A DNA stretch of 64,000 bases. It comes from an uncultured Candidatus Saccharibacteria bacterium. Lineage in GTDB: Bacteria > Patescibacteriota > Minisyncoccia > Phycocordibacterales > UBA918. Positions 1 through 64,000 of this stretch are shown piece by piece; within the stretch, counting starts at the first letter, position 1; each line of letters starts with the position of its first letter. The DNA lies in the NCBI GenBank assembly GCA_964638425.1, contig CAZWYM010000003.1, positions 16,289 through 80,288 on the forward strand. The letters are read 5' to 3'. Made by a program: the position numbers and the translations under genes. The notes beneath the pieces are model-generated. The model did not search any database. It saw only the letters and a list, made by a program, of their open reading frames with translations, and had not been told where the DNA came from.

Positions 1-840
1 CGTGAAGGAAAGTATGTAACTACACGACAAATCCGTGAACGACTTGAAAAGGAACTTGAAGTAAACGTAGGACTCAAAGTTGATTTTGATAACGGAGATT
101 CATGTAAGGTATATGGTCGTGGTGAAATGCACATTTCAATTCTTCTAGAAAACATGCGCCGTGAAGGGTATGAACTTCAGGTGTCACAGCCACAAGCAAT
201 TATCGAGGAACGACCAGATGGAAAGTATGAGCCATATGAAGAAGTAACTGTAGACATTCCAAGTGAATTCCAAGGAGCAGTAATTGAACGTCTTGGACGA
301 CGAGCATTCATCATGACTGATATGATCACTCACGGAAACCAAGTTCGACTCCTTTTTGAGGGTCCAACTCGTGGACTTCTTGGCTACAAAGGTCAATTCA
401 TCATTGATACACGTGGAGAAGGTATTCTTTGTTCACGCGTACTTGGATTTAAGAACTACGCAGGTGAAATCAAGAAGCGACAGGCTGGCTCAATGGTATC
501 TATGGCAGCAGGAAAGGCACTTGGTTTCTCTCTTTGGAACCTACAAGACAGAGGTCAGCTATACATTGGCCCAGGTGTAGAGGTGTATGAGGGAATGGTA
601 ATTGGAAACACTTCGAAGGGTGAAGAAATGCTCGTTAACCCAACTAAGGGAAAACAGCTTTCAAACGTTCGTTCATCAGGAACAGACGAAGCCCTTACAC
701 TCACACCACACCGACCACTCTCAATTGAAATTGGACTCGAAATCATGGGAGAAGATGAATACCTCGAAGTAACTCCAGAATCTACACGACTCCGAAAGCA
801 AGTACTCAAGGAAACAGACAGAGCGAAGTCAAAACGGTAA
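1..840 (+). CDS. typA: GTP-binding protein TypA/BipA, C-terminal part (5' truncated by window edge)
   Basis: The reading frame is open from nt 1. The translation (REGKYVTTRQIRERLEKELEVNVGLKVDFDNGD...MHISILLENMRREGYELQVSQP...) matches the BipA C-terminal domains. The ORF call begins at the internal Met 127. Confidence 0.85.
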   Translation, partial: REGKYVTTRQIRERLEKELEVNVGLKVDFDNGDSCKVYGRGEMHISILLENMRREGYELQVSQPQAIIEERPDGKYEPYEEVTVDIPSEFQGAVIERLGRRAFIMTDMITHGNQVRLLFEGPTRGLLGYKGQFIIDTRGEGILCSRVLGFKNYAGEIKKRQAGSMVSMAAGKALGFSLWNLQDRGQLYIGPGVEVYEGMVIGNTSKGEEMLVNPTKGKQLSNVRSSGTDEALTLTPHRPLSIEIGLEIMGEDEYLEVTPESTRLRKQVLKETDRAKSKR

Positions 841-877
841 CATTTTGCAACTAATTGAGAAGTGATATACTTGCGCA

Positions 878-1261
878 ATGAAATCATATTACGCCTATAT
901 ATTGCTTGTAGTGGTCATTATTGGTGGTCTCATACTTTTGAGAAATACATCGTCAACGGAGAGCGCAACCAAAACGTCTCCTTACGATGCTTTTGCTGAA
1001 TGTATATCAAACGCTGGTGCTACCTTCTATGGTGCATATTGGTGTCCTCACTGTCAGGCACAAAAGAAGCTATTCCAAAATTCAAAGAAACTGCCATACG
1101 TTGAGTGTTCTACTCCAAATGGCCAGGGACAAACACAGCAATGTATCGACGCAGAGATAACCGGTTATCCAACATGGGTATTCAAAGACGGAAGCCGAGA
1201 AGATGGTGAATTGAGCTTCGAAAAGCTTGCTGAGAAGACAAGTTGTCCAATGCCACAATAA
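878..1261 (+). CDS. thioredoxin-fold protein with WCPHC active site, N-terminal membrane anchor
   Basis: A CxxC (WCPHC) motif lies in a ~110 aa soluble domain after one N-terminal TM helix. The gene sits directly upstream of a DsbB-like gene with a 1-nt overlap. Confidence 0.6.
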   Translation: MKSYYAYILLVVVIIGGLILLRNTSSTESATKTSPYDAFAECISNAGATFYGAYWCPHCQAQKKLFQNSKKLPYVECSTPNGQGQTQQCIDAEITGYPTWVFKDGSREDGELSFEKLAEKTSCPMPQ

Positions 1262-1785
1262 TGATTGAAACGATTGAAAGTATAAACTGGGCACTTTCAT
1301 TCATGGGCATCACCTGTGCTCTTTTTGTGATATTTCTCATCTATGACATGTCACACGCCCAAAGACTCAAGTCACTGATAGCTCGATTTGGAATGCGTCT
1401 TGCGTTCATTAGTATTATTGCCTCATCAGCAATGACGCTTATATACTCTGAGATATTTGGAATCATTCCTTGTGGGCTTTGTTGGTTTGAGCGAGTGGCA
1501 CTCTATCCGCAAGCTCTTCTTTTTGGAATGGCAATGTATTACAAAGATACACGCATGCCTCGATATGGAATAGGACTTTCGATTGGAGGACTTATCGTTT
1601 CTTTGTATCACCACTACATCCAAATGGGTGGAAGTGAGTTCATTAAATGCCCCGCAGCAGGAGCTGATTGCGCAAAGCGTTTTCTCTTTGAATTTGGTTT
1701 TATGACGTTCCCACTCTTATCTGCAATTCTTTTTTCATTTTTAATTGTTCTGTACGTATATCTTTTGAAAACAGATCGGAACTAG
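1261..1785 (+). CDS. DsbB/BdbC-family disulfide bond formation protein
   Basis: A polytopic membrane protein with the PCGLCWFER motif typical of DsbB/BdbC, plus a second Cys pair (CPAAGADC). The start was chosen at the ATG overlapping the upstream stop (TAATG). Confidence 0.6.
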   Translation: MIETIESINWALSFMGITCALFVIFLIYDMSHAQRLKSLIARFGMRLAFISIIASSAMTLIYSEIFGIIPCGLCWFERVALYPQALLFGMAMYYKDTRMPRYGIGLSIGGLIVSLYHHYIQMGGSEFIKCPAAGADCAKRFLFEFGFMTFPLLSAILFSFLIVLYVYLLKTDRN

Positions 1786-2051
1786 CTTAGATCATCGGGT
1801 GAATTGAGTTTTTGAACTGGACTTACAACATTTGGGTTCCATTCGGCTTTGATTTCGCCGTGTGTCTTCTCGTACCTTGCAACTTCATGTGCAATATGCT
1901 GACTGAAACGCTTCACAAGCTCAGGGGTAAGTGCGTAGACAGTCGCCTGACTCCCTGAGGTAACGCCAACGACAAAGAATTCAGGGCTAAATGCGAGAGT
2001 GATGTTTTCACAAAAGAGTTTTGGTGCTTTTTGCAGATCTTCTGAATTCAT
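1782..2051 (-). CDS. small conserved hypothetical protein (DUF3467-like)
   Basis: An 89 aa ORF. The pattern ITLAFSPEFFVV...ARYEKTHGEI resembles the DUF3467 family. The identification is from memory only. Confidence 0.35.
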   Translation of the reverse strand: MNSEDLQKAPKLFCENITLAFSPEFFVVGVTSGSQATVYALTPELVKRFSQHIAHEVARYEKTHGEIKAEWNPNVVSPVQKLNSPDDLS

Positions 2052-2216
2052 ATTGTATATAGTTACTATGTAATAGGTACTAGTATATCAGGGAATGTAT
2101 CCTTTGACTTTTTCAGGAAAAAGGGCAGTATTTAGTTATATCGCTCATCTCTATGTGAGGGTATTGTTGGTATTACAAATGTCTTTATTAGAAGATAGCT
2201 AAACACACATATCTCT

Positions 2217-3140
2217 ATGGAAAACACAGCAAAGAACTTCGCTCTGCAACTCGGTTCACTCGTTACGCTTTACGTTTCTATCGTTGCACTTACTATGCTC
2301 CTCTTCGGAATTATTACTGTTCGCTATCCAGATGTGACACAAGGTTACTACGAATACGAAAATGCATCATCAAGCATCCGTTTCGGAATTGCGTTGCTCA
2401 TCGTCTTTTTCCCTGCATACCTTGCACTCACTCGAATGGTAAATGTCGTACGAAGACGTGAACACGGAATCTATCTCGGACTCACGAAGTGGCTTATCTA
2501 CCTCTCACTCATTATTGGTGGAGCGACTATTCTCGGCGACCTCGTAGCAGTTGTGCTCGGATTCCTCAATGGAGAACTCACTATTCGATTTGGACTCAAA
2601 GCACTCTCACTCTTGCTCGTTGTTGGTTCAGGATTTTTCTACTATGTTCTCGACGCAAAAGGGTACTGGCAAGATAATGAGAAAAAATCTATTCAATACG
2701 CGGTAGTAGTTACGCTTGTAGTTATTGCTTCTCTCGCAACAGGCTTTAAGAATACAGAAACCCCAGCTCAAGTGCGTGAAATGAATACCGATGCTGCACA
2801 AATTCAGGATCTTGGTGTTATTCAATCGCAAATTGAGTCGTATTATGCAACTAAGTCATCCCTTCCAGCATCGCTCAGTGATGCATTTGGTACACTCACG
2901 CAGACCACTGCACCTGAAGGACGTTCTGCGTACACCTATGAAGTGGTGAGCGATACCTCATTTAAACTCTGTGCAGAATTTGCTTACGAATCAAGCAAGG
3001 CAGAACAAATGCAGTACTCACAGCCATTTGGCATTGATGGAGCATACATCAAGGATGGTTTTAACTGGACACACGGCAAGGGAGACTGGTGCTTCACCCG
3101 AGTACTCAACACAGAGATTACCAACATTCAAAAAATCTAA
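2217..3140 (+). CDS. hypothetical integral membrane protein with C-terminal extracytoplasmic domain
   Basis: A 307 aa ORF with 4-5 predicted TM helices in the N-terminal half. The C-terminal ~120 aa are soluble and contain Cys residues. There is no recognisable catalytic motif. Confidence 0.4.
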   Translation: MENTAKNFALQLGSLVTLYVSIVALTMLLFGIITVRYPDVTQGYYEYENASSSIRFGIALLIVFFPAYLALTRMVNVVRRREHGIYLGLTKWLIYLSLIIGGATILGDLVAVVLGFLNGELTIRFGLKALSLLLVVGSGFFYYVLDAKGYWQDNEKKSIQYAVVVTLVVIASLATGFKNTETPAQVREMNTDAAQIQDLGVIQSQIESYYATKSSLPASLSDAFGTLTQTTAPEGRSAYTYEVVSDTSFKLCAEFAYESSKAEQMQYSQPFGIDGAYIKDGFNWTHGKGDWCFTRVLNTEITNIQKI

Positions 3141-3187
3141 AGACGCGAATACAGTAAGACGTACGATACGTATAGAGTTATATTGTC

Positions 3188-5626
3188 ATGCATAAGAAAT
3201 TCAACCACACAGAAATTGAAAAAAAATGGCAAGAGCTGTGGAAAGAAAGTGGTATTTACAATGTCGGTAACCGAGACACACAAAAGGAAAAGGAGTTTGT
3301 CCTTGTTGAATGGCCGTATCCCTCTGGGAACCTTCATGTCGGGCACTGGTTTGCTTTTGGGGTAGTCGACATGTACGTTCGTGCACGTCGAATGCAAGGG
3401 AAGCAGGTACTCTTTCCTATTGGTTTTGATGCATTTGGACTTCCTGCTGAAAATGCAGCAATGAAACATGGTCTCGACCCAAAATCATGGACAGAAAAGA
3501 ACATTTCCTACATGAAGACCCAGCTCGAAAGCATGGGAAATGCATTTTCGTGGGATAAGACAACAAGCTCTACTGATCCAGAATATTATGCATGGACTCA
3601 GTGGATGTTTACAGAGTTTTTTAAGAACGATATCGCGTATCGAGGTGTTGGTGTTGTTAATTGGTGCCCTGGATGTAATACCGTAATAGCCAACGAGCAA
3701 GTTCTATCAGACGGAACCTGTGAACGTTCAGGTGATGCTATTGAAAAGAAGCAGATGCCACAGTGGATGCTTCGCATTACCAAATACGCAGACCGACTTA
3801 TCGATGACCTTGAAGGACTTGATTGGCATGAGCACATCAAAGAAGCACAACGTCAGTGGATTGGTCGTTCAAGCGGAGCGCAACTCTCATTCTCACTGTC
3901 GAATGGAGATGCTATTGATGTCTTTACCACACGCCCCGACACGCTCTATGGAGTAACATATCTCGTTCTAGCACCAGAACACCCGAGTATTGCAGAAATG
4001 CTTATTCATGAGAACTCACCATTAACCAATGGCGCTGAGGTACAGGAATATATAAAAATTGCAAGGGAAAAGTCGGATATCGAAAGAACTAACGCAACCA
4101 AGGAAAAAACCGGAGTGAAACTCGAGGGAATACACGCAATTAACGGAGCAACCAATGAAGAAATACCTGTATATATAGCAGATTATGTTCTCGCTGGTTA
4201 CGGTACTGGAGCTATCATGGCTGTACCCGCTCATGATGAGCGTGATTTTGCCTTTGCAAAGAAGTACGGTATTGAAATAAGAAGTGTCATTAACCAGAGC
4301 TTCGGAAGTACTGGAGTCTACGAAGACTTTGAGAATGTTTTGCCATATTCAAAGCAAGAAGGTGTACTTGAGAATTCAGGTGAGTTCAATGGAATGAGTA
4401 TTTCTGAAGCAGGGATTGCTATCACGCAAAAGGTGGGCGGAAAGATGACAAATACCTATCGTCTCCGAGATTGGTCAATCGGGAGGCAGAGATACTGGGG
4501 TGTGCCAATACCAATCGTGTATGACCCGGAAGGAAACGCGCATCCTATTCCAAAGGAACATCTCCCGTGGCACCTTCCAACAGATGTTGATTTCAAGCCA
4601 ACAGGCACTCCGCCACTCGCAAAGAGCCACGAGCTCAAGGATAGGGTAGAGGCTATCTTTGGTAAGGGATGGACTCCAGAAGTTGAAACGATGGATACGT
4701 TTGTTGATTCATCATGGTATTTTTTGCGTTACATAGATGGAGTAAACACGAAGTCATTCTCATCGAGAGAAGCACAAGACGCATGGATGCCGATTGATAT
4801 ATATTTTGGAGGATCCGAACACACCACAATGCACCTTCTCTACTCACGATTCTGGCAAAAGGCTCTTTTTGACCTTGGACTTGTTTCTGTTTCTGAACCA
4901 TACAAGAAGCGAGTGAATAGAGCGCTTGTGCTTGGAACAGATGGAAACAAAATGAGTAAATCAAAGGGAAACGTTATAGACCCTGATGAACAAGTGCGTC
5001 ACCTTGGCGCAGACACTGTAAGAATGTACCTTGCGTTTATGGGTCCCTATGACGAAGCAACGAGTTACCCGTGGGATATAGGAGGTATTGCGGGAATTAG
5101 GAGGTTCCTCGAACGTGTGTACGGGCTCGGTGAGCATATTCGTGATACTGAATCAGAAGAAACAGCAAGACTTCTCCATAAGACCATTGCAAAAGTCACT
5201 AAAGATATTTCTTCGTACAAGTTTAATACTTCCATTAGTGCTCTCATGATATTTATTAATCATGCAGAAAAGGAAGGACTTACCAAGGATAGCTATGAAA
5301 CGTTCCTTAAACTCCTTGCGCCATTTGCGCCACACCTTACTGAAGAACTCTGGCAAGCAGGGAAGATGAGTGGTGTGTCTATTCACACATCACCATGGCC
5401 AGAAGCTTCAGCTGAACTCATGAATGAGGATTCTGTTAAAATCGGAGTTCAAATTGATGGGAAGATGCGCGGCACGGTTACCGTTCCTTTTGACGCTCCT
5501 GAAGACGTTGTAGTCGAAATGGTGAAGGGAGATGCAGTGCTTGGAAGCAAGCTCCCTACTGAGGATTTTCGCGTCATTTTTATCAAAAATAAGATCATCA
5601 ACTTCGCCAGAACAGCAAAGGGGTAG
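3188..5626 (+). CDS. leuS: leucyl-tRNA synthetase
   Basis: An 812 aa ORF with a HIGH-like motif (PYPSGNLHVGHWFAF), a KMSKS motif (KMSKSKGN) and class I LeuS-wide similarity. Confidence 0.95.
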   Translation: MHKKFNHTEIEKKWQELWKESGIYNVGNRDTQKEKEFVLVEWPYPSGNLHVGHWFAFGVVDMYVRARRMQGKQVLFPIGFDAFGLPAENAAMKHGLDPKSWTEKNISYMKTQLESMGNAFSWDKTTSSTDPEYYAWTQWMFTEFFKNDIAYRGVGVVNWCPGCNTVIANEQVLSDGTCERSGDAIEKKQMPQWMLRITKYADRLIDDLEGLDWHEHIKEAQRQWIGRSSGAQLSFSLSNGDAIDVFTTRPDTLYGVTYLVLAPEHPSIAEMLIHENSPLTNGAEVQEYIKIAREKSDIERTNATKEKTGVKLEGIHAINGATNEEIPVYIADYVLAGYGTGAIMAVPAHDERDFAFAKKYGIEIRSVINQSFGSTGVYEDFENVLPYSKQEGVLENSGEFNGMSISEAGIAITQKVGGKMTNTYRLRDWSIGRQRYWGVPIPIVYDPEGNAHPIPKEHLPWHLPTDVDFKPTGTPPLAKSHELKDRVEAIFGKGWTPEVETMDTFVDSSWYFLRYIDGVNTKSFSSREAQDAWMPIDIYFGGSEHTTMHLLYSRFWQKALFDLGLVSVSEPYKKRVNRALVLGTDGNKMSKSKGNVIDPDEQVRHLGADTVRMYLAFMGPYDEATSYPWDIGGIAGIRRFLERVYGLGEHIRDTESEETARLLHKTIAKVTKDISSYKFNTSISALMIFINHAEKEGLTKDSYETFLKLLAPFAPHLTEELWQAGKMSGVSIHTSPWPEASAELMNEDSVKIGVQIDGKMRGTVTVPFDAPEDVVVEMVKGDAVLGSKLPTEDFRVIFIKNKIINFARTAKG

Positions 5627-5698
5627 GGTACTTGACTCGGGTGTATTATCGTGATAAAAATAAGACCACACATTTTTGAGGAGACAAACCAACATAAT

Positions 5699-6724
5699 AT
5701 GATTACATTTAAACCAAAGCAAGTAACAAAAAAGCTACTTTCTGTGCTTCCTGATAGAGCTCGGGACGTTCTCACAAAGCGGTATGGACTCGACGCAACC
5801 GCTGAGACATCTACCCTTGAATCTATTGGTCAAACATACGGGATTACCCGTGAGCGTGTCCGTCAGATTGAAAACTACGGTATTCAGTCTGTTCAGAAGT
5901 CTGAGGCATACAAGGAGTTTCAAGACGTCTTTGATGAACTTCAAACGGCACTCGATGCGCTTGGTGGTGTGCTCAATGAACATGATCTCCTCGATGAACT
6001 TGCAAAGGATTCTTCACTCCGAAATCATATTTACTTCCTCCTCGTAATCGGTGACCCATTCAAGCGAGTGAAGGAAGATAACTCATTCTCACATCGTTGG
6101 TACATCGAAAAGAAGATTTCTGATAACGTAGAAAAAGCACTCAAAAATATATTTGAATCATTACAAGAAGATGACCTCGTTTCTGAAGATGAGATTCTCG
6201 CACGTTTAAAAAGTGAACTCGGCGAACTCGAAGAGCGATACCGTGATGAAAAAATCCTAAAACGATGGCTCTCAATTTCAAAGCAAATTGATAAAAACCC
6301 ACTCGGGGAATGGGGTCATGCTCAAAGTCCAAATGTACGTGCAAAGGGAATTCGAGATTACGCATACCTCGCAGTAAAGCGACATGGTTCACCGATGCAC
6401 TTCAAGGAAGTAGCAGAGGCTATCAAGTCACTCTTCGGAAAGAAAGCGCACATTGCAACTACTCATAACGAGCTCATTAAGGATCGACGATTTGTACTCG
6501 TTGGACGAGGACTCTACGCGCTATCTGAATGGGGATACTCAGCAGGAGTAGTGAAGGATGTGCTCCGCGATATTCTTACAACACACGGTCCACTAACGCG
6601 AGACGAAATCATCGACAAGGTGCGCAAAGAACGATACGTAAAGGACAACACTATCATCGTAAACCTACAAGACACCGTACTTTTCAAAAGACTTCCAGAT
6701 GGAAACTACATGCTCGTAGAATAA
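5699..6724 (+). CDS. sigma-70 region 4-like HTH protein with C-terminal HARE-HTH domain
   Basis: N-terminal LPDRARDVLTKRYGL...TLESIGQTYGITRERVRQIE matches sigma70 region 4. The C-terminal MHFKEVAEAIKSLFGKK...LVGRGLYALSEWGY matches HARE-HTH (RpoE-delta-like). The start was placed at ATG 5699, preceded by GAGGAG and a TTGACT-17-TAAAAA promoter-like sequence. The ORF caller used GTG 5651. Confidence 0.6.
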   Translation: MITFKPKQVTKKLLSVLPDRARDVLTKRYGLDATAETSTLESIGQTYGITRERVRQIENYGIQSVQKSEAYKEFQDVFDELQTALDALGGVLNEHDLLDELAKDSSLRNHIYFLLVIGDPFKRVKEDNSFSHRWYIEKKISDNVEKALKNIFESLQEDDLVSEDEILARLKSELGELEERYRDEKILKRWLSISKQIDKNPLGEWGHAQSPNVRAKGIRDYAYLAVKRHGSPMHFKEVAEAIKSLFGKKAHIATTHNELIKDRRFVLVGRGLYALSEWGYSAGVVKDVLRDILTTHGPLTRDEIIDKVRKERYVKDNTIIVNLQDTVLFKRLPDGNYMLVE

Positions 6725-6750
6725 TTCCAACATTTAGTTTTATATAACAA

Positions 6751-6780
6751 AAGCCTCAACATTTGTTGAGGCTTTTGTTA
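6751..6780 (+). terminator. rho-independent terminator
   Basis: AAAGCCTCAAC-attt-GTTGAGGCTTTTGTT lies immediately after the stop of the 5699..6724 gene. Confidence 0.6.
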
Positions 6781-6829
6781 TTCATCACTCGAATAAAACC
6801 TAATCCAAATATGTTGTACAATATGAGGC

Positions 6830-8173
6830 ATGATTGGCTTACTAGAAGCACCCGTAGGATTCCTCGAAAAATTCGGAGCAAATGTAACCTGGCTACTTGT
6901 TGTCATTGGGCTGGGCATGGCATGGTTTGCTTTTTCACTTTTTGATTTTGAGTCAAACAAGATGTTTGGCTACATGGCAGCGACCGCACCACTTTGGTTG
7001 CCATTTCTCACGTTCTTTTTGTTTTTTAATGCGTGGATACATTATGTGCATAAGGACTACGACATTAAGCAGGGGAGAGTGACTCTCGAAATAAAGCTCC
7101 CACAAGATGTTTTTAAATCTCCTGAAGCTATGGAGCTTGTTCTCATTCAACTCCACCAAACAGCTTCACCAGACAACCATATCCAAACATACGTCGATGG
7201 AAAGAAACCTCCTACTTACGGGCTTGAACTCGTATCGAGAGGTGGAGATGTACGTTTCTATATGAATGTACCTCGAAAGAAATTTAAGAATATAGCTGAA
7301 ACACAGCTCTACGCTCAATACCCAGGAATTGAGGTAGTTGAACTCGATACTGATTACACCGCTGAAATCCCCTGGAACCCCGATAAGTTTTCATATTTCT
7401 CAATTCACTTTGGTCCTAAGAAAGCTGACGCATACCCAATAAAGACCTACCTTGATTACAACCTTCAAACCATGCCCAAGGAAGAGGAGAAGATTGATCC
7501 TATTTCAGGCATGCTCGAAATGCTCGGAAGTATTGGCCCAGACGAACACATGTGGGTTCAAATACTCATTAATGCACACCGTGAGGTTACCTTTAAGGAG
7601 GGGTCACTCACATTCCAGCATGACTGGAAGGATGCAGCGCGTGATGAAATAAAGAAGATTATCGCAGACGCAAACAAGCGTATTGGCATCGATGGTACAA
7701 AAGAAGGCCAGTCACTGAGCATGATGAGTCTTAGTGATGGTGAAAAAGATGCGATTAAGTCTATTGAACGAAGTCTGGGTAAAAATGCTTTTAATACAGC
7801 CATTCGCGGTATGTACATAGCGAAAAATGAAATGTTCATGCCTGGAGAGCGCATTGGTGCACTCGTTACTGGATGGCGCGGATTCGATGACCTAAACAGA
7901 AATTCAATCGGCGTACGTTGGCGAACGGACTTTAACTGGAACTGGTGGCAAGACCCGAGCGGAAAGCTCAAAAATCTGATGAAGCAACAAGAGCTTTACG
8001 AATATAAGATACGCGATTATACAGTGTATAGTGGCGCAGACGTATGGAAGGTTATGACTACAGAAGAACTCGCGACCATGTTCCATCTCCCAGGAAAGGT
8101 TGCAACAACTCCGTCACTCAATAGAATCCCATCAAAGCGAGCAGAACCGCCGGCAAACCTACCGACAAGCTAG
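6830..8173 (+). CDS. hypothetical membrane-anchored protein (447 aa)
   Basis: A long ORF with two N-terminal TM helices followed by a large soluble domain. No known motif was recognised. Confidence 0.4.
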   Translation: MIGLLEAPVGFLEKFGANVTWLLVVIGLGMAWFAFSLFDFESNKMFGYMAATAPLWLPFLTFFLFFNAWIHYVHKDYDIKQGRVTLEIKLPQDVFKSPEAMELVLIQLHQTASPDNHIQTYVDGKKPPTYGLELVSRGGDVRFYMNVPRKKFKNIAETQLYAQYPGIEVVELDTDYTAEIPWNPDKFSYFSIHFGPKKADAYPIKTYLDYNLQTMPKEEEKIDPISGMLEMLGSIGPDEHMWVQILINAHREVTFKEGSLTFQHDWKDAARDEIKKIIADANKRIGIDGTKEGQSLSMMSLSDGEKDAIKSIERSLGKNAFNTAIRGMYIAKNEMFMPGERIGALVTGWRGFDDLNRNSIGVRWRTDFNWNWWQDPSGKLKNLMKQQELYEYKIRDYTVYSGADVWKVMTTEELATMFHLPGKVATTPSLNRIPSKRAEPPANLPTS

Positions 8174-8177
8174 ACTT

Positions 8178-9164
8178 ATGCCAGTCAATGAGACAACCCA
8201 ACAAAACGAGCACACCGGAAAGGCACTATTTTATACGTGTGCTTTATTTGTAATTACAATTCTGATACTCCTTGCCTCAAAATACTTTCTCACATTCCTG
8301 AATACACCGACTAATAATTTTCCAATAGAGCAAAGTATCACTATCGAGGAAGGTCTTACTCAAAGCGAAATTACCGCACTCCTCGAAGAAAGTAATGTAA
8401 TTCGCTCATCACAGTATCTGTATGTTGTTCTTCTCACCCAGTTCGAAAACTCATTTGTTCAAGCAGGTACATACCGATTTGAAAGTCCACTGACCACAGA
8501 AGAAATTGCCGGAGCAATAACCTCAGGTACACATCAATCTCCACTCACAAAAATCACTCTTCCAGAAGGTTTTCAGATAAAAGATATACATCAGTATCTT
8601 CCAGAGCGATTTGCTACCACCTCATTTGCTGGCGTCGAAAAGTACGAAGGATACCTTTTCCCTGATACCTATCATATTAAAGAGACAATGAGCCCAGATG
8701 AAATTATTTCACTCTTGCGTGAAACATTTGATGAGAAAACTGCTCAGTACAAAGACGAGATTGAAACATCAGGATTTGAGCTCGATGAGGTGATTATCCT
8801 TGCTTCAATCTTGGAACGTGAAGCAAAGGATGTTGAATCAAAGCGGATAGTCTCAGGTATTCTCCAAAATAGACTTCGCATTGGGATGCCACTCCAAGTC
8901 GATGCAGCATTTGATTATGTTTTAGATAAACCAAGCTCGGAATTGACTGAGTCAGACCTTCTCATAGACTCACCCTATAACACATACACGCACAGAGGAT
9001 TACCCCCAACACCGATAGCGAACCCAGGCATAGAGTCTATAGAAGCAGTTCTCAATCCAACAGCAACCAAGAATTTGTACTACCTCACGGGTGACGATGG
9101 TACGTTCCATTACGCAAAATCATTCGACGAACACAAACTCAATAAGCAAAAATATATTCAATAG
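8178..9164 (+). CDS. mltG: endolytic murein transglycosylase MltG (YceG-like)
   Basis: A single N-terminal TM helix followed by a YceG-like domain (…LFPDTYHIKETMSPDEIISLL…ASILEREA…LQVDAAFDYVL…). The start was moved to internal ATG 8178 to avoid a 74-nt overlap with the upstream gene. Confidence 0.8.
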   Translation: MPVNETTQQNEHTGKALFYTCALFVITILILLASKYFLTFLNTPTNNFPIEQSITIEEGLTQSEITALLEESNVIRSSQYLYVVLLTQFENSFVQAGTYRFESPLTTEEIAGAITSGTHQSPLTKITLPEGFQIKDIHQYLPERFATTSFAGVEKYEGYLFPDTYHIKETMSPDEIISLLRETFDEKTAQYKDEIETSGFELDEVIILASILEREAKDVESKRIVSGILQNRLRIGMPLQVDAAFDYVLDKPSSELTESDLLIDSPYNTYTHRGLPPTPIANPGIESIEAVLNPTATKNLYYLTGDDGTFHYAKSFDEHKLNKQKYIQ

Positions 9165-9196
9165 TATTTTAATAGCGAATATGATACGTTTGCACA

Positions 9197-10279
9197 ATGC
9201 AGAGTGAACTAAAACCTAAAAAAGAGACTGTGTGCGTAGGGCTTTCCGGAGGAGTTGATTCGAGTGTTTCTGCACAACGGCTCATAGACCAAGGATACAA
9301 CGTTATCGGTGTATTTATTAAGACATGGCACCCCGATTTCCTTATTTGTGACTGGGAAGCAGAGCGTCTTGATGCGATGCGTGTTGCAGCTAAACTCGGC
9401 ATACCATTTTATACGTGTGATGCTACGGACGCATACAAAAATGAAGTAGCAGACTACATGATTGAGGAGTACAAAAACGGGAGAACCCCTAACCCTGATG
9501 TTATGTGTAACCGTTTTGTGAAGTTCGGGGCATTCCTGAAGTTTGCACGAGAATTAGGGGCTGATAAAGTGGCAACGGGGCACTATGCTCAAGTTCATAA
9601 CGTAGAGGGCATATTTCGTCTTGAGCGAGGTACTGATTCGGCGAAAGACCAATCATATTTTTTGTGGACGCTTACTCAGGAGCAACTTGCACAAATATAC
9701 CTCCCCGTAGGCGACACAACGAAACAAGATATACGAACTGAAGCAAAATCGGGAGAACTTCCCACATTTGCTAAACATGATAGTCAGGGTATCTGTTTTT
9801 TGGGTCAGATTGATATCAAGGAGTTCCTGTCACATTACATCACCGTAGCAACGGGTGATGTCCTCAATGTAAATGGAGAGATTGTCGGTACACATGATGG
9901 AGCACTTTTCTATACCATAGGACAACGACACGGCTTTTTACTTAAAGCTGTCGGAACCGAAAGTGCTCCACAATATGTCGTTGCTAAGGATATTGAGAAA
10001 AATACCATTACTGTTTCTCCTCACCAAAAAGTACTCGGCAAAGCCGTGATAATTTTGTCGCAGGTTAATCTCATTGAAGGAACATTGCCAGCTACCTGCG
10101 AAGCGCAATTTAGATACCGGCAAAAGCCATTCACGGTTAACTGCAGTCAAGACAGGGAAGGGCGTGTTATGCTACACGTATTAGAAGAATCAACAGAATC
10201 ACCCTCATGCGGGCAATCATGCGTTCTCTATAATGGGAAAATATGTTTGGGAGGTGGGATTATAAATGACATTGTATGA
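9197..10279 (+). CDS. mnmA: tRNA-specific 2-thiouridylase MnmA
   Basis: A PP-loop (VGLSGGVDSSV), catalytic Cys residues and full-length MnmA similarity. Confidence 0.9.
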   Translation: MQSELKPKKETVCVGLSGGVDSSVSAQRLIDQGYNVIGVFIKTWHPDFLICDWEAERLDAMRVAAKLGIPFYTCDATDAYKNEVADYMIEEYKNGRTPNPDVMCNRFVKFGAFLKFARELGADKVATGHYAQVHNVEGIFRLERGTDSAKDQSYFLWTLTQEQLAQIYLPVGDTTKQDIRTEAKSGELPTFAKHDSQGICFLGQIDIKEFLSHYITVATGDVLNVNGEIVGTHDGALFYTIGQRHGFLLKAVGTESAPQYVVAKDIEKNTITVSPHQKVLGKAVIILSQVNLIEGTLPATCEAQFRYRQKPFTVNCSQDREGRVMLHVLEESTESPSCGQSCVLYNGKICLGGGIINDIV

Positions 10280-11103
10280 AAATTACGAAAGCTGACGGAG
10301 GAGTAGAAGAATTTAAACCGCAGAAATTAATCTCATCACTGAAAAAGGCTGGAGCAAACCCTCAAGAAATTTCAAGAATTGTTTCTTCAATTGAATCGTC
10401 TCTTTTAGACAGCATGAAGACACAGATGATCTATCAAAAAGCATTTCAAATGCTTCGAGAAAGTGACGAGCCGATTGCGGCAAAGTACTCATTACGAAGA
10501 GCGGTATTTGGTCTCGGGCCAACCGGTTTCCCCTTTGAAGATTTCCTTGGGAAAATCTTTGAGGCAGAAGGGTACCAAACAAAACGAAGACTCATTTTGA
10601 AAGGGAAGTGCGCTACTCATGAAATTGACCTCGCTGCGTATTCTCCTTCACACAGTTTTGTTGCAGAAGCGAAGTTTCATATGCATCCAGGTATCAAATC
10701 TGATTTGCAAGTTGCAATGTATTCATACGCACGGTATCTCGACCTAGAGTCAGCGCGCATTTGTAAGGAAGATGTGTGTGGCATCATTTCACTTTCTGTG
10801 ATTACGAATACTAAGTTCACCGAAGCAGCTATACAGTATGCAAAGTGTAGCGGTATCGATCTTCTCAGTTGGGATTACCCTAAGCACAACTCTCTTCATT
10901 CAAAAATTGAAAAGCTCGGTGTATACCCAATCACAACACTCGCTCGTCTTTCTACAACACAAAAACAAGTACTGCTGAGTAACGGAGTAATACTCTGTTC
11001 TGAAATTATAAAAAACCCACAAGAGCTACAAAGAATTGGATTGTCAGGAACAAAAATAGATGCTGTGCTACGTGAGGCGGTTGCGCTCTGTGGCTCAAAA
11101 TAG
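10276..11103 (+). CDS. ATP-cone domain fused to restriction-endonuclease-like (Mrr-cat, PD-(D/E)xK) domain with C-terminal HhH-like tail
   Basis: The N-terminus (MKITKADGGVEEFKPQKLISSLKKAGANPQEISRIVSSIE) is ATP-cone-like, as in NrdR/RNR. The middle region (FEDFLGKIFEAEGY…THEIDLAAY…VAEAKF) carries a D…EAK nuclease motif. The C-terminus (LSNGVI…LQRIGLSGTKIDAVL) is HhH-like. Confidence 0.55.
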   Translation: MKITKADGGVEEFKPQKLISSLKKAGANPQEISRIVSSIESSLLDSMKTQMIYQKAFQMLRESDEPIAAKYSLRRAVFGLGPTGFPFEDFLGKIFEAEGYQTKRRLILKGKCATHEIDLAAYSPSHSFVAEAKFHMHPGIKSDLQVAMYSYARYLDLESARICKEDVCGIISLSVITNTKFTEAAIQYAKCSGIDLLSWDYPKHNSLHSKIEKLGVYPITTLARLSTTQKQVLLSNGVILCSEIIKNPQELQRIGLSGTKIDAVLREAVALCGSK

Positions 11104-11165
11104 GACTTTTTGACAAATATTTTTACTGAATGTCGAATTATACGGCTTAAGTATTGAACCTATGC

Positions 11166-11190
11166 TCATGATATAATTTAAAACGTATTA
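11166..11190 (+). promoter_or_regulatory. candidate extended -10 promoter (TGaTATAAT) upstream of 11217 gene
   Basis: The sequence ctcaTGaTATAATtt lies about 30 nt upstream of the ATG. Confidence 0.35.
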
Positions 11191-11216
11191 ATAGAGATAG
11201 TATTTACGTAAGAAAT

Positions 11217-11738
11217 ATGTCAGAAGTAGAAACGCAAGAGAATCAAAAGACTGTAGTGGCATTTATCACAGGACTACTTATCGGTGGACTCCTTGTTTGG
11301 GTTTTTTCATCAACGCCTGAAGGAAAAACAAAAGAAACACCAAACGAAGAAGCAAAGACAGAGGTATCGCAAAATGATTCAAAGAATGAATCAACAAAGA
11401 CAGAAACTATATCAGCAGATGTTATTGGAGAAGGCTCAGTTGTTGTTGCTGATCAAAAAGCAGGGAAGACAATTTCACTAGGTGAGACAAAGTTCCCAAC
11501 AAAGAAAGGTTGGGTAGTTGTTCGAGACTATGCAAACAACAAGGCAGGTAACATTCTCGGTGCTGCGAGATACAGCAGTGAGGAAGGACTCGCACCAAAG
11601 ACAGTTGAACTTATGCGCGATACTGTAGCAAATAGCACATACCAAGTTGTATTTTATACAAACAATGGCGACACTGGTTTCAAACTCGGTGAAGACACTG
11701 TCATTGACGGTATTGCAACTACATTCAAGGCTAACTAA
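11217..11738 (+). CDS. hypothetical membrane-anchored protein
   Basis: A 173 aa ORF with one N-terminal TM helix, a K/E/T-rich linker and a C-terminal ~90 aa domain. No motif was recognised. Confidence 0.4.
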   Translation: MSEVETQENQKTVVAFITGLLIGGLLVWVFSSTPEGKTKETPNEEAKTEVSQNDSKNESTKTETISADVIGEGSVVVADQKAGKTISLGETKFPTKKGWVVVRDYANNKAGNILGAARYSSEEGLAPKTVELMRDTVANSTYQVVFYTNNGDTGFKLGEDTVIDGIATTFKAN

Positions 11739-11765
11739 CAAGTCTCTCGGGATTACAATCTCAGC

Positions 11766-11800
11766 AAAAACGAGCACCTTTGGGTGCTCGTTTTTGTTTT
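11766..11800 (+). terminator. rho-independent terminator
   Basis: AAAAACGAGCACC-tttg-GGTGCTCGTTTTTGTTTT follows the stop at 11738. Confidence 0.6.
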
Positions 11801-11835
11801 ACCCTGATTCTGGCGAATGGTATACTTCTACAACT

Positions 11836-12621
11836 ATGGCAACATTCCAGAAAAAGTACAATCCAAATCGAAATAGTGACTGGAATTACGGAGGCGCAAA
11901 GTGGCGACTCTCTCGTTCAAAAATTGATTTATTTATAGAGTGTCCTCGTTGCTTTTATATCGACAACAAACTCGGCACCGCACGACCTCGCGGACCAGCG
12001 TTTACACTAAACGTAGCTGTAGATGCGCTCTTTAAGAGTGAATTTGATACATATCGCAAGAAAAAAGAAGCACACCCGCTTATGAAGCAGTACCACATAG
12101 ATGCTGTTCCATTTGAACACAAAATGCTCAATACATGGCGAGAGAACTTTGAAGGAATAGAACATGTACATGCAAAAACCGGACTTACTATTTCTGGGGC
12201 TATTGATGATGTATGGATAGATACTGAGGGGAAGCTTATTGTTGTCGACTACAAAGCTACTGCTAAAGAAGGGACAATCGAAACGTTGAGTGACTCATCT
12301 TGGGAAGATCAGTACAAGCGACAAATTGGGGTCTATCAATGGCTCTTTATTCAAAACGGATTCAAGGTAAATGACGTTGGGTATTTTGTGTATGCAAACG
12401 GAGACGGGAGCTTGCCTGAGTTCAACAATACACTCACCTTCGAAACGACACTCGTCCCATGTGAAGGAGATATGGACTGGATTGAGCCAACACTCCTCAA
12501 GATCAAGGAATGCCTTGAGAGCGACACATTTCCGAAGTCTGGCGAAGCATGTGAATTTTGCCCGTATCGAGAAGCATGTGGGAAAAAGCTCCAGCAGATT
12601 CACAAAAATGGCAAAGGCTGA
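11836..12621 (+). CDS. PD-(D/E)XK nuclease with Cas4/RecB-like 4-Cys cluster
   Basis: A VVDYKAT (D-x-K) motif and QIGVYQWL (QxxxY) are present. There is one N-terminal Cys (CPRCFY) and three C-terminal Cys (CEFCPYREAC), as in Cas4-type Fe-S nucleases. The start is at ATG 11836, after the upstream terminator. The ORF caller's 11647 start lies inside the upstream gene. Confidence 0.6.
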   Translation: MATFQKKYNPNRNSDWNYGGAKWRLSRSKIDLFIECPRCFYIDNKLGTARPRGPAFTLNVAVDALFKSEFDTYRKKKEAHPLMKQYHIDAVPFEHKMLNTWRENFEGIEHVHAKTGLTISGAIDDVWIDTEGKLIVVDYKATAKEGTIETLSDSSWEDQYKRQIGVYQWLFIQNGFKVNDVGYFVYANGDGSLPEFNNTLTFETTLVPCEGDMDWIEPTLLKIKECLESDTFPKSGEACEFCPYREACGKKLQQIHKNGKG

Positions 12622-12886
12622 ACAGACATTTACTGAATGCGTTAAAGACGTTGTAAAAGCTATTCCACGTGGAAAAACAATGAGTTACAAGGAAGTTGCA
12701 ATACGCGCAGGAAATCCAGGGGCAGCACGTGCAGTTGCGCGCATTATGAGCGCTAGTTTCGATGATTCAGTACCCTGTCATCGAGTTATCTGTTCAAATG
12801 GTACTCTTGGTGGGTATAATAGAGGTGGTACAAAGTCAAAGCAGGAAATACTCCTCCGCGAGGGTGCACTCTCTAATGTAATATGA
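12608..12886 (+). CDS. MGMT/Ogt-family DNA-binding domain protein (mini-Ogt, retains PCHR Cys)
   Basis: The 92 aa sequence …MSYKEVAIRAGNPGAARAVARIM…VPCHRVICSNGTLGGY… matches the C-terminal domain of O6-alkylguanine-DNA alkyltransferase with the active-site PCHRV motif. The start at ATG 12608 overlaps the upstream gene end. Confidence 0.65.
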   Translation: MAKAEQTFTECVKDVVKAIPRGKTMSYKEVAIRAGNPGAARAVARIMSASFDDSVPCHRVICSNGTLGGYNRGGTKSKQEILLREGALSNVI

Positions 12887-13233
12887 ATTTCCAAAACGAC
12901 ATACAAACAATTGAAAGAAGGATCTCAGAACTACAACGAAAAGTCGATAGCTTTGAACGTGACGAACAACAACTGAAACCGCGTCTTGAAAAAGCTAAGA
13001 AGCTCGTCACTGATGGACAGAATGAACTTGAACGATTACAGGTCTCAACGAGAAAGATTCAAGAAACAATCCAACAGTCGCAACGTGATGTTCGAAGCAT
13101 TACAGACGAGCAACTCAGAATCCTCAACGAGAAAACACGTATAGTTACGCAAATTGCTTCTCAAAATAAAGAAATGGAACGTGTCCAGAGAATGAGTGAT
13201 GAAGAAGTTCGAAGGAACGCCCTTAAAAAGTAG
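12883..13233 (+). CDS. hypothetical coiled-coil protein
   Basis: A 116 aa ORF rich in E/K/Q/R with heptad-like periodicity and no known motif. Confidence 0.35.
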   Translation: MNFQNDIQTIERRISELQRKVDSFERDEQQLKPRLEKAKKLVTDGQNELERLQVSTRKIQETIQQSQRDVRSITDEQLRILNEKTRIVTQIASQNKEMERVQRMSDEEVRRNALKK

Positions 13234-13236
13234 ACC

Positions 13237-13833
13237 ATGGCATACTCATACGCAATCGAACAAGCAATACGCGCCGCATCAGTCCTTCATAAGGATCAGG
13301 TTCGTAAGGGGCAAGTTCCTTATCCGTATATTACCCACCTCTATGCGGTTGCTATGATTGTGTCTGACTACACGAATGACGAAGATACTATCGTTTCTGC
13401 TCTTCTTCATGACACTCTTGAAGATACTGACTACACAGAAGCTGAAATCGAAGATGATTTCGGAGGGAAAGTTCGAGAAATTGTTTCTTCTATAAGCGTA
13501 CCCCCACTCAAGAGCAACGATAAGGCTGGAATAACAGAACAAAAGAAGCAATACCTCAAACAGCTAAAGAGCGCCAGTGAAAATGCACTCATTGTTGTTG
13601 CGGGTGACAAAATTCACAATATGCGTTCAATTGTTGAGGAGTACTACGATAACCACTCTGGTTTTATTGCAGAATTTGGAAGCCAACTTGAACCTCGATT
13701 ACAGATGTACCAAGAGATAAGCAATGCACTTAATCGCAATTTGAAAAATGCTATACTAGCCGAGTTCAATAGTGTTTTTACTGAATATAAGAATTTCATC
13801 CACAATGTCGAAAAGAAGCGCAACGAATATTGA
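13237..13833 (+). CDS. HD-domain hydrolase (RelA/SpoT-type HD; small alarmone hydrolase-like)
   Basis: The sequence HLYAVAMIV…ALLHDTLEDT matches the RelA/SpoT hydrolase HD motif. No synthetase domain is present. Confidence 0.6.
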   Translation: MAYSYAIEQAIRAASVLHKDQVRKGQVPYPYITHLYAVAMIVSDYTNDEDTIVSALLHDTLEDTDYTEAEIEDDFGGKVREIVSSISVPPLKSNDKAGITEQKKQYLKQLKSASENALIVVAGDKIHNMRSIVEEYYDNHSGFIAEFGSQLEPRLQMYQEISNALNRNLKNAILAEFNSVFTEYKNFIHNVEKKRNEY

Positions 13834-13849
13834 GCAGAAAAAAGCCCCA

Positions 13850-15124
13850 ATGAAGCTTGTTAAGGTGAAGAAAAAGAATTCACTTACTGAGTATATTTTG
13901 CCAAAAAGTGGTCTCCGGGTGCTCTATATGTACCGCCCAAAAACAGGCGTCATAACAACAGACATCGTATACAAAGTAGGATCACGTGATGAAGATAGGG
14001 GAGAAACCGGAATTGCACATATGCTTGAACATATGCTCTTTAAGCCGACACAACAGGATTTGAAACGGGGAAGTGAATCAGCAGCAATGGACTTCGAACG
14101 TGAGACGGGAGCAACACTTAATGCAAATACATGGAAGGATAGAACTTCATATTACTTCTCATACCCAAAGGAGCATTTTAATAGAGCACTTCAAATCGAA
14201 GCTGAGCGAATGCAAGATGTTGTCTTGACTGATCTTGAGTTTTTACCTGAACGAACCAATGTACTCAGCGAATTTGATATGTATGCAGGAGATGAACAGT
14301 TTTCACTTTCAGTTGAAATGATGTCAGTTGCATTTCGCTCACACACCTATGGTCACGAGACTATCGGATACCGCGAAGATATTGAGGCATACACCACGGA
14401 CAAACTCCAAAAATTTTATAAAAAATTCTACGCTCCACACAATGCTGTACTCATTATCGTTGGAGATGTTAAAGAGCAGGAGATGCAGGAAGCCGTACTA
14501 AAGCATTTTGGAAACCTGAAGCAATCACCTATTGAAATCAAAAGAGCAGAGATATGTGAACCCAAGCAAGAGGGTATTCGTTCAGTTACGATTAAGCGAC
14601 CTTCGACAACCCAAGTCTATGCTCACGGAGTTCGACACGAAGGATTTCCTTCAAAAGCGTGGTTTGAAACCATGATTGTTTTTGAAATGCTCGCAAGTGG
14701 AGACGACAGCATCCTCCACAAAAAACTCATTGATAAAGGACTTGCAACAAATATTAATGTATCGCTAGAGCCATCACGAGAAAAAAACCTAGCAATACTC
14801 TTTGTGACACTAAACGACAAGATGAATCACGAGAGCATGCAAAAGTTACTCCCTACAATTATTCACGACCTTACCCTAAAGGAAATAACTCCATATCTTC
14901 AAAAAACTATTGCAAAGGCACTCACCTCAGAATTCATTTCACGAGAAAATAGCCTTGGGATATGTAGTGAGCTTGTCGAGTACGTCAGCGCTGATTCATG
15001 GGAAGATTTCTTCAATTCTGAAAAAATCCTTTCATCAATAACAGCTCACGATATTAAAGAAAGGATACAGCTACTCTTTACTGAAGAAAATACGACTATT
15101 GGCTATTTCAAAGGTACCAAATAA
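13850..15124 (+). CDS. M16-family zinc peptidase (pitrilysin/insulinase-like), active subunit
   Basis: An HxxEH inverted zinc motif (HMLEHMLF) lies near the N-terminus. The start was chosen at ATG 13850 after the upstream stop. The ORF caller's 13772 start overlaps the HD gene. Confidence 0.75.
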   Translation: MKLVKVKKKNSLTEYILPKSGLRVLYMYRPKTGVITTDIVYKVGSRDEDRGETGIAHMLEHMLFKPTQQDLKRGSESAAMDFERETGATLNANTWKDRTSYYFSYPKEHFNRALQIEAERMQDVVLTDLEFLPERTNVLSEFDMYAGDEQFSLSVEMMSVAFRSHTYGHETIGYREDIEAYTTDKLQKFYKKFYAPHNAVLIIVGDVKEQEMQEAVLKHFGNLKQSPIEIKRAEICEPKQEGIRSVTIKRPSTTQVYAHGVRHEGFPSKAWFETMIVFEMLASGDDSILHKKLIDKGLATNINVSLEPSREKNLAILFVTLNDKMNHESMQKLLPTIIHDLTLKEITPYLQKTIAKALTSEFISRENSLGICSELVEYVSADSWEDFFNSEKILSSITAHDIKERIQLLFTEENTTIGYFKGTK

Positions 15125-15125
15125 T

Positions 15126-16406
15126 ATGCGAATACAATCAGAACAAACAAAAGCTCTCATTTCTACCTCAATCATCCGCGAAGATGAACGATTTGTAACC
15201 GTATCACTTTCGACAAAGGAAACGGTTGAACAGAGCGCCTACGCACAAGCGCTTAGACTTGTGTATGGGGAGATACTTACCTCTGGTTCAGGAAAGCTCT
15301 CACGTGAAGCATTTCACGATGCACTAAGTAAACTAGGTTCAGAAATTAAAATCTCAAGTAGCGGAACCCTTACCACCGCATCACTTCGCTCACTCGACAC
15401 AAAACTAGGAGCAACAATAAAGCTTTTTGAAGCAATGATAAAAGCTCCACTTTTTGAAGCAACGGAGTTACAGAGAATCAAGGAATACCTTAGAAACAAT
15501 CTACTCCTATTAAAGGAAGATGCTCGTTCTGAATCCTACCGAAACTTTGTAGCTTCACTCGTGCATTCAGATGATCCTCGTTACATTTTTGGAGTTGATG
15601 AGGTAATTCTAAATTTAAAAAAGGTAACAAAGCAAGATCTTATTAAATACCACACGTCACTCTGGAAAAGTGATTGGATTGTAACCTGCGGTGGAAGTGA
15701 AGCGTGCTGTAAGACATCACTATCTGCAGTTGAGAAACTACGAAAATTCACTCATTCAAAAACACTCACTGAGTCAAAGCAACTTAAAATTGAACAAACT
15801 GAAGGCAAAAGAGTCGTACTCACTGACATTCCCAACAAACAAAATATTGAATTCAGCATTGGGGGAAGTGTTCAATTAACCATGAACGACCATGACTACA
15901 TTCCGCTCATGTTTGGTATGTGTGTACTGGGAATCTACGGTGGTTTTTCTGGAAGACTTATGAGTAGTGTGCGTGAGAAGGAAGGACTTACGTATTCAAT
16001 CTACGCGCAGCTCGAAGGCATAACACTTCACGACCAGGGCTTTTGGAGAATCATGACGTTCTTTGCTTCAAAAGATGCTGTAAAAGGAATCACTTCAACG
16101 TTGCGTGAAGTAAAGAAAATTGCCGAGGAAGGTATCACTGCAAACGAGCTAAAACGTTTTAAATCCATTCTTAAGACACGCTACGCGCTCATCGAGGACT
16201 CTCTCCTTAAGAAAGTACGAGAATCACATACAGTGAGGATTGCTGGATTGAGTGTTGATGAGTTTATGTTGCTTCAAAATGCAATTGAGAAGCTGAGCGT
16301 AACCGAGGTTAATTCTGCACTAAAAAAGCATATCAATGTAAAGTCACTTATTATCTCTGGAGCAGGACCGATTTCATCTGTTGCTCCTGACATACGCAAA
16401 ATATAA
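15126..16406 (+). CDS. M16-family peptidase, second (non-catalytic-type) subunit
   Basis: It is adjacent to the active M16 gene and has the M16 fold pattern but no HxxEH motif. This is the usual paired arrangement. Confidence 0.6.
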   Translation: MRIQSEQTKALISTSIIREDERFVTVSLSTKETVEQSAYAQALRLVYGEILTSGSGKLSREAFHDALSKLGSEIKISSSGTLTTASLRSLDTKLGATIKLFEAMIKAPLFEATELQRIKEYLRNNLLLLKEDARSESYRNFVASLVHSDDPRYIFGVDEVILNLKKVTKQDLIKYHTSLWKSDWIVTCGGSEACCKTSLSAVEKLRKFTHSKTLTESKQLKIEQTEGKRVVLTDIPNKQNIEFSIGGSVQLTMNDHDYIPLMFGMCVLGIYGGFSGRLMSSVREKEGLTYSIYAQLEGITLHDQGFWRIMTFFASKDAVKGITSTLREVKKIAEEGITANELKRFKSILKTRYALIEDSLLKKVRESHTVRIAGLSVDEFMLLQNAIEKLSVTEVNSALKKHINVKSLIISGAGPISSVAPDIRKI

Positions 16407-16464
16407 TATACGTACACGTATTGCTAGAAATATGGCTCAATATCTTGTATAGTAGCACGTAACT

Positions 16465-18405
16465 ATGTCTGGAAACGAAATCAGAAAAAAATACCTCGAA
16501 TTCATGGAGAAAAACGGTCATGCGGTTATTCCGTCGTCTGCACTTATCCCTGAAAACGACCCAACAACACTTTTTACCGGAAGTGGTATGCAACCCCTTG
16601 TGCCATACCTTATGGGTCAGGATCACGCCATGGGTACACGTCTCACAAACTCTCAGAAGTGTTTCCGTGCTGAAGATATCGAGGAGGTTGGCGACAACAG
16701 ACACACTACTTTCTTTGAAATGCTTGGAAACTGGTCTCTTGGGGACTACTTTAAGGAACACCAAATCCCTTGGATATACCGCTTCCTCATGGATGAAGTG
16801 AAACTTAATCCAGAAAACTTCTATGTCACTGCATTTGCTGGAGATGCAGGGGCAGGAGTACCTCGTGATGACGATTCAGTAGAAATCTGGAAGACTCTTT
16901 TTAGCGAAAGAGGAATTACTCACGGTGTCGCGCATATGGGTTCTGAAAAGGAAGGTAGTGAGCGAGGAATGCAGGAAGGGGAGCGAATCTTTTTCTATGA
17001 TTCATCAAAGAACTGGTGGTCACGAGCAGGGAGACCTGAGAAAATGCCTGTTGGAGAGATTGGTGGGCCTGATACAGAAATGTTTTATGACTTTGGTACA
17101 CCACACGACACAAAATTTGGCCCACACTGTCATCCTAACTGTGATTGTGGGCGGTTCCTCGAAATCGGGAACTCTGTGTTTATTGAATACATAAAGACCG
17201 AGGATGGTTCATTTAAATCACTTCCGAAGCAAAACGTTGACTTCGGAGGTGGCCTAGAGCGAATCACTGCAGCATCAGTAGGAAATGCAGATGTCTTTGC
17301 TATCGACCTACTCCAAAACGTTATTACAAAGATAGAGGAGTTGTCAGGGAAAAAATATTCTGACCACACCGTTGCATTCCGTGTTATTACCGACCACATC
17401 CGTGGGGCGGTGTTTATGATTGCTGAAGGTATCTACCCAAGTAACGGAGAACAGGGATACTTTACAAGACGACTCCTTCGTCGAGCAGTGCGGTACGCAG
17501 ACATTGTTGAAATTCCGCACGGTGACCTACGTCTTCTCGCAAAGAGTGTTGTAGATACCTACAAGGACCACTACACAAAGATCGCTGAACATGAAGCAGA
17601 TATCATCGATTCTATTCATGGCGAAGAAGTACAATTCCGAAAAACACTCGAAAAAGGGCTTAAGGAATTCAATAAAGTAGCTCTGAAAGTGACCATCCCT
17701 GTGACTGAACGTGAGGGGAAAGTTGTTATCGATACATCAAAGAAGACACCAGCAACAAAGTTTATTACTGGAGAGAATGCATTCAATCTCTTCACGACGT
17801 ACGGTTTTCCAATTGAGCTCACTGTGGAAATTGCTAAAGAGCGCGGTATGACTGTGGCAATGAACGAATTTGAGGCACTCATGGTAAATCACCGAGAGCT
17901 TTCTCGTTCAGGAGCAGAGCAAAAATTTAAAGGCGGTCTTGCTGATCACTCTGAAAAAGTTGTTGCGTACCATACCGCTACACACCTTCTTCTTGCCGGA
18001 CTACGAAAAGAACTAGGAGATTCTGTACACCAAGCAGGTTCAAATATTACTAATGAACGACTCCGTTTTGATTTTACCTACGAAGAGAAAGTACCTGAAG
18101 AAACTTTGCGTAAGGTAGAGCAGTTCGTAAATGACGCAATCAAGAAAGGAGCGAAGGTAACTATCGACACACTTGCAAAGACAGAAGCAGAAAAAGACCC
18201 AACAATTGAGGGAAGTTTTTGGGACCGATACCCAGACCAAGTAACGGTGTACACCATACGAGACAATGACGGCGTCGTATATTCACGAGAACTTTGTGGT
18301 GGACCACACGTAGAGACAACTGAACACATCAGCGGGACATTCAAAATTCAAAAAGAAGAATCGTCTTCAAGAGGCGTTCGGAGGATTAAGGCTGTTCTTG
18401 AATAG
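16465..18405 (+). CDS. alaS: alanyl-tRNA synthetase, short form lacking C-terminal (C-Ala) domain
   Basis: The N-terminal catalytic core (…NDPTTLFTGSGMQPL…QKCFRAEDIEEVGDNRHTTFFEMLGNWSLGDYFK…) and the editing-domain HxxxH/CGGxH motifs (HTATHLLLAGLR…CGGPHVETT) are present. The protein ends at 646 aa. Confidence 0.85.
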   Translation: MSGNEIRKKYLEFMEKNGHAVIPSSALIPENDPTTLFTGSGMQPLVPYLMGQDHAMGTRLTNSQKCFRAEDIEEVGDNRHTTFFEMLGNWSLGDYFKEHQIPWIYRFLMDEVKLNPENFYVTAFAGDAGAGVPRDDDSVEIWKTLFSERGITHGVAHMGSEKEGSERGMQEGERIFFYDSSKNWWSRAGRPEKMPVGEIGGPDTEMFYDFGTPHDTKFGPHCHPNCDCGRFLEIGNSVFIEYIKTEDGSFKSLPKQNVDFGGGLERITAASVGNADVFAIDLLQNVITKIEELSGKKYSDHTVAFRVITDHIRGAVFMIAEGIYPSNGEQGYFTRRLLRRAVRYADIVEIPHGDLRLLAKSVVDTYKDHYTKIAEHEADIIDSIHGEEVQFRKTLEKGLKEFNKVALKVTIPVTEREGKVVIDTSKKTPATKFITGENAFNLFTTYGFPIELTVEIAKERGMTVAMNEFEALMVNHRELSRSGAEQKFKGGLADHSEKVVAYHTATHLLLAGLRKELGDSVHQAGSNITNERLRFDFTYEEKVPEETLRKVEQFVNDAIKKGAKVTIDTLAKTEAEKDPTIEGSFWDRYPDQVTVYTIRDNDGVVYSRELCGGPHVETTEHISGTFKIQKEESSSRGVRRIKAVLE

Positions 18406-18409
18406 CTCA

Positions 18410-18440
18410 CCTCTTGAAGATTCAAGAGGTGAGAAATGGG
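18410..18440 (+). repeat. perfect 13-bp inverted repeat hairpin directly after alaS stop (no U-tract)
   Basis: The sequence CTCACCTCTTGAA-gat-TTCAAGAGGTGAG. Confidence 0.5.
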
Positions 18441-18631
18441 AAGGGACCCATTTCGCAAGAGGTTGTCGATTTTTTTCTGATATTAGTTTTCAAAGCAAAT
18501 TTGCTCAGAAAAAAATCATACAACCTGAACGGAACCTGTAAGGTTTTCGGAGAATTAAAGCTATCCTTGAATAATGAGTTACATGTAGATTACTCCACTA
18601 TTACTGCACGGAGCGCGGTATACTTGTTGTA

Positions 18632-19825
18632 ATGTTTCATTTTGGTGGAAAAAATTCCGGCCCTGTATACGGAGCGCTCATTGACATCGGTTCGGGAAGT
18701 ATTGGTGTTGCTGTTGTTGTCTCAGACCCTGAGAAGAAACTACCTCAGCTTCTCTTTGCGCGACGCATCAACATGCGCGTCTCGGAACGCAGTACCGAAA
18801 AAACCGAGAGTGTTCGCCGTATTAAGGAGGCATTACTCTCTGCATCACTTACGCTTTCTCAAGAAGGCTACCAAGCACTCACAGCGAGTGCACCACACGC
18901 AAAAATAACAAAGCTATACGTAACCTGCACATCACCTTGGTCATTTACCATCTCACGAAATGTACACTACGAGAACGAAACGCCTTTTAAAATAACGCCA
19001 GAATTAATGGAAGATTTAGTACAAAGTGCTGAATCTGAGATGTTTACCCAGCTCGATAGTCAATCACACCTTTCAGAAGCTGGATTCGAAGTAGTAGAGC
19101 GCGCAACAGTAGATGTCCTCGTAAACGACTACCGAATCATCAATCCACTCAATGTAACGGGCACTACCTTGAGTCTTTCACATATTGCAGGGCTCGTACC
19201 CAAGGAAATTCTTACGGGAGTATATGAAGTGCAAGATAAATTATTCCCAAACACTGAGCTACATACACACACATACATGCTTGCGATGTATTGCGTTATG
19301 CGAGACATTTTCCCAAACATGCACTCATCATGCATCATCGATGTTACTGGAGAAGCAATCGAATTTGGTATTGTCGAAAATAACCTTTTGATTGAAAACA
19401 CTTTCATTCCAAATGGAAGCTCGAGCTTCATGCGTGAGGTCTCAGAAAAAACAGGGAAGCCATCGAGCGATATCCTCACAAGAATGCGTTCTTTTGGAGA
19501 AGAGGGAGACAAACTCAGTACAGAACTAAAAGAATACATTGAAATGTATGTTGAATATGTCGTTCAAGGCCTCAATACCATTCTTGAACACAGAATCTTG
19601 CCTTCAGACATCATTATTACCGCACATCAGTCATACGAGAAGCTTTTCAAGTTCATTATTGAAGAAGCATTACGGCGAGTAAAGCCAAGTACCTCACGAA
19701 TTATTCTTGTTGATCAAAGTATCGTCGAACAAATTACCGAAGGTTCAGACGGGGATGTGTACCTAGCACTTGGTGCAGGCTTTTTCCACAAATTGCATGG
19801 GGGAGGTGAGGCGAAGGGCGATTAA
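18632..19825 (+). CDS. hypothetical protein, possibly ASKHA-superfamily (Ppx/GppA or FtsA/PilM-like) ATPase fold
   Basis: The N-terminal GALIDIGSGSIGVAVV and the later IIDVTGEAIEFGIV resemble the phosphate-1 and phosphate-2 motifs of the actin-like ATPase fold. The match is weak. Confidence 0.3.
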   Translation: MFHFGGKNSGPVYGALIDIGSGSIGVAVVVSDPEKKLPQLLFARRINMRVSERSTEKTESVRRIKEALLSASLTLSQEGYQALTASAPHAKITKLYVTCTSPWSFTISRNVHYENETPFKITPELMEDLVQSAESEMFTQLDSQSHLSEAGFEVVERATVDVLVNDYRIINPLNVTGTTLSLSHIAGLVPKEILTGVYEVQDKLFPNTELHTHTYMLAMYCVMRDIFPNMHSSCIIDVTGEAIEFGIVENNLLIENTFIPNGSSSFMREVSEKTGKPSSDILTRMRSFGEEGDKLSTELKEYIEMYVEYVVQGLNTILEHRILPSDIIITAHQSYEKLFKFIIEEALRRVKPSTSRIILVDQSIVEQITEGSDGDVYLALGAGFFHKLHGGGEAKGD

Positions 19826-19842
19826 GAGTATATACTTATCAT

Positions 19843-21183
19843 ATGGCACAAAAATGGAATCTACAGGACATCCGACCAGCCGGTACTGAGAAAACGGCAC
19901 CCCGTGGAGTTGCCCCTGTGCGAAAATCTCAAGACATTGCTCCTCGGCAAATGCGTGAACCAGAACAGCCAATAATGGCAGATCCCGACCTCGCAAGTAT
20001 CGACGTCATCGATGGAAACAGCGTTAAGCGAAAGCGAGTATTCGCTACAACGATTACAGCGCTCATTATCTTTGGGATTGGTTTTTTTGTGAATGTACTG
20101 CTCGGAGGAGCAGAGGTCATCGTTAACCCTCGAATGAAGGATGTTTCTGTGCAGGCCGATATTACCGCATATACAAAGCCTCAGGTAGGCGAACTCGGGT
20201 ATGAGTTACTCACGCTAAGTGATTCCGGAGAAAAGCAGGTTAAAGCAACAGGAAAAGAGACGGTATCACTCCGCTCAGAAGGTAAAATTTTCGTATACAA
20301 CACAAAAAGCACCTCACCCCAAAGGCTCATCAAAAACACACGTTTTGAATCAGCAGATGGTCTTATTTTCCGTATTAAGGAATCAATTGAAGTTCCACCA
20401 GTGAGCAAAGACGCGAAGGGTAATCTCGTTCCTGGCTCTGTCGTTGCTGATGTCTTTGCAGACGGAACCGGTGAGCAATATAACCTCCCACCATCACGCT
20501 TTACTGTTCCTGGACTCAAAGGTTCAGAACAATTTGATGCAATTTATGCCGAATCAACAGCTGGATTTACTGGCGGTTTTGAAGGGGAGAAGTACATTAT
20601 CGACGAAAAGGAGCTCGATACCGCAAAACAGGCACTCCATATTGAACTAAGAGACAAACTTATCGCACGTGTACAGGCAGAACGTCCTGCAGGATTTGTC
20701 CTCTACGATGACGCCATTACATTTACCTACACGTCACTTCCAGCAACAGAATACGGTGAATCTCTCGCAACAATCAAAGAAGAAGCACGACTTCAAGTAC
20801 CCATGTTCAAAGAACCTGAATTTGCAACATATCTCGCAGAAAAGTCTGTCCCTGACTATGCAGGGGAGCCCGTAACACTCTTTGACCCACTCACACTGAC
20901 ATTTGCATATACTGGGGCAACTACCTCACAGTCAGATATCGGGCAAAATAGTGAACTTGAGTTTACTCTCCAAGGAACAACCAAAATAGTGTGGGAATTC
21001 GACGAAAAAGAGCTACAAACAGCACTTATAGGTAAAAAGAAGACCGAAGCTACTGATGTCTTCTCGAAGTACTCATCGATAAGCCATGCGCAGGCAGAAG
21101 TTCGTCCTTTCTGGAAGACATCATTCCCAAAGACCATTGATGAGATCAAAATCACCACCGTTCTCGACCAAAAAGCACAGTAG
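19843..21183 (+). CDS. hypothetical membrane-anchored protein (446 aa)
   Basis: A basic, Pro-rich N-terminus is followed by one TM helix and a large soluble domain. No motif was recognised. Confidence 0.35.
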   Translation: MAQKWNLQDIRPAGTEKTAPRGVAPVRKSQDIAPRQMREPEQPIMADPDLASIDVIDGNSVKRKRVFATTITALIIFGIGFFVNVLLGGAEVIVNPRMKDVSVQADITAYTKPQVGELGYELLTLSDSGEKQVKATGKETVSLRSEGKIFVYNTKSTSPQRLIKNTRFESADGLIFRIKESIEVPPVSKDAKGNLVPGSVVADVFADGTGEQYNLPPSRFTVPGLKGSEQFDAIYAESTAGFTGGFEGEKYIIDEKELDTAKQALHIELRDKLIARVQAERPAGFVLYDDAITFTYTSLPATEYGESLATIKEEARLQVPMFKEPEFATYLAEKSVPDYAGEPVTLFDPLTLTFAYTGATTSQSDIGQNSELEFTLQGTTKIVWEFDEKELQTALIGKKKTEATDVFSKYSSISHAQAEVRPFWKTSFPKTIDEIKITTVLDQKAQ

Positions 21184-21261
21184 TGGGGAAGCTATACATT
21201 GCGTTAATACGCAATAGGTGCTAAAACTAAGGTACTGTATATGTTGTAAACAAAGCCAGGG

Positions 21262-21290
21262 TTGACGTCCTTGGTATAGTTTGTTAAACT
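21262..21290 (+). promoter_or_regulatory. sigma70-like promoter TTGACG-N17-TAAACT for infA-ribosomal operon
   Basis: The -35 TTGACG is at 21262-21267. A 17-nt spacer separates it from the -10 TAAACT at 21285-21290. This lies 10 nt upstream of the infA ATG. Confidence 0.5.
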
Positions 21291-21299
21291 CACAGACGT

Positions 21300-21524
21300 T
21301 TGATGCAAGAAAAATCAGACAAAGAAAATCTCGTCTATGGAACGGTAGAGGAGGCGCTCCCTAATGCGCTTTTTCGCGTTTTGCTGGATGGCACAGACAA
21401 GCCTATTGTCACATACCTTTCGGGTAAAATGCGAAAATTTAAAATTCGCGTACTCGTGGGGGATAAGGTTGCGGTAGTTCCTGAACCTTACGGTGGGAAA
21501 GCACGCATCGCTAAACGTCTTTAA
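21300..21524 (+). CDS. infA: translation initiation factor IF-1
   Basis: The S1-like IF-1 pattern …GTVEEALPNALFRVLLDGTDKPIVTYLSGKMRKFKIRVLVGDKV…. Confidence 0.9.
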   Translation: MMQEKSDKENLVYGTVEEALPNALFRVLLDGTDKPIVTYLSGKMRKFKIRVLVGDKVAVVPEPYGGKARIAKRL

Positions 21525-21527
21525 ATT

Positions 21528-21644
21528 ATGAAAGTACGATCATCAGTAAAAAAAATAAGTCCCGATGATACTATTGTCCGCCGACGCGGGTATGTGTATG
21601 TTATCAATAAGAAGAAGCCTCGTAACAAACAACGACAAGGATAA
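21528..21644 (+). CDS. rpmJ: 50S ribosomal protein L36, Cys-less (zinc-independent) variant
   Basis: A 38-codon ORF that is absent from the ORF track because it is under 60 aa. It translates to [38 protein letters not shown], which matches the L36 consensus MKVR.SVKK.C..C..I.R.G...VIC.NP.HKQRQG with the Zn ligands replaced. It occupies the canonical position between infA and rpsM. Confidence 0.85.
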
Positions 21645-21646
21645 GT

Positions 21647-22024
21647 ATGAGAATTTCAGGTATTACAATCCCAGATGCAAAGCATCTTGAGTACAGTTTG
21701 ACAGCCGTTTACGGTGTTGGTCATGCTCGTGCTATTTCAATACTCAAAGAACTTAATATTGAACCTCGTAAGAAGGTAACTGACCTTACCACTGATGAGG
21801 AGAATGCAATTCGAGAGAAAGTTGAGTCATTCACTATTGAAGGTGAATTAAAGCGAGAAGTAAGTAGCAATATCAAGCGACTTAAGGATATTCAAGCGTA
21901 TCGTGGTTCACGTCACGCAAAGAGACTTCCAGCACGAGGACAGCGAACGAAGACTAACGCTCGAACGCTTAAAGGTGTTAAGAAGACTATGGGATCTGGA
22001 CGACGTAAGCTTGAGAAAACTTAG
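21647..22024 (+). CDS. rpsM: 30S ribosomal protein S13
   Basis: Full-length S13 similarity and operon position. Confidence 0.95.
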   Translation: MRISGITIPDAKHLEYSLTAVYGVGHARAISILKELNIEPRKKVTDLTTDEENAIREKVESFTIEGELKREVSSNIKRLKDIQAYRGSRHAKRLPARGQRTKTNARTLKGVKKTMGSGRRKLEKT

Positions 22025-22057
22025 TCTTTTCTCTCATTATTTATTATTGAATGACCT

Positions 22058-22489
22058 ATGGGTAAGAAACGAATCATCAAAAAAGGAGGGGGAAGCGATG
22101 CAAGCTCAACATCACGAGCACTTGCACGTATTCCAAAGAAAAAGGTTGCCATCGGCACGCTCAACATTCTTGCAACATTTAATAACACTATCGTTACCCT
22201 CTGTGATAATCACGGTAACACTCTTATTTCAGCATCAAGCGGAACTCTTGGCTTCAAGGGCTCTCGTAAGAGCACACCTTTTGCAGCTGCAAAGGTTGGA
22301 GAGATTATTGGGGACAAGGCAAATCAAATGGGTATGAAGGATGCAAACGTAGTTATTCGAGGAATAGGTGCAGGTCGAGAATCTGCATTGCGCGGATTTT
22401 CTGGTAAAGGAATTACCGTAACGAAGATTTCTGACGAAACACCAGTACCACACAACGGTCCACGCCCACCTAAGCCACGAAGAATCTAA
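22058..22489 (+). CDS. rpsK: 30S ribosomal protein S11
   Basis: Full-length S11 similarity. Confidence 0.95.
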   Translation: MGKKRIIKKGGGSDASSTSRALARIPKKKVAIGTLNILATFNNTIVTLCDNHGNTLISASSGTLGFKGSRKSTPFAAAKVGEIIGDKANQMGMKDANVVIRGIGAGRESALRGFSGKGITVTKISDETPVPHNGPRPPKPRRI

Positions 22490-22499
22490 TTATATACAT

Positions 22500-23111
22500 A
22501 TGATAATAGGTCCTAAATACAAAATAGCAAAAAGACTCGGAGCTCCGATTTTTGAGAAGACACAAACTCAAAAGTTTGCTCTTTCTGAGGCTCGTACTGC
22601 ACGAAACAAGAAGGTTCGACGCGGTGGAATGATGTCTGATTACAAGAAGCAACTTCTCGAGAAGCAGAAGATGCGATTTAGCTACGGTATTTCTGAAAAG
22701 CAACTTTCACGATACGTACACGAGTCACTTGAACACGGACACCAGCCAATCGCAGAACTTATCGGACGACTCGAATCACGTCTTGATAACGTTGTGTACC
22801 GACTCGGATTTGCAAAGACACGTCGTCTTGCACGTCAGGTAGTGTCACACGGTCACATCCTTGTGAACGGACGACGACTCAACATTCCTTCATACCGAGT
22901 AAGCATCGGAGATGTCATATCAGTGCGAGAGCAAAGCAAGCAATCTCCACTCTTCGTGACTCTCGATGAGACCCTTGCAGCACATACCCCTTCACACTGG
23001 CTTACCCTCGACGCAAAGAAGCTCGAAGGAGGTAAGGGTGCAGAACCAACATATGAGCCTTCTGAAACTCTTTTCGACCCACAGCAAGTCTTCGAATATT
23101 ACAGTCGATAA
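22500..23111 (+). CDS. rpsD: 30S ribosomal protein S4
   Basis: Full-length S4 similarity. Confidence 0.95.
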   Translation: MIIGPKYKIAKRLGAPIFEKTQTQKFALSEARTARNKKVRRGGMMSDYKKQLLEKQKMRFSYGISEKQLSRYVHESLEHGHQPIAELIGRLESRLDNVVYRLGFAKTRRLARQVVSHGHILVNGRRLNIPSYRVSIGDVISVREQSKQSPLFVTLDETLAAHTPSHWLTLDAKKLEGGKGAEPTYEPSETLFDPQQVFEYYSR

Positions 23112-23134
23112 TATTAATAAATAAGTTTAGTATC

Positions 23135-24106
23135 ATGCTTGAAACAAACGTAGCACTACCATCGAAGCCACGAGTTATCAATGAGGAGCAGTTCTCAGGG
23201 ATTTTTGAGATTGATGGACTTTACCCAGGGTACGGTCACACACTTGGAAACTCACTCCGAAGAATTATTCTTTCATCTCTTCCTGGTGCAGCAATCACAC
23301 AGGTTAAAATTGATGGAGTTCAACACGAGTTTTCTACACTTGCTGGTGTTAAAGAGGATGTCATTACACTCCTCCTTAACCTCAAACGAGTTCGTTTGCT
23401 CATGCACAGCGATACACCACTTACACTCACACTCAAGGCTTCAGGTGCACAAGTTGTAACTGCAGCGAGTATCGACGCTCCAAGCCAAATCACTATTCTT
23501 AACCCTGAGCAAAAGATTGCTGAGATTACAGAAAAGGGAACAACACTCAACATTGAAATCACTGTTGAACACGGTCTTGGATATGTACCTCGAGAAATTC
23601 ACCAGAAGGACAAGGTTGATATTGGAACAATTGCACTTGATGCAGTTTTCACACCAATCCGACGTGTAAACTACGAAGTAGAGAACATGCGTGTTGGTGA
23701 CCGAACAGATTACAACCGACTCCGAGTATTCATCGAGACTGATGGAACACTTACTCCACGAGCAGCACTTGAGAACTCAATCGAGATTATGGTTCACCAG
23801 CTCAAGGCTATCATTGGATTCCAAGAGCCAGTTGCATCAGCAGTGTTTGCAGATGCAGAAGGAAGTGATGCATCATCAAGCGACGATGCAGAAGTAGTCG
23901 ATGCTGATGTTCTTAAGACTCGAATTGAGACTATTGAACTTTCAACACGAACACAAAACGCACTTGAAGCAGCCAACATCCGAACCGTTGGGGGGCTTGT
24001 GCGTAAGAAGAAAGATGATATTCTAGCCCTCGAAGGTATGGGTCCAAAGGGTCTTGAAGAACTTGAGACTATCCTTGGCCGAATGAACTTAGGATTTAAA
24101 GAGTAA
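23135..24106 (+). CDS. rpoA: DNA-directed RNA polymerase alpha subunit
   Basis: Full-length RpoA with N-terminal dimerisation domain and alpha-CTD. Confidence 0.95.
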   Translation: MLETNVALPSKPRVINEEQFSGIFEIDGLYPGYGHTLGNSLRRIILSSLPGAAITQVKIDGVQHEFSTLAGVKEDVITLLLNLKRVRLLMHSDTPLTLTLKASGAQVVTAASIDAPSQITILNPEQKIAEITEKGTTLNIEITVEHGLGYVPREIHQKDKVDIGTIALDAVFTPIRRVNYEVENMRVGDRTDYNRLRVFIETDGTLTPRAALENSIEIMVHQLKAIIGFQEPVASAVFADAEGSDASSSDDAEVVDADVLKTRIETIELSTRTQNALEAANIRTVGGLVRKKKDDILALEGMGPKGLEELETILGRMNLGFKE

Positions 24107-24107
24107 T

Positions 24108-24461
24108 ATGCGACACCACAATCAAAACAGAACATTGGGACGATCTCGAAGCCAGCGAACGGCGCTCCTTCGTGGTCTCGCACTGTCTCTCATAGAGCAC
24201 GGACGAATTCAGACTACCGAAGCTAAAGCAAAGGAGCTTCGTCCGTATGTAGAAAAACTAATCACAAAGGGAAAGGAGGGGACTATCGCAGCACGACGTC
24301 TTGTTATGAGTAACCTCGGTGAGCCACATACAGACCTCGTTAAGAAGCTTTTTGATGACGTTGCAAAGCGATACACAGAAAGAAACGGTGGCTACACACG
24401 AATTATTAAGCTTGGTGAAACACCTGCAGGACGACGAGAAGCGTATATTGAACTTGTATAA
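24108..24461 (+). CDS. rplQ: 50S ribosomal protein L17
   Basis: Full-length L17 similarity. Confidence 0.95.
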   Translation: MRHHNQNRTLGRSRSQRTALLRGLALSLIEHGRIQTTEAKAKELRPYVEKLITKGKEGTIAARRLVMSNLGEPHTDLVKKLFDDVAKRYTERNGGYTRIIKLGETPAGRREAYIELV

Positions 24462-24466
24462 ATTAT

Positions 24467-24817
24467 ATGGAAAAGAAAGAATACATCATTGATGCAACAA
24501 ACAAGCGACTCGGTCGTGTAGCTACTGAGGCTGCATCAGTTCTTCTTGGTAAGAACACAACAAATTTCGCTAAGAATGTTGTTGAGCCTGTAGTAGTGAA
24601 AATCACTAATGCAAAGCTTCTCGATATTAGTGAAAAGCGTGCAACTGAAGAGTTCCAGAACTACTCAGGATACCCAGGAGGTCGTCGTGTTGAAACACTT
24701 GGACACCTTGGTGAACGACGTGGGTACGGAGAGGTTGTTCGAAGAGTTGTTGCAGGAATGATTCCAAAGAACAAGCTACATTCACCTCGAATGCTTAACC
24801 TCGAAGTAACTGAATAA
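24467..24817 (+). CDS. rplM: 50S ribosomal protein L13
   Basis: Full-length L13 similarity. Confidence 0.95.
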   Translation: MEKKEYIIDATNKRLGRVATEAASVLLGKNTTNFAKNVVEPVVVKITNAKLLDISEKRATEEFQNYSGYPGGRRVETLGHLGERRGYGEVVRRVVAGMIPKNKLHSPRMLNLEVTE

Positions 24818-24831
24818 TTATTTAATTTTAT

Positions 24832-25233
24832 ATGGAAACGAAACAATACGTAGAAGGCATTGGACGACGAAAGACAGCGACAGCGCGTGTTCGTATCACA
24901 AAGGCGAAAGAATCTCGCGTCATCGTGAACGACCAGCCAATCGCTGAGTATTTCTACGCATCAACTCTTCAGAAAAATATTATTTCAGTACTCGAAACAG
25001 AAAACGCAGGTATTGAGCACTACGAGGTAAGTGCAAAGGTACAAGGAGGTGGACTCAGTTCACAATCAGATGCAATCAAACTCGGTATTGCACGAGCACT
25101 TGTGAAGGAGAAGGCAGATCGACGTATTCCTCTCAAACGAGCAGGATACCTCAAGCGAGATCCACGTGCAGTGGAACGAAAGAAGTTCGGTCTCAAAAAA
25201 GCACGACGCCGCCCACAATGGTCAAAGCGCTAG
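24832..25233 (+). CDS. rpsI: 30S ribosomal protein S9
   Basis: Full-length S9 similarity with the K/R-rich C-terminus. Confidence 0.95.
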   Translation: METKQYVEGIGRRKTATARVRITKAKESRVIVNDQPIAEYFYASTLQKNIISVLETENAGIEHYEVSAKVQGGGLSSQSDAIKLGIARALVKEKADRRIPLKRAGYLKRDPRAVERKKFGLKKARRRPQWSKR

Positions 25234-25235
25234 TA

Positions 25236-25263
25236 AAAAGGCTCCACTACGGAGCCTTTTTTC
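25236..25263 (+). terminator. rho-independent terminator after rpsI
   Basis: AAAAAGGCTCC-actac-GGAGCCTTTTTT. Confidence 0.6.
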
Positions 25264-25266
25264 GCG

Positions 25267-25309
25267 CTTTGAAGTCGGAGACATGTTTCTGCTATTCATA
25301 ATGCAGAAA
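25267..25309 (+). repeat. repeat unit copy 1: 20-nt box CTTTGAAGTCGGAGACATGT plus hairpin with loop TATTCATAAT
   Basis: The box is at 25267-25286. The hairpin TTTCTGC-TATTCATAAT-GCAGAAA is at 25286-25309. Confidence 0.5.
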
Positions 25310-25399
25310 CGGTCGAGACGAGGTCGAAGAGTGCTTAATGTAATCAAGACAAAGTCTCTGATTGCATTTAGCAACTCGTGACCAAACGATAATTTTAAG

Positions 25400-25426
25400 A
25401 AAAGAGCCCCCTTCGGGCTCTTTTCT
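25400..25426 (+). terminator. second rho-independent terminator
   Basis: GAGCCC-cctt-cGGGCTCTTTTCTT. Confidence 0.5.
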
Positions 25427-25431
25427 TATCT

Positions 25432-25527
25432 CTTTGAAGTCGGAGACATGTGGCCAGAAAATAAGGAGCGCGAGCAACTATATTCTCTGAGCCTGTCTTA
25501 AAATCCTATTCATAATGGATTTTAAGA
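25432..25527 (+). repeat. repeat unit copy 2: identical 20-nt box plus hairpin with different stem but identical loop TATTCATAAT
   Basis: The box is at 25432-25451. The hairpin TCTTAAAATCC-TATTCATAAT-GGATTTTAAGA is at 25496-25527. Confidence 0.5.
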
Positions 25528-25548
25528 CGAAAGCTATTCAAAACAAAA

Positions 25549-25580
25549 ACAAACCCCCTGCAAACTTCGCAGAGGGTTTT
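25549..25580. terminator. bidirectional terminator-like hairpin flanked by A-tract and T-tract
   Basis: The sequence AAACAAACCCCCTGCAAACTTCGCAGAGGGTTTTAT. It lies downstream of minus-strand gene 25584..26102. Confidence 0.4.
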
Positions 25581-25583
25581 ATA

Positions 25584-26102
25584 TTACTTCTCAAACAGAT
25601 CTTTTTGACCACTTTTTCCACGACGCACAGTATCAAGATACGCCAACACATCTACCAACTTAAAGTGCTCCGAAACCTTAATGAAGGTAATCGGAATTGA
25701 TTGAAGGTTTTTGTGCATGAGTCGCACGACAACTACATACCGCACTCCGGCCAAGGTTTCATACGGCAATTTCCGAGCAACAGACTCAACGGTCGATATG
25801 TCTTTTGGGTCGGCTTCCTGGGTACCAGCGGTTACAAAACGCACAGCATGATCAAAAATTTTCCAATTTCTAAAATCAGAACCTTTAGGATGTACTGTAC
25901 CAACCACTCTGCCTCCAAACCCAATAAAGAAACCGTAACTATCATAGGGATGTTCTACTCCATGAATAAGTCCACATTGCGTTTCTTGTACATTATCAGG
26001 CCCAAGCTCCAACATCTGCACTGAAGTTGCTTTTGGCATCAATGGGTGCAAATCTTTGACCCATGGATACTCTCTAAATAGTGCTTCAACTTTCGCAGTC
26101 AT
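25584..26102 (-). CDS. hypothetical protein with conserved Cys/His motifs (QCGLIHG…HPYD)
   Basis: A 172 aa ORF with no confident family assignment. It is divergent from grpE. Confidence 0.4.
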   Translation of the reverse strand: MTAKVEALFREYPWVKDLHPLMPKATSVQMLELGPDNVQETQCGLIHGVEHPYDSYGFFIGFGGRVVGTVHPKGSDFRNWKIFDHAVRFVTAGTQEADPKDISTVESVARKLPYETLAGVRYVVVVRLMHKNLQSIPITFIKVSEHFKLVDVLAYLDTVRRGKSGQKDLFEK

Positions 26103-26248
26103 GTACCTTCTCCTTTACATTCAAAGAACAACAAAATAAAGGTACCCAAATGGATACCAAATACGCATAGCAAATACTCTGGTGAAAGAGTAGCATAGAT
26201 AGAATATTTTTGTCGAATGCAGGGGGCGATGCGCTGAAAGGTCTGACT

Positions 26249-26277
26249 TTGACAGACACTAAAAGTGGCTGTATAAT
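26249..26277 (+). promoter_or_regulatory. consensus sigma70 promoter TTGACA-N17-TATAAT for grpE-dnaK-dnaJ
   Basis: The -35 TTGACA is at 26249-26254. A 17-nt spacer separates it from the -10 TATAAT at 26272-26277. The grpE ATG is 9 nt downstream of the -10. Confidence 0.6.
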
Positions 26278-26286
26278 GCTCAAACT

Positions 26287-26871
26287 ATGGTAGAAAACAG
26301 CAATGTACATGACGAAAACGAAGTCTACGAAGCAGAGGAAGACCTCACACTGAGCGAGGAACTCGATGCGGAAGGAGAGGAAATGAACATCAAGGAGAAG
26401 CTCAAAAAGTTACGCGAAAAATTATCGGCCTGCGAATCTGAGAAGAAAGCCCACCTCGATGACCTCCAGAGAGTACGCGCCGATTTCCTCAACAGCAAAC
26501 GGAGACTCGAGGAACAACTCGCTCGCGATAAGGAACGAGCGACCGATAAAATCCTCATGGAACTTATTTCCCTCGTTGATAGTTTTGATACCGCAATGGC
26601 AGACAAAGCGCTCTGGGGAACAATCGACGAACGGTGGCGGAAGGGGGTAGAGGCGATACACACAAATCTTCTTTCCATCTTCAGAAACAACAACGTGACG
26701 ACTCTCGACCCACTCGGGGAACACTTCAATCCAGAAGAACATGAAGCAGTATCAAGTACAGAAGTAACCGACCCGGAAGAAGTTGATACCGTCACCGTTG
26801 TATTCCAGAAGGGGTTCAAACGAAATAACACCATCATCAGACATGCAAAAGTGGCCGTTGGAACAAAGTAG
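26287..26871 (+). CDS. grpE: nucleotide exchange factor GrpE
   Basis: An acidic N-terminus and coiled coil, with the C-terminal GEHFNPEEHEAV motif matching GrpE. It lies immediately upstream of dnaK. Confidence 0.85.
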   Translation: MVENSNVHDENEVYEAEEDLTLSEELDAEGEEMNIKEKLKKLREKLSACESEKKAHLDDLQRVRADFLNSKRRLEEQLARDKERATDKILMELISLVDSFDTAMADKALWGTIDERWRKGVEAIHTNLLSIFRNNNVTTLDPLGEHFNPEEHEAVSSTEVTDPEEVDTVTVVFQKGFKRNNTIIRHAKVAVGTK

Positions 26872-26917
26872 CATTTATTTTATTTACCACATTAACATTT
26901 AAATTCATCACAATATT

Positions 26918-28819
26918 ATGGCAAAAATTCTTGGCATCGATTTAGGAACAACAAACTCAGCAGTCGCTATCATTGAAGGTGGTGAACCGATCATCATCGA
27001 AAATGCTGAAGGCAACCGAACAACTCCGTCAGTTGTTGCTATCTCAAAGACTGGTGAACGACTCGTTGGTCAGATTGCCAAACGACAATCTGTAACGAAC
27101 CCAAAAAATACCATCTACGGTATCAAGCGATTCATGGGTCACAACTTTGATGAAAGTGCAGTTCAGAGCGACAAGGGCATCGTGCCATACGAAGTCAAAA
27201 AGGGAACAGACGGTGGTGTGGTCATTCATATGGGTGAAAAAGACCATCGACCTGAGGAAGTGTCTGCGATGATTCTTTCGAAGCTTAAAGCTGATGCAGA
27301 GGCAAAACTCGGTGAAAAAATCACTGAAGCAGTTATTACTGTACCTGCATATTTCAACGACGCACAGCGTAAGGCAACGCAAGACGCAGGAAAGATTGCT
27401 GGTCTCGATGTAAAGCGAATCATCAATGAGCCAACAGCCGCAGCACTCGCATACGGTTTCAATAAAAAAAATGAAGAGAAAATTGTTGTCTACGACTTCG
27501 GAGGAGGAACATTCGATGTGACTGTACTCGAAGTTGGTGACGGAGTCATTGAAGTGCAATCTACAGACGGAGATGCACACATGGGAGGGCGCGACATCGA
27601 CCAGCAAATCGTACGCCACCTTATTGCAGAATTTAAAAAGTCAGAAGGTATCGATCTCGGCAACGACCCACTCGCGCTTCAACGACTCGATGAAGCCGCA
27701 GAAAAGGCAAAGCATGAGCTTTCTTCTTCTGGAAACGCAGAAATCAACATTCCATTCATTACTTCAGATGCAAATGGTCCAAAGCATATGATGCATACAC
27801 TCACACGCGCAAAGCTCGAAGAGCTTGCAAGTGAGTACATCGACCGCTCAATCGAAATCACCAAGCGAGCACTCGAAGCGTCAGGACTCAAGAAGGAGGA
27901 AATTGACGAGATTATCCTCGTAGGAGGACAAACACGTATGCCACGTATCGTTGAACGGGTGAAAGAACTCTTCGGAAAGGAGCCAAACAAGTCAGTAAAC
28001 CCAGACGAGGTGGTAGCACTTGGAGCTGCTATTCAAGCAGGTATTTTCCAAGGAGACATCCATGACATCACACTCGTTGACGTAATCCCACTTTCACTCG
28101 GTATCGAGACTATGGGAGGTGTTTCTACAAAGCTTATTGAGAAGAACACACACATCCCAACAAAGCGTGACCAAGTATTCTCAACCGCCGCAGACAACCA
28201 AACGTCAGTAGAGATTCATATCACTCAAGGAGAACGTGGAATGGCTGCAGACAACAAGTCACTTGGACGATTCATCCTCGACGGAATCCCACCAGCTCCA
28301 CGTGGTATGCCACAAGTCGAAGTTATCTTTGATGTTGACTCAAACGGTGTACTCAATGTAATCGCAAAAGACAAATCAACCGGCAAAGAACAAAAGATTC
28401 GTATCGAAGCAAACTCAGGACTCACTCCAGAAGATATTGAGCGCATGAAGAACGATGCAGAGGCTCATGCAGATGAAGACCTCAAGAAGAAAGAGTTAGT
28501 TGAAACACGAAATCTCGCAGACCAACTCATCTACACTGCAGAAAAGTCACTTACCGATCACAAAGATAAAATTTCTGAAGAACTAAAGACTTCTGTTGAA
28601 GAAAAGGTAAAGGCACTTCGCGAAGTAAAGGATAAAGACGACGTTGAAGCAATCAAGACAAAGACACAAGAACTCAGTTCTGAGGTGCAAAAGATTGGAG
28701 AGGCAATGCAACAGCAACCAGCAGGTGAGACTGCAGGCCAGCCAGGAGGAACACAAGATAATGGCGGAATGCGTGATGCAGAAGTGAAGGAAGACGAAAA
28801 CAAGACAAACGAAGGCTAA
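26918..28819 (+). CDS. dnaK: molecular chaperone DnaK (Hsp70)
   Basis: [17 protein letters not shown]…DLGGGTFDV…[14 protein letters not shown]…, a full-length Hsp70. Confidence 0.97.
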
Positions 28820-28862
28820 GGAGGTACTATACAAGGACTTTTAACCAAGCCCGAACCCAACT

Positions 28863-29933
28863 ATGAAAAACTACTACGAAATTCTCGGCATTGAAAAAAA
28901 TGCGACAAAAGATGAGGTGAAAAAGGCTTTTCGTAAGTTAGCATCTAAGTACCACCCAGACAAAAAGACGGGTGATGAAGAAAAGTTCAAGGAAATCAGT
29001 GAAGCATACTCAACGCTCAGTGATGACAAGAAGCGTGCAGAATACGACACCTATGGTCGTTCATACGCAGGAGGAGGACAGCAGCAGAATGCGCAGTGGG
29101 GAGGCTTCCAAGGTGGTTTTGGAGGAGCTGGCGTTGAGTTCGACATCAATGACATCTTCGAAAACTTCGGAGACATTTTCGGTGGAGGAGGACGCGGAGG
29201 AAATCAGCGAAACGCTCGTGGTAACGACATCTCAGTCGACATCGAACTCACCTTCAAAGAGTCTATCTTTGGAACAAAGCGTTCGCTTCGCCTCATGAAG
29301 AACAATACCTGTAGTACCTGTAAGGGTTCAGGTGCAAAGGCGCAATCAGAGATGATTACCTGTACAACGTGTAACGGTAACGGGAAAATCCGCGAGACAC
29401 GCCAGAGTATCCTTGGGCAATTTGCTACCGTACGAGAATGTTCTGTATGTAGTGGTACAGGCAAGGTACCTAAGGAGAAGTGTGCAGATTGTAACGGAGT
29501 AGGTATAAAGCGAACCGAAGAAACTATCGACATCCAAGTTCCAGCAGGAATTGAACCAGGTGAAATGATACGCATGACTGGACGAGGTGAGGGTATCAAG
29601 GGAGGTACTCCGGGCGACCTCTACATCAAGGTTCATGTACAGCGACATGCAACCATTCAACGAAACGATAGTACTCTCGGAAGTACACTACGCGTAAAGC
29701 TCTCTGACGCACTTCTTGGAGGCACATACGGAGTCGAGACACTCGATGGTATCGTCAACATTAAAATCCCTGAAGGAGTGAAGCATGGAGAAATCTTACG
29801 CATTAAAGGGAAGGGTGTGCCGGTAGGCTCATCTCGTGGAGATTTCCATGTCACTATCTCAATCGACATTCCACAGAAGCTTTCTAAGACAGCCCGCAAA
29901 CTCGTAGAGGAGCTTCGCGGAGAAGGTATCTAA
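28863..29933 (+). CDS. dnaJ: chaperone DnaJ
   Basis: A J-domain ([31 protein letters not shown]), a G/F-rich region and four CxxCxGxG zinc-finger repeats. Confidence 0.95.
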
Positions 29934-29975
29934 ACGAAAATAAAACACGCCTTCGTGTGTTTTTACGTTTAGATA

Positions 29976-30111
29976 AGCCGGAATGATGCTTTGACTACCC
30001 CTAATGTCAAAGCGAATGAGGCAGGACAGGAGATTCTTAGTAAGCGTAGCGAACTTAGAAATCTGCGTTCAAGCGAGTAAAACCCCCATGACTACGTCAT
30101 GGGGGTTTTCT
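29976..30111 (+). ncRNA. candidate small RNA / structured leader ending in strong terminator
   Basis: A ~135 nt non-coding stretch between dnaJ and the next gene. It contains the hairpin CTTTGAC-N10-GTCAAAG and ends in the terminator CCCCCATGAC-tacg-TCATGGGGGTTTTC at 30081-30111. No known RNA family motif was recognised. Confidence 0.2.
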
Positions 30112-30176
30112 TAACGTCTCGTGTGTTAGTCACACTCAGTACTAAAATCGAGTACAAAAAAGACTATAATACTCAT

Positions 30177-30656
30177 ATGGAAACAGCGGGGATAATGACG
30201 TTACTCAAAGAGTCTATTTTTATGATTGCAGTATTTTCTGTCTTTCTTTTCTATGCAATGGGAAAGGGAAGATATGCACTCATTAATGTTATTTTCTCAT
30301 TGTATTTAGCACTCCTCATCTCAATCAAGTTCCCATACTACAACGAATTCGCAGGGGGAGCAGGGGAGAGCAGTGCAGTAGCAAAGATTCTTATTTTCCT
30401 CGCGTTCGTTATCACTGGCATTCTTCTCTTCAGACGCCACGTCCCTGGAGATGACTACGAGCCAGCTTTTCATGGACTCTGGAAGAAGATCATTCTTTCG
30501 GGTATGGCGACTGTCCTCATCATGATTTTTAGCTTCCACGCACTTCCCGTGACCGAAATCATCACCCCAGGTACTCCTATTCAGTCTCTCTTTGCGTCTC
30601 CAGAGAACTTCTTCTGGTGGCTCATCCTTCCCATCGTCGTCCTCTTCTTTGTGTAA
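30177..30656 (+). CDS. hypothetical small integral membrane protein
   Basis: 4-5 TM helices. The start was set at ATG 30177 (METAGIMTLL…) because the ORF caller's 30099 start lies inside the terminator hairpin. Confidence 0.35.
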   Translation: METAGIMTLLKESIFMIAVFSVFLFYAMGKGRYALINVIFSLYLALLISIKFPYYNEFAGGAGESSAVAKILIFLAFVITGILLFRRHVPGDDYEPAFHGLWKKIILSGMATVLIMIFSFHALPVTEIITPGTPIQSLFASPENFFWWLILPIVVLFFV

Positions 30657-30827
30657 AGCATTAAGATTCTAAGGCAGTTGCATTGATTTTTTGCATAATT
30701 CTGGTATAGTTTTTTTGTTACATTATATTGTTTGCTTGTGCTGCAAAACGCATCGTCTGCACAGTCTGGCAGGCTTTTTTATTAAAAAGTGAGTTACCAT
30801 TGAGTATATTTAATCAGTAAAGAAACC

Positions 30828-32255
30828 ATGAGCAACATACCAGAATATTCTACACAGTTCGAAGGTCCAATAATCATCATTGGTTTCGGTTCAATAGGTA
30901 AGGCGGTTCTTCCGCTCGTGCATCGTCATCTCATTTCAAGTACTAAGAATGTTTTTATATTCAGTCCAGACGACCGCAATCTTGCAATCGCACAAGAATA
31001 CGGCGCAACATTCATAAAGGAGGCAATCACTAAAGAAAACTACAAGCAACTCCTTGGAGACATCGTAAAGAGTAGCCCGCATCAATCCCTTATCATCAAC
31101 GTATCTGTAGATGTTGAAACGAAGGACATCATTCGCTTTGCTCAAGAAACAGGAAGTCTTTCTATAGATACCTCAATAGACCCATGGCCAGGGTTCTACT
31201 ACAACGAGGATCTCTCACTTGAAGAACGTTCAAACTACGCACTCCGCGAAAACCTTCTTGAACTCAGAAAGAGTAGTCCAAGTAAAACAACGGCAGTCTC
31301 ATGCTGTGGTGCAAACCCAGGTATGGTTTCATGGCTCGTCAAAGAAGCGCTTCTTAATCTTGCGAAAGATACCGGACTCGAAGTAACCAAACCAAAGACA
31401 CGAGAAGAGTGGGCGAAGCTCATGCAAAAGCTTGAAGTGAAGGGTATCCATATTGCCGAACGCGATTCTCAAAAGCCTGTTGTCGATAAGAAGCCTGGAT
31501 GCTTTGTAAACACATGGTCAGTCGATGGTTTCCTTTTTGAAAGTCTCCAGCCAGCAGAACTCGGATGGGGAACACACGAGAAGCAACTTCCACTAAACGG
31601 AAAGGAGCATGAGTATGGGTGTAAGGCAGGTATATACATAAACACCCCAGCACTCGGCGTACACGTACAGACATGGACACCAACGACAGGGACACACCAT
31701 GCATTTCTCGTGACACACAATGAGGCTATTTCTATTGCTGATTACTTCACGGTGAAAGAAGGGGACGAAGTGGCATATCGACCAACCTGCCACTATGCAT
31801 ACCGACCTACAGAAGCAACCATTACCTCAGTCAATGAAGTAATACGAAATAACTACACTCCACTCGCAGAAACACACGTGCTTGAAGCAGGCGAAATTGA
31901 GAGTGGTATGGACGAACTCGGCGTTCTTCTCTATGGCCACAAGAAAAATGCATACTGGTATGGTTCACAACTCACCATAGAAGAAGCCCGTGCGCTTGTC
32001 CCACACCAAAACGCAACAGGGCTTCAAGTAGCCTCTGCTCTTATTGCTGGAGCAATATGGGCAATCCGTCATCCTGAAGAAGGACTCGTCGAGGTGGACG
32101 AAATTGACTTTGAAGAATGTCTCGAGCTCCAAAAACCATACCTCGGAAAGGTAGCTGGCTACTACACAGACTGGAATCCACTCCAGAGCATGTCAGGGGA
32201 GCATATGCTCAAAGACGACGAAGACCCATGGCAGTTTTCAAATATCAGAGTATAG
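30828..32255 (+). CDS. hss: homospermidine synthase
   Basis: Collinear similarity over the full 475 aa to bacterial homospermidine synthase, with the motifs GPIIIIGFGSIG, SNYALRE, TAVSCCGANPGMVSW, GIHIAERD, NTWSV, AELGWGTHE, PTCHYAY, LGVLLYGH and NATGLQVA. Confidence 0.85.
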   Translation: MSNIPEYSTQFEGPIIIIGFGSIGKAVLPLVHRHLISSTKNVFIFSPDDRNLAIAQEYGATFIKEAITKENYKQLLGDIVKSSPHQSLIINVSVDVETKDIIRFAQETGSLSIDTSIDPWPGFYYNEDLSLEERSNYALRENLLELRKSSPSKTTAVSCCGANPGMVSWLVKEALLNLAKDTGLEVTKPKTREEWAKLMQKLEVKGIHIAERDSQKPVVDKKPGCFVNTWSVDGFLFESLQPAELGWGTHEKQLPLNGKEHEYGCKAGIYINTPALGVHVQTWTPTTGTHHAFLVTHNEAISIADYFTVKEGDEVAYRPTCHYAYRPTEATITSVNEVIRNNYTPLAETHVLEAGEIESGMDELGVLLYGHKKNAYWYGSQLTIEEARALVPHQNATGLQVASALIAGAIWAIRHPEEGLVEVDEIDFEECLELQKPYLGKVAGYYTDWNPLQSMSGEHMLKDDEDPWQFSNIRV

Positions 32256-32330
32256 GAATCCACTTTAGTTTAAATTATAGGTAATTTGACGTAATCAGAT
32301 ATTGTGGTAGAATAATCGCAGTCAAAAATT

Positions 32331-33068
32331 TTGGAGAATCACATGGAAAGTTCTTTAACAACTTGGTTTGAATGGATACTTGAGTTTCTCATATTAAATT
32401 GGGATGAAACGTTCTACAGTGCACTTGAATTACTACCGCGGACTGGTGCGGAGACATTTTGTCTTATAGCTGCAGTGTGCCAAATCGTAGGGTATTACTT
32501 GTACGGCAAGCATGTTTTAGGTGGTGAAACACGACCAAATATCGCTTCATGGGGTATGTGGTTTTTTGGAGCAGTAGTTGACCTCGTCACCTACGACTCC
32601 ATACGTGGAAGTCACTGGACAACTAATGCGGCGCCGTTTGCATGTTCACTTGGCGTTCTTGGTGTCACACTTATTATTCTCTATCTACATGTTAGAAGTA
32701 GAATGCATGGCATAAGACCTGTTTACCAAACTCTTGAAAAGGGGGATAAATATTTTTCACTTTTCGACGTAAGTGCAGCAATTGTTTGGATGCGTGGATA
32801 CGGCACATTAGGGAATTTTATTTCTGTCGGTACGACAGTATTCCAATTCTTTCCAATGTACCGCGAGACATACAAAAACCCATCAGTTGAAAAACCAGAT
32901 CCTTGGATTTGGTGGAGCTTTGCATGGGGGTTTATGGTCGTAGCAGTTGCTGTTGGTCCAGGGGCAGATAGTTGGGCGTTATACTTCTTACCACTATGGT
33001 ACCTCATGCTTCATGCAATTATGGTTCCACTCTGCCTGAGAAAAGTACCGCAAACTGCATGTGTATGA
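32331..33068 (+). CDS. hypothetical integral membrane protein
   Basis: A 245 aa ORF with about 6 TM helices and no motif recognised. Confidence 0.35.
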   Translation: MENHMESSLTTWFEWILEFLILNWDETFYSALELLPRTGAETFCLIAAVCQIVGYYLYGKHVLGGETRPNIASWGMWFFGAVVDLVTYDSIRGSHWTTNAAPFACSLGVLGVTLIILYLHVRSRMHGIRPVYQTLEKGDKYFSLFDVSAAIVWMRGYGTLGNFISVGTTVFQFFPMYRETYKNPSVEKPDPWIWWSFAWGFMVVAVAVGPGADSWALYFLPLWYLMLHAIMVPLCLRKVPQTACV

Positions 33069-33094
33069 AACTCTAATATTAGTTCTCAAATCAA

Positions 33095-33124
33095 AAGACA
33101 CTCTCACGAGTGTCTTTTTTTTAT
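33095..33124 (+). terminator. rho-independent terminator
   Basis: AAAAGACACTC-tcac-GAGTGTCTTTTTTTT. Confidence 0.55.
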
Positions 33125-33354
33125 TTAAATAAAATTCATATCTGTGGATAGCAGAATTAATTTTATAATTTCAGGATTGTGGGATGCTATAATATTAATA
33201 ATGCACTTTGGGAAAAAATTTAGCACAGGTATAAGATTCACTTTTATCTTTTGTACTGTTCTTTCAGTACTAGCTATTTTTTATTCTAAGATTATTGCCC
33301 ACGATTACGAAATACTTACCACTGAATCAGGGTTACCTGATATAGAAATTACGT

Positions 33355-35046
33355 ATGAGAATTGATCCTACATATTGTTCTTGGGACACTTCACCTTTTT
33401 TGCTGATTTTTTCTGACAACGTATCAGAGAATTTTGTTTACTATTCGCATATTCTACCGGCTCTTTTCATTCTCATTTTTATTGCCGTCCTACTGAAACA
33501 AGATTTCAGCAATAAACTTGTAAAGGTTATTGCTGTTATTGCAATGTCATTTACAGCGTGGAGCCTATCGGATCTTATGCTTTGGTCGCAGGCAAATCCA
33601 GATTACATAATGTTTTTCTGGTCTATCCTCATCTATTTTGAAATATTCATATATATAGGCTCATTGTACTTCATGTACTACTTTATCGAGAAGAGAACCC
33701 TCACTTGGGTGCATGAACTTCTTATTTTTATACTATGTATTCCTATTTTTTTATTTGCACACACATCATTAAATTTGGCTAGCTTTGATTATACAAACTG
33801 CCTCAAAGAAGCTGTTGAAGGACCGCTTGTTGCATACGCATATGCCGTTGAACTAGTTATTGCAGTTTGGATATTACTTTATTCGATTAGCGCATACTTC
33901 AAGAAAAGTATCGAAAAAAATAAAAGAGAGATTGCCCTTGCTTCTACTGGTGTTCTACTGTTTTTGTTCTCATTTTCATTTGGAAACATTTTTGGTTCCT
34001 TTGACACAAATTACGAACTTGGACAACTTGGTCTCATGGCTACGCCAATTTTTATTGGTATCCTTGCATATATCAGCATCAAGTACGGAACATTTAACAT
34101 ACGGGCGATTGGAGCTGAGATTCTTATCGTCGCAATAATTCTTCTCATTGTTTCGATTCTTTTTAATACTGATATTCAAAATATTAGAATAACAGCAGGC
34201 TTCACTGCACTCATGACATCTATTCTTGGGTACATGCTCATTAAGAGTGTTAAACGAGAGGTAAAACTCCGTGAACAAATTGAAGAACTTGCATCTAATC
34301 TCCAAGTCGCAAACGACCGGCTTAAGGTGCTCGACAAGATGAAGTCAGAGTTCGTTTCTATTGCATCACACCAACTTCGTAGTCCGCTTACTGCTATCCG
34401 CGGGTACGCATCAATGCTTGAAGAAGGAACGTACGGAAAGATTCCTGCAAAGGCAGGGGAGGCACTCAACAAAATTGTTGAGTCGAGTAGATTTATGGCA
34501 CTTTCTATTGAAGACTACCTCAACGTATCTCGTATTGAAGCAGGGAACATGAAGTATGAAATGACCGATTTCAACCTCCGTGAACTTACCGAAAAACTCG
34601 TTGACGAACTCCGCCCAGTCGCAATCAAGAAGGGGCTCGTGATGGTATTCCGCTCAGAGTGTAATGGAAGTTGTTCTATTAGTGCGGACATCGGGAAGAC
34701 ACGTCAGATTCTCTCAAACCTCATTGATAACTCTATGAAGTACACTCCAAAGGGAACTATTACTGTAGTCGCTCACGACGACCCAAAGACTAAGAAAATG
34801 CTCATCACCATTCAAGACACTGGAATTGGAATGGACATGGAAACACAAGAGGATGTATTTGAAAAATTTGTTCGAGCAAAGAACGCGAACAGCGTAAACG
34901 TAACCGGTACAGGCCTCGGTCTCTACATTGCAAAGAAGATGATTCTCGAAATGAAGGGTAACGTCACCGTACACTCAGACGGAGAAGGAAAGGGTTCAAC
35001 ATTCACCGTAGAATTCCCACTCCTCCCCGGCAAAACCATGCGGTAA
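33355..35046 (+). CDS. sensor histidine kinase with multi-TM N-terminal sensor domain
   Basis: A HisKA H-box (FVSIASHQLRSPLTAIRGY) and an HATPase_c with N, G1 and G2 boxes (NLIDNSMKYT…DTGIGM…GTGLGLYI). There are more than 6 N-terminal TM helices. The exact start is uncertain. The upstream 73-aa ORF 33144..33365 could be a further TM segment. Confidence 0.8.
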   Translation: MRIDPTYCSWDTSPFLLIFSDNVSENFVYYSHILPALFILIFIAVLLKQDFSNKLVKVIAVIAMSFTAWSLSDLMLWSQANPDYIMFFWSILIYFEIFIYIGSLYFMYYFIEKRTLTWVHELLIFILCIPIFLFAHTSLNLASFDYTNCLKEAVEGPLVAYAYAVELVIAVWILLYSISAYFKKSIEKNKREIALASTGVLLFLFSFSFGNIFGSFDTNYELGQLGLMATPIFIGILAYISIKYGTFNIRAIGAEILIVAIILLIVSILFNTDIQNIRITAGFTALMTSILGYMLIKSVKREVKLREQIEELASNLQVANDRLKVLDKMKSEFVSIASHQLRSPLTAIRGYASMLEEGTYGKIPAKAGEALNKIVESSRFMALSIEDYLNVSRIEAGNMKYEMTDFNLRELTEKLVDELRPVAIKKGLVMVFRSECNGSCSISADIGKTRQILSNLIDNSMKYTPKGTITVVAHDDPKTKKMLITIQDTGIGMDMETQEDVFEKFVRAKNANSVNVTGTGLGLYIAKKMILEMKGNVTVHSDGEGKGSTFTVEFPLLPGKTMR

Positions 35047-35059
35047 TAGAATTATATTC

Positions 35060-35896
35060 ATGGAGAAAACTCATTTTTTAAATGGCAGATTTGTTTCGGA
35101 AAGTGAGCTTCTCATTTCTCCACGTGATCTTGGGTATTCACGAGGATATGCTGTATTTGATTTTTTGGTTACTTATCATCATAGGCCTTTTATGTTAAAA
35201 AGCCATGTTGACCGCCTTTTTCGTTCAGCTGAAGCAATAACACTTTATATTCCATGGACAAAAGAACAAGTTTCGGAGTGGATATTAAAGACTCTTGATG
35301 CTAATAAAGCAATGAATACTGAAAAAGTAATACGTATAACGATTTCAGGCGGTTCCTCGTTTATACTAACTCCTACAGATTCACCAACTATTGTAATCAC
35401 AATTGACTCTATGATTTACTGCTCTCCAGAAAACTATAAAGATGGGGTTGAGGTGAATTTGGTTGAATTTCAACGCTATCTACCTCAAGCGAAGACAAAT
35501 AATTATATTGAAGCAATTCGTAGTATGAACGGATCAAATACTCAAAATATCGATGAATTGATATACCACTCCAATGGTATGGTGCATGAAGGATCTCGTT
35601 GTAATATTTTTGCTGCCATAAATGGAAGACTTCTCACCCCTAAAACTAATATTCTTGAAGGGATAACACGAGGTGTGTTACTTGATATCCTAAAATTGAC
35701 AGTTCCAGTTGTAGCTGAGGATTTTTCAGTTGATGCCTTACATTCGGCATCTGAGATATTCCTCACCGCAACAGGTAAAGAGATAATGCCTGTAACTAAA
35801 ATAAACGGTGTTCGAGTAGGAAGTGGTTCAGTTGGTACTCTCACTAAGGGGGTTATGCAACAGTACAACTCTTTTGTTCACTCAGCTCTTTGGTAG
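35060..35896 (+). CDS. class IV aminotransferase (branched-chain/D-amino-acid aminotransferase fold)
   Basis: A 278 aa ORF with fold-type IV PLP enzyme pattern. The N-terminal region matches YSRGYAVFDFL. Later motifs are EGSRCNIF and GITRG. Confidence 0.75.
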   Translation: MEKTHFLNGRFVSESELLISPRDLGYSRGYAVFDFLVTYHHRPFMLKSHVDRLFRSAEAITLYIPWTKEQVSEWILKTLDANKAMNTEKVIRITISGGSSFILTPTDSPTIVITIDSMIYCSPENYKDGVEVNLVEFQRYLPQAKTNNYIEAIRSMNGSNTQNIDELIYHSNGMVHEGSRCNIFAAINGRLLTPKTNILEGITRGVLLDILKLTVPVVAEDFSVDALHSASEIFLTATGKEIMPVTKINGVRVGSGSVGTLTKGVMQQYNSFVHSALW

Positions 35897-35911
35897 TAAT
35901 GGTTCTAATTA

Positions 35912-36724
35912 CTAACTCCACATTGATAATGAATCGTTTTTGAGTGTCAAAAACGAATTAAGTGTTAGTCTGGTCTCACCAGGGCTGATTTGTTCAACCT
36001 GATGGAAATTTCGACTGCGGAAAATAATTAAATCGCCAGTCTCAGGAAAAATCTTTGTAGGTCTTTCATTTTGTAGGAATGATGGATTAAATCCATTTGG
36101 ACCTTTTTCAAAAATATCTTCATTATAAATATTATCCTCAGGTATCCAAGGGTGATTATAGATAATTAATTCTCCCCCTACACTTGGCATCTGTAGATAC
36201 AGAACGATAGCAAATTGTTCTTCTGATGCAGATACTTCCCACCCAGGGAGTTGGCTTGGTGCGTAGTCAAAATGTAATGTACTTTTTGCCCCCATTGCTC
36301 GGACAAGACCGGAAAAATAAACCGCATTATGCATGCTAGGTTCGTGCGCTAGAGATACAACATAGTCTTTTGAAAACAACTTGATTATTTTCTGAATAGG
36401 TTCTGATACACCAGAAAACATTTCGTCCTTGACTCGGACACATTCTGGAACAAGCTTGAAATAAAGGTCCTTTCCATTTATCTTGGAGTGGTATTCTGTT
36501 GCACTTATTCCAATCCTCCCTTGTCTATACTCAGCATCTTTATACCATGATATGTCATGCTCGTTGATGTTTTTTACGATGATATCTAGTTCATTTTGAT
36601 CAAAAAAATTCGAGATCTTAATTGCTGCAATATTGTTTGTAGCTAATAAAGGTAAGAGCACCTTTGCTTCCAGATCCCTATCAGCTTCTACTTTCTTTAT
36701 TTCCCAGTCTTTTGCATATTCCAT
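35912..36724 (-). CDS. Fe(II)/2-oxoglutarate-dependent oxygenase-like protein
   Basis: An HxD (LHFDYAP)…H (NFHQVEQI)…RxT (RLTLNSF) arrangement typical of the 2OG-oxygenase facial triad plus 2OG-binding Arg. The size fits the PhyH/hydroxylase class. Confidence 0.5.
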   Translation of the reverse strand: MEYAKDWEIKKVEADRDLEAKVLLPLLATNNIAAIKISNFFDQNELDIIVKNINEHDISWYKDAEYRQGRIGISATEYHSKINGKDLYFKLVPECVRVKDEMFSGVSEPIQKIIKLFSKDYVVSLAHEPSMHNAVYFSGLVRAMGAKSTLHFDYAPSQLPGWEVSASEEQFAIVLYLQMPSVGGELIIYNHPWIPEDNIYNEDIFEKGPNGFNPSFLQNERPTKIFPETGDLIIFRSRNFHQVEQISPGETRLTLNSFLTLKNDSLSMWS

Positions 36725-36806
36725 GATGTGAATAAATTATACCACCATAAGTCATATATGTTCAGATTATTTGCAAAGTGTTACAATTTCCATACACATA
36801 TACAAT

Positions 36807-38258
36807 ATGGAGCCGGTAAATATCATTATTATTGGAGTAGGACCCCATGCTCGGAGAATTTATATTCCAATACTCATGGAGCTTTCTAAAAGTATGCCCA
36901 TACGTTTGGTTGGGGCTGTGGACCTGCAGAAACAAAAAGAAGTCGTTGATTTGTATTTGAAGGAGAAAGAATGCTTCCTAAAGGCATTATATTTTGATCC
37001 ATTTGACGCAGCAGAGGGGTTGCCAGATAATTGTATAATCACACTTGATACTCTTGTTAAAGATTTAAATATACATGGCGTGGTGATTTCTACAGAGCCA
37101 ACCGCACACAAGGTGTATGCAGAATGGGCATTAAAGCGTGGCCTGCATATTCTTATGGATAAACCTATCTCTGTGAGAAAATCTATTTGTACAGAATCCT
37201 CACAAGCACAGGCCCTAATAAAGGATTACGAGGATTTGTTAGAGTTATACAATCAGCAACAACTCATTCGACCAACTGCCTTTTCAATTAGTGCACAAAG
37301 GAGATACGAATATGGATTTGAGATGGCGAAAAAATTAATTGCAGAAGTAAGAGATCGGTTTAATATGCCAGTCACTTCAATTCAAGCCATGCACGCAGAT
37401 GGAACGTGGATGTTCCCCAAAGAGGTCCTTTCCCAAGAATCTCATCGACACTTTGATGGTTATGGAAAAGTTTCTCATAGTGGCTACCATATATTTGATA
37501 TGGTGTGGCAATTATATGAAGCTGGACTCGTCGACAAAAAACGACCAGACCACCTAGAAATTCTTTCGTCCCCATTATTGCCAAGTGGCCTTAGTATTGA
37601 TCTGAATGAAAATGATTATCAAAAATATTTTGGTCACGAGTATGAATCAATACCACTTTCGGAGAAGGAGTACAGAGAAAAGGTTAAAACATATGGTGAA
37701 ATTGACTCCTTCAATATCATCAGACTTTTAAAGGGAAACGAGAATATTTGTAATATTTCTATAAATCTACTTCATAGTAGTTTTTCCCGACGTTCATGGG
37801 CAATACCTAATGCAGACCGATATAAAGGAAACGGTCGCGTTAAGCATCAGCAGTTCATTATTCAACAAGGACCATTCCAATGCATTCAAATCCATAACTA
37901 CCAGTCAAAAGGTTCTCATGATGTTGACAATTCAACTGAGTATGGAGCTGGCGGTAATAATCATTTTGATATTTACGTCTTTCGTAATAGAGAAATGTTC
38001 GGATCTGGAGAAGCTTTTTATAAAGTATCAGCCAAGGACCTCGAGGAGAAGGAGTGTGTAAGTCGACTGAATGTTGAAAATGCAAAAGAACGTGTGATTT
38101 TAGAATTTGTAAACTTTATGCTCGGAAAAGTTAATGTAGATAATTTAAAATCAAACATAGACACACACAACATACCTGTTAAGATTATGAGTGGTGTATA
38201 TCAATCAAGTATACGACTAATTAATCATCAGAATCCTTTAATATCAATGTCAATATGA
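36807..38258 (+). CDS. Gfo/Idh/MocA-family NAD(P)-dependent oxidoreductase-like protein
   Basis: An N-terminal Rossmann motif (IIIIGVGPHARRIYIPIL) and a conserved EKP-like region (ILMDKPIS). The C-terminal extension is long. Confidence 0.5.
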   Translation: MEPVNIIIIGVGPHARRIYIPILMELSKSMPIRLVGAVDLQKQKEVVDLYLKEKECFLKALYFDPFDAAEGLPDNCIITLDTLVKDLNIHGVVISTEPTAHKVYAEWALKRGLHILMDKPISVRKSICTESSQAQALIKDYEDLLELYNQQQLIRPTAFSISAQRRYEYGFEMAKKLIAEVRDRFNMPVTSIQAMHADGTWMFPKEVLSQESHRHFDGYGKVSHSGYHIFDMVWQLYEAGLVDKKRPDHLEILSSPLLPSGLSIDLNENDYQKYFGHEYESIPLSEKEYREKVKTYGEIDSFNIIRLLKGNENICNISINLLHSSFSRRSWAIPNADRYKGNGRVKHQQFIIQQGPFQCIQIHNYQSKGSHDVDNSTEYGAGGNNHFDIYVFRNREMFGSGEAFYKVSAKDLEEKECVSRLNVENAKERVILEFVNFMLGKVNVDNLKSNIDTHNIPVKIMSGVYQSSIRLINHQNPLISMSI

Positions 38259-38890
38259 AAGGCTCAATCTATTTAATCGGCGGTGGCGAAATTGGAAAAG
38301 GTGAAACTGCAAAAATTGATAATGAGTTAATAGAAATTACTCCTGCGGACAAGACACTTGTTTTTTTTGGCACAGCAGCAGGGGATAATCGAGAGTATAT
38401 TAATACGATTGAGTCGGTTTTTAAGTCCAACCTAAAGGTTATTGCTCCAACAGAGAAAGATGGTCCTGAGTTCGCACTCTCTTCCATAAATTCTGCATCA
38501 ATTATATATCTAGGAGGAGGTACAACCGAATTATTGTTAAATCTCTTTGAGAAATGGAGGCTTGTTCAGCCACTCCGTCACGCATTAAGTCGCGGAGCGC
38601 ATCTTGTAGGAATGAGTGCAGGGGCACAAGCTTTATCAGCATGGTATGTTCATGAGGATGAGAACTCTATGGAACTGCGAAGAGGATGGGGTTTCGTTTC
38701 CAGCTGTATACTTGTACATGCAGATCAGAATTCATCAGCACAAGCGGAAGTACTCTGGGGAGATAGCCAAGATGCTAACCAAAATCCTTTTATAGCGATT
38801 GGAGAAGGTGCAGCATGGCGTGTAAATCCTTCAGGGGCATTGAAAATTGGGACCGGCAAAATATGGCATTCCAAAATCACTGAATCATAA
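38255..38890 (+). CDS. peptidase S51 family (dipeptidase E/cyanophycinase-like)
   Basis: An IYLGGGTTELL motif and the nucleophile-elbow GMSAGAQAL match the S51 family. It is translationally coupled to the upstream gene by an ATGA overlap. Confidence 0.65.
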   Translation: MKGSIYLIGGGEIGKGETAKIDNELIEITPADKTLVFFGTAAGDNREYINTIESVFKSNLKVIAPTEKDGPEFALSSINSASIIYLGGGTTELLLNLFEKWRLVQPLRHALSRGAHLVGMSAGAQALSAWYVHEDENSMELRRGWGFVSSCILVHADQNSSAQAEVLWGDSQDANQNPFIAIGEGAAWRVNPSGALKIGTGKIWHSKITES

Positions 38891-38957
38891 AGAAATGCGT
38901 TGTCCTCAATCCACTTTTTCTGACATAGTGCATTAAAAATGCCCCATTTTTTAATTA

Positions 38958-38986
38958 TTGACTATAATTATTTTCTATCGTATATT
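38958..38986 (+). promoter_or_regulatory. sigma70-like promoter TTGACT-N17-TATATT plus strong SD (AAGGAG) for AlaRS-like gene
   Basis: The -35 is at 38958-38963 and the -10 at 38981-38986. AAGGAG lies 7 nt before ATG 39032. Confidence 0.5.
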
Positions 38987-39031
38987 AATTAATAGTTTCG
39001 CTCATTGTAATCAAACATAAGGAGAATCGTC

Positions 39032-40153
39032 ATGATTAGTTCTTTGAAAGAAAGTTTCCTTGATTATCATCAGGCACGAGGGTTTTGTATATATGAGTCC
39101 TTTCCTTTGGTAATTGATGACCCTACAATCCTATTCACAAATGCTACAATAACACCATTTAAGTCCATGTTCATGGGAGAGGGGGAGAGAATAAATTATG
39201 CTCTTGTTCAGAAATGTCTACGTTTAGGAGGGACAGGGGGGAATCTTGAAACACCTCGTTCAAACATGAACTACACTTCCTTATTCGATATGCTCGGAAG
39301 CGGACTATTTGATGTTAATCAAGACTCTGCAGTAACTTACTTCGTTGAAGTACTCATCGAGCTTGGTCTCCAGAAAAAAAATCTCGTGTTTAGCACCACT
39401 TATAATTCTGGTTTTGACTTGGCTTTGGAACGAGCAGGAATAAGTGCGAGTCAAATCAGACTCTTCAACGATCCAAAAGAGATCCAGCACGAATGGAGTT
39501 TTGGGGAAGGAGATTTGCATGGTTGTGGAGTGGTGGCTTGGTGTGTTCCTGAAAGCTATCTAGGACACACTTTCGACAGTATCCCACAAGAACTTTTTCA
39601 GTATGTTCAAATAGGAAGGATAGTCCATATCGATGGTGTTGCACGAGTTTCAACTGTAGAGTTGTTCCCATACTCAGCATACGATATGGGAATCGGGTTG
39701 AATAGGGTTGAGGCAGCTCTCAATGGGAACTGTGAAATGTCTATGTATCCATGGAGAATGCTTTCGAAACAACTTCAATCTTCAATACATGGGCTTTATA
39801 AAACCGATGCCCATTACATGGCGAATCTCTATCGTGTAGCTGAGGATCTGATTGGTGAAGGGCTTCTTCCTGGGAAGAAGAAGCATGCTTATGCTCTTCG
39901 GAAAGTAGTACGATTACTTATCGAGGAGATTTGGCTAAAGTCAAAGGCATTGGTAGATATTTACACAGTGTTGCGGGAGTCGATTAACACATCCGCTTAT
40001 CGAGACTTGCTCATCCAGGTTCTTTCTCAGGAAGAAGTAGCTTTACGTGGGGTACTTTCTGTTGCCATACAAAAGCAGAAGAAGTACCCCGGCATGAATC
40101 CTGAAGAACTGCGTTCAACGTTCGGAATTCGTCCGAGCCTTCTCAAGCTTTAA
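39032..40153 (+). CDS. stand-alone alanyl-tRNA-synthetase catalytic-domain paralog (class II aaRS-like amino-acid activating enzyme)
   Basis: The 373 aa sequence ESFLDYHQARGFCIYESFPLVIDDPTILFTNATITPFKSMFMGE…QKCLRLGGTGGNLET…YTSLFDMLGSGLFD aligns with AlaRS motifs FF..GH..V.SSLVP.NDPTLLFTNAGM..FK…QRCVRAGGKHNDLE…HHTFFEMLGNFSFG. It has no tRNA-recognition, editing or C-Ala domains. The bona fide alaS is elsewhere in the window. Confidence 0.7.
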   Translation: MISSLKESFLDYHQARGFCIYESFPLVIDDPTILFTNATITPFKSMFMGEGERINYALVQKCLRLGGTGGNLETPRSNMNYTSLFDMLGSGLFDVNQDSAVTYFVEVLIELGLQKKNLVFSTTYNSGFDLALERAGISASQIRLFNDPKEIQHEWSFGEGDLHGCGVVAWCVPESYLGHTFDSIPQELFQYVQIGRIVHIDGVARVSTVELFPYSAYDMGIGLNRVEAALNGNCEMSMYPWRMLSKQLQSSIHGLYKTDAHYMANLYRVAEDLIGEGLLPGKKKHAYALRKVVRLLIEEIWLKSKALVDIYTVLRESINTSAYRDLLIQVLSQEEVALRGVLSVAIQKQKKYPGMNPEELRSTFGIRPSLLKL

Positions 40154-40380
40154 GCACTAAAAATTTTTAAGAGGTAACAAAACGAGGGTGCCAACACACC
40201 TTCGTTTTTTTATTTTGAATAGCAAGGTGAGAAAATGGGTAAATCTGATTAAATTTGTAGAGACAATCTGATCAGTTGATACCCAAGTATTCTTTTCATA
40301 TATAAAAGCATATCACTTAATATTTCATAAAGAAAATGACGCGAATAATATCGCGTCATTTAGTTTGAGGCATTACATAC

Positions 40381-41139
40381 TTAAGGAACTATATCTGCTA
40401 TTTCGTTGATGACCTGAGCCCATGTAACAATCCTCTTGATGTCTGGAACAGAATCAAATACTCTAACTTCAACTGTACCGTGTGTCGAAATTCGAATCAA
40501 ATCCCAGCACTGTCTTGGGTCTTCTTCACACCCTCTTGCACGCATAGCTTCATGGAATTCTTCCCATGAAGTATATGCCTGAGGAAGTGTGTCTGAAGCC
40601 ATTAGACGATACAGTGCCATTCTTTGCCCGTTGCAAGTATCACCCATATTTTTTAACTCATAGAAATGCTTAATGAGTCGATTATAGACAATAATTGCTT
40701 CGGTTGTATTTCTTACACCAATATGGAAATGTACCGCTGCGACTCGACAAGCAGCGAGAAGCACTTCTTGTGGGAGTCTTTCCACAATACGGGCATATCT
40801 ACCTGTTGGATCAGGATACACTTCTACAGACATCTCTTGAGGGGCCACTGGTATATGCTCCAGTTTAAGTCCGAGAGTACTAGCAGCTTCAGCAGCTGTT
40901 TTTTCAATTTGAAAAAGCTCAGCGTAGAGATTACTTAGCAAGGTTGGACTTGTACGCATTTCTAATTGACAAGCAGAAAGCTCATAACCGTATTTCCCAT
41001 TTTTCGGTAAAAGATTAAGAACCGATACCGCATGTGGAACAATTACATTGCCATCCATCAGAAAGCATTCTCGTTCAACACCAAAATGTCCTCTATGTTC
41101 AGGCTTAAAGCAAAACCTACCCGTAAACGAATTATTCAT
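40381..41139 (-). CDS. GCS2-family carboxylate-amine ligase (YbdK/EgtA-like glutamate-cysteine ligase family 2)
   Basis: The motifs HFGVERECFLMD (compare YbdK LGIELEMQVV), AVHFHIGV (compare HVHVGC) and GTVEVRVFD (compare GTVEVRVMD) are present. The start was chosen at ATG 41139, preceded by AAAGGGGTG. The ORF caller extended it to 41235. Confidence 0.65.
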   Translation of the reverse strand: MNNSFTGRFCFKPEHRGHFGVERECFLMDGNVIVPHAVSVLNLLPKNGKYGYELSACQLEMRTSPTLLSNLYAELFQIEKTAAEAASTLGLKLEHIPVAPQEMSVEVYPDPTGRYARIVERLPQEVLLAACRVAAVHFHIGVRNTTEAIIVYNRLIKHFYELKNMGDTCNGQRMALYRLMASDTLPQAYTSWEEFHEAMRARGCEEDPRQCWDLIRISTHGTVEVRVFDSVPDIKRIVTWAQVINEIADIVP

Positions 41140-41600
41140 TTCTACACCCCTTTCAAGGATAAAAGATTTAAAAGAACAAAATATATTCGAAGAATTTTTT
41201 GTTGAAATATAATCAACAAAAAAACTCCTCGTCACTGCACATGTTTAATAAACATGTAAAGGGACGAGGAGTTTTATCAACTCACGTGGTACCACCCTCT
41301 TTAGAATTTACATTTCAAAATAAATTCACTTATTGACTCATACACATACCACATTAAGGTATGCAGACATCAATTATCCCATGATTACGGAGGATGCCGG
41401 ACTTTCACTAACGCAGTAGTCACCCTTCTTCACTTGGAAGAAAATTGTGGCCCAATCTCGTACAATTTCAAATTGACGAGACCACAATATGGGTTTTCAG
41501 TGCTCAGAACGAACTACAATAACTAAATTTGATAGTACCGTAGAAAAACACTCCATGCAAATGCTGGTTAACTGAAGCGGATTTTTGTTATAATCACATA

Positions 41601-42044
41601 ATGCAATACAGCAATAATATTCAAATTGTTCTTGATATTCTCAAAAACGAAGTTGATGGGGATATTTCTAGTGCACTTGAGAAAATGACTTCAGACTACT
41701 CAATGACGTGGATGTATCAAAAAGGGGAGTCGTTTTTCCCTGTGGTAAAAAGTGACATGCCTAAGAAACTCGAAGACGTGTATCCCATACAGGGGAGAAA
41801 GTATGACATTCGAAACATTACCGAAGGGAATGATGTCGTTATGATTGAGGTTATTGAAAGCTATCCTGACCCAGAGACGGGGAAACTGTACAAAACTCCG
41901 CAAGTCATAGTCCTTGAAATGGAAGAGGGGAAGATTAAAACAGGAAGACACTACTGTGACCCTCGACTCTCACACGCCAATCTTTCAGACGAACAGATAA
42001 ATTCCGCACTCAATGACACTGATACAAAGGTAGAAATAAAGTAG
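41601..42044 (+). CDS. hypothetical protein, NTF2/SnoaL-like fold suspected
   Basis: A 147 aa acidic protein. Its size and alternating pattern fit an NTF2-like fold. The match is weak. Confidence 0.3.
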   Translation: MQYSNNIQIVLDILKNEVDGDISSALEKMTSDYSMTWMYQKGESFFPVVKSDMPKKLEDVYPIQGRKYDIRNITEGNDVVMIEVIESYPDPETGKLYKTPQVIVLEMEEGKIKTGRHYCDPRLSHANLSDEQINSALNDTDTKVEIK

Positions 42045-42047
42045 GCT

Positions 42048-42479
42048 CTAGTTTGTCCCGAGACTCGAAATTAATTTTTCGACCAAAGCTTTGATTTGAT
42101 CAAGAGTTTTTTCTGATATCTCCCGCGTCGCAAATTTCGGATTTTCGATTTCCCACCATACCACTTTTTGATTCTCACTAAGAAACTCTGGAATAAAGGG
42201 GTGCTCAGCCATAGAGATTACAACATCGAATTCCTCAATCATTTCAGGAGTAAGTTTCTTCATTCTGTTATTTCTGATACTCATCCCATTCTCTTCCATG
42301 AGTTCAAAAAAGTCAGGAGTTCGAAAGTATTTTTGGATAAGGTCATTATCTGGAGCATCATCCGCACCCACATACGTTCCAGCAGAATCAGCGTTAGATG
42401 ATTGTGTTAATTTATTATACAAAGCAGCCGCCATTTGGCTCCTAAACTGATTGTATTTGCAGATAAAGAGTACTTTCAT
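42048..42479 (-). CDS. low-molecular-weight phosphotyrosine phosphatase/ArsC-family arsenate reductase
   Basis: An N-terminal P-loop (VLFICKYNQFRSQMAAAL, a CX5R motif) is diagnostic of the LMW-PTP/ArsC fold. Confidence 0.7.
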   Translation of the reverse strand: MKVLFICKYNQFRSQMAAALYNKLTQSSNADSAGTYVGADDAPDNDLIQKYFRTPDFFELMEENGMSIRNNRMKKLTPEMIEEFDVVISMAEHPFIPEFLSENQKVVWWEIENPKFATREISEKTLDQIKALVEKLISSLGTN

Positions 42480-43444
42480 AATGAAAATGATTTTACTGGT
42501 CGCGAATAAAAGAGAACCTCCTCATCATAGCTGTTCGGAATAACACCTTGCGGACAAAAAACAACATGGCAATCAAATGGTGTAAACACGGGGCCTGTGT
42601 CACCTGAAGCAATGAGTGTCTGTGCGGGTAGATATTCAAAATTTTTTAAAGGTTTGTTCAGTGTGAATGTTTTATTGGGGAAAATTAGTGAATCATCAAT
42701 ATAATATTCAACATGTTCATGTGTAGTAACCTCCTTAACAGGTTCAATCATATTAAGATTTTGCAACAAGGCGAGAGTTGAATCTATAGCAATTTTGAAT
42801 GAACGAGGACTTTCGTGCGTACCAGACTCAATGACAAGAACAGAAGCTGGATTAGTAGTAGCTCCATAAAAACTACTAACGGGCTTTCCGATTTGAACTG
42901 TATCTATATTTGAAATAACTAATTGGATAGGGAAGCCACGTACTAAATCAGTCCGCAGTGAGCCATTGAGGTTAATGATCATTGGATCTGAATCTTGTGT
43001 TGTACTATGAATATCAAGCCCAAACTCAAATTCCTGGAAAATTGGTAAAAGTTCCTTTGTACGTAAAACTTCATATGATGAATGACTGTTGTTTTTGAGT
43101 AAATCATCCGGTAGACGGTTCATATTTACATCAACAAACCTCGCGCGAACCCTCTCTTCAGTTGTACTTGCTTTAAAATTATTTTCTGCGGCTTTTATAT
43201 TATTCAAAACAAGATAAACAGAACCTTTTAAAAGCTTCTGTCTAAGTTTAAATTCATCTAGTAAATATTGAAATACAGCGAGTCCTGAAGGTTCATTACC
43301 GTGAGTACAGGCAGTAATTCCTAAAACTGGACCTGGTTCATTTCCTTGAATTAAAACAACTCCAGGAACACCATTATGCTCCATACTCTTAATTCTATTC
43401 AGAATACCTTCGAGATCATTCATATCTATATACCGTAACAACAA
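42476..43444 (-). CDS. succinylglutamate desuccinylase/aspartoacylase (AstE/AspA) family zinc deacylase
   Basis: The motifs ITACTHGNEPSG (compare AstE ISAGIHGNE) and GLDIHST (compare HLDLHTA) are present. It overlaps the ArsC gene by 4 nt. Confidence 0.7.
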   Translation of the reverse strand: MLLRYIDMNDLEGILNRIKSMEHNGVPGVVLIQGNEPGPVLGITACTHGNEPSGLAVFQYLLDEFKLRQKLLKGSVYLVLNNIKAAENNFKASTTEERVRARFVDVNMNRLPDDLLKNNSHSSYEVLRTKELLPIFQEFEFGLDIHSTTQDSDPMIINLNGSLRTDLVRGFPIQLVISNIDTVQIGKPVSSFYGATTNPASVLVIESGTHESPRSFKIAIDSTLALLQNLNMIEPVKEVTTHEHVEYYIDDSLIFPNKTFTLNKPLKNFEYLPAQTLIASGDTGPVFTPFDCHVVFCPQGVIPNSYDEEVLFYSRPVKSFSL

Positions 43445-43486
43445 ACATCCTAAGAAGCAAAGAGGGAGAACAGGAGCTTTGTAAAC

Positions 43487-43529
43487 GGCTGGTATTTTGG
43501 TACTATTTTGTGATACCTATGAAAAAGAA
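43487..43529 (+). repeat. direct repeat copy 1 (duplicate of trpS promoter/5' end)
   Basis: The sequence CTTTGTAAACGGCTGGTATTTTGGTACTATTTTGTGATACCTATGAAAAAG. It is 51/52 identical to 44503-44554. Confidence 0.7.
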
Positions 43530-44496
43530 AACTCTCCATGATGTAAAATCGCCTGTTATATATCAAGCAAAGTCTGGTGCTATTGAATTGCGTGGTGACT
43601 TGGAAAAAGAGACTGTTTGGGCAACACTTGACCAAATCGCTACAGTTTTCGGGCGTGATAAATCAGTAATTTCTCGACACCTAAAAAATATTTTTAGTGA
43701 AGGTGAACTATCAAGAGCTTCAGTTGTTGCAAAAAATGCAACAACTGCCGCAGATGGAAAAACGTATAATGTTGAATACTACAATCTTGATGTAATTATT
43801 TCAGTCGGATATCGCGTTAACTCAAAGATTGCTACGCAGTTCCGCCAATGGGCGACCAGGACACTCCGCGAACACATCGTAAAAGGGTACACGCTTAACC
43901 GGAAGCGGATTGGGGCAAACTATGATGCTTTTATGAAGAGTGTGAGTGACATCCAAGCCCTCCTTCCTGAACATGTAACTCTCGACCCAAAGGCTGTTCT
44001 TGAACTTATTAAAGAATTTGCGAGCACGTGGGTTTCACTTGATGCATACGACAAAGAATCTCTCATACTTAAGGGTGTTAGTAAAAAGAAAGTGACTTTG
44101 GTGAGTGATGAACTCTATAAAGCAATTCAAATACTGAAACATGACCTAGAAAAGAAAGGCGAGGCCACAGAAATTTTTGCTCACGAGCGTCGTGAAGGAA
44201 ACCTCGAAGGTATTGTAGGAAATGTCATGCAGTCATTTGGTGGAAAGTCTGTATATCCGACAGTGGAAGAGAAGGCAGCGCACTTACTTTACTTCATGGT
44301 AAAAAATCATCCATTTACCGATGGTAATAAGCGTTCAGGTGCGTTTGCGTTTATATGGTTCCTCAGAAAAACTGGAGTGAAAGGAGCCAAAAACATCAAC
44401 CCATCGGCACTTACAGCACTCACGCTCCTTATTGCAGAAAGTGACCCGAAAAGGAAAGAACAAATGGTCGCTCTTGTGACACAGATGTTGCGATAA
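43519..44496 (+). CDS. RhuM-domain / Fic-Doc family fusion protein (toxin-like)
   Basis: The N-terminal RhuM-like region is (…SVISRHLKNIFSEGEL…NVEYYNLDVIISVGYRVNSKIATQFRQWAT…). The C-terminal Fic/Doc motif is HPFTDGNKRSGAFAFIWFL. The start is at ATG 43519. The ORF caller used GTG 43510. Confidence 0.75.
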   Translation: MKKKTLHDVKSPVIYQAKSGAIELRGDLEKETVWATLDQIATVFGRDKSVISRHLKNIFSEGELSRASVVAKNATTAADGKTYNVEYYNLDVIISVGYRVNSKIATQFRQWATRTLREHIVKGYTLNRKRIGANYDAFMKSVSDIQALLPEHVTLDPKAVLELIKEFASTWVSLDAYDKESLILKGVSKKKVTLVSDELYKAIQILKHDLEKKGEATEIFAHERREGNLEGIVGNVMQSFGGKSVYPTVEEKAAHLLYFMVKNHPFTDGNKRSGAFAFIWFLRKTGVKGAKNINPSALTALTLLIAESDPKRKEQMVALVTQMLR

Positions 44497-44502
44497 ACAC
44501 TC

Positions 44503-44554
44503 CTTTGTAAATGGCTGGTATTTTGGTACTATTTTGTGATACCTATGAAAAAAA
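44503..44554 (+). repeat. direct repeat copy 2 (native trpS promoter/5' end)
   Basis: See copy 1. It contains a candidate promoter, TTGTAA-N16-TACTAT. Confidence 0.7.
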
Positions 44555-45483
44555 GACTACTTACAGGGATGCAACCTTCAGGTGCGCTCCATATTGGAAA
44601 TTACTTTGGCGCACTCAAACCATTTGTTGATGTATACAAGGACTTCGACAGCCACATCATGGTTGCTGACCTTCATGCACTCACCTCACTTCGTGACCCA
44701 AAGACACTTCGTCAAAATATCATCGACGTTGTAAAGGACTACGTAGCGGTCGGAGTGAACCCCGATGAGGCAATTCTCTTTAAGCAATCAGACGTACCGG
44801 AGCATACTGAGCTTGCATGGATTTTTGAGTGTCTCGTTACCGTTCCATTCCTCAATCAAGCACACGCATACAAAGACAAAGTAGCGAAAGGACTCGAAGC
44901 AAACGCAGGTCTCTTCAACTACCCAATGCTTATGGCGTCTGACATTCTCCTCTATGACGTGGATGCGGTACCTGTAGGAGAAGACCAACGACAACACATT
45001 GAGTACGCGCGGGAAGCGAGTACGAAGTTTAATAACGCATACGGAGAAACCTTCACCATGCCAAAGGAGATGATACTTGCTGGTGTTGGTGTTGTACCGG
45101 GGACTGACGGACAGAAGATGAGTAAGAGTTACAAAAACACCATTCCACTTTTCGGTACAACAGATGAAATTACAAAAGCAGTTATGAGTATCGTGACTGA
45201 TTCGAGTGGAGAACTACCAAAGAACGTATACGCTATTCACACTCTCTTTAGAAGCAAGGAAGCGCTTGATGCACTCTACGCAGAACACGCAGGGAAGTAC
45301 AAGAACCTCAAGGATGCACTTATTGCTGATATAGAAGCAGTTGTTTCTCCTATGCGCGAGAAGCGAGCAAGCATTACCGATGCAAACGTAGCATACATCC
45401 TCAAAGATGGAGCAGAGAAGGCACGAGTACGCGCATCAAAGAAGATGCAGGAAATTCGTGAGAAGGTTGGTATTTCGCTCTAA
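44545..45483 (+). CDS. trpS: tryptophanyl-tRNA synthetase
   Basis: Class I HIGH-type motif (PSGALHIGNYFGAL), KMSKS and full-length TrpRS similarity. Confidence 0.9.
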   Translation: MKKRLLTGMQPSGALHIGNYFGALKPFVDVYKDFDSHIMVADLHALTSLRDPKTLRQNIIDVVKDYVAVGVNPDEAILFKQSDVPEHTELAWIFECLVTVPFLNQAHAYKDKVAKGLEANAGLFNYPMLMASDILLYDVDAVPVGEDQRQHIEYAREASTKFNNAYGETFTMPKEMILAGVGVVPGTDGQKMSKSYKNTIPLFGTTDEITKAVMSIVTDSSGELPKNVYAIHTLFRSKEALDALYAEHAGKYKNLKDALIADIEAVVSPMREKRASITDANVAYILKDGAEKARVRASKKMQEIREKVGISL

Positions 45484-45487
45484 TTTC

Positions 45488-45645
45488 TTGACGGAGAGGC
45501 GGGTACGCAGTACTCTACTAGTAACCAACGACGCAGCTGACAACTGCCGAGGCATGCAAACAAAATGAGTGTCTCCTGTGATTTGGCGAAGCCAAATCAC
45601 AGGAGAAAGTAGGGTGGCACCGCGGAATTCTCAATGAGAAACCGC
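45488..45645 (+). promoter_or_regulatory. T-box riboswitch leader (probable Asp specifier) upstream of aspS
   Basis: The sequence TAGGGTGGCACCGCGG at 45610-45625 matches the T-box core consensus (A)AUUAGGGUGGNACCGCGG. A perfect 15-bp Stem III-like hairpin, CTCCTGTGATTTGGC-gaag-GCCAAATCACAGGAG, lies immediately upstream at 45571-45603. The antiterminator can be drawn as AGGG/UGGCACC/GCGG…CCGC/CCCU. The Stem I region contains GCUGACA, a GNUGA-like motif followed by GAC-A. Confidence 0.55.
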
Positions 45646-45705
45646 CCCTGCAGAAATTATTTAACTAATTCTGTGGGTGATTTCTAATTTCCCACTACAT
45701 TCATT

Positions 45706-47052
45706 ATGGAAAGAATTCTCATCAACGATTTAAAAAAGCATCTCGAACAAGAAGTTCTCATTCAAGGTTCAGTTAACGTAGCGCGAAATCAGGGGAAGGT
45801 AGCCTTCTTTGATTTTCGTGACCGTACCGGCATCGTACAAGGAGTCATTTTTGGAAAGCCTGAACTACTCGAGGCGACGAAGTCGCTCCGCGCAGAGTGT
45901 ATTGTTTCTGTTACTGGCGTACTGCATGCACGACCAGAAAAGATGATTAATCCAAATGTTCAAAACGGTGACATCGAACTCGAAATCACCGGACTCGAAC
46001 TCTTAAATGAAGCTGAAGCATTGCCATTTGATTTGGACGGAGAACTCAATATCGACACACTCCTCGACTACCGACCACTCACGCTACGGCGAAAGCATGA
46101 GCAAGCTATTTTTAAAGTACAGCACACTATTCTCAAGTCATACCGCGCATTCCTTACCGGAGAAGGCTTCGTAGAATTCCAAGCGCCGAAGCTCGTGGGT
46201 GGTGACGCGGAGGGAGGGGCGGAGGTATTCCAAGTAGAGTATTTCAATGAACACAAAGCGTACCTCGCTACCAGTCCACAACTCTACAAGCAAATGATGG
46301 TTGGCGTCTTTGAACGTGTCTTTTCAACGGGAGCTACCTTCCGTGCAGAAAAAAGTGCAACGACTCGTCACCTCAGTGAAATCACCATGCTCGACCTTGA
46401 GATGGGATTCATTAAGGACCACACCGATGTAACCGCGCTCGTCACAAAGCTTATGAATGCTATTGTCGCGACCGTAGCAACGGAATGTGCAGACGAACTT
46501 GCACTCCTCAATATGCCCGTACCACTCGCACCTGAGACATACCCAATCTTCACCCTTAGAGAAGCACAAGAACTTATTTTGAAAGAAACGGGTGTCGACA
46601 AGACAAAGGAACCTGACCTCGAACCAGAAGACGAGCGTTTCCTCTGCGAATACGCAAATAAGAACCTCAGCTCTGACTTCGTATTTGTTACCCACTTCCC
46701 AACAAAGAAGCGTTCATTCTACACACATGTCGACCCAGAGAACCCAGAATACACACGAAGCTTCGACCTACTCTTCCGTGGACTTGAAATGTGTTCAGGT
46801 GGTCAGCGTGTACATAATTACGAAACACTCAAGTCACGCATCGCAGAAAAGGGACTCGACCCAGAGAAATTTGAATACTACCTTCAAGCATTCAAGTACG
46901 GTATTCCTCCACATGGTGGTATTGGTATGGGACTCGAACGTCTCACAGCAAAGCTCTGTGGTGTAGGGAACGTAAAGGAAGCAACACTCTTCCCACGAGA
47001 CATCAATCGCATCGACACCTTACTCACTAAGAATACAGACAATGCAGATTAA
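45706..47052 (+). CDS. aspS: aspartyl-tRNA synthetase, archaeal/type-2 (class IIb; AsnRS not excluded)
   Basis: A 448 aa ORF with an N-terminal OB anticodon-binding domain and class II motifs (FRAEKSATTRHLSEITMLDLEM, QSPQ-like ATSPQLYKQ, GGIGMGLERL). Confidence 0.8.
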   Translation: MERILINDLKKHLEQEVLIQGSVNVARNQGKVAFFDFRDRTGIVQGVIFGKPELLEATKSLRAECIVSVTGVLHARPEKMINPNVQNGDIELEITGLELLNEAEALPFDLDGELNIDTLLDYRPLTLRRKHEQAIFKVQHTILKSYRAFLTGEGFVEFQAPKLVGGDAEGGAEVFQVEYFNEHKAYLATSPQLYKQMMVGVFERVFSTGATFRAEKSATTRHLSEITMLDLEMGFIKDHTDVTALVTKLMNAIVATVATECADELALLNMPVPLAPETYPIFTLREAQELILKETGVDKTKEPDLEPEDERFLCEYANKNLSSDFVFVTHFPTKKRSFYTHVDPENPEYTRSFDLLFRGLEMCSGGQRVHNYETLKSRIAEKGLDPEKFEYYLQAFKYGIPPHGGIGMGLERLTAKLCGVGNVKEATLFPRDINRIDTLLTKNTDNAD

Positions 47053-48439
47053 ACTTCAATCAATCGACAAAAAAGTCGCAGGAACGCACACAACTATTTC
47101 CCTCGTAGAAAAAGGTGTCGAAAAAATCGTCCGTGAGGGGAAGAGTGAAGTACTCGGAATCCCATCAGGGAAGCTCGAGAAAGTCACCCCGCGCACACTC
47201 CGTACGCTCGTACGCAACGTCGTGCAAACGGCAAAGAAACATAAGCTCGAAAAAATAGCACTCACCCTCGAATACGCACACTTCCCACGATGTGCTGAAT
47301 ATGGTGAAGCATGGTTCTTCAGTACGGTAGTAGAAAACATTCTCCTCGCTGACTACGAATACACCGTGTACAAGAGCAAGAAGAAAGAAGCATCACTCAA
47401 GGAAATTGTCATTGTGACGAGTAGTACAAAAGACGCACGAGAGGGAATTGTACGAGGAACGACCGTAGGAGAAAGTGCAAACACCTGTCGCAATCTTGCC
47501 AACACTCCAGGTGGCGACATGACCCCTGCAATTCTCGCAGAGCAAACCAAGAAATTGTTCAAGGGTACAAAGGCAAAGGTTACCGTACTCGATGAGAAGG
47601 CAATCAAGAAGCTCAGAATGGGTGGTCTCCTTGGTGTAGGGCAGGGAGCAAAAGACGCTCCGCGGTTTATCATAATTGAGTACTTTGGGAAAGGGAAAAG
47701 TGGAAAAGCTGATGATGCACCTGTAGTGTTTGTAGGAAAGGGGGTTACCTTCGACACCGGCGGACTCCAGGTGAAGCCGGGGATGTCGATGTATGAAATG
47801 CACATGGATATGTCGGGAGGTGCTTCAGTCATTGGGTCTATTCTCGCTATTGCAAAGCTCGGACTCAAGAAGAACGTCATTGGACTCATCCCCGCAGCGG
47901 AGAACGCTATTGGAGATGGCTCGATGCGCCCTGGAGACGTGCTCACGATGATGTCTGGCACAACAGTGGATGTACTCCACACAGATGCTGAAGGACGTCT
48001 CATTCTCGCTGACGCACTCCACTACGCACACAAGTACAATCCAAAGCTCGTTGTCGATGTAGCGACCCTCACCGGAGCTGCACTCGCAGCACTCGGGACT
48101 CACGCACACGTCATTATGACGAAGGACCGCAAGACCGAAGACCTCATGCGAGAGCTCGGAGAAGAGTCTGGTGATTACACATTCCCGCTTCCACTCTGGG
48201 ACGAATACAAGCAGTACATCAAGGGCGTGAATGCAGATATCTCAAACGTACCTGCAGGTGACTCAAAGTACGGTGGGACGATTAATGGAGGTATGTTCCT
48301 CGCTCACTTCGTGAAGAAGATGAAGTGGGTACATATCGACATGGCACCACGTATGACTGCAAATGGAAGCGACAAGCTCGCAAAGGGTGCGACAGGCGAA
48401 CCAACCCGCCTCCTCGTGAAAATCGCAGAAAGTTTCTAA
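47042..48439 (+). CDS. pepA: leucyl aminopeptidase (M17)
   Basis: NTPGGDMTP, VGKGVTFDTGG and NTDAEGRL motifs. It overlaps the aspS end by 11 nt. Confidence 0.9.
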   Translation: MQIKLQSIDKKVAGTHTTISLVEKGVEKIVREGKSEVLGIPSGKLEKVTPRTLRTLVRNVVQTAKKHKLEKIALTLEYAHFPRCAEYGEAWFFSTVVENILLADYEYTVYKSKKKEASLKEIVIVTSSTKDAREGIVRGTTVGESANTCRNLANTPGGDMTPAILAEQTKKLFKGTKAKVTVLDEKAIKKLRMGGLLGVGQGAKDAPRFIIIEYFGKGKSGKADDAPVVFVGKGVTFDTGGLQVKPGMSMYEMHMDMSGGASVIGSILAIAKLGLKKNVIGLIPAAENAIGDGSMRPGDVLTMMSGTTVDVLHTDAEGRLILADALHYAHKYNPKLVVDVATLTGAALAALGTHAHVIMTKDRKTEDLMRELGEESGDYTFPLPLWDEYKQYIKGVNADISNVPAGDSKYGGTINGGMFLAHFVKKMKWVHIDMAPRMTANGSDKLAKGATGEPTRLLVKIAESF

Positions 48440-48470
48440 GTTTCAGGTAAATATTCCAATTATGATATAA

Positions 48471-49241
48471 TTGGAATATTACTGGGTAATATCCCTTACC
48501 ATGCTTTATATATTTTTGTTTGTAGTTCTATTCATCGTACTTATCAGTATTCGTCAGGTAAACCAGTACCAAAGGGGAGTGAAATTCACTTTTGGAAAAT
48601 TCACTTCCATCATGGAGCCAGGTTGGAGACTCGTGTGGCCAATCATTCAGGGTTATCAAAAAGTTGATATCCGAACTAAAGCTGTTGATGTACCTGACCA
48701 AAACGCTATTACAAGAGATAACGTGACCGTAAAAGTAAACGCGGTGATTTACTACAAGGTTTCTGATGCAGAAAAAGCAATCATTGAAGTTGAAGATTTT
48801 CGTTACGCGATATCTCAGTACGCTCAAACAACCATGCGAAATATTGTTGGAGAAGTAACGCTCGATGAACTCCTTTCAAGTCGAGATAAAATTGCTGAAC
48901 GAATCCGAGAAATTGTTGATAAAGAAACAGATGCGTGGGGACTCATGGTTCAAAATGTGGAACTCAAAGATGTGAGCCTCCCTGCAGACATGGAACGCAC
49001 TATCGGTAAGCAAGCAGAAGCAGAGCGAGAAAAGCGAGCAGTCATCATCAACTCAGAAGGGGAACTCGCAGCATCTCAAAATATTGCAAAAGCTGCTGAA
49101 ATGCTTTCAGCTACTCCCGGCGCACTCCACTTGCGTACCCTCCAATCGATAAATGATATGTCGTCAGACCAAAGCAACACGGTGGTATACATGGTCCCTA
49201 TTGAGGCTTTACGTGCAGTCGAAGGCTTCATAAAGAAATAG
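48471..49241 (+). CDS. SPFH/band-7 (stomatin/prohibitin-like) membrane protein
   Basis: An N-terminal TM helix followed by an SPFH domain (…VDIRTKAVDVPDQNAITRDNVTVKVNAVIYYKV…) and a coiled-coil/Ala-rich tail. Confidence 0.8.
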   Translation: MEYYWVISLTMLYIFLFVVLFIVLISIRQVNQYQRGVKFTFGKFTSIMEPGWRLVWPIIQGYQKVDIRTKAVDVPDQNAITRDNVTVKVNAVIYYKVSDAEKAIIEVEDFRYAISQYAQTTMRNIVGEVTLDELLSSRDKIAERIREIVDKETDAWGLMVQNVELKDVSLPADMERTIGKQAEAEREKRAVIINSEGELAASQNIAKAAEMLSATPGALHLRTLQSINDMSSDQSNTVVYMVPIEALRAVEGFIKK

Positions 49242-49292
49242 CGAAGTGGATACCCAAAAAACAGGGGAGTAGGAGCGTGGTAAAATATATCT

Positions 49293-50066
49293 GTGGACGT
49301 AGAGCATCCTCAAGAACTCGAAGTGGGTACTCCTTTGACGAGTACTGCATTCAAAATACAAACCGATGTCTATTCGGGTCCTTTAGATTTGCTCATTGAT
49401 CTCATCGAAAAGAGAAAGCTCCTCATCAACGACATTTCGCTTGCTTCGGTAACCGATGACTACATGGCGTATGTTGCCCAATTTGAAAAGAACCCACTCC
49501 GTGAGATGGCGGATTTTATCGTACTCGCTTCAACACTTCTTCTCCTCAAGTCTAAGTCACTCCTCCCAATACTCGAACTCACTGAACAAGAAGAAGAAAC
49601 ACTCGAATCCCTCGAACGACGACTCCAGCACTACCAAATATTTAGAAACGCAGGGAAAACGATTGAGAGTATCTTCGGCAAGAACGTATCACATGAACGA
49701 ACCTTCATCCCTGACAAAAACCCACTTTTCATTACAGATTCACTCACCAATGTAGATACACTCAGACTCGCTATGTCTGACGTACTCAGGAACTTGCCAA
49801 AGAAGGTAGAAAAGCCAAAGGTGCAGGTGAAGACGGTGGTCTCACTCGAAACAATGATTGACCGACTCAAGGAGCGTATCGAAAGACAGCTCTCATTCAA
49901 ATTTACTGACTTTCACGGCGATTCACGGGAACGTTCGACTATTATCGTTGGTTTCCTCGCAGTCCTCGAGATGGTGAAGCAGGGTAGTGTCCTCGTACGT
50001 CAGCACGCACACTTCCATGAGATTGAAATTGAACGCGAAGGAAGCGCAGTACCTCGGTATCACTAG
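49293..50066 (+). CDS. scpA: segregation and condensation protein A
   Basis: The kleisin pattern FSGPLDLLIDLIEKRKLLINDISLASVTDDYM. It is followed by scpB. Confidence 0.8.
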   Translation: MDVEHPQELEVGTPLTSTAFKIQTDVYSGPLDLLIDLIEKRKLLINDISLASVTDDYMAYVAQFEKNPLREMADFIVLASTLLLLKSKSLLPILELTEQEEETLESLERRLQHYQIFRNAGKTIESIFGKNVSHERTFIPDKNPLFITDSLTNVDTLRLAMSDVLRNLPKKVEKPKVQVKTVVSLETMIDRLKERIERQLSFKFTDFHGDSRERSTIIVGFLAVLEMVKQGSVLVRQHAHFHEIEIEREGSAVPRYH

Positions 50067-50148
50067 GTTTTAGGCTATTCCTCCATAATGAGCCACTTGG
50101 GTACAAATATACTCGTAAAAATGAGGCTTTTATTGCTATAATAGCCCT

Positions 50149-50715
50149 ATGAATCTCGAAATGAAGATCGAGGCGCTTTTGTTTTATAAAACAGAGCCAA
50201 TTAAGAAATCTGCGCTCGTTGAGATTTTTTCTGTGTCAGAATCAGAAATTGATGGCGCGCTCGCACAGCTATCGGTATCGCTCCTACCGCGAGGTATCCG
50301 ACTTACAGAAACCGACACTGTCGTGCAACTCGTTACTGCACCTGAGGTGAATGAACTTATTGAACAAGTACGTAAGGATGAAATCCGAGGCGATATAGGA
50401 AAGGCAGGTGCAGAGACGCTTGCAATCATTTTGTACCGTGGTCCGATATCACGTATCGAAGTAGATCGTATTCGTGGAGTGAACTCAACCTTTATCATTC
50501 GTAACCTCCTCATACGTGGTCTCGTCGAACGTCGACCACATCCGACTGACACACGCTCATTCGTGTACGCAGTCACTCCATCACTTCTCAATCATCTCGG
50601 CGTGGCGAAACGCGAAGCGCTCCCCGAGTTTGCCGATATCATGAATGCACTCGACATATTTGAGAAGCAACAAGAAGCAGAAGCTGCCGAAGGTGCTAAT
50701 CCACTCACCTCATAA
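50149..50715 (+). CDS. scpB: segregation and condensation protein B
   Basis: The tandem winged-helix ScpB pattern (IEALLFYKTEPIKKSALVEI…GAETLAIILYRGPISRIEVDRIRGV). Confidence 0.85.
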   Translation: MNLEMKIEALLFYKTEPIKKSALVEIFSVSESEIDGALAQLSVSLLPRGIRLTETDTVVQLVTAPEVNELIEQVRKDEIRGDIGKAGAETLAIILYRGPISRIEVDRIRGVNSTFIIRNLLIRGLVERRPHPTDTRSFVYAVTPSLLNHLGVAKREALPEFADIMNALDIFEKQQEAEAAEGANPLTS

Positions 50716-50720
50716 CGAGT

Positions 50721-51770
50721 ATGCCTGAAATAGAACCAGAAAATGCAGAACTCTACATTGAAGAGAATATTGCGTACGAGGAAGAAAAAAGTATGCACCC
50801 TCACACTTCAACTGTACCGGTGATGCCACAACTTTCAGTTGCCCTTGGTCTCCTTGTGTGTGTCTTCAGCGTGACCTACATCGGTGCAACCAAATCAATG
50901 ACCAAACTTGAGAAGGACAATGTCACCGTTGAGACAGCGCTCGCATCACACGCAGAAAAAGCTGAGTCACTCTCTGCGGTATTTGACGACGTCACCCTGC
51001 GAGCAAAAAGTGCGATTGTTTGGGACGTGCAAGGGCAACGTGTTCTCTTTAACAAAAACGCCGATGACACACGTCCACTCGCTTCCATTACGAAGCTCAT
51101 GACCGCGCTTGTTTCATACGAACTTCTCGACCCGCGCGATACCGTTGCTATTACTCCAAATGCGCTCCGGGTAGAAGGGGATAGCGGATTCGCAGACGGA
51201 GAAACATTCACCATGCAAGACCTTTCTGATATCACGCTCATTTCATCTTCAAATGACGGGGCGTCAGCACTCAGTCGTGAAGCAGGACGCGTAGTCGGAG
51301 AAGATGCGGACCCTGAAGCTGTTTTCATTCGAGCAATGAACCTAAAGGCGCAAGAACTTGGACTAACCAAAACACGCTTCGCAAATAGTACCGGACTCGA
51401 CCTTTCACCGACTGAAGCTGGTGCGTACGGAAGCGCACGCGATGTAGCACTTCTCATGGAGTACATCATTACCAACGTCACCGACGCCGTAGCGCTCACA
51501 AACCTTGATATCGCAACAATCGGAAACAAAGAAGGGGCGTATCACACCGCAAAGAACACAAACGAAGTAGTGGACTCTATCGATGGACTCATCGCATCAA
51601 AGACGGGGTACACGGAGCTCTCAGGGGGTAATCTCGTGGTCGCAGCGAATGTAGGACTCAACAGACCTATCATCGTTGTGGTTCTTGGTTCATCACAAGA
51701 TGAGCGTTTTACCGACACACTCGAACTTCTCGATCGTGCTAAATTATACATAGCGAAAGCAGACGAATAA
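50721..51770 (+). CDS. D-alanyl-D-alanine carboxypeptidase (S11, PBP5/6-like)
   Basis: The SxxK motif (LASITKLMTA) and the SxN and KTG motifs (SSSNDGA; KTGYT). Confidence 0.8.
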   Translation: MPEIEPENAELYIEENIAYEEEKSMHPHTSTVPVMPQLSVALGLLVCVFSVTYIGATKSMTKLEKDNVTVETALASHAEKAESLSAVFDDVTLRAKSAIVWDVQGQRVLFNKNADDTRPLASITKLMTALVSYELLDPRDTVAITPNALRVEGDSGFADGETFTMQDLSDITLISSSNDGASALSREAGRVVGEDADPEAVFIRAMNLKAQELGLTKTRFANSTGLDLSPTEAGAYGSARDVALLMEYIITNVTDAVALTNLDIATIGNKEGAYHTAKNTNEVVDSIDGLIASKTGYTELSGGNLVVAANVGLNRPIIVVVLGSSQDERFTDTLELLDRAKLYIAKADE

Positions 51771-51775
51771 TCAGT

Positions 51776-52849
51776 ATGGAAACCACTATCATCAAAGTCC
51801 TCGCACCTACAGCCATAGCCTTTATTGTGGGTATTTTGATTACTCCTATCATTACGCACTATCTCTACCACTTTGAAATGTGGAAGAAGAAGTCAGGGAA
51901 GGGAGCTGGCTACGGAGGCGGCGAAACCCCGCTCTTTGACGCACTCCATAAGCATCGCGACACCAACACACCTCGCATGGGCGGTATCGTGATTTGGGCG
52001 AGCGTCGTCATTACCATAATCCTTCTCTGGGCACTACAATTTATTTTCGAAGGAAGCGTTCTCGGGACACTCGATTTCCTCAGCCGTTCACAAACATGGC
52101 TTCCACTCTTTGCACTTCTCATCGGTGCATCTGTCGGATTCATTGATGACCTTCTTGTTGTACGAGGAACAGGGAAGCACTTTGCAGGAGGACTACCACT
52201 CTCACAACGTCTCCTCGTCGTAGGTGTTACCGCTGTTTTCTCTGCATGGTGGTTCTATGAAAAACTCGGCGTGAGCAGTATTGGACTCTTTGGTCAGGGC
52301 GATCTCAATCTCGGTATCTTTTTTATTCCATTCTTCGTTCTCGTTGCCATCGCTATTTATGCAAGTAGTGTCATCGACGGTATCGACGGACTTTCAGGTG
52401 GAACGCTCATGTTTATTTTTACTGCGTACACCGGTATTGCGGTCTACCAAAACCAAATCGACCTCGCAGCATTCTGTGCTACGGTCGTTGGAGGACTCCT
52501 CGCATTCCTTTGGTTCAACGTGCCTCCAGCACGTTTCTACATGACTGAGACAGGTATCATGGCACTCACAATGGCAATCACCATTGTTGCGTTTATGACC
52601 GACTCACTTGGTGGGGGAGAAGGAGTAAGTATTTTCCCTATTATTGGAATACTCCTCGTTCTCACGGTAGCTTCAGACGTTCTCCAGCTTCTCTCAAAGA
52701 AGATACTCGGCAAGAAAATTTTCCTCATTGCACCACTCCATCACCACTTCGAAGCACTCGGATGGCCGGCTGAGAAAGTCACTATGCGATACTGGATTCT
52801 TGGTTTTGTGTTTGCAATTATCGGGACACTCCTCGCGATTGCACTCTAA
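51776..52849 (+). CDS. mraY: phospho-N-acetylmuramoyl-pentapeptide transferase
   Basis: A polytopic membrane protein with MraY signature regions (…GGIVIW…DDLLVVRG…IDGIDGLSGG…) and its position upstream of ftsW-murG. Confidence 0.9.
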   Translation: METTIIKVLAPTAIAFIVGILITPIITHYLYHFEMWKKKSGKGAGYGGGETPLFDALHKHRDTNTPRMGGIVIWASVVITIILLWALQFIFEGSVLGTLDFLSRSQTWLPLFALLIGASVGFIDDLLVVRGTGKHFAGGLPLSQRLLVVGVTAVFSAWWFYEKLGVSSIGLFGQGDLNLGIFFIPFFVLVAIAIYASSVIDGIDGLSGGTLMFIFTAYTGIAVYQNQIDLAAFCATVVGGLLAFLWFNVPPARFYMTETGIMALTMAITIVAFMTDSLGGGEGVSIFPIIGILLVLTVASDVLQLLSKKILGKKIFLIAPLHHHFEALGWPAEKVTMRYWILGFVFAIIGTLLAIAL

Positions 52850-52855
52850 ACACCT

Positions 52856-53959
52856 ATGCAACACTCCCTCGACAGATCACTCCTCATTCTTACGATTACC
52901 CTCGTTGCGTTAGGGTTCCTTATCTTTTCGTCAGCATCACTTGGTCTTCTCGCGCGAAATGGAGCAAGCTTTTCATCGGTTGCACTTAATCAAGTACTCT
53001 TTGGTATTGTGGGCGGAGGTATCGCTTTCTTTCTTACGAGCACACTTCATTACCGTTGGTGGCGACAATACGCATTTTATATTTTCGTTTTCAGTATTGT
53101 CCTCACCCTTTGCGTTTTTGTGCCTGGTCTTGGACTCGCACACGGTGGTGCAACGAGATGGATTCACCTTGGCTCGTTTTCAATGCAACCCGCTGAGCTC
53201 TTGAAGATTGGCTTCACTATCTACATGGCAACATGGCTTTCGGGGATGAAGAACCAAATTAAGATTTTCACAAAAGGAACACTCCCGTTCATGCTCATTG
53301 TTGCAGGAGTTGGTATTCCACTTCTCCTCCAGCCAGATACCGACACATACCTCATGATGGTTGCGGCTGCACTCGCTATGTTCATTACTGCAGGTGGGAG
53401 AGTTCGTGACGTTGCGCTCATGCTCTGTGCTGGTGTCGTACTCATTGTTATCTTGGCGTTTTCAAGACAGTACATCATGGACAGAATCATGACCTTCATT
53501 AACCCCGCGCTCGACCCACAGGGCTCTGGGTACCAAATTAAACAATCCCTCATTGCGGTTGGTTCGGGTGGCTTTTTAGGAAGAGGTTTCGGGCAGAGTA
53601 TCCAGAAGTTTGAATACCTTCCAGAGCCAATCGGTGACTCTATCTTCGCTGTCTATGCAGAAGAGTTTGGCTTCCTTGGAAGTCTCGTACTCATTCTTAT
53701 TTTCTCGGCATTTGCTGCCCGCGGATACAAGATAGCCACCCACGCCCCAGACCTTTTTGGTATGCTCCTCGTGGTAGGGATTATCACACTCATCATGTCG
53801 CAAGTATTTCTCAACATCGCTGCGATGCTCGCTATTGCGCCACTCTCCGGACTCCCGCTTCCATTCATTAGTCATGGTGGTACTGCACTCCTCGTCACCC
53901 TTGCTGCAGTGGGTATCGTAATCAACGTATCCAAGTACCAAAAGGCAACTGCGCTTTAA
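52856..53959 (+). CDS. ftsW: SEDS-family peptidoglycan glycosyltransferase FtsW/RodA
   Basis: The SEDS pattern with 10 TM helices (QPAELLKIGF…GLPLPFISHGGTALL). Confidence 0.85.
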   Translation: MQHSLDRSLLILTITLVALGFLIFSSASLGLLARNGASFSSVALNQVLFGIVGGGIAFFLTSTLHYRWWRQYAFYIFVFSIVLTLCVFVPGLGLAHGGATRWIHLGSFSMQPAELLKIGFTIYMATWLSGMKNQIKIFTKGTLPFMLIVAGVGIPLLLQPDTDTYLMMVAAALAMFITAGGRVRDVALMLCAGVVLIVILAFSRQYIMDRIMTFINPALDPQGSGYQIKQSLIAVGSGGFLGRGFGQSIQKFEYLPEPIGDSIFAVYAEEFGFLGSLVLILIFSAFAARGYKIATHAPDLFGMLLVVGIITLIMSQVFLNIAAMLAIAPLSGLPLPFISHGGTALLVTLAAVGIVINVSKYQKATAL

Positions 53960-53985
53960 CGCGTGATACAATACCTACGTATCCT

Positions 53986-55119
53986 ATGAATACTGGCTCA
54001 AAAAATCTTAGAGTACTTCTCGTTGGCGGTGGAACGGGGGGTCATTTTTATCCGCTCATCAGTATTGCTGAGGCACTCAACAAAACACCTGAGCAACCGT
54101 ACCTGTACTACGCAGGTCCCGATGTCTATGACAGCGAAGCGCTCGCTTCAGAGAACATTTCTTTCCTCCGTATTCAAGCAGGGAAGCAACGACGCTACAA
54201 ATCAATACTCAATTTCATTGATGCTTTCAAAACTTTTTTTGGTGTTATTGGAGCAATTCTAAAACTCTACGTCATTTACCCTGACGTCATCATGAGCAAG
54301 GGGGGATACACGAGTGTGCCTATTGTGCTCGCGGGAGCATTCCTCCGTATCCCTATCATTGTGCATGAGTCAGACGCAGTCATGGGAAAGGCTAATACAC
54401 TCGCGAGTAAATTTGCTCGAGACATCATCGTTTCGTACGACGAAGTAAATGTGCCACCATCGACAAATGCACAAGTTCACAAATTTGGTATCCCTGTACG
54501 AAGCACACTTCTTGGCGCTCCTACATCCGACGCAATCGAGAAGCTTGGTGTAGACCCCGAGCGTCCTATTATCCTTGTCATTGGTGGCTCACAGGGTGCT
54601 GAACGAATCAACTCACTCATACTCGATTCACTTGATGAGCTTCTTGCCGATTTCACTATCATTCACCAGACAGGGAAGAAGAACTTCGAACTCTGTAAAC
54701 TTTCTGCAGAAAATTTCATCCCTGACGAAGAACGAAGACAGCACTATCACGCTGTGCCATTCCTCGACGGAGCACTCCTCAACAATGCATACCACCTTGC
54801 ACACATCGTCATTTCTCGAGCAGGAAGCAATTCTATATACGAAATAGCGCTCCATGGTAAACCATCGATTCTAATCCCTATCCCAGAGGATATAAGCCAC
54901 GACCAGCGCACAAATGCGTACGCATACGCACGTGCAGGGGCTACTTCAGTCATGGAGGAATCAAATCTAACCGACAGCTTGCTCAGAGCTGAAATTGACC
55001 GTATTATGCAAAACAACGATCTCTATACAAGTATGGCCAATGGAGCCCGTGCCTTTGGGAGACGCGACGCAGCAGAACAAATCGGAAGGCTTCTTATCGG
55101 CACTGCAGAAACACATTAA
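53986..55119 (+). CDS. murG: UDP-N-acetylglucosamine--N-acetylmuramyl-(pentapeptide) pyrophosphoryl-undecaprenol GlcNAc transferase
   Basis: GGGTGGHFYP and a GT28 C-terminal domain (…GGSQGA…). Confidence 0.9.
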   Translation: MNTGSKNLRVLLVGGGTGGHFYPLISIAEALNKTPEQPYLYYAGPDVYDSEALASENISFLRIQAGKQRRYKSILNFIDAFKTFFGVIGAILKLYVIYPDVIMSKGGYTSVPIVLAGAFLRIPIIVHESDAVMGKANTLASKFARDIIVSYDEVNVPPSTNAQVHKFGIPVRSTLLGAPTSDAIEKLGVDPERPIILVIGGSQGAERINSLILDSLDELLADFTIIHQTGKKNFELCKLSAENFIPDEERRQHYHAVPFLDGALLNNAYHLAHIVISRAGSNSIYEIALHGKPSILIPIPEDISHDQRTNAYAYARAGATSVMEESNLTDSLLRAEIDRIMQNNDLYTSMANGARAFGRRDAAEQIGRLLIGTAETH

Positions 55120-55127
55120 ATCGAATT

Positions 55128-56489
55128 ATGTCAATTTTTTCTAAACCAGTAGTAACTCGAATGGCACCTAGCCCAACCGGGCATCTCCATATCGGTACCG
55201 CACGTACCGCTCTTTTTAACTACCTCTTTGCAAAGAAGCATGGTGGGACATTCATTCTTCGTACTGAAGACACCGACAAAGAACGAAGCAAAAAAGAATT
55301 TGAAGACGAGATTATCGAAGGACTCGAATGGCTCGGTCTGAGCTGGGATGCATTCTATCGTCAGTCTGAACGAGCGAGTATTTATCGAGGATACCTCGAA
55401 AAAATCGTTGCTCAGGGGAAGGCGTATGTGAGTAGGGAAGAGAGCAAAAATACCCCTGGGGAATTCGTTGAAGTGGTCCGACTCAAGAATCCAAACACCA
55501 CACTCACCTTTACCGACGAAATTCGCGGAGAAATTACATTCGACACCACTGAGCTTGGTGACTTTGTCATTGCTCGTTCTCTTGATGATGCACTCTATCA
55601 CTTCACCGTTGTGGTAGACGACCACGAGATGGGCGTCACCCACGTTATCCGCGGAGATGACCATATCTCTAACACACCGCGACAAATCCTCATTCAGGAA
55701 GCAATCGGAGCGGAGCGTCCAATATACGCACACCTTCCACTTATTCTTGCTCCTGACCGCTCAAAGCTATCAAAGCGACATGGTGCGGTAATGCTCAAAG
55801 AGTACGAGCGACAAGGCTTCACTAAAGAAGCAATCGTAAACTACCTTTCACTCCTCGGATGGAATAGTGGTACCGACCAAGAACTCTTTACCCTTGAGGA
55901 ACTCACACGCGTGTTTGACCTTAATGGTATCCAAAAGGGAGGTGCGGTCTTTGATATTGAAAAACTCAAATGGTTTACCAAAGAACACCTTAAGGCATAC
56001 AGTGATGAAGACTTCCTTGAATACATCTATCCACGTGTGTTTGACCACATCTCAAAGCTTCCTCAATACAGCGAAGCACGCCTTAGAAAACTTCTTCCAA
56101 CCATACGCGAACGCATTTCTGTTGCCGAAGAGGCAGGGGAAGAAGCACTGAAAGGGGAGTATGACTTTGCTTTTTCTGCGCCACATATCGACCCGAACAT
56201 GGTGAAGTGGAAGAATGACGCTTCCCCACGAGAATCTCTTTCACGACTTCAAAAACTCGCTGAAATTATCGCAACAATCCCAGAAGAGGCATCTCACGAA
56301 GCAATCAAAGACCGCATCTGGGACTACGCAGTGGAAATTGGTAAGGGGGAAGTACTCTGGCCACTTCGCGTCTCGCTCACTGGAATGGAACGTTCCCCTG
56401 ACCCATTTACCGTACTTTCTATTATTGGTTCTGGAGAAGCATACAAAAGGATCAAGACTGCGTGTGATACAATTTTAAGTACCCACTAG
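55128..56489 (+). CDS. gltX: glutamyl-tRNA synthetase
   Basis: HIGH (PSPTGHLHIGTAR) and KLSKR motifs, with full GluRS similarity. Confidence 0.9.
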   Translation: MSIFSKPVVTRMAPSPTGHLHIGTARTALFNYLFAKKHGGTFILRTEDTDKERSKKEFEDEIIEGLEWLGLSWDAFYRQSERASIYRGYLEKIVAQGKAYVSREESKNTPGEFVEVVRLKNPNTTLTFTDEIRGEITFDTTELGDFVIARSLDDALYHFTVVVDDHEMGVTHVIRGDDHISNTPRQILIQEAIGAERPIYAHLPLILAPDRSKLSKRHGAVMLKEYERQGFTKEAIVNYLSLLGWNSGTDQELFTLEELTRVFDLNGIQKGGAVFDIEKLKWFTKEHLKAYSDEDFLEYIYPRVFDHISKLPQYSEARLRKLLPTIRERISVAEEAGEEALKGEYDFAFSAPHIDPNMVKWKNDASPRESLSRLQKLAEIIATIPEEASHEAIKDRIWDYAVEIGKGEVLWPLRVSLTGMERSPDPFTVLSIIGSGEAYKRIKTACDTILSTH

Positions 56490-56524
56490 ACTACTTGTGT
56501 AGTCATTCTGTGGGATGGACTACC

Positions 56525-57847
56525 ATGAAATTTCGCCAAACAATACCGCTCTATAGTATTCTTTTTGCATTACTTACTGTCCTTCTTTTTGCAGGCATTT
56601 TTGTTGGTGGCACCCACACAATCGAGGCATCGGAAATTGATGACCTGAAGAATCAAATCAATGAACGAAACTCGCGTCTCAGTGACATTGAAAAGGAAAT
56701 TGCAGAGTACAAAAACGAACTCAAGAAAGTCGGTGGTCAGAAAAACTCGTTGCAAAAAGCAATCAATCAACTCGAACTCGAGCGCAAAAAGGTGCAGGCA
56801 GACATTAGCTACACACAAAACAAAATCGGTGCTACTGATCTCGAAATCAATAAGCTCACGATAGAAATTGGTAACACTAGAGAAGACATCAACCTTAACA
56901 AACTCGCTATTAGTGAGACCTTGCGAACCCTCAGTGGTATGGATGATAGCTCGCTCATTGAAGCACTCCTTGAGTATGACAACCTCTCAGAATTCTGGGG
57001 CAAAATTGATGAACTTGAACATATCCGTGGAGTCATTCAAAATGAAGTAAGTAGTCTTACATCACGCAAAAAACTACTCGATGAAAAGTACGAACTCAAC
57101 ACCTCAAAGCGCGCAGACCTCATCGATTTGCGAGACCAATACAGTGACCAAAACGAAGTACTCGCCGACAACAAATCAGCAAAATCAAAGCTCCTCAACG
57201 CTACAAAGAACGAGGAAGCGGAGTATCAAAAATTGCTTAAGGACAGGGAAGCAGCACGTGCATTAATCCTTAAAGAGCTTCGTGACTTCGAATCGAAGCT
57301 TCAGTTTATCCTTGACCCAAATACCATTCCACCTAAAGGAACACCAGTATTTAATTGGCCTGTAGAAAACGTCATCATCACACAGCTCTTTGGTGGAACT
57401 GAATTCGCAAAACAAAATGCATCAGTCTACGGTGGACGCGCATACCATCCAGGAGTCGACTTTGGCGTTCCGTTGGGAACAAAGATTTATGCACCGCTCG
57501 CTGGAACAGTACGCGCTACAGGTAATACCGACCTTGTTGCTGGATGTTACTCATGGGGTAAGTGGACTCTCATAGACCACTCAAACGGACTTTCAACGCT
57601 GTACGCGCACCAGAGTGTACAGAGCGTCACACCAGGACAACAGGTAAAGACGGGTGAGATTATTGGCTACTCAGGAAACTCTGGATACTCAACTGGCCCA
57701 CACTTACACTTTACGGTGTACGCAAAGGCAGGAGTCTCTGTACGTAAATTCAATGAGATTAAAGCGGTAACGAGCTGTGGTGCTGCGACTACGCCAGTTG
57801 CTGCAACCGATGCGTACATCGACCCAATGGTGTATCTTCCAAAGTAA
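56525..57847 (+). CDS. M23-family peptidoglycan metalloendopeptidase with N-terminal coiled coil (EnvC-like)
   Basis: A signal/TM segment and a long coiled coil are followed by M23 motifs (HPGVDFGVPLGTKIYA…HLHFTVY). The start was moved to ATG 56525. Confidence 0.8.
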   Translation: MKFRQTIPLYSILFALLTVLLFAGIFVGGTHTIEASEIDDLKNQINERNSRLSDIEKEIAEYKNELKKVGGQKNSLQKAINQLELERKKVQADISYTQNKIGATDLEINKLTIEIGNTREDINLNKLAISETLRTLSGMDDSSLIEALLEYDNLSEFWGKIDELEHIRGVIQNEVSSLTSRKKLLDEKYELNTSKRADLIDLRDQYSDQNEVLADNKSAKSKLLNATKNEEAEYQKLLKDREAARALILKELRDFESKLQFILDPNTIPPKGTPVFNWPVENVIITQLFGGTEFAKQNASVYGGRAYHPGVDFGVPLGTKIYAPLAGTVRATGNTDLVAGCYSWGKWTLIDHSNGLSTLYAHQSVQSVTPGQQVKTGEIIGYSGNSGYSTGPHLHFTVYAKAGVSVRKFNEIKAVTSCGAATTPVAATDAYIDPMVYLPK

Positions 57848-57866
57848 CCCTTAATACATAATTCGT

Positions 57867-58340
57867 ATGAAACGACTTATCATTGCAATCATCCTCATGC
57901 TCGTAATATATGTTCTCGGCACACAGGTCGCAGATCAAATTAAGATTTACATCCAGCATGCGTCGCTCATGCTCGCTGGGGTCGATTCTGAACGTACACG
58001 CGATGCTGTCCGTACTCATTTCAATGCAGTCGTAGGAGGAACTCCAATACCTGAAGACGCACACATTTCCATCAAGCCTGTTGCAATCAACCTTGATGAC
58101 ACAACCGACATCATCGCTACAATCGAATCTCCACGAACCTGTGGTAGTGGTGGTTGCCTTACTGCAATTTTTTTACAAAATGCAAACAAAGAATTTAGAC
58201 CAACATCATTCGCATACACACTCAAAGACATCGAAGTGCAATCAGGTGTCACGAGTGGCATGCATGACCTCATGATCAACGAAGACCCTCAGAACCTCAT
58301 GCGATGGGATGGTGCTCAGTACACTCAAAACACCATCTAG
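57867..58340 (+). CDS. hypothetical secreted/membrane-anchored protein
   Basis: A 157 aa ORF with an N-terminal hydrophobic segment and no motif recognised. Confidence 0.35.
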   Translation: MKRLIIAIILMLVIYVLGTQVADQIKIYIQHASLMLAGVDSERTRDAVRTHFNAVVGGTPIPEDAHISIKPVAINLDDTTDIIATIESPRTCGSGGCLTAIFLQNANKEFRPTSFAYTLKDIEVQSGVTSGMHDLMINEDPQNLMRWDGAQYTQNTI

Positions 58341-58652
58341 CCCTCACGAGCCTACACCTCTAAAAAATGAGCTTTAAGGAGGGAAGTGCCAATTTCCGAA
58401 AAAACGACAAAAATCGAATTTTAGTGAAATCGCGAAAAACGCATATTCGAACCTAGAGGGAATACTTTCTTACTGTAGAAGAATTTCCCAGGAATAAAGA
58501 AAGAAAAAGATTCAGACTAAACGTGAACAAAGGTACATATACCACAATGAAGCCACTCCGCAGAATCGCTATACAGGGGACTACGCCCCCACAGTATATG
58601 TCGTAAAAGATATATTGTGCGACGCTTATAGTATTTAGAAGTGGCGCATTCC

Positions 58653-59417
58653 CTATACATTAAAGAGGTCACGTTTTATTTTTTCGTACTGCGGAGTTTC
58701 TTTTGAAAGAACTATTTCTATCGTCCCCCTCCGTCCGAGGAGCGATTCAAGTTCAGTATGCTTATCCAAATACAAACGTAATTTTTTGGGAATTATTTCA
58801 TCCTGAGAAATGACATTTAAATTTTTGTAGGAATCGCGGATAAAGTCCTTGAGGACGGTATAGTGCGTACACCCAAGGATGACCGTATCAATCTCCCCCA
58901 TTTTGCTGTCGATGACACTTTTCACCTTTTCCCTTGCTCCGTCCATATCACCTGTTTCGATGTACGGGACGAGGTGTGGGGTTGCTTCACTACTCAGTGC
59001 AATTTTGTGTGAGAGCTGGTCTATCTCGTACTCATACTTTTTTGAGCTAATGGTCCGCATCGTCCCGATGAGGAGCGCGTTGTGCACATGCCGCTCGATG
59101 AGCTCTTCGATGGTTGGAATAATCACCCCAAGTATTCTCCGGTCTTTGTATTGCCCTACAAGCATCGTGTCCTGGAGTATTCGTACTGCTTCAGCAGAAG
59201 CAGTGTTGCATGCAACAATGACGAGAACTACATCACGATCAAAAAGATACTGCACCGCATATCGTGTAAAGGTTAAAATCTCTTCACTTGTCTTATCGCC
59301 ATATGGAAGATGCGCAGTGTCACCATAGTAAAGATACTCATACTGCGGAAGCAATTCGCGCACCGTCTTTAAGACCGTGAGTCCCCCAAGCCCTGAATCA
59401 AAAAAACCTATTTTCAT
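58653..59417 (-). CDS. murI: glutamate racemase
   Basis: FDSGLGGLTV…VIVACNTASA… and a second Cys region (ILGCTHY). Confidence 0.9.
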   Translation of the reverse strand: MKIGFFDSGLGGLTVLKTVRELLPQYEYLYYGDTAHLPYGDKTSEEILTFTRYAVQYLFDRDVVLVIVACNTASAEAVRILQDTMLVGQYKDRRILGVIIPTIEELIERHVHNALLIGTMRTISSKKYEYEIDQLSHKIALSSEATPHLVPYIETGDMDGAREKVKSVIDSKMGEIDTVILGCTHYTVLKDFIRDSYKNLNVISQDEIIPKKLRLYLDKHTELESLLGRRGTIEIVLSKETPQYEKIKRDLFNV

Positions 59418-59650
59418 ACGTCATCTATTTTCATAAACCGTGGTACGACGTTTCCTTCTTTTGTAGCTACGTCAGATTCAAAATCTTCTATCGGACGAAT
59501 CCAAACCGTCTCTGCGCCAAACTCTGTTTCGTATTCTGCTCGGTACACAACACACAAGCGCTCTGGGTCTGATTCCAGTCTCGCAATAGAAAGGACGGTG
59601 TACTCCCCTCCTTTGTAATGCCGATATCGCTTCCCTGTTTCTGCTTTCAT
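59414..59650 (-). CDS. DUF1653-like small protein
   Basis: A 78 aa ORF. YRHYKGGEYTVL…VVYR…WIRP resembles the DUF1653 family. Confidence 0.5.
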   Translation of the reverse strand: MKAETGKRYRHYKGGEYTVLSIARLESDPERLCVVYRAEYETEFGAETVWIRPIEDFESDVATKEGNVVPRFMKIDDV

Positions 59651-59658
59651 ATATGTAT

Positions 59659-60120
59659 TTAATTATGCGAACGGAGCTTTACGACTTTGTCATAATGTTT
59701 TTTCACTACCGGCTGAACAGAGAGTCGCATCCCCTGCTTTACGACAAGCATATCAGCAAAGAACGGGTCGTTCTTAAGCTCAGCAAGAAGAAGTGGTTCA
59801 GCAAACTTTTCAACGAATGCGACATCTACAGAAAACCAGCGCGGATTTTCTTTCTTTGATTTTGGGTCGCATTTGTATGATGTGGCGTCAAACTGTGTCG
59901 GGTCAGGGTAGGCTTCCCTCTTAATCTCTGCGAGCCCTACTATGCCGACATCCTTCGTACTTGAATGATAAAAGAGTACCCTATCCCCTACCTCCATATC
60001 ATCACGTATAAAATTCCGCGCTTGGTAGTTGCGAACATCGTCCCACATACCCACCGCATCGCGCTTGAGATCGTCGATGCTGTAACACGTTGGTTCACTC
60101 TTCATTAGCCAGTATTTCAC
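59659..60120 (-). CDS. EVE (PUA-like) domain protein
   Basis: YWLMKSEP…YSIDDL…WDDVRNYQARNFIRDDMEVGDRVLFYHS matches the EVE domain signature. Confidence 0.7.
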   Translation of the reverse strand: MKYWLMKSEPTCYSIDDLKRDAVGMWDDVRNYQARNFIRDDMEVGDRVLFYHSSTKDVGIVGLAEIKREAYPDPTQFDATSYKCDPKSKKENPRWFSVDVAFVEKFAEPLLLAELKNDPFFADMLVVKQGMRLSVQPVVKKHYDKVVKLRSHN

Positions 60121-60162
60121 CCAGTCATAATATCACTAAACAAAAAAATACGCGTGCGTTAA

Positions 60163-60200
60163 TAAAAAACAGACCCCTCAATTGAGGGGTCTGTTTTTTA
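60163..60200 (-). terminator. rho-independent (bidirectional) terminator
   Basis: AAAAAACAGACCCCTC-aatt-GAGGGGTCTGTTTTTTAT. It lies downstream of the 60201..60596 gene. Confidence 0.6.
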
Positions 60201-60596
60201 TTAACGCATTGCAATCGTACTTGACCAACAAGCTTTGGATGAAGCCCATGGTTTTGTACCCTGCCGTAGGTAGAGATCACGAGCATACTCCATGTTATCG
60301 TATCTATCATTGAGGTCGAGACCAAGCTCCTTTGCTGTTTCTTCGTGATAACGCTTATTAATTTGCATTACCCCGGTATCAGCTGGATCCTGCTTCCCTC
60401 TCAAGACAGTACCATCTGGTAGTTCATGTCGAAATGTCGATTCACAACGTGCGATTTGAATCATGACGGGTATGTCGCTAAAGTAGGAACGGACTGCCGT
60501 TTCTGTGTCTGTTCCAATCAGCCTTTCTTTAGTGACCTGATCTTCATTTGTTGCAATGTGCCCATATGCAGAGTCCACTACTGGAACTGCTACCAC
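60201..60596 (-). CDS. lytic transglycosylase/lysozyme-like small protein
   Basis: ARCESTFRH…DTGVMQINKRYH resembles the catalytic E-S…G(L)MQ(I) motif of SLT/goose-type lysozyme domains. An in-frame hydrophobic stretch upstream has no ATG/GTG start. Confidence 0.5.
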   Translation of the reverse strand: MVAVPVVDSAYGHIATNEDQVTKERLIGTDTETAVRSYFSDIPVMIQIARCESTFRHELPDGTVLRGKQDPADTGVMQINKRYHEETAKELGLDLNDRYDNMEYARDLYLRQGTKPWASSKACWSSTIAMR

Positions 60597-60799
60597 GTTC
60601 GATACAGCGAATATTGCTGTAATTAAACTAGATAAAATAAGCCAAGGGTCTTATCGAACAAAAAACGGCCGAAGCCGAGTTCATATATAATAACACGTGT
60701 ATACCTAAAGTCAAATTAGGCAACTCATTCTGTATATGTCAATATTATTCAATATCCTTATTTTGAGCCATATTTATATAAATATAATTTGACAAATGT

Positions 60800-61651
60800 C
60801 TACTTTTTATTGTCTAATTCGTTCTTTAAAAGAGCCATTGCACCATACAGGCCCCCCTCATCCTTAAGGGTAGCATCCACTATTTTGGGGCATGGGACGA
60901 GGCTCCCAACCGTCTCTTTTGTATGCTTAATGATGTCCTCGAGGAGGATTCGTGGGTCACCCACAATCATAGAACCCCCAAGCACAATGACGTCTGGAGA
61001 CCAGTACATTATCGTGTTATTGAGTCCAGACGCAAGGTATTTGGCGAGTTCGTCCCATACATAGTCATCTTGTGCTATTTCGTAGGGTTTCGTTCCTCGG
61101 CGCTTCTCAAGCGCTGTCCCTGAAACGAGGTTTTCGAGCGTTGGTGGGGTTGCGTGTCCTATGACTGTTCTATCGATATCGAGGATTTGATGCCCAGGTT
61201 CAAAACCAATACTCATAACATCAAGGTGTCCGTCCACAAACCGCGCTCCTCCAACTCCTGTACTCACGGTATGGTACGCAACAATGCTGTACCCCTTCCC
61301 TGCGCCGAAGACTACCTCTCCAAGCCCAACGAGTGCAGTGTCGTTTGCGAGATACACGGGTACATCGTAAGCCTGCTTCAAATCACCCACAATCGAGCGC
61401 CCAACCCAATCGCGCAATTTTGTTTCACTTACAATCCCCGTATGTTCCTTATTTAGGGGTCCTCGGATACCTCCTGCAATGCCTTTTATCGCCTTCCCTT
61501 TACGGACAGTCTCAATTGCATCGAGGACCGCCTTCATTCCATCTGCATAGAGTGGTGGCGTATCAAACTTCACCACATCTGAAATGGTAAACAAATCAGT
61601 GCTAGCAGCAACTCTTGTCTTGGTACCACCTATGTCAAAGAGAATGTACAT
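60800..61651 (-). CDS. ROK-family sugar kinase (glucokinase-like)
   Basis: An N-terminal LFDIGGTKTRVA and the central ROK pattern. It lacks the ROK Cys zinc motif. Confidence 0.75.
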   Translation of the reverse strand: MYILFDIGGTKTRVAASTDLFTISDVVKFDTPPLYADGMKAVLDAIETVRKGKAIKGIAGGIRGPLNKEHTGIVSETKLRDWVGRSIVGDLKQAYDVPVYLANDTALVGLGEVVFGAGKGYSIVAYHTVSTGVGGARFVDGHLDVMSIGFEPGHQILDIDRTVIGHATPPTLENLVSGTALEKRRGTKPYEIAQDDYVWDELAKYLASGLNNTIMYWSPDVIVLGGSMIVGDPRILLEDIIKHTKETVGSLVPCPKIVDATLKDEGGLYGAMALLKNELDNKK

Positions 61652-61664
61652 ACGAGTTCAAATA

Positions 61665-62933
61665 TTACGCAAGTAATGCCTTGGTGTGCTTCTTATAAAG
61701 CTCAACACTCGGCTGGTGGAACGGGTCAACGTCGAGGAGGTGCGCGAGACACATAACCTCAAGCATGAGTGAGACGAGCAACCCTCCAATTTCTTGAGGC
61801 GCACAATTTGTAAGCTCGGTGCTTCGGTACGGAAGCTTCTGGTCATCGTACGCTTGGAGTACCCCATTCTTGATAGCATCCTTCATACTCTCAAACTCCT
61901 TCCCCTGAAGGAACGGAAGATGCTCAAGAATCCAGCTTGAATTATCGCTCACGAGTGTGTCACCTTCTTTGTATGAAAGGAAGTGTGTGTACATGTTCTG
62001 GTATCCACTAAGGAAGAGCTCCGACATAGAGTGGAGGTCTGCACTCGTCGACACAGCAGGAAGCAAAGCGAATTCAAATGGTTTCTTTTTGTTTGTTACC
62101 GTTTTACCAATACTCTCTGCAAGGAGTTGTCTGTACCAGTATCCTATGAGTGAAAGGCGCTTATTGAAGGTAAAGAAGTTTACGGTATGTGTTCCTGACT
62201 CTGCCTCAAGCGCGAGTGTTACTGCACTTTCGTGTATGTGACTGATTGATTCAGGTGACAGTGCTGAGGTTGCTCCTTTGCGGAGTGAAGCAACATCAAT
62301 ACCGAGTAGTGTAAGTGGCACAATACCAACTGCGGTGAGTACTGAGTACCGACCTCCAACAATCGTAGGCATTTTTATACAAAGGATTTTCTTTTTCTTT
62401 CCTGCATTGAAAAAAGGTGTTCCTTCGTCACCAATAAAGATAGTACGCGCGTATGTATCTGCCTCGCCAAATTTCTTTACTGAGAGCGCTAGGAGCTTCT
62501 GCGCATTTACCATCGTCTCTGTCGTTCCGCCAGACTTACTAATGACAATGAAAGCAACATCACTCGCGTTTCGCGTCTTCTTAATGAGTGCTTCTACTTC
62601 AACAAATGCATCACTTTCAATACTATCGAGCACAATAAGTGCTGGGCTGTTTGGTGACTTCAGTGCATGATAGACCGCTTCTGTACCCAAATTAGAACCG
62701 CCAATACCAACGAGTACCACCTGCTTCACTCCAAGGAATGGTACAAGCGCCTTTTGGATTGTATTCTGGTACTTAGTATCTTCAGCAACAAAAAGAGATG
62801 ATTCTGAAAACGAATAGTTATGCTCCTTTCTCTTTTTGAGAATTGAATCAGTGTATGTTTGGACTTTTTTAAGGAAGAGGGTCTTTCGTTTCTTTGATAC
62901 GGTGCTGTTATGGAAGGATGTATTCATATGCAT
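61665..62933 (-). CDS. pgi: glucose-6-phosphate isomerase
   Basis: A 422 aa ORF with the SIS-domain PGI pattern (VLVGIGGSNLG…). Confidence 0.85.
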   Translation of the reverse strand: MHMNTSFHNSTVSKKRKTLFLKKVQTYTDSILKKRKEHNYSFSESSLFVAEDTKYQNTIQKALVPFLGVKQVVLVGIGGSNLGTEAVYHALKSPNSPALIVLDSIESDAFVEVEALIKKTRNASDVAFIVISKSGGTTETMVNAQKLLALSVKKFGEADTYARTIFIGDEGTPFFNAGKKKKILCIKMPTIVGGRYSVLTAVGIVPLTLLGIDVASLRKGATSALSPESISHIHESAVTLALEAESGTHTVNFFTFNKRLSLIGYWYRQLLAESIGKTVTNKKKPFEFALLPAVSTSADLHSMSELFLSGYQNMYTHFLSYKEGDTLVSDNSSWILEHLPFLQGKEFESMKDAIKNGVLQAYDDQKLPYRSTELTNCAPQEIGGLLVSLMLEVMCLAHLLDVDPFHQPSVELYKKHTKALLA

Positions 62934-63682
62934 TATATTTGTCGGGGTGAAGTGGTATCTACATTTTTAACAATGTAATCATACGCCTCGTCGACAGAAT
63001 CAACAATATGGAACAAATCCATGTCTTCTTCTGAAATCGTTCGATATTTCTTGAGGAGCTGTGCCTCAACATACTTCATAAGTGGCTCCCAGAAGTCTCG
63101 CCCATAGAGAACAACCGGTATTTTACTAATTTTCTTGGTTTGGATGAGGGTGATAATTTCAAAAAGCTCATCGAGTGTTCCGAAGCCTCCTGGGAAATAA
63201 ATGTACACTTCAGAAGCAAATGAAAGCATTACCTTTCGTGAGAAGAAGAAGTGGAATGTCTCTGTTTCGGTAACGTACGGATTGAGCTTCTGTTCCATTG
63301 GGAGCTGAATGTTGAGACCAACCGACTTCCCTCCTACTTTGAATGAGCCTACGTTTGCCGCTTCCATAATACCTGGTCCGCCTCCGGTAATAATCGCAAA
63401 ACCTTTCTTAGCAAGCTGTGAGGCGAGGAGTTCTGCCGCCTTGTACGAAGGATCCATCGGTGAAAGACGCGCGCTTCCAAAAAAAGTTGCCGCAGTACTA
63501 TACTTTCGAAGTATGTCGAATCCAGACACGAATTCAGACATGATTCTGAATGTTCTCCATGATTGCACTGCATCATCCTCCTCGAAGAGGTCGGTGAGTA
63601 CGCGACAGTGCATATTGCGCGCGTCTTTCTTGAGACTAAACTTTTTACCTTTTGAATCCCCCTTTTTCTTGAGTATTGCCAT
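62933..63682 (-). CDS. LOG-family (TIGR00730) cytokinin-riboside-5'-monophosphate phosphoribohydrolase-like protein
   Basis: GGGPGIMEAAN and PGGFGTLDE motifs. Confidence 0.8.
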   Translation of the reverse strand: MAILKKKGDSKGKKFSLKKDARNMHCRVLTDLFEEDDAVQSWRTFRIMSEFVSGFDILRKYSTAATFFGSARLSPMDPSYKAAELLASQLAKKGFAIITGGGPGIMEAANVGSFKVGGKSVGLNIQLPMEQKLNPYVTETETFHFFFSRKVMLSFASEVYIYFPGGFGTLDELFEIITLIQTKKISKIPVVLYGRDFWEPLMKYVEAQLLKKYRTISEEDMDLFHIVDSVDEAYDYIVKNVDTTSPRQI

Positions 63683-63702
63683 TCACAAATTCTATCATAC
63701 GA

Positions 63703-64000
63703 CTACATCCACGGAATAGAAAATTGTTCAAATTCTGGTAACAACTTCTTGCCATAGAGGAGGCGTGAGATAACTTCTGCATGTGAGAGTGCGCCCGTGA
63801 GTGCATTGTGCGGGTCCGGCTCATCAGCAATACCACAATAGTTGAGTACTGCATCGAGATTGAGTGCAGAACGTCGATGCAGTGCGTCGACTGGTGGAGT
63901 AAGTCCTTGATTAATCATGTGCATGTAGCAGAGTGAATGCGTATCAATAGTGCGGTGTGCCAAATCCCATGCAATTCCCTCTCGTTCACACGCCGCTTTG
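63703..64000 (-). CDS. possible DEDD-type 3'-5' exonuclease, C-terminal part (gene continues beyond window end)
   Basis: The ORF remains open to the window edge. The C-terminal HNALTGALSHAEV resembles Exo motif III. The match is weak. Confidence 0.3.
   Translation of the reverse strand, partial: KAACEREGIAWDLAHRTIDTHSLCYMHMINQGLTPPVDALHRRSALNLDAVLNYCGIADEPDPHNALTGALSHAEVISRLLYGKKLLPEFEQFSIPWM

Follow-up and report, generated by a model that had tools for sequence, protein, structure and literature searches.

An ATP-cone and PD-(D/E)xK nuclease fusion protein and its conserved housekeeping gene neighbourhood in Patescibacteria

Related nucleases and nucleotide-sensing domains

With respect to its two halves, the fusion protein described here can be compared to proteins of quite different kinds. 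AF1548 of Archaeoglobus fulgidus (PDB 1Y88), a structural-genomics protein whose catalytic residues D38, E51 and K53 are predicted (PMC1821046), has a homologous nuclease core and C-terminal helical domain and shares the D...ExK residues, but it lacks an ATP-cone. The ATP-cones of NrdR, NrdA, NrdD and NrdB, in turn, have the same fold as that of the fusion protein, in which their nucleotide-contacting Lys/Glu/Lys/Thr positions are conserved and the cone begins with an NrdR-like 'K-S/A'; here, however, the partner of the cone is a nuclease instead of a reductase or zinc ribbon. No biochemical data on any member of the ATP-cone nuclease family were found in the literature.

Two groups of enzymes are similar mainly in the nuclease core. 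The catalytic domains of Mrr and of MspJI/AspBHI (type IV, modification-dependent) share the PD-(D/E)xK core with its FE...D...ExK residues (Foldseek E of about 1e-3), whereas the fusion protein has no modification-reading domain and no PADLOC hit, and its gene is a core syntenic and not a mobile defence gene. The CARF-nuclease effectors Can2, Card1 (VC1899 fold) and Cdn1 likewise combine a small-nucleotide sensor with a PD-(D/E)xK nuclease of similar fold, but the sensor of the fusion protein is an ATP-cone and not a CARF domain, and its gene has no CRISPR or CBASS context; by analogy, this likeness might reflect a possible working mode and not family membership. The fold-level likeness of the nuclease core to MspJI, AspBHI, Can2 and Cdn1 counts against the housekeeping role favoured below.

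Architecture and conservation of the fusion protein

The fusion gene is located at positions 10276..11103 of the window, i.e. the whole stretch of 64,000 nucleotides that was analysed, on the plus strand like all features described here, and codes for 275 amino acids comprising an ATP-cone, an AF1548/Mrr-type PD-(D/E)xK nuclease and an AF1548-like C-terminal helical domain. An earlier note on this DNA had proposed an ATP-cone joined to an Mrr-type nuclease with an HhH tail, and on the fusion itself the Pfam ATP-cone, the match to 1Y88 and the AlphaFold model agree. The ATP-cone (10276..10500, residues 1-75) scores 37.2 bits in Pfam (cut-off 25.8) and is also recovered by alignment, hhalign and Foldseek, the modelled N-terminus superposing on NrdR and NrdD ATP-cones with an rmsd of 1.6-1.9 Å over about 80 residues. 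The family signature LGPTGFPFE (10513..10539, residues 80-88), evident from alignment and model, closes with E88, which is invariant and lies at the N-terminal end of the first nuclease helix (H86-97). For the nuclease core (10525..10890), supported by the 1Y88 alignment and by residue invariance, the Mrr_cat score of 20.7 bits lies slightly below the cut-off of 21, as compared to 23.5-27.2 bits in Bacteroidota orthologues; residues 90-273, however, match the sequence of 1Y88 with E = 2e-29, and the AlphaFold model (pLDDT 95.9, pTM 0.91) matches its structure with a Foldseek E of 1.9e-15 and a TM of 0.80. The HhH tail of the note corresponds to an AF1548-like all-helical domain (10924..11085, residues 217-270), as indicated by PF22357 (AF1548-like_C, 25.0 bits, cut-off 23.9), by helices 227-273 of the model and by alignment with the C-terminus of 1Y88; it is presumed to be HhH-like and to bind nucleic acids non-specifically.

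The protein encoded in the window is a typical representative of an extensive, already known family, which comprises 3,995 clusters at 90% identity and, at 50% identity, 1,120 clusters with E<=1e-3, of which 414 reach E<=1e-30. Among the 150 best clusters at 50% identity, nearly all are full length with 265-295 amino acids, the LGPTGFPFE motif by itself occurs at at least 599 genome loci and at least 600 metagenome loci, and the family motifs are retained in 165 of 168 loci. In an alignment of 39 diverse members, K5, G8, E88, D118, E131 and K133 are invariant, and K17, S21, G26 and T49 of the ATP-cone are kept in at least 90%. The predicted catalytic residues D118 (10627-10629), E131 (10666-10668) and K133 (10672-10674) map onto D38, E51 and K53 of AF1548 in the 1Y88 alignment. 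In the cone, hhalign places K5, E11, K17 and T49 on K9, E15, K21 and T55 of NrdA, and A6 on S54 of E. coli NrdR; a point against the reading favoured below is that NrdA R10 is replaced by Ala or Ser in the fusion family, E. coli NrdR also having Ser there. Examined for ATP/dATP-binding residues as had been proposed, the 39 members thus have the nucleotide-contacting positions of the RNR and NrdR cones invariant or nearly so. As the same holds for the E-D-ExK residues, it is reasonable to infer from these sequences that the nuclease may, as suggested earlier, be gated by nucleotide pools, namely by adenine nucleotides.

Neighbouring genes in the window

The start codon of the fusion gene overlaps the stop codon (ATGA) of the gene for the tRNA 2-thiouridylase MnmA (9197..10279, profile match), its steadiest neighbour in Patescibacteria, and the two genes are probably co-transcribed. 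On the other side, a gene for a membrane-anchored protein of 173 amino acids with a weak DUF7282 match (11217..11738), preceded by the extended -10 TGATATAAT, intervenes before the Cas4-like gene, which is in line with the placement of the latter two genes downstream; it is present at 36 of 60 syntenic loci and its product is not DNA-related.

The following gene (11836..12621, 261 amino acids) codes for a solo Cas4/AddB/EXO5-type PD-(D/E)xK nuclease, in agreement with the earlier reading as a Cas4/RecB-like nuclease with a cysteine cluster. It matches PDDEXK_1 with 53.3 bits and the folds of the AdnAB, Cas4, EXO5 and AddB nuclease domains with E = 1e-5 to 1e-4, and it has the motif residues D124/D125, D138-Y-K140 and Q159/Y160/Y167 as well as five cysteines (C36, C39, C239, C242 and C248). 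PDDEXK_1, DxK, QxxxY and flanking cysteines are features of solo-Cas4/AddB/AdnAB/EXO5 iron-sulfur exonucleases, and Cas4 homologues are common outside CRISPR loci (PMC5704561). In contrast to Cas4, however, the protein scores below the cut-off of the cas4 equivalog (37.3 versus 65 bits), and the conserved cysteines of its family are arranged 2+2 (CxxC...CxxC), with the canonical third C-terminal Cys in 12 of 57 relatives. The window contains no CRISPR-like repeat array, as had been stated before, and no Rfam match.

Overlapping the end of the Cas4-like gene by 14 nt, and probably co-translated with it, is a gene (12608..12886) for a single-domain O6-alkylguanine alkyltransferase homologue of 92 amino acids (mini-Ogt), consisting of the C-terminal domain only. 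Its earlier description as an Ogt DNA-binding domain with PCHRV is corroborated by DNA_binding_1 (89.3 bits) and TIGR00589 (71.7 bits, cut-off 46.4). It aligns to residues 92-173 of human MGMT, with Tyr, Arg finger, PCHRV and C-terminal Glu present, but lacks the N-terminal MGMT domain. ATL proteins are similar in size, yet in contrast to them the mini-Ogt retains the acceptor Cys, PCHRV being present in 45 of 45 relatives. Further downstream, a small protein of the HD_4 type, similar to the hydrolase domain of RelA/SpoT (13237..13833, profile match), also belongs to the syntenic block, and the setting is, as noted before, one of housekeeping genes, the flanks of the three genes coding for YceG, MnmA, M16 peptidases and AlaRS.

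Synteny in Patescibacteria

In a survey of 65 Patescibacteria species loci, with denominators referring to the loci eligible for each neighbour, the block has the order sigma/HARE, DUF8128, YceG, MnmA, fusion gene, Cas4-like, mini-Ogt, HD and AlaRS, and the fusion gene is found at the identical position in all 65. The Cas4-like gene is kept in 51/57 loci and the mini-Ogt gene in 40/57, and all three genes occur together in 40 of 57, with order and strand preserved. Far from being an uncommon grouping or one that never recurs in other genomes, both of which the earlier note had considered, the three genes are thus the rule in this lineage. Because the same loci also keep their housekeeping neighbours in order (MnmA 59/60, YceG 54/56, DUF8128 47/50, sigma/HARE 43/45, AlaRS 38/48), this co-occurrence reflects lineage-wide core-gene synteny and no dedicated system. 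Six loci have MnmA and the fusion gene without the Cas4-like gene, and the mini-Ogt gene is absent from at least 10. Within Patescibacteria the fusion protein has a median identity of 45% and the Cas4-like protein one of 61%, which is the same range as for MnmA (53%), YceG (41%) and AlaRS (59%).

Neighbourhoods outside the CPR

In the examined non-CPR loci, none of the block neighbours (MnmA, Cas4-like, Ogt etc.) lies beside the fusion gene. In Bacteroidota and Acidobacteriota it is accompanied by genes for a beta-CASP RNase, an AMP-phosphorylase-like enzyme and a Prs paralogue within Usp/Hsp20 stress islands. In 8 of 10 Bacteroidota genome loci the next gene, no more than 35 nt away, is of the beta-CASP/RMMBL RNase type, and such a gene is also found downstream of the fusion gene in 33 of 55 loci from metagenomes. 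Many of the metagenome loci are mutually related; counted by 60%-identity lineage, the beta-CASP adjacency is seen in only 7/47 and that of the phosphorylase in 3/42. The three independent 60%-identity lineages in which an archaeal-type thymidine/AMP-phosphorylase-like gene and a Prs paralogue lie downstream include Aridibacter; the phosphorylase-like protein scores 579-606 bits with TIGR02645 and 495-499 bits, below the cut-off of 535, with AMP_phos. Around these operons are genes for Usp, Hsp20, PFK, LDH and P-type ATPase, a gene set resembling low-oxygen/dormancy loci (PMC3721108). In a Micrarchaeota member, 2.3 kb separate the fusion gene from one for a RuBisCO large subunit, and HD_3/HD genes are nearby; form III RuBisCO acts in AMP salvage (bioRxiv 10.64898/2026.05.13.725050), although this copy may be another form. 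The non-CPR context is heterogeneous, because other loci adjoin metal-efflux genes, P-type ATPases or, directly downstream at one metagenome locus, a LexA-like gene.

Functional interpretation

The earlier note had envisaged the three genes as a defence or DNA-repair module. A dedicated repair trio, in which the ATP-cone nuclease would incise damage, the Cas4-like exonuclease resect and the mini-Ogt recognise or repair alkylated bases, could account for the order and strand shared in 40/57 loci, the 14-nt overlap, the conserved PCHRV and nuclease motifs and the single LexA-like neighbour. We nevertheless consider it improbable, as the co-occurrence is indistinguishable from synteny of the whole block including MnmA, YceG and AlaRS, as an unrelated gene for a membrane protein, preceded by a promoter-like extended -10 of its own, stands between the fusion and Cas4-like genes, and as either partner can be lost while the fusion gene stays. 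Moreover, the members examined from Bacteroidota, Acidobacteriota and Micrarchaeota have no Cas4-like or Ogt neighbour.

Still less probable is a defence function in which the nuclease, acting like type IV restriction or by abortive infection, would fire on phage-perturbed ATP/dNTP pools, with the Cas4-like protein and Ogt as accessories, even though the Mrr-like nuclease core shows structural similarity to the enzymes named above, ligand-gated PD-(D/E)xK effectors are known in CRISPR ancillary systems, and the Bacteroidota genes lie within accessory-looking stress and metal islands. The PADLOC check that had been proposed gave no hit for the fusion protein, 2.9 million viral contigs contain no relative of it, and no methyltransferase, Abi or other defence gene is adjacent. 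In addition, the fixed chromosomal position in a housekeeping block, a conservation matching that of the housekeeping neighbours, the missing modification-reading domain, the sub-threshold cas4 score and the lack of a CRISPR array in the window all argue against it. Finally, NrdR likewise combines an ATP-cone with a DNA-binding module, and the fusion-family cone aligns best with NrdR-type cones, so that the nuclease-fold and HhH domains might bind DNA without cutting as part of a nucleotide-sensing regulator. Conservation of the full catalytic set (E88, D118, E131 and K133 in the 39 diverse members, and the motifs in nearly all loci) is not expected of a domain that only binds DNA, and a purely DNA-binding role is therefore unlikely, indeed the least probable of these readings.

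The window derives from a chromosome of Patescibacteria (CPR, Paceibacteria/Kaiserbacteria-like). The fusion protein is an orthologue in a large, old family of fixed architecture and is encoded by a vertically inherited core gene in Patescibacteria, where its neighbours MnmA, Cas4-like and Ogt carry little information on its function. On balance, we lean towards a core nuclease under the control of adenine nucleotides, encoded within the CPR housekeeping block, that would serve nucleic-acid turnover or salvage. The Cas4-like and mini-Ogt genes would be separate housekeeping genes, for DNA-end processing and alkylation repair, respectively, which share the syntenic block with the ATP-cone nuclease but would form no system with it. 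As in NrdR and RNR, the cone would bind an adenine nucleotide (ATP/dATP) and might, by altering the oligomeric state or domain packing, control the activity of a metal-dependent, sequence-non-specific nuclease, the substrate of which could be DNA or RNA. Outside the CPR, the gene context in Bacteroidota, Acidobacteriota and one archaeon is suggestive of nucleotide and stress metabolism. Through the action of the cone, cleavage would be linked to nucleotide or energy status, serving turnover, nucleotide salvage or stress-related degradation and not anti-phage defence.

The fusion protein

The fusion gene (10276-11103, forward strand) encodes a protein of 275 amino acids in which an ATP-cone is joined to a nuclease domain of the Mrr type, as the earlier note had recognised. 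In Pfam, residues 1-75 match the ATP-cone (PF03477) with 37.2 bits against a gathering threshold of 25.8, the orthologues scoring 29.9-32.6 bits, and residues 217-270 match AF1548-like_C (PF22357) with 25.0 bits against a cut-off of 23.9. Mrr_cat (PF04471) reaches 20.7 bits in the window protein, just under its cut-off of 21, and 23.5 and 27.2 bits in two orthologues from Bacteroidota; NCBIfam has no model for the protein. Residues 90-273 align with AF1548 (PDB 1Y88, E = 2e-29), a structural-genomics protein whose nuclease part was solved in 2004 and which has been described as a predicted restriction-type nuclease with the catalytic residues D38, E51 and K53 (GOS paper, PMC1821046). In this alignment the three residues correspond to D118, E131 and K133 of the fusion protein, which together with E88 make up an E...D...ExK signature that is invariant in all 39 members of a diverse family alignment (32-56% identity), the nuclease motifs being kept in 165 of 168 loci. 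Also invariant in the same 39 members are K5 and G8 in the cone, G81, G84 and F87, which like E88 lie in the LGPSGFPFE linker, G110 and E116, R153 and D156, as well as W199, P202 and P218.

An AlphaFold2 model computed from the 39 diverse homologues (pLDDT 95.9, pTM 0.91) matches 1Y88 over its C-terminal two thirds (Foldseek E = 1.9e-15, TM 0.80), and its N-terminal part fits the ATP-cones of NrdR, P. copri NrdD, NrdA and NrdB at 1.6-1.9 Å over about 80 residues, with an rmsd of 1.7-1.8 Å over 79 residues for NrdR (9fxk, 9gex) and of 1.9 Å over 81 residues for P. copri NrdD (8p28). The N-terminus is accordingly predicted to have the cone fold, consisting of a beta-hairpin and four helices. For the nuclease core, Foldseek gives further matches, at E-values of about 1e-3, to MspJI, AspBHI and the CARF-nucleases Can2, Cdn1 and VC1899. 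As a whole, the model has an intact ATP-cone that packs on the intact Mrr/AF1548 nuclease, followed by a predicted helical, nucleic-acid-binding tail.

In sequence and profile searches of the PDB the true cone matches (NrdD, NrdR) appear at E-values of about 1e-3 and are ranked below designed helical-repeat proteins. The latter were the top matches of the cone profile and were rejected as relatives, being compositional artefacts of the 'SLKRAGAS...' helix. This cone helix, 'KLISSLKKAGANPQEISRIVSSIESSL' (residues 17-50, window 10324-10425), attracts spurious matches to such de novo designed proteins.

From the R1 structures we take K9, R10, E15, K21 and T55 to be the nucleotide-contacting positions of E. 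coli NrdA. In a profile comparison with what we take to be the E. coli reference sequences, K9, E15, K21 and T55 align with the conserved residues K5, E11, K17 and T49 of the cone, and A6, which is Ala or Ser in the family, falls opposite NrdA R10, but also opposite S54 in E. coli NrdR, which thus has a serine there too. Because the cone and the catalytic residues are conserved, both halves of the protein look functional.

Size and distribution of the family

A word-index search found 3,995 clusters of relatives at 90% identity, the best 120 of which are all 273-297 amino acids long and 68-100% identical. An exhaustive HMMER search of clusters at 50% identity gave 1,120 at E ≤ 1e-3, 414 of them at E ≤ 1e-30; among the best 150 of the 1,120, nearly all have 265-295 amino acids and cover the query from end to end. 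A few relatives are devoid of the cone, e.g., one protein of 221 amino acids (P0147) and AF1548 itself. For finding loci, a subset of 12 sequences replaced the 39-member alignment, whose diversity was too great. The signature peptide alone finds at least 599 species-level genome loci, and the best 80 of these belong to the Patescibacteria (Kaiser-, Nomura-, Wolfe- and Taylorbacteria, Paceibacteria) and to the Bacteroidota (Tenacibaculum, Gaetbulibacter, Aequorivita, Lutibacter, Ferruginibacter), the nearest homologues carrying the names Candidatus Kaiserbacteria or Paceibacterota, which places the window in a genome of the Patescibacteria (CPR). Family members are listed in the databases as 'ATP cone domain-containing protein', 'restriction endonuclease' or 'hypothetical protein', and searches of the literature on AF1548 and on ATP-cones joined to nucleases, endonucleases or restriction endonucleases yielded no study of the fusion. 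The window gene is an ordinary orthologue within an already catalogued, uncharacterised family, and its locus is not exceptional.

Gene order in the window and in other Patescibacteria

The genes around the fusion gene are tightly packed and all co-directional. It is preceded by the genes for a sigma70-r4/HARE-HTH protein (5651-6724), a DUF8128-type protein (6830-8173), YceG/MltG (8100-9164) and MnmA (9197-10279), the stop codon of the last being overlapped by the ATG of the fusion gene (ATGA). Downstream follow the genes for a membrane-anchored protein with a weak match to DUF7282 (11217-11738), a Cas4-like nuclease (PDDEXK_1; 11836-12621) and a mini-Ogt of 92 amino acids (DNA_binding_1/Ogt; 12608-12886) that starts 14 nt inside the 3' end of the Cas4-like gene, then a coiled-coil ORF of 116 codons (12883-13233), the gene for a small HD_4 protein (13237-13833), two M16 peptidase genes and the gene for AlaRS.

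When the window neighbours were compared by tblastn with the genome loci of the fusion gene, the latter was found in the same syntenic position in 65 of 65 Patescibacteria species loci, and the order and strand of the block are kept across these loci down to a fusion-protein identity of about 41%. Amongst the loci eligible for each gene, MnmA was found in 59 of 60, YceG in 54 of 56, DUF8128 in 47 of 50, sigma/HARE in 43 of 45, Cas4-like in 51 of 57, mini-Ogt in 40 of 57, HD_4 in 34 of 57 and AlaRS in 38 of 48. Median identities are 45% for the fusion protein, 61% for the Cas4-like protein, 59% for the mini-Ogt, 53% for MnmA, 41% for YceG and 59% for AlaRS. The fusion gene therefore behaves as a core gene in these bacteria. 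The sigma70-region-4/HARE-HTH protein has a median identity of 67% and is the best conserved of the block, of which it and the DUF8128 protein (together 5651-8173) are constant upstream members.

The earlier note had regarded the fusion gene, the Cas4-like gene and the mini-Ogt as an uncommon grouping that could be a defence or DNA-repair module, a reading to be given up if the three never co-occurred in other genomes. They do co-occur in Patescibacteria loci, yet no more tightly than the housekeeping genes around them: MnmA and the fusion gene occur without the Cas4-like gene in L051, L058-L060, L066 and L077, the mini-Ogt is missing from at least 10 Patescibacteria loci, and the gene between fusion and Cas4-like genes encodes a membrane protein unrelated to DNA. 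A defence or repair module is therefore not supported; the three genes stand together through the deep synteny of a block of core genes. Co-directional 'clusters' in Patescibacteria are often mere deep synteny of this kind and should not be taken as functional modules.

A scan of the window for promoters and terminators gave no more sites than in shuffled sequence. Read by eye, an extended -10-like sequence TGATATAAT (within 11160-11180) lies just 5' of the membrane-protein gene and a TG-extended -10-like TATACT (within 11798-11826) just 5' of the Cas4-like gene; with the scan at chance level overall, these sites are an only suggestive hint at separate promoters and transcription units inside the 'cluster'. 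An Rfam scan of the window had no match. For the coiled-coil ORF (12883-13233), homologues are detectable in none of 57 syntenic loci, and in L001, one of the loci with a relative of the fusion gene, its slot holds a small, non-homologous ORF; either a small gene is evolving fast here or the ORF is no gene at all.

Further downstream, the stretch from 32300 to 44000 has a G + C content of 0.37-0.40 as compared to 0.42-0.48 elsewhere, and its genes, which lie on both strands, encode a WelO5-like 2OG-Fe(II) oxygenase/halogenase (35912-36724, minus strand) and a second AlaRS paralogue comprising the catalytic core only (39032-40153), along with a histidine kinase, a class IV aminotransferase, a GFO/IDH/MocA oxidoreductase, a peptidase S51, a GCS2 carboxylate-amine ligase and an AstE/AspA-like protein. 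This stretch has the look of a small biosynthetic island that was acquired, an unusual feature for a genome of the Patescibacteria.

The Cas4-like protein and the mini-Ogt

The Cas4-like protein (261 amino acids) matches PDDEXK_1 with 53.3 bits (against 22 in Pfam). D124/D125, D138-Y-K140 and Q159/Y160/Y167 are invariant, DYK being kept in 57 of 57 relatives, and its model (pLDDT 85) is matched in Foldseek by AdnAB, Cas4 and EXO5 at E-values of 1e-5 to 1e-4 as well as by Cas4-Cas1 complexes, Pcal_0546, SSO0001 and AddB. By profile, motifs and fold it belongs to the Cas4/AddB/EXO5 superfamily of PD-(D/E)xK nucleases; searches of PDB sequences with the single protein and with a profile found no genuine match. 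There are more than 8,000 homologous clusters, and the close ones, 258-287 amino acids long and 70-100% identical, are named 'PD-(D/E)XK nuclease family protein' or 'Cas4 (RecB family)'. An assignment to CRISPR-associated Cas4 (TIGR00372) was rejected at 37.3 bits against an equivalog cut-off of 65, and the PADLOC models of Cas4 gave 35-40 bits. The earlier note had seen neither a CRISPR array nor other cas genes nearby, and this is borne out: the repeat scan of the window found no CRISPR array and only a single trivial two-copy repeat, and the gene has no cas1 or cas2 beside it, its neighbours encoding the membrane protein, the Ogt and the HD protein, likewise in the relatives. Solo cas4 genes are common (PMC5704561).

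As to the four-cysteine cluster of the earlier note, the window protein does show the canonical C...CxxCx5C (C36 or C39, with C239, C242 and C248), but this pattern is not a property of the family. Only 12 of 57 relatives have the last C-terminal cysteine, as against 56 of 57 with the N-terminal CxxC, the C-terminal CxxC also being conserved, and therefore the conserved putative ligands are 2+2, in contrast to the 1+3 cysteines of canonical Cas4, AddB and EXO5. This suggests a rearranged 2+2 site for a metal or cluster in the patescibacterial family. That a four-cysteine cluster proves Cas4 was rejected, since the fourth canonical cysteine is not conserved.

The mini-Ogt is, as had been proposed, an Ogt DNA-binding domain with an intact PCHRV motif. 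It matches PF01035 with 89.3 bits and TIGR00589 with 71.7 bits (cut-off 46.4), and all of 45 relatives retain PCHRV. Residues 92-173 of human MGMT align with it, the Tyr, the arginine of 'AARAV', PCHRV and the C-terminal Glu all being present. The N-terminal MGMT domain is absent from its 92 residues (90 in the orthologues), and models of full-length equivalogs score far under their cut-offs. It has the size of alkyltransferase-like (ATL) proteins, yet retains the acceptor cysteine.

Neighbourhoods outside the Patescibacteria

By tblastn, none of the window's neighbours is present in the Bacteroidota loci. Instead, a gene of about 460 codons for a beta-CASP/RMMBL metallo-hydrolase (Beta-Casp 115 bits, RMMBL 62 bits) lies at most 35 nt 3' of the fusion gene in 8 of the 10 loci with enough downstream sequence, and is flanked by tandem Usp genes and Hsp20; its best NCBIfam similarities, both under the cut-off, are to aCPSF1 and Cas14-type RNases. 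The two genes form a tight operon in L054 (7986-10209), L072, L073, L076, L078, L048, L070 and L090-L110, often with an AMP-phosphorylase-like gene and a Prs paralogue behind them. In Aequorivita antarctica (L075), a single beta-CASP gene stands between two fusion genes (7986-8828, plus strand; 10783-11631, minus strand).

Metagenomes were scanned with a member from outside the Patescibacteria as the seed. Of 55 loci that extend 1.5 kb or more beyond the fusion gene, 33 have the beta-CASP gene downstream, and 25 of 47 have Usp upstream. Of 35 loci that extend at least 4.5 kb downstream, 8 continue with an archaeal-type thymidine/AMP-phosphorylase-like gene (TIGR02645 579-606 bits; AMP_phos 495-499 bits, cut-off 535) and a paralogue of ribose-phosphate diphosphokinase (Prs, PRK07199). 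Many of the non-patescibacterial loci are mutually related, and when counted by lineage, i.e., with the fusion proteins clustered at 60% identity, beta-CASP adjacency is found in 7 of 47 and the phosphorylase in 3 of 42. The phosphorylase-Prs pair also lies 3' of the fusion gene in Aridibacter (Acidobacteriota) and in L140, the latter without beta-CASP. Many of the Usp/Hsp20 islands are rounded out by genes for PFK, a D-lactate-dehydrogenase-type enzyme and P-type ATPases, a gene set resembling, in gene content only, the low-oxygen (lxa) and DosR-type loci (PMC3721108); no literature linking low-oxygen loci with thymidine phosphorylase was found. Outside the Patescibacteria, the fusion gene thus has operon partners in nucleotide and RNA catabolism and resides in stress islands.

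In a member from Micrarchaeota, a gene for a RuBisCO large subunit is located 2.3 kb from the fusion gene, with HD_3/HD genes near; among RuBisCOs, those of form III serve AMP salvage (bioRxiv 10.64898/2026.05.13.725050). In other non-patescibacterial loci the neighbours are genes for metal efflux, a CDF transporter, a LexA-like protein or a PAS histidine kinase. Metal-handling neighbours (P-type ATPases, CDF transporter, CusB, DUF411) occur, e.g., in L088, L113, L114/L157, L142 and L086, Aridibacter has a multicopper oxidase with MerR next to the fusion gene, and in L121 the LexA-like gene is directly 3' of it.

Possible roles: defence or nucleotide-gated catabolism

A role in anti-phage defence is not supported. 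PADLOC found no family for the fusion protein at E ≤ 0.01 and, over six proteins, only generic sub-threshold matches to Cas4 and coiled-coil models; the fusion protein lacks any reader domain for modified DNA, its only extras being the ATP-cone and the AF1548-like tail, and an IMG/VR scan found no relative of it. The fixed position in a core block, in 65 of 65 loci, and conservation at the level of housekeeping genes are the opposite of the usual behaviour of defence genes.

In every cone studied in RNR and NrdR that we know of, the bound adenine nucleotide sets the oligomeric or conformational state. By analogy, an adenine nucleotide on the cone of the fusion protein would set its oligomeric or conformational state, this state would license or block non-specific cleavage of DNA or RNA, and the breakdown of nucleic acids would thereby be tied to nucleotide or energy status. 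The putative gating of the nuclease by nucleotides, as put forward in the earlier note, appears reasonable from the conserved residues. It is possible, though rather doubtful, that the family is an unstudied class of nucleases gated by energy charge or (d)ATP that opens nucleic-acid catabolism at low adenine nucleotides, acting in reduced cells of the Patescibacteria/DPANN type as a core enzyme feeding nucleotide salvage, and in Bacteroidota and Acidobacteriota alongside its operon partners, the beta-CASP RNase, the AMP-phosphorylase-like enzyme and the Prs paralogue, in dormancy-type Usp/Hsp20 islands.

If so, the role of the ATP-cone would extend from the control of dNTP synthesis to that of nucleic-acid breakdown. 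A cone gating the nuclease would be the first case of an ATP-cone controlling nucleic-acid degradation rather than dNTP supply, and would offer a handle on the balance of nucleotide pools in ultra-small, salvage-dependent cells. The family is as conserved in Patescibacteria as genes for tRNA modification and the cell wall, and merits biochemical study.

Follow-up and report, generated by a model that had tools for sequence, protein, structure and literature searches.

The two tandem modules that lie between rpsI and a convergent 172-aa ORF in the 64,000-nt stretch of DNA analyzed here (the window) are two copies, one intact and the other truncated, that belong to a widespread and unannotated family of non-coding elements of approximately 200 nt in Patescibacteria (CPR). 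We favour, with somewhat more confidence than doubt, the explanation that members of this family are miniature, protein-less, non-coding integrative cassettes that bring a replacement for the gene end at which they insert. This explanation builds on features observed directly in the loci, namely the anatomy of the units, their covarying fold, an antisense leader, direct repeats, turnover between strains, and truncations. The coordinates of the features in the window are collected in Table 1.

Table 1 Features of the rpsI and dnaJ loci in the window.
Feature	Position	Strand	Basis or remark
rpsI	24832-25233	+	ORF; Pfam Ribosomal_S9
Live rpsI 3' end GGTCAAAGCGCTAG (W-S-K-R-stop)	25220-25233	+	ORF call, Pfam
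J, 5' strand of the long helix P0	25222-25230	+	Within the live rpsI end
T1, tip of P0, 11-bp stem AAAAAGGCTCC/GGAGCCTTTTT	25235-25261	+	Its homologue in L210 follows a displaced pseudo-rpsI end
Leader J', reverse complement of the rpsI end, 3' strand of P0	25262-25273	+	Overlaps the 5' half of the box (25267-25286)
Unit 1, Domain I	25274-25319	+	RNAalifold, pair counts, single-sequence MFE (z=-9.2)
Unit 1, P2a	25274-25276 with 25317-25319	+	Followed by the internal loop GGA/GA
Unit 1, P2b	25280-25282 with 25312-25314	+	
Unit 1, P3	25285-25310, loop 25293-25302	+	Hairpin 1 of the earlier note
Unit 1, Domain II, long irregular hairpin	25322-25383	+	RNAalifold, pair counts, MFE
Degenerate second rpsI 3' end TGACCAAACGATAA	25378-25393	+	Overlaps the end of Domain II; resembles other rpsI-linked tails
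T2, 14-bp stem, tip of P0 of unit 2	25396-25428	+	Terminator scan
Unit 2, truncated	25429-25550	+	CM score, fold, homology to unit 2 of L139
Unit 2, leader and second box	25432-25451	+	
Unit 2, hairpin A	25452-25493	+	
Unit 2, hairpin B	25495-25528	+	
Unit 2, A-rich tail		+	
T3, terminator of the convergent 172-aa ORF	25551-25579	-	Abuts the truncation point of unit 2
Convergent orphan ORF, 172 aa	25584-26102	-	Then grpE-dnaK-dnaJ
dnaJ 3' end TATCTAAACG (J) and terminator-like hairpin	29927-29965	+	Forms P0 with the leader of the third copy
Third copy of the family, subtype with short Domain II, P3 loop TACCCCTAAT	29966-30081	+	Downstream from dnaJ

An earlier note on this DNA had described the modules by an identical 20-nt box, by a loop common to two hairpins with different stems, and by the terminators beside them, and these observations hold. 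The box CTTTGAAGTCGGAGACATGT is found exactly at 25267-25286 and 25432-25451, and there is no third site in the 64-kb window even when three mismatches are allowed (0.02 expected). The loop TATTCATAAT is exact at 25293-25302 and 25507-25516. Allowing one mismatch, this 10-mer occurs 10 times in the window compared to 6.5 expected; since it is not over-represented, only its position in both hairpin loops is notable. The perfect complementarity of the stems was confirmed (100% in both), whereas the lengths of 7 and 11 bp had to be corrected to 8 bp (25285-25292 with 25303-25310) and 12 bp (25495-25506 with 25517-25528). Three terminator-like hairpins were located (25235-25261, 25396-25428, and 25551-25579), and T1 and T2, taken together with their boxes, share 73% identity in a stretch of 52 nt. 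The region is identical in two other assemblies.

Eighty species-level genomes were fetched via S9, and their spacers downstream from rpsI were examined. Many of these genomes carry one to three units after rpsI, always on the rpsI strand. In the closest relatives (L003 and L004) blocks of the spacer are kept, e.g. GCGA-loop-TCGC, GTGCTTA, and TTAGCAAC..GACCAAAGCG, and the hairpins at matching positions have entirely different stems. A MAFFT seed alignment of 14 units, which was not fitted to a model, gave a two-domain consensus with RNAalifold; 85% of the pair cells in this seed are paired, compared to 34-44% when the 3' partners are slid, and double changes are seen in 23 pairs. Covariance models R1 and R2 were built successively. 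A covariance model search of the S9-fetched loci returned 30 units, and a metagenome scan with a 24-nt core pattern resulted in 80 contigs in which the model found 109 units. With 26 units aligned 87.7% of the pair cells are paired, and with 126 units 91.3% compared to 32-39% slid; 34 of 37 pairs covary in the latter alignment, and none of 500 shuffles attained the observed value. Because the larger alignments are model-fitted and the metagenome set was picked by the core pattern, which inflates the conservation in the core segment, we regard the unfitted 14-unit seed as the cleanest control.

It is clear from these numbers that the modules are not alone. The earlier note had named a lack of additional copies as the outcome that would speak against its reading, and with more than 130 copies found in related genomes and metagenomes this objection fails decisively. 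Its proposal that a conserved loop on unrelated but perfect stems marks a structured nucleic acid was sound, the hairpin being P3 of a massively covarying family. The same copies, lying in unrelated contigs and contexts, refute the idea that the modules are ordinary intrinsic terminators copied by a recent local tandem duplication and otherwise similar by chance; the 73% identity of T1 and T2 with their boxes would fit such an origin, which we nevertheless consider practically out of the question.

From 5' to 3' the consensus consists of the leader, P2a (GNC:GNC), an internal loop GGA/GA, P2b (GCG:CGC), AUGU/AAC, and the variable hairpin P3 of 12-122 nt, followed by GG, P1 (GGUC-G-CAAG:CUUG-GACC), an A bulge, P5, whose CUUAG/CUUAG contains a U.U mismatch, P6, in which the tip is often C(GNA)G, and a tail. 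The single-sequence fold of unit 1 in the window reproduces this consensus (z=-9.2); its Domain II is made of P1, a bulged G, a bulged A, P5 with the U.U mismatch, and P6 with an AAA tip, and the covariance model matches the unit at 25265-25394 with 106 bits (E=4e-25). In the box, the 3' half (GTC-GGA-GAC-ATGT) provides the 5' strand of P2, pairing with GTC-GA-GAC at 25312-25319, while the 5' half is antisense to the rpsI 3' end and differs from locus to locus; the box is no autonomous recognition box. The shared loop is present in both modules, but family-wide only about 10% of the P3 loops contain it (the motif UAUUCNUAAU in 11 of 126 by a loose motif search, with about a quarter having related pyrimidine-rich loops by eye), and it is a sub-family trait.

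The mismatches and G.U pairs in the helices of the family are biased between the strands, with 39 GA+AG compared to 13 CT+TC and 33 GU compared to 23 AC, a pattern that favours the strand on which the upstream gene lies. After dnaJ the window has a third copy, which was matched with 57 bits by an earlier model and then with 82 bits (E=6e-19). The two full copies in the window represent different subtypes, with a long and a short Domain II, respectively. A terminator follows the third copy at approximately 30080-30109, and L003 has the same arrangement at dnaJ. The covariance model also gave a weak match of 14 bits at 41565-41693, which by eye is a promoter and a gene start and was rejected as a family member.

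With the fold in hand, a coding role of the modules can be judged. The modules had been proposed as leaders of a K/R-rich micro-ORF (25301-25384), and one might also imagine that they encode this ORF or a longer one starting from the ATG in the box. A GGAG 2 nt before that ATG and an ORF of 26-32 aa open in the window agree with this. The spacing between the Shine-Dalgarno sequence and the ATG is too short, however, and the frame from the box ATG varies between 1 and 39 aa across 26 units and is missing in four of them. The substitutions are compensatory in helices instead of codon-wise, and no Pfam match was obtained, all of which makes a coding role next to impossible. A type I toxin or other small-protein gene was rejected as well, with ORFs of 0-39 aa and no Pfam match.

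The earlier note further proposed two paralogous small RNAs, which in their strict form would be independently transcribed and trans-acting, with a promoter near the box and the end at the next terminator. Terminator-like hairpins do flank the units and the fold of unit 1 is very stable (z=-9.2), and the paralogy itself stands. The two modules are not equivalent sRNA genes, however, since module 2 is 3'-truncated and lacks the 3' strands of P2 and Domain II, i.e. half of the fold. A simple sigma-70 consensus scan gave no promoter-like site for the units anywhere on the plus strand from rpsI to grpE, though the same scan found a perfect grpE promoter (TTGACA-17-TATAAT), and the sequence upstream from Domain I is locus-specific antisense with no conserved promoter. 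We consider two such sRNA genes improbable. A promoter inside the box and loop (TTGAAG ... TATTCA/CATAAT) was dismissed because of wrong spacing, lack of conservation of the motif, and the negative scan, and a minus-strand sRNA with an anti-SD seed is contradicted by the mismatch statistics and the strict co-orientation with the upstream gene.

The truncation of module 2 became apparent from its score of 9.7 bits (E=2) with the family model, compared to 106 bits for module 1, and from its clear homology, over approximately 125 nt, with the 5' portion of a unit whose P3 is expanded, the second unit of L139 on a 1.03-Mb metagenome contig. The two have in common the box, a hairpin GGCCAGAAAATAA...TTCTGAG, a hairpin with the loop TATTCA(A/T)AAT, and an A-rich stretch; hairpin B of unit 2 is the second hairpin of the earlier note, with its loop at 25507-25516. 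The L139 unit goes on with CGCGAGGCGGGG, P2' and Domain II, whereas the window runs into the terminator of the convergent ORF and module 2 stops just before the expected CGCGAG (P2b'). Since L139 continues where the window does not, module 2 is a 3'-truncated unit; it represents the 5' portion of a variant with expanded P3 and breaks off before Domain II.

The 5' half of the box is locus-specific in a particular way: it is the reverse complement of the sequence directly before the hairpin that precedes it. In the window this is seen as an inverted repeat of 25222-25237 with 25257-25272, and in the MFE fold TCAAAGCGC, containing the last rpsI codons and the stop, pairs with GCGCTTTGA. At the dnaJ end, J (TATCTAAACG) is complementary at 10 of 10 positions to the leader CGTTTAGATA at 29966-29975. 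Across genomes J' tracks the Ser codon used at the rpsI end (TCA/TGA, TCT/AGA, TCG/CGA, TCC/GGA, and AGT/ACT). The resulting long hairpin P0 forms in nearly all of 29 loci, with J:J' complements having a median length of 10 bp and a maximum of 28, and it encloses one or two hairpins, which at the ftsZ loci are made of the last codons themselves. A closing helix between the 5' and 3' ends of the unit itself was rejected, as the leader pairs with the upstream gene end instead.

The leaders linked to tRNA genes fall in two classes, one antisense to the last 2-5 nt and the trailer, and the other covering 17-23 contiguous nt over the T-loop, the 3' strand of the T-stem and the 3' strand of the acceptor. 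Even an atypical T-loop, TGCAATT, is matched by its leader GGAATTGCA, and the mean inverted match is 10.2 nt for tRNAs with a unit compared to 6.8 nt for tRNAs without. Mismatches in P0 comprise 24 of the G.U type and 13 of the A.C type, an excess which is no more than suggestive of pairing at the RNA rather than the DNA level.

With an intrinsic terminator defined as a G+C-rich stem-loop followed by a U-tract, the terminator scan reported T2 and T3, and T1 is a perfect 11-bp stem followed by a TTTTTT that overlaps its 3' arm. At some loci (the ftsZ loci and L141) the P0 hairpin has no U-tract, showing that termination is not the defining role of P0. Direct reading of T3 gives a U.G pair on the minus strand and a C-A mismatch on the plus strand; because the U.G pair exists only on the minus strand, T3 serves mainly the convergent ORF.

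A tRNA gene on the same strand lies at most 130 nt upstream from 53 of the 109 metagenome units, representing at least 14 isoacceptor types, while an opposite-strand tRNA upstream was found for none of the 109. Thirteen of these units come after another unit, and seven directly precede another same-strand tRNA. Other upstream genes are rpsI (S9), rplB (L2), ftsZ (four loci), the Zn-ribbon end of topA, a GIY-YIG gene, and dnaJ, and the stretches examined, of 8-64 kb, contained up to three copies. The units are not accompanied by a recombinase, a reverse transcriptase or any other ORF.

Could the units then be host RNAs? They might be vertically inherited, host-beneficial cis-acting RNAs in the 3' trailers of tRNA and housekeeping transcripts, where the leader would clamp the 3' end of the upstream RNA in P0, e.g. 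as an RNase III-type processing or stabilizing site, Domains I and II would bind a protein, and tandem units would arise by local duplication only. The strong covariation, the sense-strand bias (39 compared to 13, 33 compared to 23, and 24 compared to 13 in P0), and the strict co-orientation with the upstream gene all agree with such a role. So do the rpsI site being occupied in many genera and the probable co-transcription, which follows from some P0 hairpins having no U-tract and from units lying inside tRNA operons. An antisense of 21-23 nt against the T-arm and the acceptor strand would, however, unfold the very tRNA being served, and the insertion signatures described in the following are left unexplained, namely second ftsZ ends with synonymous changes only, rpsI copies from the other Ser codon family, different second units despite an identical S9 and unit 1, the displacement seen between L210 and the window, and mixed GC within one array. 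We therefore consider a trailer role possible but doubtful as the full explanation.

A direct repeat of the gene end is found after Domain II in a subset of the units. It is at least 8 nt long in 22 of 96 units (approximately 23%), compared to approximately 3% of non-cognate pairs. In L123 it measures 24 nt, beginning at C56 in the T-loop and extending through the trailer; L105 and L163 have repeats of 20 nt each, L160, L159, and L157 of 16 nt each, and L121 has one of 14 nt at ftsZ. The live gene end is intact in every case. At the ftsZ locus L097 both copies encode VPAFLRRSKLK-stop with 8 of 11 sense codons differing, all synonymously; in L121 6 of 11 differ, again all synonymously, and in L114 the second copy has decayed. 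The duplication at topA (L108) comprises 24 codons, and here the leader pairs with the beginning of the duplicated stretch, approximately 75 nt before the stop. All rpsI-linked tails, including 25378-25393 in the window, resemble TGG-AGT/TCN-AAR-CGN-TAA; they are degenerate, frameshifted rpsI ends, and their Ser codon often belongs to the family not used by the live end. We read the window's copy as a displaced older rpsI end, and second gene-end copies of this kind must have been functional until recently, or in another genome.

Turnover between strains is also evident. In L210 and L211 S9 is identical and unit 1 is identical, and the second units are unrelated. The pseudo-rpsI end of L210, with its hairpin, leader and unit 2, is homologous to the live rpsI end, T1 and unit 1 of the window, from which we conclude that in L210 a newer unit, bringing an rpsI end and a terminator of its own, has come to lie between rpsI and the older unit. 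Solo remnants, in which only the hairpin, leader and box are kept, are present in L008 and L208, and within one array the GC content is 0.58 in one unit compared to 0.37 in another.

Taking the units to be integrative cassettes, an element would consist, from 5' to 3', of a copy of the last 10-75 nt of the target gene (J and a remainder R), one or two usually terminator-like hairpins (T), the leader J' as the reverse complement of J, so that J-R-T-J' folds into P0, and the conserved fold with Domains I and II. Insertion would occur at 3' gene ends, the target genes being conserved and highly expressed (tRNAs, rpsI, dnaJ, ftsZ, rplB, topA), whereupon the element-borne gene end would become the live one and the resident end would move downstream of Domain II and decay. 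Repeated insertion would then produce tandem arrays with the newest unit beside the gene. In the window, unit 1 would be 25220-25393, fused to the live rpsI end, while the presumably older unit 2 (25378 to approximately 25550) would be missing its 3' half at the place now taken by the convergent ORF with its terminator, and a third element would reside on dnaJ. The simplest formal description would be a Campbell-like integration at J, with the J:J' duplex as a double-stranded replica of the target that specifies the site. Domains I and II may be recognized by a machinery for mobility or processing, or may catalyze such steps themselves, and expression of the units would come from transcription reading through the upstream gene. 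In view of the sense-strand bias and of co-transcription being likely, we lean towards the fold acting as RNA rather than as ssDNA, and a trailer role for the host and mobility could coexist.

Several observations weigh against cassettes, among them the lack of an accompanying recombinase, reverse transcriptase or other ORF. Only approximately 23% of the units have a clear second gene end, and decay has to be assumed for the rest. Copies within a genome are old and divergent and the rpsI site is occupied across genera, which also fits a vertically inherited functional RNA. The conservation of 91% of the pairs in old copies suggests ongoing selection at each locus, unexpected for dead insertions, and the diversity of the targets is too great for a single classical site-specific integrase. 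Neither a free form, circular or linear, nor a pair of empty and filled sites was observed. More tentatively, and with considerably less confidence than for cassettes in general, we suggest a new class of protein-less mobile elements in the CPR, in which a J' of 10-40 nt and the element-borne gene end would form the duplex target replica, and the two-domain RNA or ssDNA would recruit an enzyme acting in trans or would itself catalyze integration at the 3' ends of tRNA and essential genes, in a guide-programmed and scar-free manner.

Patescibacteria have tiny genomes with little non-coding DNA, and yet they keep this non-coding element of approximately 200 nt. If it is mobile, a 200-nt parasite enters essential genes harmlessly by bringing a replacement end, and the antisense leader would point to target choice by base-pairing, in principle reprogrammable. 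If the units are host RNAs, they would have a new function at 3' ends or trailers on about half of the tRNA genes sampled. By either reading the current annotation of these genomes misses the elements. The family is missing from Rfam even though its covariation signal is among the clearest obtainable from sequence alone. None of the 4227 models of Rfam 15 matched in the 64-kb window, only hairpin and terminator noise appeared at E<=10 when 25100-25700 was searched at a permissive threshold, and there was no match in 14 related loci or in the L012 array; 18 metagenome loci gave only tRNAs. No description of the family was found in the literature searched, and viral contigs did not match two family patterns.

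Among known systems, none of the families to which the units can be likened has its defining features here, apart from the gene-end repeats of tRNA-targeting elements. Integrative elements at tRNA and other gene 3' ends (prophages, genomic islands, CIMEs) have like targets, a replacement gene end, flanking direct repeats, and tandem integration, and several tRNA repeats of the family likewise start in the T-loop. The attL/attR-like repeats with a restored gene, typical of elements with tyrosine integrases, are present in the family (14-24 nt, with ftsZ and topA duplicated). Such elements carry an integrase gene, whereas the family units are of approximately 200 nt with no conserved ORF, and no integrase was noted in the ORFs examined at the loci. 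The units further differ by having an inverted target copy, J', adjoining the replacement end, by a conserved part that is a two-domain fold, and by targets comprising more than 14 tRNA types and at least five protein genes.

Integron attC sites and CTXphi attP(+) likewise conserve structure over sequence, use a hairpin as a duplex copy of the target, occur in cassette-like tandem arrays varying by strain, and keep an inverted copy beside the junction in the integrated form. Unlike them, the family has no GTTRRRY/RYYYAAC core boxes (no paired R''/R' motif, RYYYAAC ... GTTRRRY, was seen by inspection of the P0 sequences), no integron integrase among the ORFs examined at the loci, no attI and no dif; its duplex differs per target gene, and its use of ssDNA is putative. 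The 5' ribozyme of R2 and the internal guide sequence of group I introns are likewise co-transcribed with the host gene and have a 5' part that pairs with upstream host sequence, and the layout of antisense guide, structured core and replacement 3' sequence mirrors a trans-splicing ribozyme for 3' replacement. In contrast to these, the units have no Rfam match to HDV-like, group I or group II ribozymes, neither a pseudoknot nor a G-binding site was identified, a reverse transcriptase is lacking, and many second gene ends have decayed and are not obligatory exons. Group I and group II (IIC) introns gave no match with the Rfam models Intron_gpI, Intron_gpII, and group-II-D1D4, the size is approximately 130 nt, and the gene ends are duplicated instead of interrupted. 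Self-cleaving ribozymes (HDV-like, hatchet, hammerhead, twister, and pistol) gave no Rfam match either.

Likenesses to a K-turn, Y RNA, SRP, hammerhead, HDV, group II domain V, and bridge RNA were rejected, as none fits the consensus or has Rfam support. The size, tRNA linkage and a GAAGUGAA-like loop are reminiscent of 5S rRNA, which was rejected because the family is multi-copy and has no RF00001 match, and for CPR bacteria the genes encoding 5S rRNA are reported to be detectable with RF00001 (PMC9297842). TIGR arrays are built from 36-nt units with box C/D motifs and two spacers of approximately 9 nt beside a Nop-domain Tas gene (PMC12045711); compared by description, they were discarded for units of approximately 130-230 nt with no adjacent Tas gene.

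Correia elements (CREE), ERIC, BOX, and REP/BIME are likewise short, non-coding, multi-copy and modular, occur after gene ends, form RNA hairpins, and are sometimes in tandem. The family differs from them by the lack of terminal inverted repeats, by copies that are deeply diverged and yet keep their structure, by the target-specific antisense leader, and by the duplicated gene end. MITEs have terminal inverted repeats and a target-site duplication of fixed short length, whereas here the inverted repeat J/J' is on one side only and the length of the direct repeats ranges between 7 and more than 24 nt. Finally, the L17 downstream element was reportedly described by Weinberg et al. in 2010 as an orphan RNA motif downstream of a ribosomal protein gene. 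It likewise has a conserved structure immediately 3' of such a gene; unlike it, the family has another sequence and structure (no Rfam match), is mainly linked to tRNA genes, and carries insertion signatures.

The family has a third copy in the window, directly 3' of dnaJ, with a leader perfectly complementary to the stop region of that gene and a counterpart in the related locus L003. This copy falls beyond the coordinates given in the earlier note.

Positions of family features and neighbouring elements
Feature	Sequence	Position	Strand	Remark
dnaJ-linked third copy	window	29966-30081		
Its counterpart	L003	966-1076	minus	
Third near-copy of loop motif, GCTATTCAAAA	window	25533-25543		in the A-rich tail, directly following hairpin 2 (P3 of unit 2) on its 3' side
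Convergent ORF, 172 aa	window	25584-26102	-	
Perfect sigma-70 consensus (TTGACA-17-TATAAT)	window	26249-26277	+	upstream of grpE
Unit with large additional domain	L010	4137-4330		
Unit with large additional domain	L016	4432-4620		
Break after box	L008	4440-4460		
Break after box	L208	1960-1985		
Break after box	window	25451/25452		

Units of the family differ in the parts they contain. A second small conserved hairpin with a CUGC/UUGA loop (such as GCAAACUGCUUUGC or GCGACUGCCUUGAGGCAGUCGC) is often inserted within P0, between the first hairpin and the antisense leader (L135, L145, L154, L167, L090, L111, L164 and other loci), and at some loci it splits the leader in two. Some units carry a large additional domain between Domains I and II, conserved in two genomes and laid out as …GCAAGAGGUUGUC–hairpin–AUACAACCUGAACAGCUYCUGUAAGRAG….

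Independent truncations or identity breaks occur immediately 3' of the box (…CGGAAC / …GGAGACATGT), and their location hints that the start of P3 may be a recombination-prone point. In unit 2 of the rpsI array, the near-copy of the loop motif aligns with ACAATGCAAAA of L139 unit 2, and the truncation point coincides with the terminator of the convergent ORF. The product of this ORF contains no Pfam domain, and in a collection of 5.8 billion proteins it formed only three clusters, namely itself and two relatives (61% and 58% identity), all three encoded between the rpsI array and grpE. The block TTTTTGACA...CTGTATAATG at the grpE promoter is kept in relatives (L009, L013-L017), and standard promoters are therefore recognisable in this lineage.

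Hand parsing of the tRNA-Ile/Lys genes (L139, L141, L124 and others) indicated that C1, paired to G72, is apparently the first base, and that the encoded CCA is apparently missing.

Follow-up and report, generated by a model that had tools for sequence, protein, structure and literature searches.

A five-gene cassette with an AlaRS paralog within a mosaic 12.6 kb block of a Patescibacteria genome

Do the twelve neighbouring genes at 30828-43444 of the window (the whole 64,000-nt stretch of DNA analysed here, from an uncultured Candidatus Saccharibacteria bacterium) form one acquired pathway? The initial annotation had read them in this way, as an AT-rich island for the chemistry of a modified amino acid or pseudopeptide. 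All twelve ORFs are present at these coordinates, on mixed strands as described, and eleven of the twelve domain assignments in the 12.6 kb block pass Pfam gathering scores (including LMWPc for the LMW-PTP), while the NTF2-like call is marginal (E 0.07 both to SnoaL_2 and to a PDB NTF2-superfamily protein). Enzymes suited to the chemistry of small molecules or modified amino acids are indeed clustered here, but not as the full twelve genes: the block is a mosaic rather than a single unit, and only five of its genes (ORFs 35060-40153) co-occur elsewhere. The conserved unit is a 5.1 kb cassette (35,043-40,208) of a class IV aminotransferase, a WelO5-fold 2OG oxygenase, a Gfo/Idh/MocA dehydrogenase, an S51 peptidase and a paralog of alanyl-tRNA synthetase (AlaRS), and the remaining seven genes are unrelated neighbours.

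Table 1. Cassette genes, associated signals and neighbouring features in the window
Feature	Coordinates	Strand	Evidence and remarks
Cassette gene 1, class IV (fold type IV) PLP aminotransferase, 278 aa	35060-35896	+	Pfam Aminotran_4, 147 bits
Cassette gene 2, WelO5-fold Fe(II)/2OG oxygenase, 270 aa	35912-36724	-	Pfam WelO5, 69 bits
Cassette gene 3, enlarged Gfo/Idh/MocA NAD(P) oxidoreductase, 483 aa	36807-38258	+	Pfam GFO_IDH_MocA; length from the database ortholog start, ORF reaches TTG at 36771
Cassette gene 4, S51-family serine peptidase, 211 aa, cytoplasmic	38255-38890	+	Pfam Peptidase_S51, 72.6 bits
Promoter-like site and Shine-Dalgarno (SD) upstream of AlaRS-like gene	38958-39024	+	TTGACT-17-TATATT (38958-38986), AAGGAG (39019-39024); AT-rich spacer
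Cassette gene 5, AlaRS paralog, 373 aa	39032-40153	+	Pfam tRNA-synt_2c, 79 bits
Intrinsic-terminator-like hairpin closing the cassette	40179-40208	+	12-bp stem and T-run
Ordinary AlaRS, 646 aa, with editing domain	16465-18405	+	Pfam tRNA-synt_2c, 375 bits, and tRNA_SAD
Homospermidine synthase (hss), outside cassette	30828-32255	+	E 2.5e-169, full length, to Blastochloris viridis HSS 4plp
Multi-TM histidine kinase, outside cassette, older neighbourhood	33355-35046	+	Pfam HisKA, HATPase_c
Short GCS2/YbdK-like carboxylate-amine ligase, outside cassette, ~252 aa	40381-41139	-	Pfam GCS2, 41 bits; ORF reaches 41235; own terminator 40361-40334
AstE/AspA-family deacylase, outside cassette	42476-43444	-	Pfam AstE_AspA_cat, 47.5 bits
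RhuM/Fic insertion, outside cassette	43477-44552	+	Gene 43510-44496; separate insertion at the 5' end of trpS

The cassette and its neighbours

The five-gene set was found at every distinct recovered locus with an AlaRS-like protein at least 50% identical to the one here (complete at L001, L003/L009, L004/L016, L005, L006, L007, L010-L015, L026 and L027), except that L008 carries a rearranged four-gene version from which the S51 gene is missing. The nearest relative, L027, shows 78% DNA homology over exactly 35043-40154. Flanks are different at each locus, and at L003 and L008 two sub-modules (aminotransferase-WelO5-GFO and S51-AlaRS-like) have been shuffled as blocks. The families are of similarly small size and co-distributed, with 97 clusters for the WelO5-like and 116 for the AlaRS-like proteins, and the cassette is patchy and rare among Patescibacteria. 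Here it lies between the histidine kinase and the GCS2-like gene, which are adjacent to each other in cassette-free relatives (syntenic loci L069, L064, L098 and L055). The acquisition proposed for the whole block therefore fits the cassette, given its patchy spread, its varying flanks and its absence from these syntenic relatives.

The same cannot be said of its surroundings, and hss, the kinase, GCS2, AstE/AspA, LMW-PTP and Fic do not travel with the cassette. None of hss, GCS2, AstE, LMW-PTP, the kinase or the membrane-protein genes occurs within 10 kb of it at any other locus. In relatives that lack the cassette, linkage is seen among GCS2, AstE, the kinase, the membrane-protein genes, trpS and dnaKJ (in L069 the order is mem185-mem245-HK-GCS2-AstE-trpS), which makes them older neighbours. 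Among 80 metagenome loci of the GCS2-like family (~250 aa, 305 representatives by HMMER) none carries the cassette, while a kinase adjoins GCS2 at 13 of the 80, and an AstE-like gene lies directly 3' of GCS2 at 15-20 of the 55 loci with sufficient sequence. Convergent terminators separate the cassette from GCS2 in the window as well.

These distributions bear directly on the single-island reading, in which AlaRS-like and GCS2 proteins act as ligases and S51 and AstE/AspA as amide hydrolases of one pathway tied to homospermidine chemistry. Since GCS2 and AstE do not accompany the cassette, a pathway with two ATP-dependent amide-forming enzymes and two amide hydrolases fails; hss, for its part, is missing from all other cassette loci and from the syntenic loci, and is of ordinary base composition. 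What speaks for one island is that the domain assignments hold, that an AstE-like gene does adjoin a distant AlaRS-like gene at one distant locus (L020), and that GC at 33-44 kb is 4-6 points lower than in the flanks. AT-richness, however, is only partial, seen in the cassette (0.385) and the GCS2-to-AstE segment (0.382; flanks 0.44-0.46), with hss (0.459) and the membrane genes (0.43) ordinary for the window, and because the GCS2/AstE part is equally AT-rich yet belongs to the ancestral neighbourhood, low GC is no acquisition marker here. Taken together, we regard a twelve-gene island as extremely improbable.

The AAGGAG SD, claimed as a trait of the island, precedes a single island gene, that of the AlaRS paralog, and one gene outside (25584-26102, minus strand); an SD is missing from most genes of the genome, and an SD-like motif is also seen 5' of the AlaRS-like orthologs at most other loci. 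Between AstE and trpS, a RhuM/Fic gene left out of the twelve is flanked by a 50-nt direct repeat (43477-43526 and 44503-44552, 49/50 identical). Short-read contigs of the same strain end at this repeat.

The AlaRS paralog and the S51 peptidase

The AlaRS-catalytic-domain paralog is the most distinctive member of the cassette. A housekeeping AlaRS with intact LEIGN and VDFGGGLER motifs is encoded at 16.5 kb, so the gene at 39 kb is an extra paralog, 21% identical to the window's own AlaRS, matching E. coli AlaRS(1-441) at E 1.8e-20 and scoring 73 against a TIGR00344 cut-off of 457. It comprises aminoacylation and tRNA-recognition domains only; the editing domain is missing, and the C-terminus stops right after STFGI, aligned with the canonical STYGFP (E. 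coli DTYGFP) acceptor-stem motif. R64, F85, M87, W155, D218, G220 and R225 are retained (in AlaRS R69, F90, M92, W170, D235, G237 and the motif-3 Arg, D235 being the Asp that binds the alpha-amino group), and the adenine pocket and the whole tRNA-recognition domain are kept. At the same time, the catalytic pair is altered: Q194 stands in place of E209 and R197 in place of N212, changes confined to the cassette clade.

Retention of the motif-2 and motif-3 Arg and of Asp235 means that the paralog may simply be an adenylating synthetase, perhaps one dedicated to charging tRNA with alanine or with a non-canonical amino acid made by the cassette, for use outside normal decoding (lipid, cell wall or protein aminoacylation) or for recoding. 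Its two domains are complete, an enzyme that has to accept a non-cognate amino acid would be expected to lack editing, and at one locus (L024) the WelO5-like and GFO genes are accompanied by a pair of LysRS genes and by LPG_synthase_C, a soluble aa-tRNA transferase domain of the aa-tRNA:lipid type. On the other hand, there is no tRNA gene in the window and no aa-tRNA-consuming transferase (Fem, DUF2156 or CDPS type) in the cassette, the retained W170 and G237 of the alanine pocket leave it probably still small, and E209Q removes the usual Mg-binding carboxylate. We consider such a synthetase possible, though unlikely.

Translation of the S51 peptidase starts within the end of the dehydrogenase gene, whose stop overlaps it by 4 nt. 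Alignment with cyanophycinase 7uqv places the nucleophile Ser, the His and the Glu in register, and 14 orthologs all keep S121, H155 and E184; the protein falls under the PepE and cyanophycinase equivalog cut-offs. Indeed, none of the five cassette proteins reaches a curated (NCBIfam) equivalog cut-off, while catalytic residues are invariant across all five families. No signal peptides or TM segments are visible in the five sequences, all of which appear cytoplasmic, and the cassette is not accompanied by an exporter, a resistance aaRS or a regulator.

Variant loci and known systems

The closest precedent for the cassette is the AcmF/AcmD/AcmE trio of ascamycin biosynthesis, where the truncated AlaRS-like protein AcmF acts as an N-alanyl transferase dependent on Ala-tRNA, in concert with AcmD, an AlaRS, and AcmE, a hydrolase (PMC12945691). 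AcmF carries changes, N219Q and D232E, at the same positions as those of the cassette paralog (PMC12945691). At two loci (L012 and L014) the cassette is joined by an alpha/beta hydrolase and by a truncated AlaRS of canonical type (431-439 aa). Members of a distant AlaRS-like clade share an operon with a 436-aa AlaRS of canonical type, and transcribed divergently beside it are an S66 peptidase (LdcA/MccF family; for MccF function see PMC8323819), an Asp/AsnRS-like core and two methyltransferases. These arrangements and the L024 set independently echo the ascamycin trio. The combination of dehydrogenase, aminotransferase, aminoacyl coupling and hydrolase also underlies the puromycin and cystocin pathways (PMC11641026). 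An optional YqcI/YcgG gene with an invariant CPF cysteine is found at five loci, and characterised members of this family all N-hydroxylate arginine-type guanidines in antibiotic pathways (PMC12866846). The YqcI, alpha/beta-hydrolase and extra AlaRS genes of the variant loci are missing from this window, and no description of the five-gene cassette was found in the literature searched.

Could the cassette instead serve salvage or catabolism in an amino-acid-poor symbiont? Patescibacteria rely on scavenged amino acids, S51 enzymes are dipeptidases or cyanophycinases, the aminotransferase resembles an alpha-amino-acid enzyme and an exporter is missing; imported dipeptides of the Asp-X or cyanophycin type would then be split by S51, the amino acid set free would be interconverted or degraded by the other three enzymes, and the paralog would be regulatory or accessory. 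This leaves unexplained why an apparently catalytically intact, ATP/adenosine-binding AlaRS paralog is invariantly kept, always beside S51. The recurrent extra AlaRS and LysRS genes, aa-tRNA transferases, MccF-family peptidases and YqcI N-hydroxylase point to biosynthesis, and rarity in Patescibacteria argues against a core nutritional role, making salvage an unlikely function.

Tailoring enzymes and a candidate pathway

The aminotransferase is closest among solved structures to an archaeal BCAT (5mqz, 1e-38), followed by D-amino-acid aminotransferases (1e-29), and 15 cassette orthologs all share K145 (catalytic), R92 (BCAT Arg97) and E177. The BCAT-type Arg for the alpha-carboxylate is thus kept, and it fits ordinary alpha-amino/keto-acid exchange better than amination of a side-chain ketone or a sugar ketone. 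The 2OG oxygenase of the initial annotation turns out to have the WelO5 fold, with an HxD facial triad of the hydroxylase type; H151, D153, H241 and R252 do not vary among 30 homologs, and an AF2 model (pLDDT 92.8) is matched by Foldseek to WelO5 (TM 0.8) and then to the N-succinyl-amino-acid hydroxylase SadA. The dehydrogenase (AF2 model pLDDT 87.6) is closest in fold to sugar 3-dehydrogenases, which Foldseek finds together with aldose oxidoreductases at E 1e-16, and its invariant D118-K119-P120 is the counterpart of the family's EKP motif.

Class IV aminotransferases include D-amino-acid transaminases, which raises the question of whether these three enzymes make an unusual hydroxy-, keto-, diamino- or D-amino acid for a stem peptide, with the paralog adding an alanyl branch tRNA-dependently and S51 trimming the peptide. 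The S66 (LD-carboxypeptidase-family) gene beside the distant clade and polysaccharide deacetylase neighbours at some cassette loci (e.g. L001) are in keeping with such envelope remodelling. Nevertheless, the aminotransferase, as read from the alignment, lacks the DAAT Arg-x-His carboxylate motif and keeps the BCAT-type Arg, no conserved Mur, Fem, MraY, flippase or other envelope genes adjoin the cassette, and the apparently cytoplasmic location of all five proteins is at odds with this role, which we find quite improbable.

Instead, we tentatively favour, at somewhat less than even confidence, a compact pathway to an aminoacylated small molecule, in which three enzymes equip a scaffold with an amine, which the paralog aminoacylates to give an amide that S51 cleaves. 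The WelO5-fold hydroxylase would convert C-H to C-OH, the Gfo/Idh/MocA dehydrogenase C-OH to C=O and the class IV aminotransferase C=O to C-NH2, so that an amino group would be installed or relocated on the scaffold, perhaps an amino acid (possibly arginine-like) or a sugar or nucleoside; we infer the order of steps and the scaffold from the enzyme classes only. The truncated paralog would then join alanine, or another small amino acid, to the amine as an amide, either via Ala-tRNA(Ala), like AcmF, or via its own aminoacyl-adenylate. The translationally coupled Ser-His-Glu peptidase would hydrolyse the same kind of amide, for self-protection, recycling or maturation, in analogy to AcmE, MccF and NapH, although a cytoplasmic hydrolase acting on the product looks futile unless regulated. 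An intact enzyme cassette of this kind in many ultra-small Patescibacteria is unexpected for such reduced genomes.

Gene content of the block and limits of the cassette

An ORF listing and profile searches bore out the twelve-gene list of the initial annotation and added one gene that it had missed, just before trpS (see table). None of the island proteins reached an NCBIfam equivalog cut-off, and each one looked up was a singleton at 90% identity. The homologs are labelled Patescibacteria, Saccharibacteria, Nomurabacteria or Levybacteria, so the earlier guess of a reduced genome was right. Homospermidine synthase (hss) matches 4plp over its full length (E 2.5e-169, residues 5-474 against 7-476). 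The GCS2 gene scores 41 against a Pfam threshold of 21 and 71 against an NCBIfam subfamily cut-off of 176, and at ~250 aa is shorter than a typical YbdK/GCS2 protein (~370 aa).

Genes of the 12.6 kb block and the gene preceding trpS (window positions)
Gene or family	Position	Strand	Remarks
Homospermidine synthase, saccharopine-dehydrogenase fold	30828-32255	+	Profile search; full-length similarity to the Blastochloris viridis enzyme
Membrane protein, no family	32331-33068	+	
Multi-TM HisKA/HATPase kinase	33355-35046	+	
Aminotran_4	35060-35896	+	
WelO5-family 2OG oxygenase	35912-36724	-	
GFO_IDH_MocA	36807-38258	+	ORF reaches 36771; database orthologs begin at the 483-aa ATG
Peptidase_S51	38255-38890	+	
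tRNA-synt_2c (AlaRS paralog)	39032-40153	+	
GCS2	40381-41139/41235	-	
147-aa protein	41601-42044	+	NTF2/SnoaL hints marginal only
LMWPc	42048-42479	-	
AstE_AspA	42476-43444	-	
RhuM/Fic	43510-44496		Absent from the initial annotation

We searched with the AlaRS-like protein, fetched the contigs of its homologs, scanned the family alignment against 185,579 species genomes (which yielded only 17 AlaRS-like loci) and mapped all window proteins to each locus by tblastn. Every locus with an AlaRS-like protein at least 50% identical also encodes the class IV aminotransferase (AT4), the WelO5-like oxygenase on the opposite strand, the Gfo/Idh/MocA dehydrogenase (GFO) and the S51 peptidase (loci L001, L003/L009, L004/L016, L005, L006, L007, L010-L015, L026 and L027), except for L008, a rearranged cassette without S51. 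The usual gene order is that of the window, with the GFO stop overlapping the S51 start, while the order S51-AlaRSl-AT4-WelO5-GFO in L003 indicates that the cassette consists of two sub-modules. At the DNA level, L027, the nearest relative (78%), is homologous over exactly 35043-40154 of the window. Flanks differ at each cassette locus (more than 13 loci) and include, for example, T4SS pilins and ParB, restriction-modification genes, polysaccharide deacetylases and a ribosomal release factor; hss, the membrane proteins, kinase, GCS2, 147-aa protein, LMW-PTP, AstE and Fic genes were found in none of the cassette loci by tblastn.

All-against-all clustering of the flanking ORFs across cassette loci gave only three recurrent extra genes: one for a YqcI/YcgG-like protein with an invariant N-terminal CPF cysteine (5 loci), one for a small alpha/beta hydrolase (3 loci), and one for a canonical-type AlaRS that directly adjoins the cassette in L008, L012 and L014. 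The canonical-type AlaRS and the alpha/beta hydrolase are confined to some loci (L008, L012, L014, L004) and absent from the window; in L012 and L014 the cassette is extended by all three genes, the AlaRS there being of 431-439 aa. A role of the cassette in the cell wall is highly unlikely, as this clustering found no envelope genes conserved near it. Neither did it find a conserved integrase or transposase, and no direct or inverted repeats of at least 16 nt were found at the cassette ends (35043 and 40154). A search of viral contigs found no AlaRS-like relatives and so gave no sign that phages carry the cassette.

Several cassette contigs are labelled as non-Patescibacteria MAGs (Bdellovibrionales, Pseudomonadales, Dormiibacterota). 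On one of them, labelled Bdellovibrionales, the whole cassette is present as an exact tandem duplicate with a period of 6,252 bp at the end of the contig (L007, 6101-17371), which may be a real amplification or an assembly artefact. Outside the cassette, the intergenic stretch after rpsI (25276-25531) has short DNA matches (80-88%) to L001 (1033-1074 and 17922-18020), with no Rfam match and no tRNA in that stretch.

The surroundings of the cassette have a history of their own. We searched exhaustively with HMMER for the GCS2-like family (short proteins of ~250 aa, 305 representative clusters) and used the alignment of its members to retrieve 80 metagenome loci; a metagenome scan with the AstE protein alone gave no matches. 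The cassette is present in 0 of these 80 loci. An AstE-like gene lies 3' of GCS2 in 15-20 of the 55 loci having enough downstream sequence, and TrpS or a TrpS-like protein (20 of the 80), the kinase (13) and DnaK or DnaJ (3-4) are encoded near GCS2. In one such locus, L069, the order is mem185 - mem245 - SET - kinase - unknown - GCS2 - AstE - unknown - HAD - trpS, mem185 and mem245 being membrane-protein genes, which is the order of the window minus hss and the cassette. In another (L064) asnS-trpS adjoins GCS2-AstE, and a third (L098) reads dnaK-dnaJ-trpS-like ... GCS2-AstE. From these cassette-free gene orders it follows that, in this lineage, dnaKJ, trpS and asnS have long had GCS2, AstE, the kinase and the membrane proteins beside them, and the five-gene cassette is inserted between kinase and GCS2. 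With its unrelated flanks, patchy distribution and absence from the homologous site in L069, it behaves like a mobile gene cassette.

The twelve genes had been taken for one acquired island, a claim that fails since only the five-gene segment travels together, the GCS2, AstE, kinase and membrane-protein genes being syntenic without it and hss having normal GC. A single pathway made up of all twelve genes, as first proposed, is contradicted by these neighbourhood data and is extremely improbable. We are highly confident of the five-gene unit and of the mosaic context of the block.

Several of the older or separate elements deserve mention. GCS2 and AstE, the latter an AstE/AspA-family M14/M99-like deacylase, frequently recur as a conserved pair among L031-L110, on Patescibacteria-like contigs. 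Homospermidine synthase, with its ordinary GC, is absent from the syntenic cassette-free relatives and may reflect an independent gain of polyamine capacity by a Patescibacterium. The RhuM/Fic gene is bracketed by a 50-nt direct repeat (43477-43526 and 44503-44552, 49/50 identical) that duplicates the trpS promoter-like region and first codons, the one convincing repeat pair that the repeat search gave. This repeat is also the exact point at which two short-read assemblies of the same strain stop; the gene has the look of a discrete insertion into the 5' end of trpS, an event separate from that of the cassette.

Composition proved a poor guide to these limits. GC is 43.2% for the window and 44-46% for the flanks, 38.5% for the cassette, 38.2% from GCS2 to AstE, 40.0% for the kinase, 45.9% for hss and ~43% for the membrane genes. 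The AT-richness ascribed to the island is thus real across about 33-44 kb and does not extend to its first three genes. We rejected GC as a marker of acquisition because the ancestral GCS2 to AstE segment is as AT-rich as the cassette, and because the GC of the cassette relative to its own flanks varies from -7 to +4 points in other genomes. AT-richness and the "themes" of gene function overestimated the island, and comparative neighbourhoods alone separated the cassette from its older neighbours.

An AAGGAG Shine-Dalgarno sequence had been put forward as an island trait, and in the island it precedes only the AlaRS-like gene (39019-39024); it also precedes one gene outside (25584-26102, - strand). 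In the 20 nt ahead of the start codons of 55 window genes, Shine-Dalgarno sequences are almost absent and a TATAAT-like box is common instead, which suggests that leaderless or very short-leader mRNAs are widespread. The AlaRS-like gene departs from this pattern, and its Shine-Dalgarno sequence is kept in the cassettes of most other genomes. Strong intrinsic-terminator-like hairpins lie right after the AlaRS-like stop (40179-40208, +) and after GCS2 (40361-40334, -), and more such hairpins lie 3' of both membrane genes. Within a 366-bp intergenic region, a 27-nt inverted repeat (41221-41275; arms 89% complementary and 1 nt apart) overlaps the GCS2 ORF at its upstream end and may be an operator or a terminator.

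The AlaRS paralog

The genome encodes an ordinary AlaRS of 646 aa with an editing domain (tRNA_SAD) at 16465-18405, 21% identical to the 373-aa paralog, and this rules out the paralog as the housekeeping AlaRS or as part of a split one. The housekeeping enzyme is itself short, with catalytic, tRNA-recognition and editing domains and apparently no C-Ala domain. Against the AlaRS model TIGR00344 the paralog scores 73.4 bits, the cut-off being 457, and it is accordingly not predicted to be a canonical AlaRS.

We aligned the paralog to E. coli AlaRS(1-441) and CPR AlaRS sequences, with residue roles taken from this alignment, a review of AcmF and general class II knowledge. The paralog retains the motif-2 Arg (R69, aligned with R64), the adenine-stacking Phe (F90, aligned with F85), M92, W170, D235 (D218), G237 and the motif-3 Arg (R225). 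Throughout the cassette-associated clade Gln194 stands in place of E209 and Arg197 in place of N212, whereas a distant AlaRS-like clade (at most 38% identity, without the cassette) retains Glu and Asn at these positions. The helical tRNA-recognition domain is complete, and its invariant C-terminal STFGI aligns with the canonical STYGFP motif, which in E. coli is DTYGFP and reads acceptor-stem G3:U70; PGNK is aligned with PSNEN of the E. coli enzyme. The protein ends ~10 residues past STFGI, and the editing and C-Ala domains are absent. By the alignment, the paralog thus has a retained adenine and amino-acid site, a complete tRNA-recognition domain and a changed catalytic pair, and its gene is adjacent to S51 everywhere except in L008.

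Could the paralog be a dedicated synthetase that charges tRNA with an amino acid made by the pathway? The residues of an alanine-sized pocket are retained, and we found neither a tRNA gene in the window nor a transferase that would consume the product. No tRNA or known RNA family was matched at gathering threshold in the window, and a scan of 24.0-26.3 kb at a laxer E-value was also empty, so a dedicated tRNA, riboswitch or T-box is lacking there. We consider such a synthetase rather unlikely.

The distant clade, which keeps Glu209 and Asn212, has a second conserved cluster around it (L018, L020, L021 and L022; e.g. L021, 3269-9597). In this cluster the AlaRS-like gene is operonic with a gene for a 436-aa canonical-type truncated AlaRS, and genes for an S66 (LdcA/MccF-family) peptidase, a 376-aa Asp/AsnRS-like core and two methyltransferases are adjacent and divergently transcribed.

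Partner enzymes of the cassette

The S51 protein scores 72.6 bits against the Pfam threshold of 23.9, and its triad of Ser121 (nucleophile), His155 and Glu184 is invariant and aligns with that of cyanophycinase. At the same time, it falls below the PepE equivalog (34.5 against 156 bits) and cyanophycinase (32.8 against 126.6 bits) cut-offs. No signal peptide was seen in its sequence.

For the WelO5-like protein, an AF2 model (pLDDT 92.8) matched WelO5 best in Foldseek (TM 0.8), followed by SadA, an N-succinyl-amino-acid hydroxylase. Residues H151, D153, H241 and R252 are invariant. We rejected a halogenase reading, which needs HxG/A, and the invariant HxD triad (H151-x-D153 ... H241) makes the enzyme one of hydroxylase type. 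With only 97 clusters the family is very small, and its distribution is essentially that of the cassette.

The AF2 model of GFO (pLDDT 87.6) has a complete, enlarged Gfo/Idh/MocA fold, with a Pfam score of 34.5 against 24 and a full-length fold match at E 1e-16 (target-normalised TM 0.7-0.79). Its nearest folds are sugar 3-dehydrogenases and aldose oxidoreductases, and D118-K119-P120, an EKP-type motif, is invariant. The GFO family is larger, with 1,685 matches and two further conserved contexts besides the cassette. In L024 (3188-13949) GFO is found with a WelO5-like protein and a 2-hydroxyacid dehydrogenase, with two LysRS proteins (one of class I; the other of class II, 824 aa long and extended at its C-terminus) and with a soluble LPG_synthase_C (aa-tRNA transferase) domain; this locus also has arginine and SAM decarboxylases and comes from an abundant, non-CPR-looking organism with COX2 nearby. 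The other context (L023, L025, L111 and L112, ~50% identical) reads SHMT - (Aminotran_5/DegT) - GFO - ThDP enzyme - SDR - two unknowns - GT1 glycosyltransferase - NUDIX or adenosine deaminase.

The aminotransferase (Aminotran_4, 147 bits) falls between the BCATs of archaea (1e-38) and the D-amino-acid transaminases (1e-29), under all equivalog and subfamily cut-offs (e.g. 168.6 against 363 and 146.5 against 277), with its catalytic Lys (K145) and the BCAT-type carboxylate Arg invariant. By these alignments the cassette comprises five predicted enzymes with intact catalytic residues, in a conserved, translationally linked arrangement of two rearranging sub-modules, and it should not be filed under AlaRS, PepE/cyanophycinase, BCAT/DAAT or WelO5 halogenases.

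Possible function and relation to known systems

The oxygenase (as a hydroxylase), GFO (as a secondary-alcohol dehydrogenase) and the aminotransferase would together make up a standard relay from C-H through C-OH and C=O to C-NH2. The AlaRS paralog could then attach alanine, or a different small amino acid, to the amine formed by this relay, and S51 could hydrolyse an amide of the kind made by the paralog. The scaffold might be an amino-acid side chain or else a sugar or nucleoside, and the acyl donor might be the paralog's own adenylate or an aminoacyl-tRNA. We put forward this model tentatively, at somewhat less than even chances.

Three independent neighbourhoods echo the theme of the ascamycin pathway described below: the extra genes of L012 and L014, the distant clade with its AlaRS and S66, and L024, where the WelO5-like/GFO pair keeps company with LysRS and an aa-tRNA transferase domain. 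A salvage or catabolic role of the cassette would fit S51 and the aminotransferase, but would leave unexplained both the invariant AlaRS paralog and the recurrent company of aaRS, aa-tRNA transferase and MccF-family proteins, and we regard it as unlikely. Every characterised member of the YqcI/YcgG family is an N-hydroxylase of arginine-type guanidines that works in an antibiotic pathway (PMC12866846), which hints that some versions of the cassette may involve an arginine-like moiety.

Full-text literature searches found no description of the AlaRS-like family or of the cassette, the sole relevant match being work on AcmF of the ascamycin pathway (Streptomyces sp. 80H647), which offers the nearest precedent for the proposed mechanism. 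AcmF is a truncated AlaRS-like protein with aminoacylation and tRNA-recognition domains and the substitutions N219Q and D232E; it takes Ala from Ala-tRNA(Ala), which the AlaRS AcmD supplies, and puts it on a sulfamate amine, and the hydrolase AcmE strips the alanyl group again (PMC12945691). The paralog is likewise cut down to these two domains (by alignment from the N-terminus to (S/D)TYGFP, compared with the published description of AcmF) and is substituted at the AlaRS Asn212 position (N219Q in AcmF, N212R in the cassette clade). It also has a hydrolase alongside, which partly recalls the AcmF/AcmE/AcmD set, with a canonical-type AlaRS in only some cassettes (L012 and L014). The product of AcmF is a small molecule carrying an N-alanyl amide, and equivalent chemistry may be proposed for the paralog. 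The differences are that AcmF keeps the Glu209 equivalent, while the cassette clade has E209Q with N212R and keeps Asp235 and both ATP-binding arginines; that the cassette hydrolase is of the S51 family rather than an alpha/beta hydrolase; and that the tailoring genes are unrelated to sulfamoyl-adenosine biosynthesis and the hosts are Patescibacteria, not Streptomyces. Canonical AlaRS shares with the paralog the class II fold, the motif-2 and motif-3 arginines, the adenine-stacking Phe, Trp170, Asp235, Gly237 and the tRNA-recognition domain to (D/S)TYGFP, and differs from it in length, in its editing and C-Ala domains, in Glu209 and Asn212 and in scoring far above the paralog against TIGR00344.

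The likeness to puromycin, cystocin and A201A pathways (Pur10, Pur4, Pur6, NapH) is one of pathway logic, with secondary-alcohol oxidation, transamination, amino-acid attachment and a dedicated amide hydrolase (PMC11641026), and the cassette scaffold need not be a nucleoside. In those pathways alcohol oxidation is NAD-dependent and attachment of the amino acid is proposed to depend on aa-tRNA (PMC11641026); the GFO fold, nearest to sugar 3-dehydrogenases, is in keeping with this logic. Unlike them, the cassette has a class IV aminotransferase in place of DegT/Pur4, an AlaRS paralog as coupling enzyme in place of Pur6 and an extra 2OG hydroxylase, and it is without NUDIX, phosphatase, methyltransferase, acetyltransferase and efflux genes.

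MccF cleaves the aminoacyl amide of aminoacyl-nucleotide antibiotics (microcin C) as self-immunity (PMC8323819). The cassette peptidase, with its intact triad, is of the same Ser-His-Glu serine peptidase type as MccF and PepE/cyanophycinase, though MccF belongs to family S66, found beside the distant AlaRS-like clade, and the cassette enzyme to S51. The oxygenase, by fold and Pfam membership, resembles free-substrate Fe(II)/2OG oxygenases of the WelO5/SadA type, SadA being an N-acyl-amino-acid beta-hydroxylase; it is ~15% identical to WelO5 and differs from it in having HxD in place of the halogenase HxG. The cassette would best be placed among the clusters in which an aaRS paralog aminoacylates a small molecule, from which it differs in a new active-site signature, a new partner set and an unexpected host phylum.

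A bolder reading, which we consider a long shot, is that of a self-contained five-gene pathway in ultra-small, host-dependent Patescibacteria, in which a repurposed AlaRS core would load an amino acid onto a new amine on a nucleoside- or arginine-like scaffold. Its product would be a mimic of the aminoacyl-tRNA end or of an aminoacyl-adenylate, a puromycin- or ascamycin-type inhibitor of translation or of an aaRS, with S51 providing immunity. If this were true, aminoacyl-nucleoside antimetabolites would have a new enzymatic route, and a phylum held to be almost devoid of secondary metabolism would have a chemical weapon or a means of manipulating its hosts.

As the cassette is only 5 kb long and its catalytic residues are intact, heterologous expression offers a direct test. 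The AlaRS-like family would be the second, independently evolved case after AcmF of an AlaRS core in non-translational amide formation, with an E209Q/N212R site. Patescibacteria (CPR) are noted for their minimal biosynthetic capacity; the cassette would be among the very few dedicated small-molecule pathways in these bacteria, and could bear on how epibionts interact with their hosts or competitors.
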